Source: Hydrolagus colliei
Lineage: Eukaryota
NCBI GenBank assembly: GCA_035084275.1
Contig: CM068742.1
Location: 96,286,001 to 96,350,000, forward strand
DNA: 64,000 nucleotides
Direction of reading: 5' to 3'
The notes below the pieces were generated by a model. The model searched no databases. It was not told the origin of the DNA and was given only the letters and a program-made list of their open reading frames with translations. This document shows positions 1 through 64,000 of this stretch, piece after piece; within the stretch, counting starts at the first letter, position 1; each line of letters begins with the position of its first letter. The position numbers and the translations under genes are program-made.

Positions 1-149
1 TTTCTCTCTTCAAGGACAGTACTGTAATCGTAAAAAGTATAAGGGAGGTGATAGATTTTAAAACTACAAAAATATCTACTTCTAATAGAGGAAATTTAGA
101 GGCTGTGGGTTTAGAAATTCTAAACTGCGAGCTAAAAAAAGACAACAGG

Positions 150-530
150 GGTTGTTTTGAGGAAAGAGGAGGTCGGAGAGGTAGCGGGGTGCAGAGGAGT
201 GGAGAGATTTGAAGACAAGAGTGAGGATCTTGAAATAGATCCTCTCCGGGACAGGGAGCCAGTGAAGTCTGGCAAGGACTGGGGTAATGGGGAAGCGAAG
301 GTTGGTGTGGGTGAGAATGCGGGCGGCAGAATTCTGTATGAGCTGGATTTTATGGATTGTGGTGGAAGGGAGACTGGTGAGGAGGGCATTTGAGTATTCC
401 AGCCGAGAAGTGACTAAGGCATAGACCAGACGTTCAGTGGCTTTTGTGGCAAAATATTGCTGGAGACGAAGGGCAATTGTAGGTCGAACCTGATGCCAAG
501 ATTGCGTACGGGTTCGGAGAGTTTAATGTT
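150..530 (-). mobile_element. L2 ORF2 C-terminal fragment
   Basis: EPVRNLGIRFD; close similarity to 30480-30850. Confidence 0.85.
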
Positions 531-1208
531 AACGTGGATGATTGTTTTTTCAAAACAAATGTGAAGATATGTTATCAATCCAGAGAGTCTTGCCTGATGT
601 TCCTTATAAGATTTTCGACCAAAGATCATCAGGGGTTTACCTGTCGTAAAGGTAATGAATGAATCTATAAAGATTTCGCAATCTTAAGTCTAATTCTATT
701 TGTACTCATTAAGCTTTCATAAACAGAAAGTAACGTACATTGGTAGAATACTTTCTTTTAATAGATTGACCGTAAACTTAAGAACTGACTAGAATAAATT
801 ATTTGAAGAGCACAATGCTGAATCTAGGAGCTCATCCATTTTACTTAAAATCCCCAAAGAACCTTAATGATAAGTTCCTCATCAAAGTCAATCTGATAAC
901 TCTGCTCATTACAGTATAATATTGTCTTGGAATTGCTTGTGGTGATAATGTGGCAGAGTATATGAATGCCTTTTACTATACAAGCACAAAGTTAAAATGA
1001 TCACTGCAATAATTAAAGGAGTAATTAAAACATCTTGAATTGCAATGTGGGATTCTCTGCCACGAATCCTATTTGAAAAACAAACCATAAACAACTTTAA
1101 AAGAGCATTAGATAAATTCTGGAGGAGGATAAAATTTTAAAGGATTATGCAGAGTGAGCAGAAGAACCAATTAGAAGGAACACAAGTGCAGACTTGATGT
1201 GCCAGATG

Positions 1209-1515
1209 ATAATAATAATCTATGCATTTGATACAGCGCTTTTCACATCTTCTAGACATCTCAAAACGCTTCACAGAATATATAGTACTGTGAAGTGAAC
1301 TGACTGTGAAATGAAAGGCAGCAGCCAATTGCACACAGCAATGTCCCATAAACAGTTGAGGATAAAAGTGACCAGTCTATTATTGTTTTTTTGTTGAGGG
1401 ATTATTATTAGGCATGTGGAGTAAGGAAACTTGCCTAAGATTTCATCCTGCTAGGAATCGAAACCAGGTCTCTCACTTGTGAGGCGAGTGCTCCAACCAT
1501 TGAGCTACAGGACTC
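1209..1515 (-). mobile_element. tRNA-derived SINE, short subfamily
   Basis: Head GAGTCCTGTAGCTCA..GG with B-box; body CTTAGGCAAGTTTCCTTACTCC; L2-like tail ending in (ATT)n. Confidence 0.9.
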
Positions 1516-2329
1516 CTGTTTGTGACCTGCAGCATTCTGCAAATCTATCATGCAATTATTTGTGTCCTTCGTATTGTAAATTCTTAGCACAATGTGTACT
1601 ATGTGCAATCTTACATTCGTATTAGATTATTATGTATTTCACATCATTTAGAATTCTCAAAGTATGTCAGAGTCAAATAGGAGCCTGAGTTGTTGTTGAG
1701 GGGTGGCTGAGGAAGCTGGGTGGGCAGGAAGGGAAAGGTGACTAAAAGTACAGTTAATAGAAAGGTTTTATCACAGCCAATATAATTTTTCTAATTATTA
1801 TTTAAATTGTATAACATTTCTCCCAAAACATAGTGGGTGGCGCATGCAACCATATGATCTTACAAATAACAGTAATTAAGGTGCTATAATATTTACAAGG
1901 GTGAATGAATTTATTACAGTGAATTTGAAAAGGGATTATCTAATCTGCATGTCTCTCTGTTGCTTCCTTTGAGTTGTTCAAATATATCCATTAATAGTTT
2001 TGATTTCAGGCCTATGTGAACTATAAACATGCCTCTCAATGTGTTGACTGAAATGCCCCATATACAACATAAATCAATAGATTCTACATTATCATCTGTA
2101 TTCTTTTCTTTTCCATTAAAGTTTGAATCAATCATTCTTGTTGACTTTTGATTCAGCTTCAAACAACAATTGTACAATTGTGAAATTACATATGAACACA
2201 AATCATGAAAACATAACCCAACTAAAACGTTCACTGCAGTTTACACTATATGGGATATAGAATCTAACCAAGTGTAATTTTGTTTGGATTTTATAGTTTA
2301 TGCTATGCTTATCTGTGATTATCATCGGT

Positions 2330-2595
2330 GGTTAGTTTGTCATTCTTTCTGCCCCTAGGCGTTGGAACTCCATCCCACAGTACCTTCGCTTTGCTCCTTT
2401 GCCTTCTTCAAGGCCCATCTCAAGTCCCTCCTCTTCAACTGGAACTTCAGTCACCTTCCTGCCCTCACCCTCTTCCCTCCACCCCTCCTGATCCCAACCC
2501 CTAACCCAGGTGCAAATCCTTGACTATTCAGTGTCTTGGGATGTCCTCCCAATGTGAAGGGTGCAACAATTGTGATTTGTATGAATGTTGTTGCT
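2330..2595 (+). mobile_element. L2 3' end
   Basis: tggaactccatccc...ttcaaggcccatctcaag...gggatgtcctcccaatgtgaaggg, followed by a TTG tail. Confidence 0.8.
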
Positions 2596-2611
2596 ATTGC
2601 AGTAATCTATC

Positions 2612-2923
2612 GAGTCCTGTAGCTCAGTGGTTAGAGCACTTGCCTTACAAGTGTGAGACCTGTGTTCGAATCCAGGCAGGTCAGGGCGAAACCTTGGGCA
2701 AGTTTCCTTACTCCACATGCCTAATAATAATCCCTCCCCCCAAAAATAATAAAAATTGGTCAATTCAATCCACGACTGTTTGTGGGACACTGTTGTGTGC
2801 ATTTAGCTGCTGAGTTTCGCCCACAAATATAGAGCAATTCACTTTATAGTATATTCTGTGAAGCGCTTTGAGACGCCTAGAAGACGTGAAAAGCGTTATT
2901 TCAAATGCAAGGATTATTATTAT
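2612..2923 (+). mobile_element. tRNA-derived SINE, full length
   Basis: A-box TAGCTCAGTGG, B-box GTTCGAATCC, L2-type tail with (ATT)n. Confidence 0.95.
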
Positions 2924-3957
2924 CTGAAGACTTCAAGAACTGGTGAGGAGAGAAATTCAATTGTAAACTGAAAGAATGAATACCAATGAATTTCTCCTTT
3001 CACAAGTGTTATACTGTTGGAAATAAACCATCCAACTGAATGCAACATGAAATTATTTAAATGATTCTGGTTAAAAATGAAAATGAGCTACTCGACCTTT
3101 ACCAATGAAAGAGTTGTTATTGCCGGGAGCAAACTTGCGTAAAAATAAACACTTTTCGAACCAGATGAACTTGCAACTTAGCCCCAAGGGAGGTCCTGGC
3201 TCATCTTAGGCACCAAGTACAGATAGAGAATATCATCCCAGGTCACCTTCATCCACAACTTAGTAACTCACCATAGAGTGGTCCATCACTAAGTCTTGTG
3301 ACTGGCGATGATTTTGCTGGTGGAAAAGAAAGGGCAGAGATAAACAGTCTCTGAAAAGAGAGGACATTAGCCTCAGTTTAGAATAAAAACATAATCGATA
3401 AATACACTCAAATAAATAGTTCCAATCCCATTTTAAATTAACTAGAAACATGTGCAAGTTATAGCATTTCAGACCAACAACAACTTGTATTTATATAGCG
3501 CCCTCCACGCCGGGCAGCATCTCAGAGTACTCCTGGACGCTACCCTGGTGAAGGGAGTTATAAAAATGTAAGTTGCTGTTCAAGATGTTGCTGTTTGCAT
3601 TGTAATTGTAGCAGCTGGAAGCACTGTGAAAATGATAGAGATGAGTACGCTAAGAGTATGTATCAGAAATATCATATGCAATTCTGTCAATTGACCTGCT
3701 GCATTATTAATGTGAAGTGATCATTGGATCAGAATTTATGTTTGAATAATTTACTCTCATAGTATGACATGTTCTGTGTATCCAATATGTTGTCTTGACT
3801 TCTGTGATATGCTTTGTACTCAGTTGTAGTTCCAGTCATAGGTGGTTGAACTAAGTTAGCGGTCAGGAACTGAAGGGAGTCAGTCTGATGACGTGCGGCA
3901 TTACAAGTGCCAGGCTCTGAACATCAGCAGAACGTGAATCAAAGCTTTATATTCTGT

Positions 3958-4320
3958 GGTGTCCTGTGGCGTGTTGGATAGAGCACTTGCCTCACAAAGG
4001 GCACTGAGTCAATGAATCAAGGGTATTGATTCCCAGGTAAGGTGAAACCTTATGCAAGTTTCCCTACCCGCACGCACACTTTTGTTACCTAGCAGCAACT
4101 AGGAACCCAGTTGTTAGTCAATTAGCAGATTGCTTTCCAGGGGTAATAATTCTTCCAATAAAATAAAAAATATGGACACTCAATCCACACTGTCGTGCGT
4201 AATTTCCTGTTGCATTTCGCCCACAAAATACACAGTCGATTCATTTTACAACATATTCTGCGAAACGCTTTCAAACATCTCAATGAGATGATAAGGCACT
4301 ATATCAAATAATGATAATAA
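3958..4320 (+). mobile_element. tRNA-SINE, long subfamily (extra segment ttacctagcagcaactaggaacccag)
   Basis: The same extra segment occurs in copies at about 38350-38718 (-), 45384-45690 (-) and 59128-59410 (+). Confidence 0.85.
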
Positions 4321-5329
4321 TGCATAACAATTGTGCCTTCTGTATATTTTTGGAATATATAGTGCTATAATTCACATTATGCCAATACAAACCCTGTAAT
4401 TTCTCTCTAAAATAATAATAACAATCCTTGCATTTGATATAACGCTTTCCTGCCTTTAGATGTCTCAAGGCGCTTCGTAGAATATACTGTAAAGTGTCTG
4501 TACAAAGGAGAGATCATTTTACTTTAAATAAAAGGGGGTTGATCCGCTAATTCTCTCTATTTTAGAGAGAAATATCAATCCATCACTGTTTGCGGGACAC
4601 TGCTATGTGCAACTGACTGCAGTATTTTGCACATAAAACATACAGTCAATTCACTTCACAGTATATTCTGAGAAGCACATTGATATCTCTCGAAGACGTG
4701 ATAAGATACTATAGCAAATGCAAGCATTACTATTATTATTGTTACCACATAGAATTTCCCTTTGCAGTCTTTCAGTAACTCCTATCTACAGGTTAGTGAA
4801 TGCCTTAGCCAGGTCTTAGCTCTATCTTTCATTTTGAAAATAAGCACAAAGGAAATCTTTTAAGAAACTAACTGCCTCTGCAAAGATAGGACTGCAGTCA
4901 TCAGTTCACTTGTTATTTGACTAAGACACTTATATCACATATAAACGAGGACGAACAACCACTTGAATTAATGTACGTTTAATCATAAGCACATAAGAAA
5001 GCATGGAACTCCAATAGGCCATTCTCAACCTGCCCCTCCACAGACACACTTCCCTTGGCAATAGACTCTCAGATTTTTAAAGAACTAAATTAGATCCATC
5101 TTCAATATTTTGTTAATCTAATTGATGAATTCAACTCAGACAATGTTTCTACAGTGTTTGTCAGATACAAGTAATGTTTCAGTGTGTTGTTGCATATTAC
5201 TTTAAGGACCTAAATTGTAATTGAATATAGATGATGCAAGGATAAAAGGATTCTGAGCAAATTTGAAAGAGGTTGATTTGTAAAATTGGAATTAAAGAAC
5301 CAAATTAATCTACATTAATAGATTACTGG

Positions 5330-8300
5330 AATCCTCCGTCGGGCTCACCGTGGCACTCGGCGCTGGCTGTCCAATAGCAGTCACACCAAGTGCCCTGTCC
5401 CCCACCATCACCGCCAGCCCCACCGGACACAAACCCGGGGGGTCAACCTCTCCTCCCTTATTCAGATCCCCACCCTCCCCGCCGACCATCACAGTCCCCC
5501 CTCACACCCCTCAGCCAACTGCTTTTTCCGCATCGGCCTCCAAAATGTCCGCTCTGTCTGCAACAAGGCACTGGCCATCAACAATCTCATCCTTGGTGAG
5601 AATGTTGACATCATGGCCCTGACGGAGACTTGGATCACCCCAGGCGACACTTTCCCCCTTGTTGAAGCCACACCACCCAACTACACATTCCACCATGCTC
5701 CTCGACCCAACCGTTGTGGCGGTGGTGTGGCCCTCATCTCAAAGTTATCCCTCGCCCTATCCCCCTATTCCTCCGGCTCCTTCCCCTCTTCCGAACAACT
5801 CACCCTCTCTCACTCCTCCCACAATTCTTTCAAAATCCTATTAGTTTATCGCCCCCCAAAACCCTCCCCCACTTTCATTTCAGACTTTTCTTCACTTTTA
5901 ACTTCCCTTTGTGCCTCCTCTGATCGCCTTATTATTCTTGGTGATTTCAACCTCCATTTCACCCCCTCCTGCCCCATTTCCTCTGAATTTTCCTCTTTAC
6001 TTTCGTCTTTCAACTTCTCCCTTCATATTAACACTGCCACCCACACTCACGGCCATCCTCTCAATCTAGTGATCACCCGAGGCCTCAACGTCTCTGGCGT
6101 CACCATCACAGACAAGGCCATTTCCGACCATTTTTTCATTCCCTCCCCCCTCCACTTCCAAACCCACCACCATCTTCTACCGGCCCTGGAAGAAGATTCC
6201 CCCTCAAACTTTCACCTCTGCCCTAGAAATCTCCGACCTCTTCCCACAATGGCATTCTTTTTGTACCGACCCATCATCCGCCTCCACCGCCCTCCACAAC
6301 ACCCTCTCCACTACCCTTGACACCCTGGCCCCCTTCACCTCCAAAACCGTCTCCCATTCCCGATCATCACCGTGGTACACAACTCACCTCCGTTCCCTCA
6401 AAAGCCAAGTGAGAGCAGTTGAACGCACCTGGCTCAAATTTGGCCTCACGGTCCACCGGCAAATCTGGCTGGACCGCATCAAATTTTACCGCTCCGCCCT
6501 AGCCACCGCCAAATCAGCCTTCTACTCCAGGATAATCCTGGAAGCGAAGGACAACCACCGCCTCCTCTTCGCCACCACCAACCAGCTCCTCCGCCCCCCC
6601 CCCCCCCCCGCCTCACCTCGCAGATCCTCTCCTCAAACGTTCGTTGTGAGGAGATGCTGGATTTCCTCGAGTCCAAAATTGAGAAAATCCGCTCTGCGGT
6701 TTCCTCCCCCCACCACTCCTCCACCTCCGCGCCCTCATCAGCTACCTCAACCCCTACTCACCCCCCATTTCACACTTTCAACCCCACCACCCCGCTTTCA
6801 GTCACAAAAACAATTACCTCCATGAAACCCACCACGTGCTCATTGGACCCCATCCCCACCCCCCTCCTCCGCACCCAGCTCCATTTGTTAGCCCCGCTCA
6901 TTTCTGACACCATTAACCTTTCCCTCTCCTCAGGAACCGTCCCTACCTCCCTTAAAACAGCCACCATCACCCCTATCCTGAAGAAACCCTCCCTTGATGC
7001 GTCGCAACCATCAAGTTATCGACCCATCTCCAACCTCCCGTTTCTATCCAAGATCCTTGAAAGAGTGGTTGCCTCCCAGCTCCGCTCTTTCCTTTCAAAT
7101 CACTCACTTCTTGAACCCCTCCAATCAGGTTTCCGCCCTATCCGCAGTACAGAAACTGCCCTGGTTAAGGTCACAAATGACATCCTAACCGCCTGTGACC
7201 AGGGCTCCCTTTGCCTCCTCGTCCTCCTTGACCTGTCTGCTGCGTTCGACACAGTCGATCACACCATCCTCCTTCAACGTCTTTCCTCCCACCTCTACCT
7301 TCAAGGCACAGTCCTTGAATGGTTCCACTCTTATTTGACCCACCGTTTGCATTTTGTTTCTTCCAATGGTTTTTCTTCAAACCCCCGCACATGCGGATGA
7401 CACCCAGTTGTACCTTTCTGCCTCATCCCTCAACCCCCAGACGATCGATGTTCTGACAGCATGTCTGTCCGACATCGAGTCCTGGACGAGGGACAACTTT
7501 TTGCAATTGAACGTGAGTAAGACCGAGGCCCTCCTGATTGGCTCAAGCCAGCGCCTCCGCACATCGGGCGCTGCCAGCCTCAACATCCAAGGTTGCACTC
7601 TCCACCTCACAAAGCCAATCAGGAACCTCGGCATCATGTTTGATCAAAAACTTTCCTTCCTCCCCCACATCCGCGCCTTGACTGGCACCGCCTATTTCCA
7701 TCTGCGCAACATTGCCAGGCTCCGTAATTATCTTACCCCCGCGCTGCCGAAACACTCGTGCATGCATACATCACCTCACGGCTGGATTACGGAAATTCTC
7801 TCCAAGTCGGCCTCCCCAGTTCCTCCATTCATAGGCTGCAGGCCATCCAAAACTCTGCAGCCCGTGTACTATCCCGCACCCGCCTCCGCGACCACATAAC
7901 CCCCACCCTCGCCCGTCTCCACTGGCTCCCCATCCTCCAGAGGATCGAGTTTAAGATCCTCATCCTCACCTACAAGGCCTTACATGGCCTTGCCCCATCC
8001 TACTTAACCGATCTACTCTCCCTCTACACGCCCACCCGGACCCTCCGTTCAACAGGACTTGGCCTGCTCCAAGCCCCCCGCCCGAACCGCTCCACCATCG
8101 GAGGCCGGGCCTTCAGTTTCTCCGCTCCCACCTTATGGAATGCCATCCCTCAATCCCTCCATTTCGTCTCTTCCCTTTCCTCTTTCAAGGCCGGTTTGAA
8201 GACTTTCCTCTTCGATCGTGCCTTTTGTTCCACCCCGAACTCTTTTACCTCCCCTTCGTGTTTCACCCCTTCCCAAACACTCCCCTCCCAGCTCGGGTCA

Positions 8301-8389
8301 CACGCCTCTTGTGCAGCGACTTGGGACGTCCTCCCGACGTGAAAGGCGCTCTATAAATGTAAATTGTTGTTGTTGTTGTTGTTGTTGTT
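5330..8389 (+). mobile_element. L2-clade LINE, ~3 kb, 5'-truncated ORF2 pseudogene (APE endonuclease + RT) with 3' stem-loop and (TTG)n tail
   Basis: APE motifs ALTETW, GGGVA, LVYRPP, IILGDFNLH, SDH; RT motifs YRPISNLPFLSKILE, QSGFR, LLDLSAAFDTVDH, ADDTQLY; C-terminal LHWLP..RIEFK; frameshifts split it over five ORFs. Confidence 0.95.
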
Positions 8390-9607
8390 ACATTGTGTTT
8401 TGGGGTTAAATAACATTGCATGTGTGAAAATTGAATGTTGACTAACAACAACAACAACAACAACTTCGATTTATATAGCGCCCTCCACGCCGGACGGCGT
8501 CTCAAGAGTGTCTAATAAGCTGTAGCCCCATCTAAATTAGTAGCACAATTTGCAACACTTTCATAAACTAAAGCAAAATAGACACAACTCAATGCTTCCA
8601 TACAAAAGACGTCAAGAATTAATACTAGAGAATTTTGTGGTGAATCGGAGAATACAAAGACACAGCCAGTGGCGCTCTCTGCTGGCTATAATGAAATTTT
8701 CAATTCAGCAACAAACTTCAAAGAAAATATTCAATGAATTATCAACACAATTTTTATGTTAATTTGTAGGCTTAGGACATACAGCATCTGGTGAAAGTCA
8801 AGTATATTATTTGCTCCTTATATTTGCCAGGTCAAAGATCTCAATAAATATTAATTTTACTTTTTGAATAATTGAGGCCGGCAAATTTGCTGATGTGGGT
8901 GAAGTGCTACAGTATTCTCCAGTCACTTCCATAAATATGGCCTTTCGCTCTGAAAAATAAATGCAACACTATTTTAAAGTGGCACTATACATGTAAATTT
9001 AAATTATAATTTTAAAAATGCATGGCCTTTATTTATAAACGCACATGGCAACATTTGCTGAACATATGTGCCAGTGTAAAACAGATTTAGCTTAATGGAA
9101 TGCACTGAGTGAAATGATCATCTACAATTTTCAAACCTTTCCACCTTGAGTACGATACATTCTGGCCCTCAATTTGATGAAACGATGAACAGAATTGTCC
9201 AGCCAAAATGATTTTCTGTGTGTGACGAGCTGCATGTTGGATGTTGGATATAAGAAAGGAAAAATAGAGATTAATAGAGAAAGCTAAATCAAATGCAAAT
9301 TGCGTGATAGCTAACAGCCCCTCAGGTTTGGGTTAAGCATCTTCTAGGGCATTAATGATATTAGCCAAGAGTGCACTATCTAATGTAATCTAAACCTGTC
9401 AGTAAATTAATCTGATGTTGTGTTATACAGTAACTTGGTTAAGATCTTGGCCTTGGCCAGGGTGGGATAGATGTGAGGTTAAGACTGGAGGAATCACAAT
9501 TGATTTGAAACAAATGTCCTGCTTAAATGTTACTTTTTTTTTAATTGCACCTAATGCCTTTGGGGAGTGTTCATCAGCATAACACACAGCCATTTCACTT
9601 CACAGTA

Positions 9608-9989
9608 CAGTAAAAGCTTGGTTATCCGGCACCCAACCAACCGGAATGCTCAACCAACCGGTATCTCCCAATACAATTCACCATTCCAGCAACTGGATCT
9701 TATACCGGAGCCATCCGGCACACTCACGGTATGCTCACTTTGCGCATTCGTGCGCATGCGCACTTATTAAACTTACCGAACATGATTTTACTGAGTGTGT
9801 TGGAATGCTTTATTGGTAAGTATCCATACAATATCCTGTTATTATTTAGTCTATTATTAATATGGTATGTTTTAAAATAAGTAAATTTTTTGTGTAGGAT
9901 TTTTGGCAACTTACTGCTTGAATATCCGGCATATCTAATTAACCGGCACCGGTCGGGTCCCAAGGGTGCCAGATAACAAAGTTTTACTG
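9608..9989. mobile_element. Tigger/pogo-type (Tc1-mariner superfamily) MITE
   Basis: TIRs CAGTAAAAGCTTGGTTATCCGGCACCC / GGGTGCCAGATAACAAAGTTTTACTG; TA target duplication; splits a SINE tail. Confidence 0.9.
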
Positions 9990-10322
9990 TATATCCTGTG
10001 AAGCCCTTTGGGATGTTCTCCCAAAGTGAAAAATGCTACACCCTAATACAAGGATTACTATTATTATAGTTCCCTAGACAGGAATCTCCTTCAAATAATT
10101 TCAAAGAATTCCAGTTAACTCAAATGTTTATTTTATTTAAATAACTTTGATGGGCAACCGCGCCTCAGAGTTTGACTTTGTTCAATCTTTAGCAGTCCAT
10201 ATTAAAAGGGGGAGGTAATTGATCTAACTTGTTATTTGGTCAACCTGGGGCCTGATACATGCGGAAACCCAGTGCTATTCTTAAGAGTATCCATAACAAA
10301 CTAAGAATTCCACCTACACTTG

Positions 10323-10644
10323 GAGCTCCTGTAGCCCAGTGGTTAGAGCACTCACCTTAAAAGTGTGAGACCTGTGTTCGAATCCAGGCAGGTCAGGGCG
10401 AAACCTTCGGCAAATTTCCTTACTCCACATGCCTAATAATAATCCATCACAAAAACCACAATAATAAAAGTTGGTCATTTCAATCCACGACTGTTTGTGG
10501 GACACTGTTGTGCATAATTGGCTGCCGCGTTTCGCCCACAAATATACAGTCAATTCACTTTACAGTATATTCTGTAAAGCGCTTTGAGACGTCAATAAGA
10601 TGTGAAAAATGCTGTATCAAATGCAAGGATTATTTTTATTATTA
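10323..10644 (+). mobile_element. tRNA-SINE, full length, inserted into an older repeat
   Basis: The flanks (ttaagagtatcc...cacctacac | atggaatttccagagat) are contiguous in the copy at about 12440-12720. Confidence 0.92.
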
Positions 10645-10979
10645 GACATGGAATTTCCAGAGATATTTGTTGGAAAGAACGCACACTCTCTCCCTGGAGG
10701 GACACATCCGGAAAGTAGTAGGCGCAGGTTGGTAGGAACCAAGGTTTTTAGAACTTCTTTGGTATTTTACTCAGTTATAAACCACTTGGTGGCGCAAGAG
10801 AGCATGATATAGCAATGTGCATACATATCGATTCCTCTGCACCAAAAGGGAGACTCCAAAAAGGAATCTGCGATTAATTTTCATTGTAATTATTTGTTGA
10901 CAACTATTAAAGAATTTATTTTTCTTGCTGCAAACTTGTTGTTCTGCAAAATGTTTTGGCCTCTTTTGGTTTTATTGTC

Positions 10980-11355
10980 TAGGTCAGCCTGGTAGCACTT
11001 TCACCTCTAAATCGGAAGGTTGTGGCTTCAGAATATGGCCTTTGAACTATATAAACCAGACCTTCGCTTGAAAACAATGTCAGGGAGTACTGCATTGCTG
11101 GTGTCATCCTTCAAATGAAAAGTTACATCGAGGTTCCGTCTACCAATTCAGATGGACATAAAATATCCCATTGCACCATTTGAGATTGTCCTTGTTGACA
11201 CACATAAGTTAATTTCATTAATAGCCATTAATTTCATGGCTGATTGCTGCATTTGCCACAAAATACACGGTCACGGTAAATCACGGTAAATCCTGTGAAG
11301 TGCTTGGAGATGTTCTCATGACTTGAAAAAATTTATGTCAAATGCAAGTATTATT
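10980..11355 (+). mobile_element. Older DeuSINE-like element (related pieces at about 21860-22060, 28450-28680, 35560-35830, 40900-41220, 43220-43600, 53100-53460)
   Basis: tRNA head ggtagcactttcacctct..gaaggttgtg, core cagggagtactgcattg...ttcagatggacataaaatatcccattgcac; resembles the Deu domain from recall. Confidence 0.7.
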
Positions 11356-11537
11356 TTTATGAGGATTCTTTGATGTGTATTCTTATCCTTCTGATTAGCA
11401 GGTTAGGACCCTATTAATCATAAACATTAATATAGTTAAAAATGGTTCCAGATTTATTTTTCAGATTTGAACAGATGAAGCATTTCTCCATTTGAAACAT
11501 GGTACTGTAGTACAACATACGTGGGATTGCAGTATTA

Positions 11538-11670
11538 CAGTAAAAGCTTGGTTATCCGGGACCCAACCAACCGGAATGATCAACCGGTATCTCCCAATAC
11601 AATTCACCATTCAAGCAACCGGATCTCATACCGTAGCCATCCGGGGTATGCTCACTTTGCGCATGCGTGC
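11538..11670. mobile_element. Left arm of the same Tigger-type MITE
   Basis: Matches 9608-9760. Confidence 0.88.
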
Positions 11671-11916
11671 CAGGCAGGGTGAAACCTTGGGCAAGTTTCC
11701 TTACTCCACACGCCTGATAATAATCCGTCAAGAAATAATAATAATAAATTGGTCATTTCAATCCACAACTGTTTGTGGGATACTGTTGTGCGCAATTGGC
11801 TGCCACGTTTTGTCCACAAATATACAGTAAATTCACTTTATAGTATAATCTGTGAAGCACTTTGAGACATCTAGAAGACATGAAAAGCGCTATATCAAAT
11901 GCAAGGATTATTATTA
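11670..11916 (+). mobile_element. Headless tRNA-SINE fused to a MITE left arm
   Basis: Begins at caggcagggtgaaacc; tail intact. Confidence 0.9.
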
Positions 11917-12099
11917 GTACTTCCGTGTCTGACCCCTAAATGCACAAGAATCAATAATGAATGTCCTTGACTGTGATGTGGATTGAACCATGTCATATAA
12001 ACAACCCTTGTGAGCAACAATTTGTAAATGTCAAGGAATCACTTTACAAATCATTTGGTTAAGATGTAGTGTACGGACTATTAGTAACATGATTATTAC

Positions 12100-12345
12100 A
12101 AGGCAGAGTGAAACCTTGGGCAAGTTTCCTTACTCCACAAGCCTGATAATAAACCCTAAAAATAATAATAAATTGGTCATTTCAATACACGACTGTTTGT
12201 GGGACACTGCCGTGCACAATTGATTCCGTGTTCTACCCACAAAATACACAGTCAATTCACTTTACAGTAGTATATTCTGTGAAGCACTTTGAGACGTCTA
12301 GAAGATGTGAATAGCGCTACACCAAATGCAAGGATTATTATTATT
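12100..12345 (+). mobile_element. 5'-truncated tRNA-SINE
   Basis: Body and tail match 2612-2923. Confidence 0.9.
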
Positions 12346-13039
12346 GTGCCTTTCTGTTCACTCCTGCTGCATTTAAAGACACCAATTCCCTTTTTTGGAG
12401 TCGGCTGGATATATGCCACATTCGGAAAACCATCACCATGCTTAAGAGTATCCAAACCAAACTGAGGGATCCACCCATCTCACCCACACATGGAAATTCG
12501 AGAGATGTTTATTGGAATGGAAAGTACATTCTCTCCCTAGAGGGTCACATGTTCTGAAACACTATTCTCTGTGGAGGGCGGTACACAAGTGCAAACTGTT
12601 GTTTTTGATATATCCTGCTCCCCTAATTCTGGAAAATATGAGGTGTAGGTTGGCAAGAGCCTAGAGTACCCCAGAGTGTGTGTTGGGAGTATTGCTGGAG
12701 TCTAAACAGCCCCCCCAAAATGCATAGCTTGCTATTGAGAGCATTGCCTGGTAAGCTTCCCCAAATTTGACCATCTAAACCATCTTCCTGCCCACAGCTG
12801 GGGCACATATCTGTTCCAATTGCACGATAGGAAGGGATTTCCCATTTCCATTTAAAGTGTTTTGAGCCACACTGGCTTCCAGATCATTGCTGTTATCCAG
12901 TCAAACAAACAAATCACCTATAAGTTGATTTTCTTTTGGACTCGGGTATCTCGCACTAATCCTCGCACTGAATATTCTCTTAATATTTACGTTGTAGTTA
13001 GTGATTACAGTAATAGTTTTGAGGGATGCATTACTTTAA

Positions 13040-13215
13040 CATCAGGCTAGGAAGGTGAAATTCAGCCAAAGTTTCTGCGCTTGATCACCACTCAGCATTG
13101 CTTGCATGTGTATGTGTGAATATTGGGAGAATATTCCAGCTGTGATGCCCTTCAGACTCTCGTTGTCCAGGTTCTGTTGTAAAAAGAAGAATCACTTGAG
13201 TAGGATACTGGCATT
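13040..13215 (+). mobile_element. Ancient tRNA-SINE remnant (AmnSINE2-like); related pieces at about 35320-35530 and 36805-36870
   Basis: ggctaggaagg..aaattcagcca..tgatcac..gtgtgtga..gctgtgatgccc; the 35350 copy has gagttagctgatctcag; family name from recall only. Confidence 0.5.
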
Positions 13216-13495
13216 GCCATTAATTTTTAACTAATTGGCACAGGTTGGTACTAAAAATACTCCCAGTTACCGGTCTGTCCCTCCAAGACTTGCTGACAAG
13301 ACAGGCTGGTTGGTCTGTTAATGGCAGTGCCCTGGAATACTGCAAACCCGCCTGGCTCAGGAACTGGACGACCGATCATTTCCAACATTTCATTGCCGAA
13401 CGTGACAACTTGGAGCCAATTCAGCTCCAAAGAGACACTGCTTATCTCCCCCCAGGAGAACAGTGACATTCTGGCACAAAGGACACATTGTATTG

Positions 13496-13668
13496 ACACA
13501 AAAACAGAAGTTGCTGGGAATACTCAGCAGGTCAGGCATCAATGGAGAAAGGAATGTGAGTCAACGTTTCTGGTCTACGCCGCGTTGTCAAAACGCATTA
13601 TGTTTATGTTGAGTGAGGACAAGACTGGGACAGACATCCAGCATCTGCAATATTTTGCGTTTTGTTTT
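13496..13668. mobile_element. Penelope-like terminal-repeat remnant
   Basis: acaaaaacagaagttgctgg..actcagcaggtcaggcatc..gagtcaacgtttc...ccagcatctgcaatattttgc with loosely inverted ends; family recognised from recall of chondrichthyan repeats. Confidence 0.55.
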
Positions 13669-15049
13669 TAGAATAGTGGCATGTTGAACATATACTGTAA
13701 TATGTTACATACAACAAGTTCTCTCCACATCTGAATGGAGTTGGAACACTTGTGAAGCCCATTAACTGAATCTAGTTTATCCATTTGGAATGAAATCCAT
13801 AACCAATTAATTAATTAATCAATTAATCAAATCAATCACCAAATGAAATCATGTCAGCATTTGTGTAACAGGAACTCTATGTGTAAAAATTATTCATTAA
13901 ATTCGCAAGTGATTTTCAGAAAGCGATTCTACAATGCAGGTTTTTAGAACAGGTGGGAGCACGAGAGACATCGCAGACCCAGAGGAGGCACCCTTTTCAT
14001 CAGTTTATATTTCCCAGATCTGACAGAAATACAGATGACTTTGTGATTATCTTCAATAATCAGCCCTGAATGGATCTTGGCTGCAGCTCTGCCACAACTC
14101 TGACTCTGTTTCTGCCCACAAAGGTCACAGCATCTCTCACTTCTTTTTGCCTGAGGCTTATTTCAGATAACTGGGAGGCATATCTGGTGTCAGCCAAGCA
14201 TTCCCGTTCCACTGGATGTCTCAGGTGACTGCTGCCATTGTTAAGAAATCAAGTAATTATACTGGTTTCCAAGAGGCCAGAAGCAGCAGCAGGTCAGATG
14301 CCAGAAGCAGAAGGCAGTGTTTCAGAGCTGCCTATCACCCAATGACTGCACACATTACTGTCACACTGATATCCTTCAGGAAGCAGCTGGAGCCATGAAT
14401 ATTCAGGCTCCTCCGTATAATCTGGTGAGAACTGTGAAAGCAAAACATGTGGTGACTTTGTCGAAACTCTGCATTTGAAGTGTGTGCTTCCATATGTGCC
14501 TCTAGCATTGTAAGGTGCCTCTATTATTAGATTTGAGAGGAGAAAAATAGGTTAGCAACCCACCCTGCTCAAAAGGACACATTGTGTTGATGTTGAGGGA
14601 GGACAGGGCTGGCTGTACATCCTCCTTTACACCACTCACCAGCTGTTTTGCCAACATGGGCTCACCATTTGAAAACATACGAGGAATATTCACCTGGGTG
14701 AACTAGCTGAAGATTTACTCTTGTAGAAATGTATTCTCGAGTCATGACATTCAGGGAAGGAGAGAAAAGCAGAGCAACCTGGGAAATGTAAATCACTTTG
14801 ATACAGCTCTCTGGTTTGTTATGACATGGGTGGGCTGTACAACATGTATTATAAGTGATTTAATAATCCTCTTGTGGATGGAAACTTTCTCAATGAACAT
14901 TCAGTTACATAAACACACTAGAAAGAATATGTGGATTGAGTTAATTGTTACTCACAGAGGTCAGTGTCAGTGATGTGATCGGGAATCAGAACTATCCACC
15001 AGATTATACAGTCAGTTCACAGGCTATTCCCAATGAGAAGTTGTTGGTA

Positions 15050-15352
15050 GTTCAATTGGTTCATGAGTCAGTGATTGGTGGGGATCAATTTAAAACAGTT
15101 AGCAAGGTAACAGAGGGGAGATTAGGAAGATTTGTTTTACACAGGAGTTGTTAGAATGTGGAATGCACTGCAGGCCATGGTGTCAAGGCAGGATCCATAT
15201 TAGCTTTAAAGATGAGAGATATCTAAAAAGGAATAATCTAAAGTGATAAGGATAAAAAGCGGGTAAATGGGATTAAACAATTTGCTCTTTCAAACAATCA
15301 GCACTGACACGATGGCTTGCTTCTGTGCAGTAAATTGCTGTGATTCTGTGAT
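15050..15352 (+). mobile_element. CR1-type LINE 3' fragment (similar remnants at about 1000-1200 and 49680-50400)
   Basis: ttttacacaggagttgttagaatgtggaatgcactg (FFTQRVV..WNAL-like) and a ctgtgattctgtgatt tail. Confidence 0.7.
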
Positions 15353-17782
15353 TGAACTACAGTATATCTTATTTTCCCCACAATATCAGTCATAGTGTTT
15401 TGTTTGAAGAAAAGACATGAAGCAGATAAAGATTGAGTAAAAGTCTACTGACATTTTTAATCAATAATTTTTTGCACAAGGTGTCATTCAGACACATCTA
15501 TTGATCTCTCCATATTCAGCATTTCTGTGAGCAGACCATGGGTGTTCTAACAGTACAAACATCTGCATAGTCTGAACAGTTGTACAAGATATAGGCTAAA
15601 GTGATTCACTTTTACTAAAAGCTCCTAGATTTGCTGAGGAACTCTGAAAGCAAAAGTGCAACAGATAATGAAGCAACAAGAAAGAAATGTCAATGTGAGA
15701 TCAAGTCTAATCAACAGTTGCCATGGAAATGACAACACTGAAAACCCCAGAGGTAAACCACCAAATTAGTTTCCTTCTCCAACACTGGGCTCTGAACATT
15801 TGGAAACTAAAAGGATTTCTCAGCATTTGCAGGTTCTGCCAGGTGTTGCCCTGTGCACACGTCAAACCCCAATAGTGCCCTTTCTGCCATCAAATCCATG
15901 TTTTGTCTTGCAGACCACATCGCCTGGTCATGGATCATTTTAAGGAGAGCAAGATAGCAGCTGCTACAGTCAAGTGTCAATGACAAAAAGCTCATTCAAA
16001 GCAATGCAAGTGTTTTAAACCCTTTAAACTCCATTATAACCCAACACTAAAGGTATATTTTTTTTGGTGGGGAGGTGAGTGTTAAGGAGCTAGTTATTGT
16101 CAGATTTAGCGATATAGATTTGGGTAAATCTGGGTATTTGTGGAGCTTATTAACACATTGTGTTATTAACACATTAATAACATGATCTATTTGTTGACAC
16201 ATCTCTATGAGTTGTTTAGAGAACATTTGACATATTTTTCACTCCACTAAACTGCTCAGATTAGACATTATACCTGCCTACACTGTGTCTATTACTCATT
16301 ACTTCCCCCTCCTCCGCACCTTACCTAATACAATCACATTCCCACTCCAAAATGAGACAATGCAAGTGCTATTGACTTTACAGAAACAACAACTTGCATT
16401 GAGTCCATGATGAGTGGCAGCATCTCAGAGCACTTGAAATATCTAGTGCTGTACACAATGCTGGTGCGAATAATGCGCTCTTTGACAGATTTGTGGAGGC
16501 TAGATAGTGCCTTTCCACTTGAGCACTAAATTTCACCCACAAAATATAGCATCTATTCATTTTACAGTATATTCTGTGAAGCGCTTTAAGACATCTCAAA
16601 GATGTGAGAAGGTGTAATATCAAATGTAAAGATTATTAATATTACGATATTTGTCAAATGTAACCTCTGATTCCATTTCACTTAACAAGTTATAACATTT
16701 GACTTCTTAAGCCTTTGGCTTCAGTGTGGCAGCTCATTCCAGCTACATGGTGGTGATGAAGGGCAATTTGGGAATTATCTAACTTGCTGCTCAGCTATCG
16801 GAAGAGGATATACAGAACACTGAAATTCCATGAATATGATAGATATCCAGCAATTCAATCACAGGAATTCAGTGTTTGGATCTTTCGTAAGTTACCTTGG
16901 CCCAGCTTGACATCCAAGCAAAACATTGGTATGTTTGTATTCGGGGGCTGAAGATACTGTATTACTCGTGAGCACTGATTAATTGGGATATAAAGCTAAT
17001 TGCAGAACTGAAAACTGTGGGGGTTTTAACGTTCCAGCGATTAGAACATTAAAGTTACTCAGGAAAACTATAAGAATATTATGGATCTCACAGTGTATTG
17101 TCTAGGTTCCAGGTTCAATGTGGGAGCTGATCATTGAATGGTCCAGCACATTTTTAAGGGAAAAATGGTTCCAGCAATTAGAATTTGATCTCAATGAAAC
17201 ATGAAAATAATCCTTGAACTCACATCATCATATTTTGTATTAAACAATTACATTATGTAAATGTTCACCATTTTCTGTGATGTACATTTGCCAGATTATC
17301 ATAAAATCTGCAATATGAAGACATCTGGTCTAGGCAATGAACAAAGCGGAATGAAATCAAGTACAAACATCGTAAGTAGCAGTGTGCAGTTGTTGGAAAT
17401 GGTTTATTACCCAGTGTCAATTGGAAAAGCATCGTTGTTTTAGCAATTATTGCTTTTAACGATGCTCAGTATGGATTGTAGGGGAACAAAATGCATTTAC
17501 TTACAACGTTCAGAATTTACCACGGATAAATCTCGCAGCCTAGAATACCCCCCACTCACCACCATAACCCCATTTGCAACAAAACACTTGCTTTGCACTG
17601 AATACTAAGTGTGTCACTGGCTGCATTAATGTGGCACTAATATCTCTATTAATTTATGCCCATCATAAGCTGCAAAACACTCCACAGAGCTACAAACTGT
17701 TTGCTTGCAGCACATCTCTTTTTTTACATATGAACCTACCAACCTGGTTGAGGCTGGTATCCCCAAAAAACCTCACAACATT

Positions 17783-17832
17783 GTGTGTGTATGTGTGTGT
17801 GTATGTGTGTGTGTATATATATATATATATAT
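17783..17832. repeat. (TG)n/(TA)n compound microsatellite
   Basis: Read directly. Confidence 0.95.
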
Positions 17833-18029
17833 CCCTTCAATCCAGAATTGCATTTGGTAAATGTAGGGGGTGCAATTATCACTTTGCTTTGTAAAATGGA
17901 TAAAACAGCCAATGCACGACTAAAAGGCTACCAATTATCATACTCGATGTGAAATGTGCTATACAAATGTAATTTTGCTGTTGTTGTACTCTATTGCTTC
18001 AGTAATCTGTAGATTGAATTATGCTACAG

Positions 18030-19339
18030 CCTCAGTATAAAACACAGTAACTTCATTTGTACACGTGGTGATACGAGGAGCAAATCTTCAATATTTACAA
18101 AGTCTGCATTTGAAAATCATATAAATTAAAAAATACACTTCTAATCAATCTTAGATAAAACACATTACAATGTTCACATAAAAGTATAAATTATATACAC
18201 AAGATAAGTTAACCACAATACAATGTCTGGTCTTATCTAAAGAAATAGTACAAAAAGATAATGGCAGGACTGACCAACCACCCATCAAAGTCTTGTCTTA
18301 CAAAAGTACGTACAGCATTTAGCCAGTGAATCTCTGACATTGCAGTCTTTCTGCATCATGTTCATTACCTTTTCTAGTTTAGATTTCTATGTGGTACATC
18401 TTCAAAAAATGTTAAGTGCTTAGAGCTACTGTAGACAAGACAGAGACATCTAAGAAAACAAGGTATTGCACAAGTCAGAACTTTGTTGTGACTTGCTGCC
18501 AATTAAACATTTGTTGGGCGCTTGACTTATTATTTACAACTTGCGTCAAATCGATCCTGCGCGGATCCTGTAGAACCGCTACACGCATTGCTGCTGCTGA
18601 CAAAGTAGGCTCTATTTGTCTCTGTAATAATGTCACACAAAATGCTCTTTTAGATCCTACACACACATGCTCTCCCCCTTACCCCCAACCTGCTCCCACT
18701 ACACACATACAATGCATTCTACCATTTTCGTTATCTAAAACGCAACCAAGACTTAAAACAGAAAGGACTAACACTGAATCATGGGCTATTTACAATGTGT
18801 TTCCATGTAAACGGTTTGGGTCATGGGTTATTGGCTATCTCCCCACTTTCAAACAAATCTACTTGCATTCCAACACTACATGTGTGTGACAATTGTCATC
18901 AACTTTATTACATTAGCAATGAGTTGGCTAACCAGCAGCAAACTCAGGGTTCAGCGTATTTTTTAAAAAAGGATAAAGAGCAGGCCAGATGCATGCTCAG
19001 CAGACAGTTCTGAGGTGTCACCTGAAACAGCAGCAAATAGTCAACTGCAAACTCTAGGGTTCAATTCGCCAACTTGACAGCTAACACCGAGGTCGAGAAC
19101 CATATTCTTAAGATTCAAATTAGCTAACATCAAGCTGGACAATATACAGCACATACTTCAGTTTGATCTGGAGTCGATGAAACATGGGCCTCCAATGTCT
19201 GTTTTGCTCTCACTGAGATCCTTCCTCTTTGGTGCTTGACATGGGAGTCCGAACTCGCTGCACTATCCCATTTCTCAAAGGCCAGTTAGTGCAAAACATG
19301 TTACAACTGGAGCCACTTGCACAGTGGTATACATCCACG
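18030..19339 (-). other. RASGEF1B: Probable RASGEF1B 3' UTR (3' end uncertain)
   Basis: Repeat-poor sequence after the stop codon that becomes AU/U-rich on the minus strand. I saw no canonical AATAAA near the likely end. A variant AATGAA at about 18052-18057 is followed by a GU/U-rich tract. Confidence 0.5.
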
Positions 19340-19364
19340 CTAAACCCTACTTAGGAGTGTTGAC
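19340..19364 (-). CDS. RASGEF1B: RASGEF1B last coding exon, (R)STLLSRV*
   Basis: tttttttctctcag|G TCA ACA CTC CTA AGT AGG GTT TAG; the phase matches the previous exon. Confidence 0.93.
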
Positions 19365-22300
19365 CTGAGAGAAAAAAATAAATACATTCATTGTTGTGTG
19401 TACAATGCAACAGTCAATACATGAACAAAGAAAGTACTGTACAAGCAATTTTATGACCTGTGACAGAAATTAATCACTTGCAAATTATGAGTAACCAGGA
19501 AAACCTCCCACTCATTTCTGAAAAATGACAGAGACTAAAAAGCTTGGGTGCCAATACCTTTAATTCCAGTTTAACAGGGACCATTTTTGTGGCCTAACTC
19601 AGTCTGGGTTATGACAGTATCTCATGAATAATGACTCTCATTTAATTAAAAACAAAAACACTTTTAACCAATAAATAGTTATTTTTGGTGAAAGAAAATT
19701 GATAAATTAACTTGCATTTGCTACAGCCTAAATTTAATTCTTAAAATCCAAGTTTGCCCTCCTCCCAAATTGCTGTCTCTATGGTTGTGTAAGCTCATCC
19801 CAAAACTAATGTTGCTATAATGTTACCTGAATACTTTAGAAGGTATTCTTGTTACAGAGAGCAAGGTGGGCTAGGGCCAGCTTTCAAGTGTATTCACCAT
19901 CTGCAAATGCATTCAGCTCCCCAAAGCACGAGGTAAACAGTTATTCCAAAATATATCCCAAGATTTACAGGGGATTGGGATGCTATTGGGATAAAATTTC
20001 TTCTCTCCTGAATTCCACTGATAAAATAGACTCTGAACCACCCCCAAAAACAATTTTTGAAAATTCTTGAGTTTCTGTTTGGTCAATAAAAAAATGTAAT
20101 GCTCCAGAGTCTTGGACTTGTTTTATTTACACTCATGAATGGAGATGTCATCTACACCTTCAGACCCAACCAAGCCAATTGTGCCAGAAGATTTTAGGCA
20201 TCTGTTGCTATGATTGGCCCTTAAAATGTTAGTACCTCCACAGTCCTATCTCTAATCCAGTCTGCCTACATATAGTGACAATGTCTTTTTATGTACTGTT
20301 TCCGTGTCTAGATCAGTGGTGGTCAACCCATGGCCCACAGACTGGAGCTGGCATAAATCAAGAGATATTCAATCAAGAGAATTTATTTTCTTGGTAAGCT
20401 ACAAAGGATGGCCACAATTGCTGCAGATGAATCAATTAGTCACATATTATCAGCAAGTTTTATCATTTTCAAAGATGTGCTTTTCATATATTCATCTACC
20501 TTAGAGTCTTCCATCTCTCCTTTTCAATGTGGTTCTCAGGTCCTTCGCTCTCATAGGAAGCCAAGTAAAGTGCTGAGGAAAAGCAGTGTATAAACATATC
20601 AGTGTACTGGATAAACATATCAGTAACAACATTAGGCATTAAATGTACAATTACATTATTTTGATAAAGAGCTCCTATCAATAATCACCCCCAAATTAAT
20701 CCCAGCAAACATGGATAGATTTACAGCAGTGTTACTGTCCCTCTTCATTGAATTTATTCATATTCAGTGTAATATAGTTCTTTCGGAAGTTAGTTTTTAA
20801 CATTTGAAGATCAGCAAAGCATTTCATAACACAAATAAATTTTATATTGCTCATTAAAAGTAATTGATGTTGGGAATCCAAATACAGTAGAAGCTCATTT
20901 ATCGTGATTCGATGAACCAGCACTTCCGTATAACCGGCACGCCAAAAAAAAGTCCCCATTCGATAAACCGTAACGTATCCGGAATAATAACTGTGGAGCA
21001 TTTGTAAATGCATAAATAATAACAGATAACAGAATATTGCATTGGTACTCATTGTTAAAAGTACTCTCTTGCGCTTCTCACCTTTACTGGTAGATGCTGC
21101 GCTTGAAGCCATGATGTTGCGGTTGAGGTTTATAGTCCAGCGATTCTTTTAAAAATGGAGGACGCCAAATGGGTGAAAAAAATGGAGCGCGACTTTAAAG
21201 CCTTACTAGCGGCAAGCCAATAACCTTAGCCGATAATCCACATTGTCACGCAGATACAGTATTTCAGTTTGCCGCTAGGTTATCGGCTTGCCGCTAGTAA
21301 AGTCACGCTGCCATTTTTTCCACCCACATGGCATCCTCCATTTAAAAAAGAATCGCTGGATTATAAACCTCAACTAGTAAAGGTGAAAAGCGCAAGAGAG
21401 TAGTTTTAATAATAAGTACCAATACAATATTCTATTATTATCTGTTATTATTTAGTCTGGTGTTTATGGTGCGTGTTAAAAAAAATTGTGGTGGGTTTTC
21501 GGCTGTGAGCCGCCCGAATATCTGGCAGGCACTTTAACCGGCAATGGCCAGGTCCCACGGGTGCCATATAAATGGGCTTTTACTGTATATAAATAAGATT
21601 TATGAAACTGAAAATCTTTTGTTGCAAAATAGACTTGAAGATACATTTATGAATACTCTTCAGTTTATTTCTGCAGAACTACAATAACTATAAATGAAAA
21701 TAGTTCAGGAACATAAAGGTTAACTTTACTTCTGGGTAAAGGCATGTAGCATTAGACCAATATAAACTGGAAACTCACAGATTTGAATTATGGTCAGTGC
21801 TGAGTTAATAATAATAATAATCTTTTCATTTGGCATAGTACCTTTTATGTCTGGAGGAGTCCCAAAGCACTGTACTGTAAAGTGGAGCATTTGTGTGTTT
21901 TGTGAGCAAATGTGGTAGCTCAATGAGCCATGGGATCTTTAACGTCCACATGAACAGGCAGACGGTACTTCCGTTTAATATCTTATCTAACGAACAGCAC
22001 CCCTACATTGCAGCACAACCGCATTGGAGTGTCAGTTTAGAGTTCCATGTCTCAACGTGGGGCTTAAATAACAACAACAAAATGACACTTGTATAGCGCC
22101 TTTCGTGTCAGGAGGACGTCCCAAGGCGCTGGAGTCACTGCTTCAGACCCGAGCTGAGTACAGGGTGCAGGGGAGTGGGGTGGGGGTGGATTAGGAGTTG
22201 CCGATCGGTTCATCGAAGAGAAGAGTCTTGAGGCGAGACTTGAAGGAGGCCAGGGAGGGGGCGAGGCGGAGGGACTGCAGGATGGAGTTCCAGAAGTTGG

Positions 22301-25300
22301 GGGCAGAATGGCTAAAGGCTCGCCCACCAATGGTGGGGTGGGTGGGTAGGGGGACGTGCAGCAGGCCAGAGCCTGCTGAGTGGAGGGGGCGGGCAGGTTG
22401 GTAATGGGAAAGGAGGTCACGGATGTGGAGTGGGACGAGGTTGTGGAGGACTTTAAATGTGAGGACCAGGATCTTAAATTGGATCCTCTGGATGATGGGG
22501 AGCCAATGGAGCTGGGCGAGGATGGGGGAGATGGGGGTCACAGAGTTTGGAACAGTAGAGGACATGGGCCGCAGATTTCTGGATTATCTATTCCTCCCTA
22601 TGGAGGGAGGAATTGGGAAGACCAACAAGCAAGGCGTTTTCATAGCTGAGCTGGGATTTAATGAAGGTGTGGATGAAGGCATGTATATGGATGTTAAACC
22701 TACAATGTTTACACTCAGAGACATGAGTGCCAGGCTGACATATTTAGCGGATAGCAGCCAGGATAGCAATTGGAGCTACAATAGACACCACAAAAAGGAA
22801 GGAAATTAATTGAACAAAAGTTGGAAACAATTTTTTCTCCTGAAAATGATTTCCTCAGAACTAAAGAATATGTTTAATTAGTGAGAAACAATCAGCCTGT
22901 TTTGTGAGCTTATGTGTAAGTCAATGTTAGGGCACAGAAGTAAATCAAGTCACCCACTTTAGAAATGATATCATATCTCAAGTATTTTCTTCATATATTA
23001 CCCGGATAAGAATACATATCAGAGATAAATTCTTCTATTTCATCTGGTCCGATTTATTTTGAATTTTTATTCCAATACTGCTATTTAAAGACGAATTTAA
23101 GTTTTATCGATGTAAGATATAAATTGCACTTTGTCCAAACAGTAAATCTTAGGCAATTAGTTTCACCAGCATTTTGTTTATTTTTAACAATTGCTCCAGT
23201 AAGGAACTGGAGTAGATTTTCTGCGGTACTAGGCTCAGCCTCTGAAAGAAAAGACGCTAATAGCACTTGTTGGAAAATATTTTTAAAATCTCCAATTGAA
23301 TTGTAGACCACAAACAGACCAATCCAATCATTGAAAATAACACTTAAGTATTTCATAGGGAAACAATTGCCTTGTGGTCTTCTCTTTTAATATGGCCATA
23401 TTTCAGAATCCCCTTGGAAGCTCAACTTGCTTTAAAAATAAATCCTCTATTTAATTGTGATAAGATTTTCCTGATCAAATTTGACGTAACAAATAATACA
23501 TTTTGTGGTTTACTGTTTGTCAATTTCTGTTATTCTGAAATGTTATGGAGTGAAATGTGTAACGTTTCATAAAAACAGAACGTATTCTTCTTTCCATGAA
23601 GGGAGATGTTGTGAAATGCTGGAATTTCAGCCCCGTTTCCAGTGTTTTAAGATGTTAGTTTTAAGATTCTAACAAGAGGAAACCCAGTTAATTAGGGTTA
23701 ATATACGTCTTACCTTTACAGACTGATTGTTCGGGCACACTTAATTTCAAAAGAAACACAGAGGCTAGTGAGGGGAAGTCACTTTAACAAATCTGGTAAC
23801 TCTCCAATTAAATGTTTGAGTTTCTGAGATGATAGAGCAGTATTAATAGACAGGGATAAACCCTGGAGGCCCATTTTATATTTAATCAGAGAAAGGCACT
23901 TACAAAATTCTCTTGAATCCCAATAATGCATTGTAAGCTATTCTGGTGGTACATTAAGGTTCTCAGATATTCCAAGAGGCATGCATTACTGAAATTGTAA
24001 CTGAATTATCAAATTATTCAAATGCTGCTGCTATAAGATATCATATGAATATAATATTGAACGATTCACCGATTTTACTTTCTACTATTTGAAAATGTGC
24101 AGATTGTGGTGCTGGTGTATATAATGCATGCATTTTTAAAACATTACAAAAAATATTTGACTTTATAACGCCTCATGCTGAAAAAACATTACAGAAGATT
24201 GATTGAGGAATTGCTACCTTAATATTTTTTCATTACAATTTCCGCCATTGCGTTTGGTGACTTACCATCTTCAGAGAAGACCGGAGCAGTGAGGAGGTAC
24301 TGAAGGATTTTACGATCACGCTCAAAGGGGCATTCGACTTGTCTCCAGGTCATAAACTCACTCACTTGCTTCGCCAGTTCCCAGAATTTCTGAAGGAAAT
24401 AGATGTCAGGCATCAAACATCACCTCATACTTCAGATTTTAATATCACAGGTTTAGGGTGAACAGCATTTTTTCTTGGTATCATATAAGACTGAACACTG
24501 CAATCTGGGCAGTAGGTTAGGCAACAATAGTGCATTGACACTGGCTGAGGGAATGTGCTGCATTGGTTTGAGAGGCAGCGCTGAATACCACAAGCATGTA
24601 CTGAGCTTCAAATGTGTTCTCTGCAGACACTGTAGTGGTACAGAGCAATGGAAAAACAATACATGGAGTACCAAGAATGGTACACTTCCAAGTTCCCTTC
24701 TCTGCTCCACTGAATTTACAATCTGAGAGACATTATGTCCCACCCCCGTGAGAACACAGCTCTAAAGCAACCTATGACCATTGGTGAGTGGCGATCTCAT
24801 ACATCTCACAGGAATTTATAAGAAATATTGGAAATGAAAAGTGAAATTATTTTTCAAGAAGCATTGCAGCTTGTGTTGACAGCACCACATTTATACCAAG
24901 GAAGCCACTGGCCTGGTAACATGTACACCCATTACTCTGGCTCTTCATTTAACACATTAGGATAATAATAATAATCTTTGCATTTGATGTAATGCTTTTC
25001 ATGCCTTCTACACATCTCAAAAGCTCTCCACATAATATACTGTGAATTGACTGCATATATTTATGGGCAAATGAGGCAGCCAATTGCACACAGCAGTGTC
25101 CCACAAATAGTTGTGGATTGAAATGTCCAATTTATTATTGTTTTTTGAGGGATTATTATTAGGCATGTGGAGTAAGGAAATTTGAGCCTTCCCTGGAATT
25201 GAACCCAAGTATCTCACGTGGTGAGTGCTCTAACCGCTGAGCTTTAGAATGGTCCAAAAATCTTTAATTGAAAGCTTAAAGCAATAGGGACCTGGATAAC

Positions 25301-28300
25301 CCCCTTCTCCCTGCCCCCCAAAAATGCTTGGGCTCCAAATCCATTTTTGTAAAGTGTTTTAAGACATTCTCCTAAATGAGAGGCACCACAAAAATAGAAT
25401 TTCTATTTCTTGAGCTGGTCTCATACTCTTTACATTCAAACAAAATAATCTCAGATCTGTTACTTATTAAGAATTCCACTGTTGACTTTGCATCAATTTG
25501 ACGAAAAGCTGTAGCGCACCCAACCTCTCCGAGCAGCACGCAAACATCAGTTCATTTCATTGCTTATTTAGCTTTATCTCATCTGCAATTCTTTTGCCAC
25601 TATTCATTTCACACTATTCAGTTCCTATGCTCATTTCACATAATGTTCAAATGAAGTTAAAAGTTCTAAAAATGGCTTTTACGCAACACTTTTTTGAATT
25701 ATTCAGTATGCTTAAAAATGCAATCTAATGTTCTAATATTAAATTCCATTCTGATCCTGCACTATGGACTTTATAGTGCCACTTAACACATTCTATAACT
25801 TATGGACCAGTTCAATGGTCCAGCAGTTTTGTAACTAAATTAAATTCCATTTATCCTTTTGTCCCCAGAAAACTTGAATTCTTCCATATTTTATGATGTT
25901 TTGCCTCTTCGCTCTGTTCAACAACATTTGTTTACAAAGATTCTTATTACTCACCTCAAAATTGATGTGCCCATTCATCAGACGGTTTGCACATCCCTCG
26001 TTTAAAAAGTAAATGTCCTTGATCAACAGGCTGAAGAATGGAATGACAATCTGTCCAAACAAAAAACACAAACACTTTGAGGTGAAAACCCATTAGCTGA
26101 GCCCTTTTGGTAGAAGTAAGAAGGCTGTAAAAGCATCCAAACAAGACAACTGCTCTGAAAATACACAACAACATGCATTTATACAGTGCCTTTCACCCAG
26201 GACAGCATCTCACAATACTAATGAACTGTGTAGTAGCAGAGTCTGACATTGGGCCGAAGGGAGGGAGGAGTTGGGTTGTGAGCATTGTCGAAGAGGACTT
26301 CAGTCATGTGTTTAAAAAAAAGGGAAGGAGGGCCAAAGGTGGAGTGACTGAGGAAGAGAGTTCCAAAGTTTTGGGGAAAAGTGGCTGAAAGCACTTTCGC
26401 TCCATTTTCGGTGGAGCGAAAGTCATGAGGGATAAGCAGCAGGCCAGAGCCAGTTCAGTGAAAGCGACGGATGATGGAGTGTGGAGGATGGGGAAATGAG
26501 GTACAGATGTCCCAAAGTGCCATCAAAGCAGTACATTGATCTTAAAGCGGGCTTTACAGGCAGGTATGGTGGGGATGAGTTTGATGGACTCTTGAGATAG
26601 AAATCCAGAAAGCAGGGCAAGTGACTGAAAGCTCACACTAAATAGCATGGGTCTTGAGGAGGAAACCCCTAAACTTTGGCTCTGCCTTGAGATGGTTTAG
26701 AAGTGAAGCTCTCTTTGGTCGGCATGAGCTACATAGGGTTCTCTGACATGACTCATTTTACCCAACAAGACATGTTTCTGGCATTCTTGTAGACAAAACA
26801 TTGCAGTTTTACTGTTCAAGCAACATTTCAAACCCAGTGTCCCCTCAGTTAATTGCACATCAATGATTGTGTCTCATAACTGATGATCTGGCAGGTCAGA
26901 GTGAATGGCTAATAATAGATTACTCCAGCATATGAAAACACGCACAATATGATAGACTGCATCTGCCAGGATTCAATATTTGAATTATTTTTTTTTTAAG
27001 TACTTAGTGTTTAAATTACTACAGGATTACACTCAACACATTACAATTCTTGTACATCCGCTTTGTATAAGCGGATTCTTCAGCATTCACACAGCACTCC
27101 CAAAGCTTTTAAAAATCAACGCAGTAAAATTATCCATATGGGTCAATCCTCGCACTTTTTTTCTTAAGCAACATTCAAACACATTTCTTCGAGCTTTTTT
27201 CAAGCATCTTTGTTTTTTAACACTGTGTCACCACCGTTTAATCTCTTTCTAAGCTTCAAAGCTTTGTTTTGGACATGTGATAAGCAATGCTGGTAACCAA
27301 ACGTAACCCGCATTTAGCAAATTACTTTTCAGTTGAGACACTATTGTGAACCAGGGTTACAGATTCCGGTCTATCATCATTCAAGCTTTGGCAACCCTGA
27401 TATGTAAATTGACCGTATTCAGAAACATCAATGGAAGGAATAATTGCACTATATAAATATTGGGTTCTGACATGCTTTACATTTTGAAATGTTTAATGCA
27501 TTGACTATTAATAATAATAATAATTCCTGCTTTTATGTCTGGAGAACATCTCAAAATGCTTCACTGGATTTACTGTATAGTATATACTGTAACGACTGTA
27601 TTCTGTACCCCAGTAGAAGAAAACAAAAGGCAAACATCATCAGGAAAGAAAGATTGAAAAACTAAATGAACGGAATGGTAAAAGAGACTTTTTAAAAATC
27701 TGGCAGGCTTGTCGATAACTGCGTCTGATCAAATTGCGTGAAATGTTATCTCTGAGACTTGAAAATTGGACATTACTCCAATCTTACTGTTGACACAATT
27801 ACATTTTGTACACACACCTTAAAAGTCACAAAACAAACGAGAGAGCTTACGTTCCTACTGATCAAGGTGAATAAATTGTTAAAGGGAAGCTGAAATAGTA
27901 TGTATTCATGTAGTCAGACACTCAAGAGCGGGAAGTAGGCTGGGTCAGAGGGGAAAAAGAAAGTTCCTTACTCAGCACTTGCTGCCACAATGCCTCCAGA
28001 AAATAAATGATTTAAGAAGTGAGGCCCACTGGATTCTACACGATTTCCCTGGAGAATTTATTCACTCACCCTGCACAAATATCACATTTTAGACATTCCT
28101 GATATATAATGCATACAGAACTCCATAGTACAACCTATAACTCTTTTAGTGTCGAGTCTTATTAGAAACTATGTAGCCTAATGCTGAAGGCACATTTATA
28201 AGCTGTCAGTTATGGTTATCTGTCACTTACCTTTTCCCTGTTACTGTGAGCTGTCAGAGACCTCTGTGCTGCTCCTCGTAGAGCTGTCCTGTAGTTGTAA

Positions 28301-31300
28301 AAATTGCTAGAAGGATCCATTTGATGCTACATAAAAAAAGTAACAAATAATATAGTATTAACAATAATTCCAGTTGCATTTAATTTTACATTTAAAGCAT
28401 CGAGAACGTCTCAAAGTGCTTTACAAAATTTTTAGAAGGCTTGCATTTTGTAGGTGAACATGGCAGCTAATTATCCCATAAAAGGCTATCAAGTGAATTA
28501 CCTGTCTTTATCTGGAGGATTGTTTGCCAGGACTCTCTTCACTTGGGAAATGGAGAATAGGCAGCAATTAGCCAAAGGTATATTTGAGGCACACAGGAGG
28601 GACTTCGGTTTAGCATCTCATCCAAAGGATGGCACCACCAACAATGCAGCACACCAGCACAGCATTGCAGTGTCATCTTAGATGATATAATAATGATCCT
28701 TGTGTTTCATAAAGCGCTTTTCACACCTTCTAGACGTCTCAAAGCGCTTCACAGAATATACTGTAAAGTGAATTGACTGTATAATAATCCTTGCATTTGA
28801 TATAGCGCTTTCCACATTTTATCAACGTCCCAAAGCGCTTCACAGAATACACTGTAAAGTGAATTGACTGTATATATTTGTGGGCGAATCGCGGCAGCCA
28901 ATTGCGCACAGCAGTGTCCCACACACAGTCGTGGATTGAAATGACCAATTTTATTATTGTGATTTTTTTGGAGGGATTATTATTAGGCATGTGGAGTAAG
29001 GAAACTTGCCCAAGGTTTCGCCCTGACCTGCCTGGATTCGAACACAGGTCTCCCCAGCTTGCAAGACAAGTGCTCTAACCACTGAGCCACAGTATATTTG
29101 TGGGCGAAACGCGGCAGCCAATTGCCCACAGCCGTGTACACAGACAGCCCTGGATTGAAATGACCAATCTATTATTTTTTTTTAGGGATTATTGGCGTGT
29201 GGAGTAAGGAAACTTGCCCAAGTTTGGGTTCCAAGTCCTAATATGGGGCGGGGGGCTTGAACCCACAATCTTCTGACTCAGAGGCAATTGTGCTACCAGC
29301 TGAGCCTGGCTGACACGTTAATGGCTTGTATCTATTATACACTTTTTAATTGACTATTGTTAATTGTTATTGCCATTCCCAAATGTGCACAATGATCTTA
29401 AACCTCTTAAAAGCTTACACCCTCCTGGAAACATAGCTGGCTCACAACACAAATGAGCAGTGCAATCTGTTAGTGATGATGACATCACATAATTAACAAG
29501 AAGTGTCTGCCTACCTCCAGAATATCAAACTTGGCAGTTTTGATTTTTGCCCATGTTTTCTTGAGTCTGGAGACAGGACTCATGTTCATTCCAGCTGAAA
29601 AAGTGAAAAATTACATATTGAAATAGTTCAGTTCAGTTAATGCATTGCGGGAAGATAAGCAACTTCAGTTCAGCACTCCATAAGCTTCACATAAATAGAC
29701 AGGTTCTTAATCTATCTTTAGAATAGCTTTGCCTTTAGTGATATATATATCTGCTACACAGTAGTAAAATCTGATGCAGTTTAAACCTGCTTTCTCTGGA
29801 GGTGGCTGCTATTAAGTCCCAGGGGAGTGTCCATCTCAACTTCTCGAGAAAACAGTAAGATGGATAGGTATTTTATCCTATATTATCTATATTTTTGTCA
29901 GGTTCATCGAGCCCCCTACAGGCCACCAACTTCGATATTGCACACCCAGTTCAAAATGTCCACCCACTTGTTTTGCCTGTCAGATCATTTTGTCATCAAA
30001 ATTTAAATCACATAATATTTGATTTGGAAAATTCTTCAAATTTATTCACAATTTGGTTGCTGGTTTTCCACTTGGTTTAAAAAGAATCAGCTTCACAATT
30101 AAGAATTATTTGCAATTCTGCATGATTTTGAGGTAAAATGGACTCGCAGGTTAAGACCAGGTGGGATTTCAGGCAACTGGCCTGTTGCAAATTAAAAACA
30201 ACAACTTTGATTGATATAATGCCCTCCACACCAGACGGAGGCTCAGAATGCTTCACAATAATGGATCCCGGACCCGAGCCAGGAGAAAAGAGTATCCAAA
30301 GGTGCGGTCGAAGATAAAGGTCTTCAGCTGAGACCTGAAACTGGGAAGAGAGGGGCAGAAGCAAAGTGAGGGAGTTCCAGAGCCTCGGGGTGTAGTGGCT
30401 GAAGGCATGGCCGCCGATGGTGGAGCGGAGGATTTGGGGGACAAGGAGGAGGCCAGACCCGGTGGAGCGACGACAGTAGGTGCTGGTTTGAGGAGAGAGG
30501 ACGTCGGAGAGGTAGGGGGTGCAGAGGAGTGGAGGGATTTGAAAACCAGGGTGAGGATCTTGAAATCTGTCCTCTCCGGGACAAGGAGCCAGTGAAGTCT
30601 GGCAAGGACTGGGGTAATGGGAGAGCGAAGTTTGGTTCGGGTAAGAATTCGGGCAGCAGAGTTTTGAATAAGTTGGATTTTATGGTTTGTGGTAGAGGGG
30701 AGACCAGCGAGGAGGGCATTGGAAATAGTCCAGGAGAGGTGACAAAGGCATGGACCAGGGTTTCAGCGGCTTTTGGGGCGAGATATTGCCAGAAACGGGT
30801 GATCCGTCGGAGGTAGAAGAAGATGGTCGGAGGTTGCGCATGGGTTTGGAGAGTTTTAGGGTCAGGCCGGGAAGGTGGAGGAGGTGAGAGCCGTGCGATT
30901 GAAGACGATGACGAGAGCCAGAGTATGGCTTCTGTCTTGTCAACATTCAGCTGCAGGAAGTTCACGCTCATCCAGCTCCTGATGTCGACAGGCAGGCTGA
31001 CAGAATATCAGGGGACTGGGGGGTCTCAAAGTGAGGTGGAGAGATAGAGTTGGGTGTCATCCACGTACATGTGGAAGTGTACCCCATGTCTGCGGTTGAC
31101 GTCCCCAAGAGGGAGCAAATAGATGAGGAAGAGGAGTGGGCAAAAGATGGATGTAAAAACAGAGGTCCTGTGGGAGTTCTCGCTGTGCAATTACATCCAA
31201 AGTCTGTGCTTTAGAATTTTTTCTTAATAAATAGGGGAGGAATTTAGGATCAGTGACTACAGGATATCTCAGAGCTCGATTGTATTCGAGATATCTTGGC

Positions 31301-31715
31301 ATATAAACCAAACCACCTCTAAGAAATTTTGAGGTAGACTGACCCGATAATCTCTGGTCTCCTGGTTTGAACTAGAGAATTGTAATATCTGATATACTGA
31401 AAAGACAATGAGTTCCACTTCTTTATTCTCAAATTCTTAATTTAATTGAATGTTAATTACAGGTTCCAATATATCTTTTGACAGAATAATGCAGCACAAT
31501 GCCAGGCAATTATACAGACACATTAATGGCATCAAGGACCGTGAATCACTTCAGCACATGGCAACAGTATTACAAATGACCCTTATTATCTTGAACAAAA
31601 ATTGATAAACGATCTGCACAGAATTAAGTGATATTGATATGCGCAAAAGCACTTCTGTATTGTTGAATGACTGCTTTAATACCTCTTACACTAGGTATTA
31701 GCACCTCTGGCTGCA

Positions 31716-31746
<31 letters not shown>

Positions 31747-34700
31747 GATATATAGATATATATATATATATATATATATAGGTGCTCAGTGCCTCTCACA
31801 GTTTAGCCCCAACTTTTATATCTAAAATGTCTCGTAATTATTCAGGATCACCCAGAATCGTTCTAATCACTCTCCTCTGAACCGTGGAGAACAAATGATG
31901 ATGGTAGGGGACCCAAAACTGTATTCGATGTGCAGCTGAACAAGGACAAGACGGTAGCTATACTTTTTGGCTCCTGGCAACATCTTCACTCCTGTGGTTC
32001 TAAATTCAACCTCCCTGGGCTCTCCCTCAGACTCAATGAACCAGTGTGCAATCTAGGCATCCGGTTTGACCCCAAGTTGTCCTTTGTCTCCCACATCTGG
32101 TCCGTGACCAGGACAGCCTTCTTCCACTTTTGTCGCATTTTCCACCTCAGACCATACCTTACCCCAAATGCAGCGGAAACCCTTGTACGTGCATTTTTTC
32201 ACCTCCCATTGGCACACCTCGCCAGTCTCCCTAACTCCACCATTCAAAAGATCCAGCTGATTCAGAACTCACAGCCCACATTATTGACCCGGACCAAACT
32301 CCATACCCACGTCTCACAAGTTCTGGCCAGACTCCTCTGGTTCCCCATCACTAAATGGATTGACTTCAAGATCCTCACACCCATGTTCAAATCCATTCAC
32401 TCTCTGGCAACTCCCTACCTCTCCGACCTCCTCATTCCCAGATCCACCACCAGGTGCCTCCGCTCGACTGACACTGGCCTCCTGCTCGTCCTTCACACCT
32501 TCCACCCAACCATCAGAGGTCGCGCTTTCAGCCATTATGTGTGGCCCCTCCCCCAACTCTCAATCACCCTCCCTCAGTCCCTCCATCTTGCCCCCTCTCT
32601 CCCACTTTTCATGTCCCACCTGAAATCCTTCCACTTCTACCGTGCCTATGGCCACCTCCCACCAAACCCCAGCCCCTCAGCTCAGACTCAAGCTCCGCAA
32701 CTGTTAAGTGCTCTGAGATGCTACCCAGTGTGGAAGGCGCTATATAAGTGCAAGTTATTGTTGTTTTTATTCAATGGGAGATCTTTGGGTTATGTCCTTA
32801 TAATGGGATTCCTTCCCCCAAGTGATTCATTTTAGTGATCAGTATTTTGTTTTGGTGAGGCAGCTGTCTGATAGATACGAACCCCTTTCAGCATGTTTAA
32901 GAGTATCCAAACCAGATTTAAGAGTTTCATATGTTTATACTATCTACACATAGAAACGTCCCTGTTTCTGAAATGGAATGCATACTCTCTCTCCTAACTT
33001 GCTTATCTAAATTCAAATTATTAGCTGTACTTTGGTATGCGCTGAGGGATGGAGAATCCCAGAGTATGCAGTAGAGAATTGCTGGAGGTTGAAGTCAGAA
33101 CACTGTCTGGCAAGCTTACTGGCACTTGTCCAGGCAGGACCACTCTATCTATAGGTGTTTGGCTTAAAACAAAATCAAATTACATACAGCTTTCACATCG
33201 GGAGCACATCCCAAAGCGCTGGATTGATAGGGATTTAAACACAAGCACGTGGTTGGGATCAAAGAATAGGCTGGAGTTTTCTGAAGAGAGGGAGAGCACA
33301 GGTTGATATGGGGTCAGCAGATCATAGAAGGAGGGTCTTCAAGGTGAAGTTGAGGATTTTGAACTTTATCCTCTGGGGGTTGGGGAGCCAGTGAAGCCGG
33401 GTGAGGGTGATACAGTCACGGAGCCTCGTGTGGGAGAGGCCACAAGCTGCAGGGTTCTAGATGATCTGCAGCTTGTGGAAGGAAGAGTTGGGAAGGCTGA
33501 CAAGCAGAGAGGTGGAGTAGTTGAGCCTAGATGTGATGAACATGGATCAGGGTTTTGGCGGCCTGAGGGGAGAGATGGTAGTGGAGTCGAGCGATGATGC
33601 GGAGGTGGGTAAAGGCAGAGAGGTCATGGTATGGATGTGGGATAGAAAGGCTCGTTGAAGGTCAAACAAGCCAAGCTTCCGGACTGGCTCAGTGAGGTGG
33701 AGGATGCATCCTAGGATTACAAGATTAACTAGAAGAATCCTTGCCTTGATTGATCCATCAGTCTGTCCTCCAAGTCCTGCCAACACGCCCGGCTAGCTGG
33801 TCTATCATTAGCAATGCCCTGCAGTATTGTGGACCCGCTAGCTCAGCAATGGGACTACCACGACTACACAGAAGGTCGATTCAATTCAGACATTCAGTTG
33901 TCAACCAAGTCTCCAACTTCAAGGAGACCCTGTTTACCTGCTCCCTCCCATCCTCCAAGGAAAGCCTCGGCACCATGGGATGTCCTCCCAATGTGTAATT
34001 GTAATTTTGTATTTTATAGTATGGAGATTTTGTAGACACAATTGAGGAAAAATGCACCATGTGTATTAACATTGTCGATGATCACACTGACCAAAATTAG
34101 ATCAACTGTGGTCTTCAGTCAATGGGGGCGAACCAACCCAGAGGCCAATGATAACTGTTGACTTCTTTTGATTATAATACTTTATATTTAATATTCAACT
34201 GTAATCCGATGAGCTATAAAAAGTAGTCACGATCTGTTCTCAGTTACTGCTTTTATATTATTGGTATGCTTCCCATTCCTCTTTGATAACACAACGCTAA
34301 CCAACTTAGCTGAAAAGACAGATATTGTACAGAAGCAATCTGCCCAAAGCTCCCAGTGTCACAAGCGTTGGCAATTTAAGGAAGTTTATGTGATAAATTC
34401 CTACAGATTGATTTTTTTTCCCTTTTGACTAAAATACCAACAGCAAATAAATGCCATGTGGGAGCATCAGCTGACCTGTCTCCAGGCCTCTCAGGTGCCT
34501 GGCATCTGTCTGGATACAAATGCAGCTGATAAGATGAAAACGTAGCGAGCTTACATACCTCAGATAAATTTAACAAATGATGCTGCACAGCTTTAATGAG
34601 AGTCTACCAGGGTGATTGATCTGTAATGTAAGTATTAAATCTCAATTTATGAGGAATACTCACATATAATTGCCATCAAGGAATTGAAGTTGCCGATGTT

Positions 34701-37700
34701 AAAGCACTCCCGAGCCACATCTATGAAATATTCTATTACTCGCGCTCTGTGCTTCTTCTTCACGGGCTGTGAGTGACAGATAAGAAAATTGGACTTTAGG
34801 TGAAACACTACCTTTCACTCAAGGGATCTGACAACTGAAATGCATAATAATGAGGCACAATTATTATGTCATCCACAGAGAGCCCATTCGAGCATGAGGA
34901 AGAGGTAAAGAGCTGACTCACCATACAGATCTCTGTCGCCACTAAATAACTGAGTCTGTTAAACCACTCCACGTATGCTTCCAGGTTGCTTGTCTTTTTC
35001 AGGTCACTGAAGCAGGTCTGTAACGTATAAAAAAAAGGGGAGATTCTTAATTCTGCTTGAAAAATTGATAACCGGGGTCTTCCATCACACTCACAGAATT
35101 AGAGATGTCAAGAATCCACACAGAAATGATCCTCATGGACACTGCGCTGAGAGAAAGGGGATTTGTCACTGGCAGACATGTCCTGTAATAAGCATGGTAC
35201 TGAGGCTGACAATTCACAAATGGTTTATGGTCACCTAAGTATAGAGTTGGCTCTGGTGAGCTCTGTTTCTAACCCTTATAATTATTTTTCATCTTGGAAA
35301 AAAATGTATGTCTTTGAAACTGAGCTAACAAATTGAAAATGTCCCCAGTTTGATCCCATGAGTTAGCTGATCTCAGTCAAGGACATTTGCCTCAACAGTC
35401 CTTGACTGTGTTAGAAAAAATAGCAGATCGCTATTCCATCACCCGCTGGTATTAAGTGCACTTGTGTGGGTATCAGAAGAGAACATAGTTTGGCCCGTGA
35501 TGGTTGAATGTGGTTGAACAGCTTGACAACAAATAATCCTAAAAATCCTTAAATTTGTTAAAGCACCTTATCAAGTCAGCAAGATGTCTCAAAGCACTTT
35601 GCAGGATATATTGTGAGATGAAGTGACTGTATATTTGCAGGCAAACACAGCAGCACAATTGGACATAGCAATGTCTCACAAACTGTTATGAAATGAGTGA
35701 CCAATTTTATTTTGGGATTGTTGACACAGGGGGAAACTCACTTCCCCTTTCGAATAGTGCCATGGCATCTTTAACGTCCACCTGAACAGGTAGACAGGAC
35801 CTTGGTTAACGTCTCTTCTGACGGACTTAAAAGCACATTAGAACTCAATCCAAGCACATGTGCCCAAAGTAGTTGCCCTTTTTCAATTTCTTCGTGGCAC
35901 AATGATCCTGAAACTGAGCAATGACCCTATTAAATTATATTGTGTTGCAAAAGCAAATTAGGGTTCACCTTGACTTCATCTGATCAACATTCTCCAACAC
36001 AAACAGGTGAACAAAACCAGAGTTGCTTTGTTTTATTGGTAGTTTCAAAGATACCTTTTCTGCTTTGTTTCTGACTCCTGAAGCTCAGTTCTCTCTCTGG
36101 CTCTCCAGCTGCACCCAAGGGTAAAATCAAATGCATTGCTAGCCAGTTCAATGATGTGCAACTCTATAATGAGTAGGTTGCTTACTAACTTGTAAATTAA
36201 GATGTCACTGTCTGCAACTCAAACCATTTATTTGATTTATATGGACTTGCTTGACTGTAAGCAGACAGGAGCTCATTACAATAGTGCTTCCTGTATCTGT
36301 TGCTTACTGTGGTTACAGTATGGGTTCCTTTACTGCCCACTAACCTAATTCTCTGCCTCAATGAAACATCTTTTGTTACACTCAACCATGTTTAGGCACC
36401 ATTCAGACTCAGATAGAAAAGTGGATGCTTTCAGCGGTCAGGCGATAAGGCCACGAGAATCCCTACAACAACAGATTAACTTTTTCAGTAGTTCAATTCA
36501 CTAGCCTTTGCAGATGTACAGAGCCATTGGGTAAATACATCTCCGCACCCACTCCTGATTGACGTTGGGTAATTATCACAGAACCACATGATCCCGCAGT
36601 CGAGGACTGGCAATGAGTGGAATATTTGCCACTATAAACTTCCCACATTACCACTTCTGATCAACTGTGGCATAAAGCAGACAAACCTTAATAGGTTCCA
36701 AATCAAATCCTGCTACACACACAATTTCCCAAATTAGATTTGTATTTGGCTGGGGAGACATTGTGATTTTCTTTTGAAAAGGAAAAAAACATGTTGCATA
36801 GTGTATTTCTCAGCCCCCTTCTGGGTTAGGTAAGAGAAAAGTCAGCCAGGGTGATCCACTGTTGAATGTATTTTTGTGGAGGGTAGGGTCCGGCGATATA
36901 TCTATATATCGGTTATATCCGATATAATTTTCATATCGATATGCCGATATAGGCATTTAAAAAATATCGATATATCGGGAAAGTCGATATATCAAATAAA
37001 ATCGGAATGCGCGCACACTGAACTACAAGACCCAGAATACTCATCTCTATACAGAATGCACAGACCGAGGTGCAAGCCGCCATATTGTATTCACAGTCCT
37101 TGAATACAATATACAGGTATGCAAGGGGTGAGGGGGGAGAGAGACGGGGGGGGGGGGGGGGGCGGCGAGAGAGACAGCGGCGGGGGGGAGAGAGACGGCG
37201 GAGGGGGGGAGAGACGACGGGGTGGGGGAGAGAGACGGCGGGGTGGGGGAGATGGACGGCAGGGGGTGGGGGGGGGAGACACGGGAGGGGCTGAGACGGA
37301 GAGAGACGGCGGGGGGGAAAGAGACGGCGGGGGGGAGAGAGACGACGGGGTGGGGGAGAGAGACGGCGGGGTGGGGGAGATGGACGGCGGGGGGTGGGGG
37401 GGGGGAGACACGGGAGGGGGGGAGACGGGGGGGATGTGATAATATAGGTAGGTAGGTAGGGAGGGAGGGAGGTAGATAGAGATGGTGGGGGGGGTGTGAG
37501 AGAGGAGAGAGTGAGTGTGAGAGACACAGAGAGACCTCCGAATTCGCACGCACCTCGCGACGCGCGCGCATGCGCAGTACGAAACCCCCCGAAAATATCG
37601 ATATTTCGGTATATCTCAATATGAGCCCATCTATATCTAAATCGGAAAATTTCCATATCGACGGACCCTAGTGGAGGGATATCATTGTCAGTAAGAGTTC

Positions 37701-40700
37701 CGTGCTAAACAATGTAGATGTGGGAATGGATTCATATTCTGAAGTCTTTGTTCCAACACCTTTAGGGTTCATAACATATCTCTCCTGTAAACACTTGGGA
37801 ATTGCCTCGACGATGTGATAAGACGCTATATTAAATGCAAGCGTTATTATTGCTAGTATTATTACTATTATTTCTTCAGGAGTCGGCAAGGTGAAGTCCT
37901 GTGTGGGGCAGGATTTGCATGAATGTAGAAAGTGCAGAGCTTGTTGGGCCGAATGTTTTTTTTCACAGATTTCCACTCAGTCACTTCATTCACCTCCTGG
38001 TAAGTTCTGTATAGATACTCAATAAACCCCAAAAGATAATAGCCACCCTTTCCTACAATCTCCAAGACCCAAACACAGCCTTCTCACTTGAGGCAAGTCG
38101 ACCCACTTAGCTCAGGACATTGGAGTATTTGTTCATCTCTATCCGCACTTTTTGCTAAATCCTCCAATATCATTCCCAAGCAAATACTTGTTGAGCTCTT
38201 TTTTGTAGGAGGTAATCGACGCAGTATGGATTGCCTTAGTTGGGAATCTGCTCACGTACAGCATAACTCTCGGTTAAAAGCTTTTTTCAATTTAGAACTA
38301 CGGCTCACAGAGATGCGTTGTTCTAATCTCATTTATAACAGTTCCAGTTTATAATAATAATCTTTGCATTTGATATAGAGCCTGATCACGTCTTCGAAAC
38401 GTCTTACAGCACTTGACAGAATATTCTGTAAAGTGAATTTACTTTACATTTTGTGGGCAAAACGGGGCAGTCAATTGCGCATAGTTGTGGATTCAGTGAC
38501 CAAATTATTATTATTTTATTTTAGTATTTATTTATTTGAAGGGATTATTACCGCTGGAAAAGTGATCCACCAATTGACTACTGGGTTCCTACTTGCTGCT
38601 AGGTAAAAAGAGGCATGTGGAATAAGGGAGCTTGCCCAAAGTTTTACTCGGTTTGGAAATCAAAACCAGATCCTCTTGCTTGCGAGGCGAGTGCTCCAAC
38701 CACTGCACTACAGGACTCCAGTTTAGAGGTTCTCTCTTCTGTTGCTTCTATCACATAGCACTGGCAGAAGCACTCACAACCCTGCAGTTAGCTTCTACTA
38801 CTCATCACTCAAAAGTGAGGATTTTGTGGCTGTCCAGTGGTGCAATTTTTTTTGCAGTGCTCGGCAACTGATGCTATTTTGGATGGAATTCTGCTCCTCT
38901 TTAATCACAGCCAGAGAGCAATGCAGCAAAGAAATAGACTGAATTTGGCACAACACATTAGAGGTATCTGCAGACCACACTACATATTCTGTAATTCTCT
39001 GCCGTCGACCACAATTAGAAATGAACGCAGCGGTTTGCGAGCACACACTGCTAGGCAAAGTCTGATCCTTCCAACTCACAACCAGCTGCTAAAATGCAAT
39101 AAGAAGGTGTCAATGAAATAGCTCAGTGTGAGACAATAAGAGAACTCACAAAATGCTCCATGTTTTGGTTCTTTTGGGCATACTATGTGCAGTAACTGGT
39201 TTCAAGATAACAAAACAACCGTATTCTTTCATTGCGTCACAGGAGGAAAAAATGGTTCTGTCCCCCCGTTTTGCTGTTGGTATTCGCACAATGTGAAAAT
39301 TGGAGAACCGATAATGGCTAGAACACAATACTTTGAATGTAAATATGCCTCCATTAACAGATGATCATTCTGATCTGCCTTTCTGGGTATTTTCCCTGGT
39401 TTGCATGTGCATGTAACCAAGAGAATACAGTTAACAAATGTTGCCATCTGCATGTCATGTGAGATTTGTGTTTTCATTGTGAGTTGTGCTCTGGTTGTAT
39501 TTGATCTTCTTATTCCGTGTGCTTTCCTCAAGCAATCCAGAGACTGAAAACATCAGAGCAAGCCCAGAAGCGTTTGTAATCTGAGCCTTCATATGGTCGG
39601 GTAGTTAAAAAAACGTCAGCAAGAAGTATTACTAAAATCAAAAATAAACCAAAGGCAATTTTCAGAGTGATGTGGGCTCCCCCAGGCCACTGGAAGATCT
39701 TGCAGTGCTTCTGCAAAATCATCAGGTTTGATTCTGCGGTCTGTTTACAACACTTGAAAGGTATCAAAACATGAAAGAGTTTTGAATTTCACGATTCATT
39801 CAGTTTACAGGTGGGGGAATTGCAACTACTTTTACAGAGTAAAACGCTGGCAATCCGTAATGGAAAGAGGTTCAATATCACATGATGAGGCATCTCCATT
39901 GGGAGTCAGATCACCCGTCATTACAGTCTCACAATGAAAAAGGCTGGTCCAAGAGGGCATCATAAATAGGATGCTATCTTTCATATATGTGCACAAATGG
40001 TACGATGATTTGAGACCCATTCCAAATACACAAAAACTCTACAAAAGCTTTATTTTCTCGTGCAGCGCTACCGAAATAAAGATAGCGGCAGTGGGAGAGA
40101 AAGCTGTTTGATATTCAGGCATCTTGTGGCCTCCACTGGCTACATTTCAAAAGACGCAATTGGGAAACAAATTAAATTGCTAAAGGCTTTGTGCCTTTGT
40201 GGTGAATCTTAGATCTTCATGTCATCAGCATGATTTCACATATGAAAGCGGGGAAGGACAGTCAAATCAGTCTATCTGCTTCACCATTGCTGTCCTTACT
40301 GCAGAATCCAAAACATAAAAGTGATATAATTGAGGAATTCTACCCTCCCTATATTTGAGGATGCCACATCTTTCTCTCATTTGCTTTATCTACAAGTTAT
40401 GTTCAGCATTAAATAATTCCTCATGAGTGCAGCATTTGAAAACCCACCAAAAATGCACTAAAAATATCCATACGGGAAAACGGCACAATTGTTCTAAAGA
40501 TTTGGGGGAAAAAAAGGATGAGACCCGCAATGCAGAAAAGCTGGGATGCAAAACAAATTATTCAGGCCCAAGGCATCACTAGAAAGTAACCAGAGAAATC
40601 AGAAGCAATGAAGATCTGAGTGACTAAAGTTGCGGTTGTTCAGACAGACAGTACCTTGTTGTTGTCCAAAGGGTCTTTGTGTGCGAACGCCTGCACAAAT

Positions 40701-43700
40701 TCCTCAGGTCCAATATGACTGAGACGTTCCTGGAGAAATAAGCAAAATGTCAACAATGCGTTCTTAGTTTATATGCCTGCCCCCACACACACAGCTCCAT
40801 GGTATTCACATATATTAATAATCACAAAATGTCTACAATGGAATGTGCATCATCAATAGTTTTCACTTTTGTGGAGCCTTTCACCTAAAAAAAATCAACA
40901 ATGTTTGTATTTTATAGAGCACCTTATCATAAGGACTACTCAAAGCTCTCAGGATTTTACTGTCAAGTGATTGTGTGTTCTGTACATGAACCCGGCAGCC
41001 AATAGTTATGTCCTACAAACAGCAATGAAGTGAGTGATCAACTTTATCTGGGGGATTGTTGGCCAGGATACTGGGAGAAACTGTTCTATTTTTGAATAGA
41101 GCAATGGGATCTTTCACAGCCACCTAAACAAGCAGACAAGACCCCAGTACAACATCTCAACCAAACGGCGGCACCTCCGACAACGCAGGATACCACAACA
41201 CTGCACTGGACCACCTAGACTACAAAGTCTCAGTTTAAAATAGAATAAACTTCCCATAGCACTTTGTAGTGAAGAGCACCAAAGAAAGGTTAGGAGTAAT
41301 GATCAAAGCAAGTTTTCAATTTTCAAGAGGGTTTTTGAGGCAGGATGAAAGGAAGTGAGATTTTAGAAGAATTACCAGATGACATGAATGCAGTGGCTGA
41401 AGGCTCAGCCACTAAAGGTGGGGCATAGGGAGTGAGAAAGAAGCAATAACCCAGAATTGGAGGAGTGAAAAGTACAGACAGGAGAGCCCTGATGGAGGAG
41501 AATGCAGAGTAGGTCAGGGTAAGACAGTGAAAGATTTAAAGGTCAAGAACAAGGAACTTAAAGCTGTTCTGCCGAGGTACTGTAAGCCGAGGGAACCTCA
41601 CATGAATGCTAGGGAGACCAGTGAAGAGAGCATGGGAGAATTCCAATCTTCGGGTGTTGAAGAAATATCACTAAGATTAGGATGAAAAATGTGGTATTGT
41701 GGAGGTTCAGTGGGGTAAATTAGTGTCCCTGTGTTACAGTTGGAGTCTGACAAAGAGACAATTTGCTGATTTTCATGCTTATTGACATGCAAAAGTAGCA
41801 CAGTGCATTGTTATTGAAGCTATTGTACAACCTTATACCTTTACATCCACACAACCTCTAAAGAATCCTCACATCTCTCCATTCGCTGCAGTATATTTAA
41901 CACAACTTCCCAAGGTTAGATTGATAATGAAATCATTGAGAGAAACAGACTCAGTATGTGATCGGATTAAATTCAACATTCAAAGGAAGGTCCCATATTT
42001 AGCAAGAGGCTTGATAGACATCCAGCTGTGGAGAGCCCAAAAGCAATTAGGGTAACAGGGAGAGAATGAAAAGGAAGGAGTGAAGAAGTACAGAAATGTA
42101 AGGTAAGCAGCAAATTATAATCACTGATAAGATGTCAGGGATGAAAAGCAGGGAATAAAAATAAAATAAAAAATAAGATGTGGTGGAGGAAGCCACCATT
42201 TTTCTGTAGAAATAACCTGTGTTTTGGAAGTCTGAATTACATCAGAACTCAGCAACAACTGAAATTATGCATCTCCTGTTAACATAAAGATTATGACAAA
42301 AGTGAACCGCTTTTGTATCTGGTCCATGGTAAGGATTCTCATCACATGTGTACCGCAGGTGATAGCTTGTGCTGTTTCATGGGCCAATGCACCAAAAACA
42401 ACAGGTGAAACCAGCAACAGGAGGTTAACAACAACAACAAAATTACATTTAGAGAGAAAGATTTCCACCAAAAACAGCAGATCTTCAAAAGCATCTTCAC
42501 ACTAATCGATAGCACACAGATACCATATCATCCCACCTTGAACTGATATCTGGGATGGGGTTTTGTTTGCTTGTCCAAACATTTGCGCTGTCTCATTCGA
42601 CAACAATCTCCCCAGATCTAAGGGAGAAGATAGAACCAAACAGCTGTTCCTTATTGCCAGATCTCTTCTCCATGTTATAACTCTCTATCCCTTATAGCTT
42701 TTTTTAAAAAAAACAATTTCCGTTGAATGAAATCCTACATATACCAAGCAAGGCAATAGAATTCGATAAGAAGCACGGTAATAATGTGATAATTGGCCAC
42801 AAAGCATAGTCTATGTTATGAATAGTAATCTTAGTGCATTCCTTCAGTACTGCTGCAGGGCAAATATATAATCAAATTGAACGCACGGGATAAGTAGGCA
42901 GCTGAGACAGCAGTCTACTGGGGAACATCTGCATTGGGTTTAGGAAGTGATACTGAATCAAGAATCCTTGTATGTTCCTAGTTGCAGATTTACAAAATAC
43001 CTCTACCTTAACAAAGAGATGTTTTGAAGACGTGATAAAGTGCTATATCAAATGCAAGGATTATTATTATAATTATAAGAGAGCTCCATTACTTTGCAAT
43101 CCTGGCGTTACAGAGGCCAATGGAGTTAGTCAATGTGGCCCGTCCTGCCTTACTGTTTGCAGGAACTCTTCCAACCAATTATTAAACCAAGTTCTTGATG
43201 TAGCCCTTATAAAAGGTGTCAGTCTAGTTCAGCTGGCAGCATTCTCACCTCTGAGACAGGAGGTTGTGAGTTTCAAGTCCTATGTCAACACAATGTTGAA
43301 GGAACACTGCATTATTAGAGGTGTCTTCCTCCAGATGAAATATCTCAAATGCTTCACATGATTCATTGTAAGGTGTAGTGACTACTATCACCAATTTTGC
43401 TCATAACAATGTTCAATAAACAGACATGAAGTGAATGACTAATTTTATCTGGGGGGTTGTTAAGTCAATGACACTGTGACAAACATCCTTCTCTTTTCGA
43501 GGAGTGCCATGGGACCTTAAACATCTACCTGCACTGGCAGATCTCAAGTCTCATCTGAAGGGCAGCACCTCTGACAATACAACATTCCCCAAAGACCATT
43601 AGCTGAGACAATGAGTTGAAAGCCCCGACATGTTGTTCGGAGCTCCGACCTTCTGATTCAAACGATATCTTCATCCTAAAACATTAAACAGTCATTTTCA

Positions 43701-46700
43701 GCAAGTTTTTCCTACAAAAGCTTAGGAGATACTATAAAATCATCCTGCAAACACAAACCACATAAGAATAGGGAATAGAGGCTTTCACTAAAAATGAGTG
43801 AAAAACACCATCATAACCAAAGAAAAATAACAAAAAGAGGGGAAAAAGAAGCACCTAGATGCACTCTGGTACATTGTAAGATATTATAGTAATAATGCAT
43901 AAAACACTCACTAGTTCTATATGAGTTAGCTGCTGGGCCAAAGTATAAGGATCATTGCAGATGGTCACTACATCCCTCTGAATAGACTGGGGTTTGGTCT
44001 TTAGGACGGTCAATCTATCAGTGACGGATGCATTTAATTTTGACAGAACTTCTTCATACTGGTTAAGGGTGGTGAGCTTCCGGATCAGACTCTGAGTCAT
44101 CTGGTGCATAGTTTTCCGATGCAACTGTAAGAAAAGAAAACAAATATATTGGTAAAAATATCTTGTGATCAAGCTAATCACTCGGTGAATGTGTCCTGTA
44201 TATATTCTAAAGTGACCAGTACTTTATAACTCCAGGAGGTCAGGATATTGAATCCGGCTACAACAACAACAACAATTTCATTTATATAGCCCCTTTCACG
44301 TCAGGAGGACATCTCTACATGAAACATACTGATAAATGCAGGCTTTGTAGCATTGGCAACAATGTAGCCTGGGTACACAAGATGAGATATCTTACACTGT
44401 GGAGGCTGAAACAAAATACAAGCCTGGTTAAAAAATCTCTAAAATAGAGCAATCATCAGGTCCAATAACCTGCACCAAATGCAGGATTTCTAAATGGATG
44501 AATTAACAAGAAATCAAAGGACCCCAACTAAAGATTCCCTCTGAAAACTGGACTAACACCCTACTAACCTACAGTCACAGTTATCAGCAGGAATTGTAAT
44601 GTGAAAGTTTGTCCTAGCCGTTGGAAGACGTCCCAAGGCATTGCAGTTTTGGCACCTTGGAACGTAATCCTGACGTGGAAAGCACCATGCAAATACACTT
44701 TGTTTTTGTTGTTGTTGAGTACCCATAAAACTGGACTATTCCAAATTTGTCAATGCCATATGCTAGAGCTAATAAGGATGTATGTAGACATCTTGTGTTA
44801 CAAAAAATATTGTGTTGTTGAATACAATTTATGTTTATATAGCACATTTCATGTCGGGAGGATATCTCCAAGTGCTTCACATGGCAAAATTTCCGAGAGC
44901 AGTATGCATTTTCTGATATTAAGAAGTTACGAGTTTCGAACAAATGAGCAGCAGTATCCTAGTCATCAGCTCAAACACAAGAAAGGTCATGGTTATTAAG
45001 GTGTAAGAATCTGTTATCACACTAATGTTCTTAAGGGTACTGTTAAAATCCATTTGAAATGCTACCCTGTTATTTTTGGATTCCTTTCCTTTCTGTGAGG
45101 CAATCTAATGCTGCATTGTGAATGCCTAGCCATCTGCTTGCAACAGTGGGCCAGCTAAGAAGTAACAAAGCTCTTTGCATCCTACGGAGAGCGGGTTAGA
45201 ATAATCATCTCCACCAGGGACAGAACCTTTATAACAGCATGTGATCTACCACTGTACTGCTATGCTAGTTCACTTCAGTTAGTCTCTATCACTTGGCTTG
45301 TACTACAAATGGAACCATCCAGTCCAACTTTTTTTTAAATCAAACTAAACTACAATTGACTGTGCATGTATAAAAGCCAATGTAATAATAATAATCCTTG
45401 CATTTGATATAGTGTCTTATCACGTCTTCTAGATGTCTCAATGCGCTTCACAGAATATACTGCAAAGCAAATTGATTGTATATTTTATGTGGGCGAAATG
45501 GGGCAGTAGTGTCTCACACAGTCATGGATCGATTATTTTTTTTATGGAAAGAATTATTACAGCAATCTGCTTATCGACTAACAACCAAGTTCCTGCTTAT
45601 TGCTAGGCAAACAGGTGTGTGGAGCAAGGAAACTTGCCCAATGTTTCACAGGTCTCTCGCTTGTGAGCAAGTGCTATAAACACTGAACTCGTGAAATAAT
45701 GTAACAGGAATTTTCTCACTCACCTAAGACTTTAGGGACATGTAAATCTTGACAATGATGAGTATAGACAATGCAACATGGGACTGACTGCCTGTAATAA
45801 CCAGCGTAATCCATTGCTTTCAAAAGGAATCATAGATTTGTTTACTTTGGCTTAATAGCTAGCCTCAGCTTCAATGCGTCACTTTCATAATAACAGTGGG
45901 ATAAAATAACAGGGCTACAAACAACTGTGTAAAAATACCAACTGGGTAAACAGATGTGTGCTTCTATTTCTGGTTTATTTTCCAAGTCACCATTTGCAGC
46001 TGAAAGAGGTCAACATAGATAAAAGTCTGTGCTGCGTTAGTTATAACAAGACAAGCTCCCAGGGAAACAAAGGCCATTGTTCACAACGTGCTCACTACAC
46101 AGCGAGCGAGTTACTGTTGTTGACAGATCAATGAAAGGGTCAGGATCCAGTTGGCTTTCACCATTCAGTGCTGCTCTGTTCAGTATGAAAGAAACCACTT
46201 GGAGGAGAATATAATTTAGTTAAAACACTGGATAAAATGACAAGATACAAATCCAACCTGACCCAAAGTTTGATAACATCATATGTGGTTAGTCAACAAC
46301 AACAAAATTACATTTGTATAGCACCTTTCATGTCAGTAGGGCTTCCCAAGTCAGCAGATTAATGTTGTAGGGCTTCCTAAGTCAGCAGATTCAACAATGC
46401 AGCCCTTGGGTCTCAAGTACTGAAATGTTATAAATAGCCTCAATATTGGAACAGATTTTATTGTGCACCATTCATCTCAGTATTATTTATGAAAAAAGTC
46501 CAGAACTACAAATTTGTTCAGAATAAACAACTAATTACAGTCATGTTATCGACCTATTTTTAAGTTCTATGCATTTCATAACCATAAAATAACTCTTTGT
46601 TGCTATCTTTGTTTTCTTCATATCTTTGCTGCAGTTACCCTCCCATGCTGGTACTGTATATAGTTCCACAGGCAATACAGTTCCCTGTACCTGGCCCAAA

Positions 46701-49700
46701 GGGCAATTTTGCCCACAAATATACAGTCAATTCACTTTACAATATATTCCCTGAAGCACTTTGAGACCTCGATAAGATGTGAAAAGCGCTATATCAAATG
46801 CAAGGATTAATATTATTATTTCTTCATGTATAAGCCTGGACCAGCAATACTAAAAATGACTTGTTTGGGGTTTATCTCAAGCAGTCACATCTACCTCGGA
46901 TAGGGTTGGAAAGTAAAATATGCTAGATATTGTGACTTGTCTTAATATTTTATTGAACTGTATGAATTACACTTACAATAATTCTAATAAAAACCCTTGC
47001 AGTGAAGGAAGACATCTAAAAGTGCCTCAAGAAATTTACTACAGTGACTGTGATTTTGTAAACCAACACAAGTGAATTAAAATAGCTTAAGAAATGCAGG
47101 ATTTTTGTGCATATCTTAAGGGGGATGGACCTATAGGAATAAACTTCAAATTAATTTAATATCTGAATGTGTCCAAATTTGTTCCACTTAAGTTCATATT
47201 TGGAAGGCACAAAGCTGGTCAAGGTGCGGGCATGTGCAACTTAATGTATTTTGGGATTCTAGCTGTGAAGATTGAAAAATGCTAAAGGAATCTGAAATTG
47301 AAAATATAAATGAATCTGAATGCAGAATGGAATTCACCTAAAAAGTCCTCACTTTTAATCTCCAGAATCCTCATTTCCAAAAGCCTTTGTACCATGAAAA
47401 TATATGGATTGTGTCTTTTTTTCTGAGAACAATTTCTCTTTTAACTTAGTAGAACTGAATTCCTAATAAATAATTGATGTCGACATACATTTAATTGATC
47501 AGTGTTTATCTTAATGATTAATAATAACAAACAGTGCCAACGTGAGCCTAGTCTATCATTAACCTCAAGGTTAAAATGTGTGTCTGGGAATGATAATTAT
47601 CGGCTGAAATTAGTTTTGCTGTGTTTCATTATGAGACGACTGTAGCCTCCAGCACATGTGGACACAATTTCTATTGCCTTGGGGGGAGATCAGATGCCTC
47701 TATAAATATAAAGATATAAGGATATACAGTATGTGATCTCCTCAAACCCTACTGTCCCAGCCGCTCCCTTTGCTCAGTGAGCACAGGCCTGCTTCATGAT
47801 CCCACTCTTCTTGCCACACCATCTTGCTGCCCCACTCTCTGGAAATCTCAGTTTCATCTTAACACCTATCTGTTTACCCATGCTTTTGGTTATTTGTCTC
47901 CTCCCCACTCTCTCTTCTCCCATCCCCAGCTCAGCTAGCTAGTACTCTCAAGTGCTTTGGGATGTCCTCTTGACGTGAAAGGCATTATATAAATGTAAAT
48001 TTATAACATATTGGAAAATCACCATAGGTACATGAATCCATGCAGATCAGTTATAATGGAAATGAAGGACTCAGGCTGGCAGTGGAAGCTCTTATAAGTT
48101 TCTGCAGCTTCAGAGGAATGTCTTGCATTAATCTGTGTCTATCATTGAAGAATAAGCCTCAAAGATTTTGCTTTGTTACTCATCTTTGCATCGGGCTTTA
48201 AAAAACAGTTGTACCCTTTCGATCTCATTTGCAGAACTCAAAATGTAAGTTTGATGTGAAAAATAATAATAAGCATTATTTTTCTTGATGAAGTCAGAAA
48301 AAAACTAAGTATGAGCACATCTTCCCTTTTCCATATTCAGTTCACTTGCTTGAGTGAGAGATTTTCCCTCCCACTTCTCCCCTTCTTCTCCTCTCAAGTA
48401 AACAATGCAAAATCACCATTAGTTATCACTTTACCATTCAAACAATGTTTGCAAAACAAACTAACCTCATCCAAAGTCGCTATTTTGTGGGTCATGTCCT
48501 TTAGATTTCTCATCATCCTTTCATCCCGAAAATCATAGGGGAATGTTTCAGTCCATTCAATCAACAGCTGCACTATTTTTGGTGTAAATTTTCTTATTTT
48601 GCCCTGCAAACAGACATTAGATTGCATGTAATTATAGTACTTATGGTGATGATAGATCGAAACGCAGGATGTAACAACATTTATTTTATCTCAAGGACAA
48701 CATTGGCATAGCGTAATTGTTAGGCTTGACACACTGTTAGGTACTTAACAACCCTTCTTTCATTAAAAATTAAGCCAAAAAATTGCTTTTAGCATATAAA
48801 TGGAAATCTCATTGCATTAATTATGAGAAATAAAACCTAAAAAATTATTGATGTTTGCAGTCAGCAGTCTCCAACAAACAGAAGGCCTCGCTCGATAATC
48901 TCACCTTATCTAAAAGTGCCTCATTCAGTCTCTGTTGTTCAATACACATTAGGCAAATCTTCGCCAAGAGCTCATAAGGCCGAATGAAGAGACGGGAACT
49001 AAGCAAAAAGGTAAATATATACGTTCTCTGGGGGAGAAAGGTAAAGAGAAGTTAGTAAACACAAGAAATCACACTTTGAAGTACTTTTAAGTACCATCAA
49101 TGGCCAGTTATTCTAATTTAAATTTAAAGGGTTAGCTTATTCTGGTCACTAAAAATAGCGGGCTGTTCACTATTTTTAGCATTCTGCGTAAATTAAACTT
49201 GAATGATTCAGTGAGGATTACGATGAATAATCTTAAAGGAAAGAAATATAAATTATAAATGGAATTACCGTACTTGTTCAGAACACACCATTTTTTTGGT
49301 CTTTTATGTGTGCAACTCTTGTTTCAACTATATTGTGGATAAAGTTTGCATTGCTTCATACAATTGGAAACAGATTATGAAACATGATAATTGACACTAG
49401 GAATGTGCACTGAAGTCTCCAAAAAATTATCCCATATCTTTTTCCTTCTGCACATGCTTTCCACTCTCCCCAGTGGCAGTGTGTGTAGCTAATCCACTTC
49501 CAGGACCTCAATGAATCTAACTAATTGTGTACTAGAACCCAATCTTGCACCTCTTTACATTGTTACAGCAAAAACTGTAAGATCAAGTGATAGTTTAAAA
49601 CCCATTTAAGGGATTAAATGAACAAAAAAGTATAAATTGCACTTTTCCCAAGTCTTATCTGCAGCTTCTTTTATTTCTTATTCTACACATTTTGAACATA

Positions 49701-50805
49701 ATCAACTCTTTTGAAAAAAAAGGAATATGAAGGGTATGGTAAGTGAACATGTGTTAAATTACAACATTCATATGGGGGGAAAAAAAGCATCGGAAAAAAA
49801 GTGCAGGATTGGTAGATAAGTGGCCTGTTTCTGTACTACAAAATTCCATGATGCAATGAAAATGGCTCTTGAATGATCTGGTACAATCCCGGTGCAATCC
49901 CCATCAAGTATGTTTTTCCACCAGGATGCACCACTGATAATCATCCAATGCTGTATAACACAGCTTTGGAACTCTACTCTTGAACACTTCAGTTCTACTT
50001 GTTATGCCTTGGGTTTCTCCTCAGAGTATACAACCATGCTCTGTAAACAAATGACATTTCTATGGGCATCTGCCATAATTACATTTCTGGTTTAAACTTT
50101 GCTTTTCATTTACTCAGTCTGTGCTATGGTTGATAGTTCATCTTCTAACGCTTTCTCTCAACAAAATTTGGGTGTTCCTCATTAAAACTGTTCTCCCTCC
50201 TGGGTTGCTCCTTCCCAATATCAGTGTCACTGTTCACTCATTATCCCATTTTACTGGACTTCCCTTCCCACAATGTAGGACTGCCTAATGCAACTAGCAA
50301 ACTGTTCTGGGCACTGTGTTGTCTGTATGGTGTGTATCTGTATGGTGCTTATATCAGTGTCAGGAGCCATATTATCTTTGGTGAATTGTGGTTCCAAAAT
50401 GACTTTGGAAATTAATTTTCCTACATTAATGTAGGAAATAACCTAGCTATGCTAGCGAGAGAGGAGAAGGGAACAGAATTGAGTAGCATGATGGCTCATA
50501 TGAAGTACAAACACGAACATGGACTAGTTGGTCCAAATCGTATGTTTCCGTGCAGTGCAGTATATGTAAAATCTATATAAGAACTGTGTCTGATACAAAA
50601 CATGGAAACTCAGCTGAGTCAAACGTACATCAGGGTAGTAGTCAATTGTAGGCACAAGGTGCTGGATTAGCGCCTCCAGTGATCCCGAAACAAGGTTGTT
50701 CTCATGGTAAAACAGGCCCCCGCAGTTGTCCTCTTTCAATAAGTACAGGTGCCGATTGTAACCTCGACTGTTGAACATAGTTGCAAAGGTTCTTGTTTGT
50801 GGCAT
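19340..50805 (-). CDS. RASGEF1B: RasGEF domain family member 1B, spliced CDS span (13 coding exons, 1419 nt, 472 aa; N-terminal REM domain plus CDC25-type RasGEF domain)
   Basis: Exons read manually join in frame with GT-AG boundaries: [21 protein letters not shown]...[13 protein letters not shown]...[21 protein letters not shown]...[13 protein letters not shown]...[14 protein letters not shown]...[25 protein letters not shown]...[19 protein letters not shown]...[32 protein letters not shown]. From recall, the N- and C-termini fit 1B better than 1A or 1C. Confidence 0.95.
20500..20572 (-). CDS. RASGEF1B: RASGEF1B coding exon 12, (A)[23 protein letters not shown](R)
   Basis: ttttcctcag acceptor, AG|gtagat donor; 73 nt. 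Confidence 0.95.
20885..21585. mobile_element. Tigger/pogo-type non-autonomous element with a long internal inverted repeat
   Basis: TA|CAGTAGAAGCTCATTTAT ... ATAAATGGGCTTTTACTG|TA; transposase-like N-terminus [20 protein letters not shown]. Confidence 0.88.
22071..22690 (-). mobile_element. L2 3' fragment
   Basis: [20 protein letters not shown]...GGRAFS in ORF 22191..22565; (CAA)n tail on the + strand. Confidence 0.9.
24266..24389 (-). CDS. RASGEF1B: RASGEF1B coding exon 11, [41 protein letters not shown]
   Basis: ttccttcag acceptor, G|gtaagt donor; 124 nt. Confidence 0.95.
24962..25246 (-). mobile_element. tRNA-SINE
   Basis: Reverse complement of the family consensus. Confidence 0.9.
25955..26050 (-). 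CDS. RASGEF1B: RASGEF1B coding exon 10, [32 protein letters not shown]
   Basis: tttggacag acceptor, GAG|gtgagt donor; 96 nt. Confidence 0.95.
26165..26620 (-). mobile_element. Old L2 3' fragment
   Basis: CAA tail, tail stem-loop remnant and degenerate purine-rich ORF2 antisense sequence. Confidence 0.6.
28231..28326 (-). CDS. RASGEF1B: RASGEF1B coding exon 9, [32 protein letters not shown]
   Basis: ttttatgtag acceptor, AAG|gtaagt donor; 96 nt. Confidence 0.95.
28691..29222 (-). mobile_element. Nested SINEs: a young copy (28782-29092) inside an older copy
   Basis: Order is tail / full SINE / body. Confidence 0.9.
29515..29594 (-). CDS. RASGEF1B: RASGEF1B coding exon 8, (S)[26 protein letters not shown]
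   Basis: ctttttcag acceptor, GAG|gtaggc donor; 80 nt. Confidence 0.95.
30200..31180 (-). mobile_element. L2 3' fragment (second tail subfamily) covering the RT YxDD motif to the 3' end
   Basis: MYVDDTQLY region, [24 protein letters not shown]; tail at 30200-30254. Confidence 0.9.
31719..31780. repeat. (TA)n microsatellite with two GA interruptions
   Basis: Read directly. Confidence 0.95.
31930..32765 (+). mobile_element. L2 3' fragment
   Basis: ORF 31930..32835: LNKDKT, NLGIRFD, AAETLV, WIDFKIL, GRAFS; tail at about 32705-32765. Confidence 0.9.
33175..33720 (-). mobile_element. Degenerate L2 3' fragment
   Basis: [11 protein letters not shown]; gggagccagtgaag (LHWLP antisense); tail at 33175-33220. 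Confidence 0.75.
34664..34766 (-). CDS. RASGEF1B: RASGEF1B coding exon 7, [34 protein letters not shown]
   Basis: cactcacag acceptor, T|gtgagt donor; 103 nt, ends in phase 1. Confidence 0.95.
34922..35017 (-). CDS. RASGEF1B: RASGEF1B coding exon 6, [32 protein letters not shown]
   Basis: cgttacag acceptor, ATG|gtgagt donor; 96 nt. Confidence 0.95.
36884..37670. mobile_element. Complete non-autonomous hAT element (MITE)
   Basis: TIRs TAGGGTCCG(G/T)CGATAT; perfect 8-bp TSD GTGGAGGG at 36876-36883 and 37671-37678; subterminal CGATAT/ATATCG arrays; G-rich minisatellite core. Confidence 0.95.
38350..38718 (-). mobile_element. tRNA-SINE, long subfamily
   Basis: Head ends ...ctacaggactc; extra ctgggttcctacttgctgctaggtaa segment present. 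Confidence 0.88.
40655..40729 (-). CDS. RASGEF1B: RASGEF1B coding exon 5, [25 protein letters not shown]
   Basis: tttctccag acceptor, AAG|gtactg donor; 75 nt. Confidence 0.95.
41270..41750 (-). mobile_element. Old L2 fragment
   Basis: Degenerate antisense of the L2 C-terminus (gtggctgaaggctcagccac, gatttaaaggtcaag). Confidence 0.55.
43912..44124 (-). CDS. RASGEF1B: RASGEF1B coding exon 4, LHRKTMHQ...LTHIEL
   Basis: ttcttacag acceptor, CTA|gtgagt donor; 213 nt; lies in ORF 43855..44181. Confidence 0.95.
45384..45690 (-). mobile_element. tRNA-SINE, long subfamily
   Basis: Tail, body and degenerate head present. Confidence 0.85.
48466..48603 (-). CDS. RASGEF1B: RASGEF1B coding exon 3, GKIRKFTPK...ATLDE
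   Basis: tttgcag acceptor, GAG|gttag donor; 138 nt; lies in ORF 48394..48627. Confidence 0.95.
48905..49027 (-). CDS. RASGEF1B: RASGEF1B coding exon 2, [41 protein letters not shown]
   Basis: ctttctcccccag acceptor, AAG|gtgag donor; 123 nt; too short to appear in the ORF track. Confidence 0.95.
50629..50805 (-). CDS. RASGEF1B: RASGEF1B coding exon 1 (gene exon 2; the exon extends to 50811 with a 6-nt UTR, GAAAGC), MPQT...DYYPD
   Basis: tttaaacag|GAAAGC ATG at 50811/50805; donor GAT|gtacgt at 50629; 177 nt. Confidence 0.95.
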
Positions 50806-53800
50806 GCTTTCCTGTTTAAAATAAAATACAAGACATATATAGGGATTATTGGCATAAAAATCAACAGGTAAACTTTTTTGATTTTCATCGAATAAATACC
50901 AACAGTTCTTTTTTTTCATATTTATAACCATTTTTATATCAAAACAATGTTCACAATTTGAGGTCACAAAACAAATAAATTGACAATTGGTGCAGTCACC
51001 CGGACCTCTTCTGCTGCACAATAGAAATATCTTTCAGTGTCCAGTTGGTAAGCCATTCTCACCACAGGGGTGAATTTTTAAGAGCCAATTCCCTCAGTAC
51101 TCACCTTGACGTTACCAACACTCATTTCTAAGGTTCCAGACTCATTTGAATTCAATTGTTTTCATCAATTCTCAGCCTTCCCACATGGTTAAAAAAAAAT
51201 GGATTTTTTGCACTGAAAATGTATTTGTTTTGCATTAAAATCTGAGTAAATTTATGCACATGCTGGATTTGTAAGATGCTCACAACTGGGTATACCTGAA
51301 ATAGTCATATCAGTTAGTCACACTTCTCCTAACAAAATAAGGCTTGCTTCCCATTTAAATCTACCAAACAGCTTAGCCCTGAAGTGATTGGTTCTAGTAG
51401 CATCAGCCCAAGCCTCAAGCTGCACAAAGAGAACTGGAGTTGCTGACATGTTAATGTGATTCCACAGATGCACAGAGCCCATGGCTATGGTGTTACACAC
51501 TTCCTGACGACCCAGTGACCCATACTCCATGCACAAGTTAAAACTTGAAAAGAGTCTTTACCCAATCGACTTCTACCTCAATATTGTTAACAACAACAGA
51601 ATTATATAGTTAACCTCAATATTGTTAACAACAACAGAATTATATTTATCGAGTGCATTTCAAGTCAGGAGGATGTCCCAAGGCGTTAATGGAGCTGGGT
51701 GTGATTATTAAGCAGCTTCACTCTTGGCATCCTCCACAAATTCTACTACCGTTGTTCAGCATTAAGGGAAGCCTTTTCCTTAAAGTCCAATGATTGGTAT
51801 TTTGTCCTCTGCCATAACATATCAGGATCTAAAATGCAATATTCCTATTAAGTCCAGGTTGGTCCAATTGGCAGCCCGTGGCCACTTCCGACTCAGGGGA
51901 TAATTTGATGTAGCCCATGAACCATTTCCAACTTTATCACCCGGCAGCATTTCTCTTCCTGTCGGCCCCTTCACTGCCTCATATGAGTGTGGAGAGTGAA
52001 GGGAATTAGGGTGGAACAGGAGGTTTGACTGGTACCTCCTGTTTGGCCCCACTTCTCTGTCATTCTCTACGCTGGCTCATGCCTCATACAACCTCATAAC
52101 AGGCAGCGTGGAGGTTGACAGGAAGAGATGCAGCAGGAGTATTTTAAAAAGGTATTGTTGTTTGTTTTGCAATGTTGCTTCTGTGGGCTATAGATGTTTC
52201 TCAATCCCACTTCCGGCCCTCAGCAGCCAAAAGGTTGGACCATCCTGGAATTTAATTAATTGCAACTTGTGGTTTGTGAATATTGGATTGTGAGGTTTGT
52301 GTGTGTTTCTCAAAAAAGCGATATGCACATTCCGAGATGGCAAAATCTGATTTTAAAAAAAGCTAGCTGGCAAAATGGCAAGGATTACTACAATCAGAAA
52401 GGTTGATACTGTCTCACAATTGCACAGTTATTTTTCTTTAAAAAAGCTCACTGTGTGTAGGAAAGTGCTATGTCACAAACACCTCTGTCTTAGCTGGTCA
52501 CCAAATAAAACAGCACTTCCTTCTAGCAATCCCTGAGGCACAGTCTTGAGATTTCAGCAAGCATGTGATACTTCATCAGACAGAGCAAGGGTTTCAGGGG
52601 GTATATTATTATTTACTTGTTAATCAACTTCAGTGAACACACTGCTTGTTTTTCCCTACGCTATGTTTTTACAAAAAATTCCACTGTTGAACCAAATTAT
52701 GTTAATGACTACACTTGCATTCATACAAATATCACCGACAACAACAACAACTTCGATTTATATAGCGCCTCCACGCCGGACGGCATCTCAGAGCGCTTTA
52801 AACAATAAGTGTTTACCTCAACTAGTTGTTCAATAGGCTTTTCTACCTTGCATTGTGTATATGAAATATCAGATAGGTTCGTTGGGAGATTGTACTGTCT
52901 TCTGCGTCTTGCAGACTGGCTGAACAATGGTTACATTCATGAAAACACCAGACAGGTGTGTAGAAGTAACCAATAATAATAGATTACAGCCCTACCGAGA
53001 GCTCGAAAGAGAAATTAGAGAAGTGGCTTAAATCTTCTACAAATCCCAATTGTTACCTTAATCAGATTTAGAAAGAAGAAAAATGTTTACACTTTTACAT
53101 GACCTTATTACCTCAAATTGTAGTGAATGCATTTTGTGGACAAAACAAGGTTGCTGCTATATGCATCAGCAAGATCCGAAAAATAGCCATGAGGTGAATG
53201 ACCAAAATACGGAAGGATTGCTGATCATAAATTCGCTTCACTTAATAAACAGTCATGGGATCTCTATCGTTCACCTGAAGAGCAGCAGATAGGACTGTAA
53301 TGAAAAGTCTTCCGTAAAAAACAGCACCTTTGACAATGCAATGCTTCAATATTACACTGAAACTTCAGCCCAAATAGACTGAATGCACAACTTAGAGATT
53401 GAACTCACAATATTCTGATGCAGAGGCGAGTGTTCTACAAATTGTTCTTTGTAGCAAACAGACCTAGAGTCTACCAACAGTAAATAACAACTCAGCCTGA
53501 CACCACACAGCATCCAAACAGATTGATGGTGCAATACAAAGATTCAAAGACACACCGATTTGAAAATTTAAACTAAAATTAGGCAAAGAAATTATCGTTG
53601 TCATATTTCAATTAGCAGATCTGATACTGTGCTTGAAATAAATGTTGTTTCCTAAATGGATCAAAAAGAGACTAATGCATAAAAATAGGAATTCATCATA
53701 ACAAGTACTCTCAATTTCAGCAAAGTTGGTTTAGACTCTATGACAATGACGTTGATGAATTTAACCAATAACAATCAACCAATATGGACACTAACTTGCA

Positions 53801-56800
53801 TACATTAGATTTTAATAAACACAAGTGGAATGATATGTACTGGGATTGCCAACATCAAAGGTATCACCATCCGCCATTTCAGAGCTTCCCAAGATATTGG
53901 ATCAGTTTTTTGCAGAAGTCGATGGATGAAAATCAAACAGTTACTCTAAAAAATGTCAAAAAGGAAAAACCTGCTTGCAAAGTATGCATCAAAAGCTGTA
54001 ATAAACATTTCCTAATTAAGTGTAATGTGTCCCAGATCAATCTACACATAGATAAAGAACACAGTTGCACATAAATTTATAAGATTATTAAATTCACTAA
54101 GCTCCCATTTTGAATGAATTGAATCAATAACTATTGAAAAATAGGTGATTGGTGCAGCTTTACTGATTCTGACAACACATTCCTTCAACCATTTGTAGCA
54201 CTTTCCAATTGCAAACCTTTCTGAGATACCTTTTGATACTTCAGAAGAGCACCGTAAGGAAGTACAGTACTTACATTTTTATAGCAGGTATATTGCTGAA
54301 ACATCTCAAAGTCTTCCATAACAATTACTGTCGCGTATAGTAACTTTTTTTTAGACAAAATTGGCTCATGAGATCACTTTACCGCTCACTTAATTAACCT
54401 GATCTGGAGATGTTGTATATCTCTGGTGATAGCAAAGCTAACTGCTTAACCTGTTTGACATTATACTCAAACTGTAAGACTGAAAGTCACTTCTTTTGGT
54501 CTCCAGAGTCTCTTCAAGATGGTTTTTGTTGACATATTAATTCCAGGTCAATACATCAAAATAATTTTTACTCAAATTGTTACCTTCCCTCTATCCCATT
54601 TCCATGGATCCTGCACCTGTGACCCCATTGTTCTCCAGAGGAGAATACTTAATAGGTTCAAGAGAGGACAATGCTGATCTATAAATCAACAGCTATTTGA
54701 CATTTATCTGTCAAAAGACAATTACAGAAAAAACGCCTTGCATTTATATAGTGCTTTACACCTAGGATGAATGTCTCCAGGTGATTCACAGGGGCAACAA
54801 GGAGCACCAAGCAGGGAAGAGACAAAGAAGAATTTATGTGTGCTACACATGATCAGAGAGGAGTAAGGCAAAGCGATTTGTGAAGAGTTCCAAACAGTGG
54901 GGCGATAGCGACTGAAGCCTCAGCCACTGAAAGTGGAACAAAGAGTGTGAGGAGTACACAGTGAAATCCAGGCAAGGAAATAAGAGGTGACCTAGCCTCC
55001 CAAAATCTAAGAGTTCCATTGCTGTTAAGTATTCCTACACCATATATAAAAACCTCGGAAAAAACACACTCGGCAGATACAAGGCAAGAATGTGAATGTG
55101 TTGCACCAACTATTTAAAGCTGATTTATTCTGGAAGCTGGAGGAATTGTTGTGCAATTTATTCTAGAAATAAGCTTTGTACAATGGGTCTGTCTCATTTA
55201 CAAAGAATGTCTGCCCAAGAAAACAATGAAAGGATCAATATGCAAGCACATATTTTGGGCAGACATCAATAGACAAACTCAAATGCTGTGATTATGTTCC
55301 TCAGGAATATTGAGACCTGGGGGAAATTATAATAATGATGATATAGTGTGCCAGTGCACTGTCAGCAGTAAAACGGTTCCTGAATACACATCTACCAGAG
55401 TGATTATTGTGTCTGTTTTGTAAACAGGCAGCATCACTGCTACACACTTTAAAATCTATAACAAGTTTACCCCACAATGAAATCTCAAGAATAAATGAGA
55501 CTGTGTAGCACTAAACATCCAAATCTATAAACAATATTCACTACCTTAAGTGGTATGTCTCAATTGTCTCCAGGATTTGTGAACAGGCAAACAAGTCTTA
55601 TTTAATTAACAAAATCTAATCTATTTTGCAGTGGTACATCATTGCATATAGCAAATTAACATGCTTTTTGGAACCAAAATAAATCCAATAGAGAATGAGC
55701 TTACCCTATCGGTATTCATAGACATGATCAATTCAACATCAATCTGTCATGCCAACCTTACAGATACCATCAGGGAGCAGCAAACCAAAGACTCTCTCTC
55801 TCACACACACACAAAACAAAATTACAGTTGTATAGTGCCTTTCACATCGGGATGACATCCGAATGCGCAAGGCACACATCAATCGAAGGCTTTTAAAATG
55901 ATCAGAGATGCAAAGACCAAGAATATGATGTTATGAATTACTGATGGCATTAGAGCAATAACTTATTTTGATAATAGGATTTTTTTTCTCATTTATGCCA
56001 TTTCACTTTGTTGTTATATTGTACTTATTGCTTGAAAGCTGGTAAAACTCCATTGTTTGGATCAATATAAAAGCTTGCTAATTTATGACTCTAAAAGCGC
56101 TCTGAGACGCCGTCCAGCTTGGAGGGCGCTATATGAATCAAAGTTGTTGTTGTTGTAAAAGTAATTATTTGCTGTCCCTGTTACTGGTGTGTAATGTTTA
56201 TTTCCATGTCTCACTTCACTGAATATTCACCCTGCCCAAGTACCTGGCAAACATATATATGTGCTTATACATTATGATGGGCTACAAGAAAGAGAAAAAA
56301 CACTTCTCAGTGACTCAATGGTCAGTCACAAAGATAACAAATAATATTGCTTCATTTCACACAAGATGTGGACTTTTTCAGAAAATGTTAAGATTCTGTT
56401 GTGCTACATTACCACATTAACAACTTGCACCTATACAGGACCTTTCACATATGATAAATTTCTCAATATCATACAGATATGAATGGGAGCACGGAGCCGG
56501 AAAAATCCAGGATATTGGCAAAATGATCAGTAAAAGAGATTTGTTTTTCAATGGGTTTTGAAGGCAGAGTGAGGAAGCAAAGTGGAGAGATCTTGGAAAT
56601 TGGAATGAAAAAATATTTTTTTCGAATAAACTTCTCAAAGAATTTCTGTCAAAAAATCCTTCAGAGATTCAATTAAAATCAGACTGGATTTTTGTTTTCG
56701 ATTATCCTGATGCTAGAAATAGTAATGAAAAAAGCCTCTACCTCACTTTATGTCCAATGTTTAAGCTATGAGGTACACATTGACGTCTGAAGTGTTCAGT

Positions 56801-56982
56801 GTTCTTACCATGTGGTCTCCAGTTCATTGGGTAGCACGCAGCACTTTCACCTAAGGTCAGAAGGTGGTGAGTTGAAGCCCCAACTAAGGTCAAATAGTTC
56901 AGTGTAGTACAATAAGACATTTTAAAAAAAACTGTCCTTTAGTGGATGTTAAAGATCCAATGATATAATTTGGAAAGATAAA

Positions 56983-57302
56983 GGAGTCCTGTAACTCATT
57001 GTTTACAGCACTCGCCTGGCAAGCGAGAGGCCTGGGTTCAATTCCACACGCCTGATAATAATCCTTGAAAAAAAAATTGGTCATTACAATCCATGACTGT
57101 ATGTGGGACAACAGCTGTGAACAATTGGTTGCCACGTCTTGCCCACAAATTCACTTTACAGCATATTCTGTGAAGCGTTTTGAGATGTCCAGAATATAAT
57201 CCTTTGATGCAGCACTTTTCACATATTCTGGACATCTCAAAACACTTCACAGAATATGTGAAAAGTGCTGTATCAAAGGATTATTGTAGTATTATTATTA
57301 TT
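56983..57302 (+). mobile_element. tRNA-SINE with a rearranged (palindromic) tail
   Basis: Head gagtcctgtaactca; see the finding on this tail. Confidence 0.9.
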
Positions 57303-58184
57303 ATTGTTCTCCTCTATGTCCTGGATAAAAATCCTTTCCATTAATGGCTGTATTTGGTCATTCACATGGCAAGAGGATTTGGGCCTCCCGCTGACACAAA
57401 TGCTTGCCATGTTTACCTATAAAAAAATCAAAAACACTTGACGCTGATTACTTGTGAATCTTTGGAACCTTTCTACATAATAGGCTGATTTAAAAATATT
57501 CCCTCTCTCTAGGTACAGACACTTTCTTGATTTGATTTTAAGGCTGACCAGTCTTTTCTGGCACTCAGATCTGCATCAGCATACTTCACCAGTGTTGCTA
57601 ATGCCAGAGAATACAAATAGCAGGTAGAATGCAACAGATCAGGTAACCTCCCCAAACCAACAGCTGTGCAAGAAAGTTGATACCACTGTACTGTAACGCA
57701 GCACCTGTTGTGGGCACGCTATCCACAAGTAGATATGTTTGGTTCCACTCATGCAGATGATCAAAACCGCACCAACTCCACATCAGTGACAATGGTGTAA
57801 GAATGTGTCATAGAAATAGGAGGAAGCCATCTAGTCCATGACGCTGACCCAGCTTCTATGATTTTATTAGATCATTGAGGCTCATAATATTTTTAACCCA
57901 CTTTCCCCTTCTTGTCCGCCTTCTGTCTCATTTAAGGAATGTTGCATTAAATAGAGCAAAAAAATATTATAAAATTGGGAAATAACACTAATTTAATCAA
58001 GAAAAGGGAGGAAATAAAAGTATATTGGGATATCATAAGCTTTGTAACCAAACAAAAGCTACCTACAAGTTATGTGATTCAGTAGCATGCCTATTCTTAC
58101 CTACAATATAATGAAATACAAGGGCATTGCTTATCACAAATTGGCTGGATCATTTACCTACAAAATACAGTCACTGCAGTAAAT

Positions 58185-58479
58185 GATGATCCTTGCATTT
58201 GATAAAATGCTTTTCATGTCTTCTAGACATCTCAAACTGTTTCATAGAATGTACAGTAAAGTAAAAGTATATTTGTGCGTGAAACACGGCAGCCAATTGC
58301 GCACAGCGGGGTCCCTCAAACAGTCGTGGATTGAGCGACCAAATTATTATTGTTTTTATTTTATGTTTATTATTAGGCATGTGGAGGAAGGAAACTTGCC
58401 CAAGGTTTCGCCTTGCTGGGTATTGAAACCAGGTCTCTCGCTTGCGAGTCAAGTGCTCTAACCACTGAGCTACAGGACT
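58185..58479 (-). mobile_element. tRNA-SINE
   Basis: Full-length reverse copy. Confidence 0.92.
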
Positions 58480-58739
58480 CCATGAGTGAAGACTAAATCC
58501 TGTGAAATGCTGTGAGATGTTCTCCCGATGTGAAAGGCGCTCAATCAAAAGTAAGGATTATTGGTAGCAGTATATTTACTGATAGCCTGTAGTGTAGAAG
58601 GTACAATTGGCAATTTATTAACTTGGGAGGCTGTGACCATTGCATCAGGAAACATTTTCAACTTTCAAATACCGAAGACATTTATTTTGATCGAGAAGTA
58701 CTGTACCGAGTATAGTTGAACTAGCTGAGTGAAATTACC

Positions 58740-58956
58740 TTACTCTGGAATTCCATCCCAGAATGCTTACGCCTTGCCCCTTCCCTAGCCTCCTTTACAT
58801 CCCGTCTCTAGTCCCTCATCTTCAACCATGCCATTGGTCACCACCCTTTCCACCCCCCACCCCCAACCTGACCCCAGCTTGAGTCCGAAACACTGACTGT
58901 CCAGCGCCTTGAGACGTCCTCCCAACGTGAAAGGTGCTATACAAATGTAATTTGGT
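58740..58956 (+). mobile_element. L2 3' end (similar short 3' ends at about 47770-48000 + and 54730-54980 -)
   Basis: ctctggaattccatccc...gcgccttgagacgtcctcccaacgtgaaagg...(TTG)n. Confidence 0.85.
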
Positions 58957-59127
58957 TCTTGTTGTTGTTGTTGTTGAATGGAGATTTTATACAGACATAG
59001 ACTTTAAGGGCTGGTCATCACAATAGTAACTGCCACTGAATGCCTTGGATGTGTGTGCTGCTATTTTATAATAGTTTCAGCACCTTGAGAAATTATCCGC
59101 AAGTGAAAGAAGCTACATATAGGCATG

Positions 59128-59805
59128 GTCCTGTAGCTTAGTGGTTAGAGCACTAGCCTTGCAAGCAAGAGACCTGGGTTTGATTCCCAGCAGTGCAAAA
59201 CGTTGGGAAAGTTTCCGTATTCCACAAGCCTTGTTTATCCAGCAGTAAGTAGGAACCCAATTGTTAGTCGATTGATGGATCGCTTTTCCAGACGTAATAA
59301 TAATTCCTTAAAAAAAATATAACTTGGGTCACTCAATCCATGACTGTTTGTGGGACACTGCTGTGTACAATTGGCTGTCGTGTTTGCCCACAAAATACAG
59401 TCAATTCACTCTCCTGTGGCTCAGTGGTTAGAGAACTTGTCTTGCAAGCTAGGGAGACCAAGCTGGGGAGACCTGTGTTCAAATCCAGGCAGATTAGGTC
59501 GAAACCTTGGGCAAGTTTCCTTACTCCACACACCCAATAATAATCCTTCCAAAAAACCACAATAATAAAATTGGTCATTTCAATCCACGACTGTTTGTGG
59601 GAAACTGCTGTGCGCAATTGGCTGCCGCAATTCACCCACAAATATACAGTCACTTCACTTTACAGTATATTCTGTGAAGCGCTTTGGGACGTCGATAAGA
59701 TGTGAAAAGCGCTATATCAAATGCAAGGATTATTATTATTATTGTATATTGTGTGCAATACTTGAAGATATGATAAGGTGCTATATCAAATGCAAGGATT
59801 ATTAT
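59128..59805 (+). mobile_element. Nested SINEs: a young short copy (59411-59742) inside a long-subfamily copy
   Basis: The host body stops at cagtcaattcact and its tail resumes after 59742. Confidence 0.9.
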
Positions 59806-60039
59806 AAATGTTAATTTGTATTGTATTGCATGGTCTAAATACAGCTACTACTTGGTCCCTAAATACGAGAGATGGTGATAAAATGGAATGAAAGCTGAGT
59901 GGCCATGTTAACTGGGCTACAACTCCATTAGAGGTCTTTTGATGATCCGTAAAGTGCAGACACAAAGCTTGTGCAGCATCTGTGAGATAATAGATGAGTG
60001 AACTGCATCCCTGACACACTCCTACCAGCCTTTTATATT

Positions 60040-60357
60040 ATAGTAATCCTTGCATTTAATATAGCGCTTTTCACATTTTATCAACGATCCCAAAGCGCTT
60101 CACAGAATATACTGTAAAGTGAATTGACTGTATATATTTGTGGGCGAATCGCGGCAGCCAATTGCGCACAGCTGTGTCCCACACACAGTCGTGGATTGAA
60201 ATGACCAATTTTATTATTGTGGTTTTTTTGGAGGGATTATTATTAGGCGTGTGGAGTAAGGAAACTCGCCCAAGGTTTCGCCCTGACCTGCCTGGATTTG
60301 AACACAGGTCTCCCCAGCTTGCAAGACAAGTGCTCTAACCACTGAGCCACAGGAGCT
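60040..60357 (-). mobile_element. Young tRNA-SINE, nearly identical to 28782-29092
   Basis: Shares the diagnostic ctggggagacctgtgttc head and gtatatatttgtgggcgaatcgcgg. Confidence 0.93.
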
Positions 60358-60679
60358 CCATATGAGATGTTACACAGAGATCCATTTTTCTTTCACTCGT
60401 GATCCTGAGAATCCACATTTGCCCGGAGTTTGAATAAAAATTTTCATCAGAGCTGATAATTTGGTTGTTTTAGTTTGTACCTCATGTCAATATTTCAGCT
60501 CAACAGTTTAGTGCAATCAGAAGGTTCCAGAATATTCTTTCCACTATTCTGCCTTATGCATTATGGTTTAACGTACTCCAGGTTCATATACCAATTGCAA
60601 GTGCTGTCTTTTGAATTAGTCATTAAACTGGGGCCATTTTTGAGTCATTAAACTGACTGTTCAGGTGGATATTAGATAA

Positions 60680-60982
60680 TAATACTAATCCTTGCATTTG
60701 ATATAGCATTTTTAACGTCTTCTAGATGTTTCAAAGTGCTTCATGGAATATACTGTAAAGTGAATTGAATGTATATTTGTGGGTGAAACCCGGCAGCCAA
60801 TTGTTCACAGCAGTGTCCCACAAACAGACGTCAATTGAAATGACTGATTTATTATTGCGTTTTTTTTTAAGGGATTATTATTAGAGGTGTGGAGTAAGAA
60901 AACTTGCCCATGGTTTCACCCTGCCTGGAATTGAACCCAGATCTCTCACTTATAAAGCAAGTGCTCTAATTACTGAGCTACA
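60680..60982 (-). mobile_element. tRNA-SINE abutting a truncated hAT MITE
   Basis: The head lacks its first ~6 nt at the junction. Confidence 0.9.
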
Positions 60983-61613
60983 TTCGGAGTGCGCGTGCGT
61001 TCTGGGTGCGCGTGCATTCGGGGTGCGCGCGCATTTGGGGCCTATCTCCTCAGGAGGTAAATATATTTCTCTCTCTGTGTCTCTCACTCTCTCCATCTCA
61101 GTGTTTTTCTGTCTGTGTCTCTGTGTCTCTCTCCTCTCTCACATCCCCCCCCCCCCCCATCTATCTGTATATTATCACATCCACCCCGTCTCATCACCCC
61201 CCCGTCCCTCTCTCCTCCCCCGCCGCCGACCCTCTCTCCCACCCCATCCCTGTCGTCTCTCTCCCACCCAACCCCCCCCAGCCGTCTTTTTCCCCCTCCC
61301 CCCCGCCGTCTCTCTCTCTCTCTCCCCCTCCCCAGCCGTCTCTCTCCCTCCCTCCCCCCCAGCCGTCTCTCTCCCCCTCCTCAGCCGTCTTCGAGGACTA
61401 TGAGTACAATATGGCGGCTTTGCACCTCAGTCTGTGCATTGTGTATAGAGGTGAGCATTCTGGGTCTTGTAGCTCAGTGTGCGCGCATTCCGATTTTTTC
61501 CCTCGATATATCGATTTTTTGATATATCGATATTTTTGAAATGCCTATATCGGCGTATCGATATGGAAATTATATTGGGTTTTAGCGATATATCGATATA
61601 TCGCCGGACCCTA
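60983..61613. mobile_element. Second hAT MITE copy, opposite orientation, one end missing
   Basis: Ends in ATATCGCCGGACCCTA at 61613; interior is collinear with the reverse complement of 36884-37560. Confidence 0.92.
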
Positions 61614-62393
61614 CTGTGAAGTGCCTCGAGACATTTCAACATGAAAGTGAGCTATAAAAGTGCAAGTTCTTTCTTTCTATTACATGTTACCTTACATGTT
61701 CTTTGAGTTGTGGCGCAAGGACATGTGAATTCATCATGTGGTACAAAGGGGTGGGTGCAACTGAAAAATAATACTGTATACAAAGCATAACATTCCTCAT
61801 AGATACACTACCGTACAAACAATAATGGAAGATTTTCTTTCACAGCATTTTATCAATATCTGCATTCTCCATTCAATGCACATTATTGTACTTCCCCTTC
61901 AAGTGCTTGTTTTGGTAATTGTTCCACTTCAACCGAATAAACATCCCATTCATTCAGATCAACAGTGAAATACACTTAGAGTGTCCAACAAACCACACAT
62001 TTTCTCTGCAATTAAATCGAGCTGTGGCATTTGCCACAGCTACTAAATCCAATCCAAACAAGTTTTATTTAAAAATCAGTAATCTTCTTTGAACAGATAA
62101 GGTTAGGTCATTTTCCACTTATGTTTCACCCCCAAAATATACAGTCAATTCACTTTACAGTATATTCTGTGACGTGTTTTGGGATGTTTCTAAGACGTGT
62201 TAAGGCTCGATATCAAATGCAAGGATTATTATTATTACTTAATTCAGCAACAAACAACAACAACAAAATTACATTTATAGAGCGCCTTTCACATCGGGAA
62301 GACGTCCCGGATTCTGATCAGATTCAATCCAGATTCAATTCAGATCCTATGAATAAAGTTCACACCAAACAACAAGAAATTGCGTTTCACTGC

Positions 62394-62421
62394 GTGTGTG
62401 TATATATATATATATATATAT
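62394..62421. repeat. (GT)n(AT)n microsatellite
   Basis: Read directly. Confidence 0.9.
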
Positions 62422-62865
62422 GTAGCACTTTTCAAATCGAGAGGCTCCAAACATTCACCCTGAAAGTGCTGAAACTTTGGTCTAAAAAAAAAGCACCATT
62501 TCACTCAGACAGACGAGGAAAATAGAGAATGTGTAACTGCATCTCTTTAGCCTCTGTATAAACATCTACCACTGTTACTGGAGAAGGCGTTGGATCAGAC
62601 GTTACACAATCATAATGCTGGTCTCATCATAACTACATTGATCAGGAAGCCAAGCTGAGCTGCTGGTCAGTCTCTCACACACACAAACACACACACCTCA
62701 GCTGGTTACTCTTGCTGGTCACTCAAACCTCATTAAAATGGGGCTGTGAATGAATCACAAGCCGCTTTGCCCTCCTCTCCAGCCTCTCTGACTTTCTTTA
62801 ACACACAAACCTGCAGATGGGTAATCTGGAAAGATACTGCAAACAGTAGGCTAAGGCTGCACCTC

Positions 62866-62905
62866 ACACACACACACACACACCAGAGAGAGAGAGAGAG
62901 AGAGA
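62866..62905. repeat. (CA)n(GA)n compound microsatellite next to the putative exon 1 donor
   Basis: Read directly. Confidence 0.95.
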
Positions 62906-62955
62906 AACAAGAGAGAGGAAAAGGGGAGCGAGCAGGCATTACACACGAACATTAC

Positions 62956-63430
62956 CTTGGTGCAAATGTACAGCTGTGGATGCCCCCGCCCCAGAGCCAC
63001 AGTTGCCAGTTACACACCAGACTGAGCGGATTCCAATGCTGTAAGTGAAGGCAGCTTCAGACTGTGCCTCACAGTCCCCCCAAGTCACCGCCTCCCAGTC
63101 AATCTTGAGCAGCAGCCCACACAGCGCAGCTTTCTTCTCTATTCAGGTCCACGGAAACAAGCCGTCCATCCACCGAGCACAGCAGACTGCGGCTCCTGTT
63201 GTGTGTGTGTGTGCGTTTCTCTCTATTTTGCTCAGAGCACATGTGCTTGCTCTCGGTTTCCACCCACTTCAGTAGAACACAAGCATTCCAGTCAGTCAGT
63301 GACCCTGGAGGATGCCGAGACCAGCCTCCAAAGTGTTTATGCAAAGAAAGAAGGAGCACAAGGAAGGAGCTCTGTAGCTGCTGGTGATAGACCTCCAAAA
63401 ACCCCCTCCCACACACACTCTTTCACACAC
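62956..63430 (-). other. RASGEF1B: Probable non-coding first exon (5' UTR) of RASGEF1B
   Basis: Donor CCAAG|gtaatg at 62956; GC-richer, transposon-free block. The ATG exon has its own splice acceptor, so an upstream exon is required. The 5' limit is a guess. Confidence 0.6.
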
Positions 63431-63670
63431 ATACAGACACACACAGACAAAGCAATTATATTTTATGCAGCTGTTATCCTTTCAGGTCCTCAGTGGCCAA
63501 TCACTCACCCAAATAACAAACTTCTTGAACTTAAAGGAAAGGAATACCCAGAACTGGATATACAGTCCTGTGTGTGCATTCCTCTTGGGTTTCGTTCAAA
63601 GTGAATTTAAGCGGGTAAAATATCTTCACGGACACCGCGAGTCGCTTTGATCATGTGTCGCAATTTGTAG
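63400..63670 (-). promoter_or_regulatory. Candidate RASGEF1B promoter
   Basis: GGCCAATCA (CCAAT box) at about 63495-63503 and a few CpGs at 63610-63660, directly upstream of the putative exon 1. Confidence 0.4.
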
Positions 63671-63796
63671 GTTTCACTACTTTTTTTTCACCACAGATAC
63701 AACAACAACTTGCATTCATATTGTGCACTGCACAGGGCTATAGTCTCGGGGCGCTTGAAACTATCTTTCAACTATCAACTATCTTGAAACTATCAG

Positions 63797-64000
63797 GAGT
63801 CTTGTAGCTCAGTGGTTACAGTACTCACCTCACAAGCGAGAGACCTGGGTTCAATTCCAGGCAGGGCGAAACCTTGGCAAGTTCCTTTACTTCACATGCC
63901 TAATAATAATCCCTCAAAAATAGTTGGTCATTTCAATCCACGACCATTTGTGGGACACTGCTGTGCACAATTGGCTGCTGCATTTTGCCCACAAATATAC
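63797..64000 (+). mobile_element. tRNA-SINE running off the window edge
   Basis: gagtcttgtagctcagtgg...gttcaattcc. Confidence 0.92.

Follow-up and report, generated by a model that had tools for sequence, protein, structure and literature searches.

The window analysed here (the whole 64,000-nucleotide stretch) carries RASGEF1B on its minus strand. The gene was identified from exon 2, which is 83% identical to RASGEF1B of sharks and rays and 75–80% identical to most tetrapod matches; homologues matched in the protein comparison were named 1B or else were unnamed or hypothetical. Exons 2–13 read open throughout, with 0 stops, and exon 2 is single copy in the genome assembly of the window's species. 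The features referred to below are as follows.

50629..50811, minus strand: exon 2 (183 nt; 6-nt leader and 59 codons), whose acceptor is the common back-splice acceptor
48905..49027, minus strand: exon 3 (123 nt, phase 0/0); both adjoining introns are absent from the contigs
48466..48603, minus strand: exon 4 (138 nt, phase 0/0), whose donor is back-spliced to exon 2
43912..44124, minus strand: exon 5 (213 nt), with a donor likewise back-spliced to exon 2
40655..40729, minus strand: exon 6 (75 nt), with a donor likewise back-spliced to exon 2
62956..63100 (donor 62956; 5' end approximate), minus strand: proximal non-coding first exon, the last letters of which form a loose end in run X1
50812..62955, minus strand: intron 1 of the short isoform (12,144 nt), with SINE copies starting ~6 kb from the exon 2 acceptor
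44125..48465, minus strand: intron 4 (4,341 nt), with 2 partial SINE copies in opposite orientations
~45383-45647 and 46708-46820: the partial SINE copies of intron 4, mutually opposite in orientation

Exons 2, 3 and 4 are separated by introns of 1,601 and 301 nt and have AG acceptors, GT donors and phase 0 in every case, and phase 0 is kept at every junction from exon 2 through exon 7. In agreement with the sequence-only reading, which had proposed an endless frame in a circle of these exons, recomputation gave a length of 183+123+138 = 444 nt, phase 0 and a circular frame free of stops (0 in frame 0; the remaining two sense frames have 13 and 14, and the antisense frames 6–7). The 6 nt between the exon 2 acceptor and the ATG make up two sense codons. 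The annotated start codon lies inside the circle; 100 of 186 homologous proteins begin at that Met, and in 139 of the 186 the span from this Met as far as the exon 4 boundary amounts to 146 residues. The further proposal that the circle holds the REM region without the catalytic domain was also borne out, the whole Pfam REM motif (residues 38–135 of a shark orthologue) lying inside the exon 2–4 circle and the catalytic domain (residues 208–402) wholly outside it.

Junctions were sought in contigs, presumed to be of RNA, from five runs (X1–X5) of organism A, a close relative of the window's species that is ~96–97% alike in these exons. The predicted joining of the exon 4 donor (48466) to the exon 2 acceptor (50811) was found in three of the five runs (X5, X3 and X2), all from one study. 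The contig joint, present in 3 of the 3 runs aligned in this comparison, leads from 50810 to 48465 with 3 ambiguous letters and goes back 2346, which equals donor 48466 to acceptor 50811; a downstream donor is joined in organism A to an upstream acceptor at canonical splice sites, as in exonic circRNA. The exon 2–4 circle exceeds chance in that this joint stands in presumed-RNA contigs. Depths of the back-splice and of the exon body, which as contig depths are poor proxies for expression, were 78.1 and 327.3 in X5, 10.2 and 20.9 in X2 and 25.6 and 25.6 in X3. The single X3 record at this place is 474 nt long (444+30) and forms a closed loop with neither linear entry nor exit, which is no more than suggestive of covalent closure. 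Only the X3 joint had the 31 letters on each side that were set as a rule (26 in X5, 27 in X2), and the listing of the exon 4 joint varied with settings, being absent for X5 under one of them. In X4, exon 4 reads on directly into exon 5, unbranched; no back-splice was noted in X1, a run of low depth. Raw reads of run X7 (organism C) gave only 5 partial reads, unlike the window stretch, and were uninformative; the comparison covered six of nine listed runs (X1–X5 and X7).

Joints and loose ends at the exon 2 edge fell at 50811–50813 in the organism A contigs, and two further donors were joined to the same acceptor. Thus, a 27-letter loose end in X5 is the end of exon 5 (contig depth 80), and a 28-letter loose end in both X5 and X2 is the end of exon 6; on hand comparison, a mixed consensus in X4 is also compatible with the exon 6 back-splice. 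Sister circles of 657 nt (exons 2–5) and 732 nt (exons 2–6) are predicted from these junctions. Two samples had no listed linear junction leading into exon 2, so that in certain tissues or libraries these exons may end up mainly in circles. Neither the sister circles nor the long isoform described below had been noticed in the earlier reading.

The 444-nt stop-free circle is likely to be the orthologue of circRasGEF1B, formed by virtue of the very long intron before the exon 2 acceptor and serving as a non-coding RNA. In the proposed course of events, the two short introns within the circle (1.6 and 0.3 kb) would be spliced out fast and the exon 2 acceptor would be left free, its upstream partner lying 12 kb away in the short isoform or 76–162 kb away in the long one. 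Because the acceptor stays free, it would be attacked by the donor of exon 4, 5 or 6; the use of three donors with one acceptor is more in keeping with a delayed acceptor than with a single specific RNA duplex. Each back-splice would strip the start-codon exon from one pre-mRNA, and circle-making would therefore come at the expense of RasGEF1B protein. Scaffold or sponge roles, such as those reported in mouse and croaker, would be open to the stable circle.

Many of these properties recall the AUG circRNAs of Stagsted et al. 2019 (PMC6487579), which are described there as abundant, conserved, flanked by long introns with distal repeats and showing no sign of translation; vector artefacts are also demonstrated there. 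Like them, the RASGEF1B circle is probably conserved, contains a start codon, follows a long upstream intron (12.1 or 75.7 kb) and has distal inverted repeats only, the nearest lying 5.0 kb from the acceptor as compared with a cut-off of 2.3 kb; its circle-to-linear ratio also appears to be high. It differs in that the downstream intron is just 4.3 kb, which is below the 6.5 kb that PMC6487579 sets as its threshold for a long flanking intron and speaks against the long-intron reading, and in that it belongs with the 8% that have infinite open reading frames. In the terms of PMC6487579 the circle is "ambiguous", because the longer isoform starts upstream.

Pairing of inverted SINEs in introns 1 and 4, previously put forward as what drives the circle, would make it lineage-specific splicing noise rather than an inherited product, and this we consider unlikely. 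The repeat copies were present, in the orientations described, where the sequence-only reading had placed them, and the copy at 63805 has what we take to be a tRNA-like A/B-box head. With SINE positions taken from the window's genome and back-splice joints from organism A, 16 inverted matches (1122 bits) were noted between introns 1 and 4, the best of which (108 nt at 89%, 141 bits) ranked 4 of 66 intron pairs, but direct matches were as plentiful (19; 1173 bits) and SINE pairs between these introns are not beyond chance. The best inverted pair is 9.9 kb from the exon 2 acceptor and the nearest, a weak one, 5.0 kb, so that all lie at least 5 kb away, and they are outcompeted by the far stronger pairing inside intron 1 itself (433 bits). 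Introns 1 and 5 scored only 62 bits, yet the exon 5 junction in X5 was as deep as that of exon 4 (80 and 78). The top score, 471 bits for introns 1 and 9, had no matching junction listed. No splice-site-proximal duplex was found within 300 nt on each side for 9 donors with 40 shuffles each, exon 4 giving z = +1.4 and 0 of the 9 donors falling below -1.5. Inverted repeats close to the splice sites, outweighing direct matches and stronger than pairs within an intron, as expected of RCM-driven circRNA, were lacking between introns 1 and 4. Copies of ACTAAY, presumably a QKI-type motif, numbered 1, 2, 1 and 0 in the four 1-kb flanks as compared with 0.44 per kb window-wide and were uninformative.

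Less probable again is an origin of the junction outside any circle, by tandem duplication of the exons in organism A, trans-splicing or template switching by reverse transcriptase. In short-read contigs a circle looks the same as a linear repeat of the exons or a product of trans-splicing or template switching, and every positive run comes from one study. Against this, three donors are joined to one acceptor, each exactly at a GT/AG site, the X3 record closes on itself, exon 2 is single copy in the window's genome, and circRasGEF1B has also been reported from mouse and croaker.

A long isoform bears on the meaning of the stop-free frame. Its upstream exons lie outside the window.

G000:C1:96498853-96498785: long-isoform exon A, ~162 kb upstream, ending in phase 0
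C1:96412537-96412484: long-isoform exon C (54 nt), ~76 kb upstream, ending in phase 0

Over 23 aa, exon A matches the N-termini of the turtle and eel proteins at 91% and 96% identity, respectively, and exon C is spliced in frame to exon 2 in an X5 contig (depth 11.8), across an intron of 75.7 kb. The middle upstream exon was not found in a search that gave one match, and tblastn of the N-terminal extensions against the window returned weak matches only (best E = 0.003, in a repeat-like region). The six-base leader, earlier taken as UTR, is so in the short isoform, since an in-frame stop lies 18 codons before the end of the proximal first exon, but is coding in the conserved longer isoform. A 6-nt leader is likewise found in the paralogue, whose corresponding exons, also in phase 0, measure 180, 132 and 138 nt. 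Homologues from sharks to mammals have two sense codons ahead of the conserved Met, leader length beyond the window's genome and organism A being read from protein models. A 5-nt leader in passerine birds, where GK or K stands before the Met, was considered and rejected on comparison of model P0095 with P0017, P0094 and P0099; upstream models keep the frame, with GK replacing ER.

The stop-free frame is not beyond chance, as it is shared by 46 of the 78 possible exon circles of the gene and by 9 of the 12 that start at exon 2. The frame is endless because all exon 2–7 junctions are in phase 0 and because the leader's six bases serve as codons in the long isoform. The frame is thus accounted for without a circle, by the phase-0 exons and by an upstream coding exon that is conserved, and it no longer serves as a hint of rolling-circle translation; it is likely a by-product of the exon layout of the gene rather than a sign of protein-making. 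The lesson of RASGEF1B is that an endless frame cannot be taken as evidence of translation even when it is conserved, since a distant coding exon accounts for it.

That the circle is real and translated by the rolling-circle route from its native ATG, giving concatemers of the REM region without the catalytic domain that might act as a dominant negative or a scaffold, is accordingly judged very unlikely. The circle does have the sequence features of such templates, namely a length divisible by 3, no stop in frame 0 and an in-frame native AUG, and it contains the entire REM motif; all three observed junctions (exons 4, 5 and 6 to exon 2) are stop-free, and the two sense codons before the conserved Met persist from sharks to mammals. 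Infinite open reading frames are moreover rare, at 8% of human and mouse AUG circRNAs (PMC6487579), and precedents exist in circEGFR (249 nt) and circNFIB, where a stop-free frame likewise would yield repeats of one domain of the host protein (review PMC11724312). Those two are described as having mass-spectrometry, reporter or polysome support (PMC11724312), whereas the RASGEF1B frame is accounted for without a circle. Opposed to translation are the coding upstream exon spliced to exon 2, which already explains the leader frame, and the phase-0 junctions, an ancestral gene layout common to the paralogue. A literature search returned, by title, reviews or unrelated work and no report of a circRasGEF1B protein product. 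According to PMC6487579, infinite open reading frames were excluded from its conservation and Ribo-seq frame analyses; its negative result is therefore not directly applicable here and, as endless frames were left out of this major survey, RASGEF1B is a clean natural test case for rolling-circle translation. Least probable of all is that abundant nested circles of exons 2–4, 2–5 and 2–6, all stop-free from the native ATG, have been kept since the origin of jawed vertebrates and translated in this way into REM-domain polymers without the catalytic domain, which, if true, would make them an ancient brake, encoded by circRNA, on the exchange factor of the same gene.

To our knowledge, few individual circRNAs have been traced beyond mammals. 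circRasGEF1B was reportedly described in mouse and human by Ng et al. in 2016, and the mouse circle is said to consist of exons 2–4. Later reports on the mouse and human circle deal with LPS induction, ICAM-1 and roles of ZFP36 and Bcl-2 (PMC5612941, PMC8026322, PMC5723916, PMC5748671), and the numbering of the mouse circle reaches nt 444 (PMC8026322, section 3.6). The present circle differs in coming from a cartilaginous fish and in being accompanied by sister circles of exons 2–5 and 2–6. In miiuy croaker, circRasGEF1B is a miR-21-3p/MITA sponge (Chu et al. 2021, via review PMC9941745); the comparison rests on the same host gene and on the title, which calls the circle highly conserved, and cartilaginous fish do not figure in that account (PMC9941745). 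The text of a bamboo-shark circRNA paper (PMC7759564) contains 0 mentions of RasGEF, a count that covers the text and not its circRNA list.

The claim of a circRNA as old as the gnathostomes, with REM concatemers as its product, thus divides in two: the exact 444-nt circle stands in contigs of a close relative, which makes an old jawed-vertebrate circRNA likely, and the frame gives no hint of translation. A circRNA known from mice and bony fish is in this way likely extended to all jawed vertebrates. If the junction holds, circRasGEF1B is common to mammals, a teleost and a cartilaginous fish and would date to the jawed-vertebrate ancestor. Flanking SINEs are Alu and B1 in primates and rodents; persistence of the circle despite SINEs that differ between lineages would point to intron length, rather than repeat pairing, as the cause that has been conserved.

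Mapping of a shark orthologue onto the window gave twelve coding exons of RASGEF1B (exons 2–13), which read through without a stop. A search with exon 2 matched 58 proteins among 61 candidates; the named matches were RasGEF1B and the best identity, 83%, was in sharks and rays, which points to a cartilaginous fish as the source. The exons of the predicted circle, each flanked by AG and GT, were:

50811-50629, minus strand: exon 2, 183 nt, phase 0
49027-48905, minus strand: exon 3, 123 nt, phase 0
48603-48466, minus strand: exon 4, 138 nt, phase 0

The introns around this cluster measured 12,144, 1,601, 301 and 4,341 nt. Six exonic bases preceded the ATG in exon 2, and the ATG frame of the closed 444-nt sequence was free of stops, against 13 and 14 stops in the other two frames, in agreement with the anatomy proposed in the sequence-only reading. 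Some orthologue models (P0110, P0112, P0119, P0124, P0026 and similar) were about 41 residues short or lacked exon 2, and a 105-residue span was noted in 6 of 186 stored homologues; this suggests that the short models may be linear isoforms skipping exon 3 or exon 2. Two further models (P0011 and P0132, in a bird and a catfish) fused RASGEF1B with cGMP-dependent kinase 2, pointing to a probably conserved neighbourhood with PRKG2.

The back-splice junction was sought in five contig sets of organism A (X1–X5, presumed RNA, holding 5% of the words). These and X7, which was uninformative, were the runs mapped out of nine that a search returned. These contigs covered the exons, with both internal introns of the cluster spliced out, and were approximately 96–97% like the window in exons as opposed to 87% in one intron piece, which indicates a close relative rather than the window species. 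In a mapping of X5, X3 and X2 at 92% likeness, all three runs contained a joint with a backward step of 2346 (50810 to 48465; 3 ambiguous letters), which corresponds to the donor of exon 4 joined to the acceptor of exon 2. Junction and body depths were, respectively, 78.1 and 327.3 in X5, 10.2 and 20.9 in X2 and 25.6 and 25.6 in X3. The sole X3 record, the only one with 31 letters on both sides of the joint, was 474 nt long, i.e., 444 nt plus a 30-nt overlap, the form that a closed loop would take in such an assembly. An X4 contig passed unbroken from exon 4 to exon 5, no back-splice was found in the shallow X1 run, and the joint was absent from the listing of a separate mapping, even for X5. 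Exon 2 is single-copy in the genome of the window. Thus, the prediction of an exon 2–4 circle was a good one and was largely borne out as RNA, the exact joint being present in 3 of the five runs of the relative, all from one study. A 295-nt piece of intron 2 (49293-49587) was also covered by X4 and X5 contigs at approximately 87% identity; it had no second copy in the window and may be a retained or cryptic segment, or else belong to a repeat present in other transcripts.

At the acceptor of exon 2, further loose ends matched the end of exon 5 (donor 43912; X5, 27 letters exactly, depth 80) and the end of exon 6 (donor 40655; X5 and X2, 28 letters exactly, depth 5.1 in X2). The circles predicted from these joints are 657 and 732 nt long. 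In X5 the contig over the exon 5 junction was as deep as that over the exon 4 junction (80 versus 78), and a two-read X4 consensus at this acceptor, compared by hand, fitted the first exon mixed with the end of exon 6. X2 and X3 had no listed linear junction into exon 2; contigs show presence rather than absence, and an enriched library could be the cause.

Published work reports circRasGEF1B from mouse macrophages (PMC5612941), describes it as scaffolding ZFP36/Bcl-2, with numbering that reaches nt 444 (PMC8026322), regards it as conserved with human (PMC5723916) and records it in miiuy croaker (review PMC9941745); passages of PMC6376182, PMC5748671 and PMC8242174 add nothing on its exons or translation. 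A literature search of limited coverage, which is not proof of absence, returned no RasGEF1B circRNA from cartilaginous fish, and the main text of a bamboo-shark circRNA paper does not name RasGEF1B (PMC7759564). The exon 2–4 circle probably adds a new, deep branch to a circRNA that is already known, and two predicted sister circles accompany it.

Neither SINE-driven circularisation nor a rolling-circle protein, both put forward from the sequence alone, was supported. The SINE family was present as described: a reference copy matched the window at 34 places, 19 of them in plus orientation. Inverted matches shared by introns 1 and 4 (16; 1122 bits) did not exceed direct matches (19; 1173 bits), the best inverted match (141 bits, fourth among 66 intron pairs) lay 9.9 kb from the acceptor, and intron 1 self-pairing reached 433 bits. 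Introns 1 and 5 shared only 62 bits, yet the exon 5 junction contig was as deep as that of exon 4 in X5, and no duplex near the splice sites rose above shuffled sequences. One acceptor with three donors behind a 12–76-kb intron fits instead a delayed acceptor, a situation described for start-codon circles (PMC6487579). Back-splicing would then be kinetic, and circle-making would compete with mRNA output because it removes the ATG exon; the circle itself probably acts in a non-coding role.

Introns 6 and 1 shared an inverted non-SINE repeat (36900-37700 and 61134-61614; 440 nt, 78%, 324 bits), the intron 6 copy of which contains a C-rich low-complexity tract; it was the strongest inverted match able to bracket an exon 2–6 circle. 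In intron 8 (30100-33800), fragments lay on both sides of exon-free DNA, their translations resembling what we take to be LINE reverse-transcriptase-region sequence.

One translated round of the circle is predicted to give 148 residues with the whole REM motif and without the catalytic domain, as proposed earlier, so that a rolling-circle product is coherent on paper. Translation by this route nevertheless appears very improbable. PMC6487579 reports no translation of AUG circRNAs; infinite ORFs, 8% of these, were left out of its frame analyses, so that its negative result need not extend to this circle. No publication linking RasGEF1B with rolling-circle translation or polysomes was found by title within limited coverage.

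The endless frame of the circle is not special. Every junction from exon 2 to exon 7 was phase 0, and 9 of 12 circles beginning at exon 2, and 46 of the 78 possible exon circles of the gene, were stop-free. Contig C15 of the genome assembly (piece L005) carries a paralogue, presumably RASGEF1A, whose leader is likewise 6 nt and whose exons are likewise phase 0; an exon 2–4 circle from it, if made, would be 450 nt:

483-662: paralogue exon, 180 nt
2267-2398: paralogue exon, 132 nt
6595-6732: paralogue exon, 138 nt

This common layout would thus be older than the gene duplication.

An N-terminal extension in turtle, eel, catfish, tetra and horse models, among the 186 homologues, continued in frame to two residues and then Met. 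Two of its exons lie outside the window, upstream of exon 2, on contig C1:

96498853-96498785 (L007): long-isoform first exon, 162 kb upstream, phase-0 donor
96412537-96412484 (L008): long-isoform last upstream exon, 75.7 kb upstream, 54 nt, phase 0

In X5, a joint of depth 11.8 connected the 54-nt exon to exon 2 with the frame kept. The proximal first exon carried a stop in this frame, 18 codons upstream of its end. The six bases before the ATG, read earlier as UTR, are therefore UTR in the short isoform and codons in the long one, which removes the main reason to suspect selection on the circle frame. Phase-0 exons and the coding leader account for a frame that had been taken as a hint of rolling-circle translation. 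Among the papers listed by a literature search on the long isoform, none mentions the gene, and a Pfam search of its N-terminal segment gave no match at cut-off. Its first 23 residues, encoded by the first exon (91% identity to turtle, 96% to eel) and also seen in horse and catfish, were better conserved than exon 2; they are hydrophobic with a cysteine and might, at a guess, be a membrane-targeting segment.
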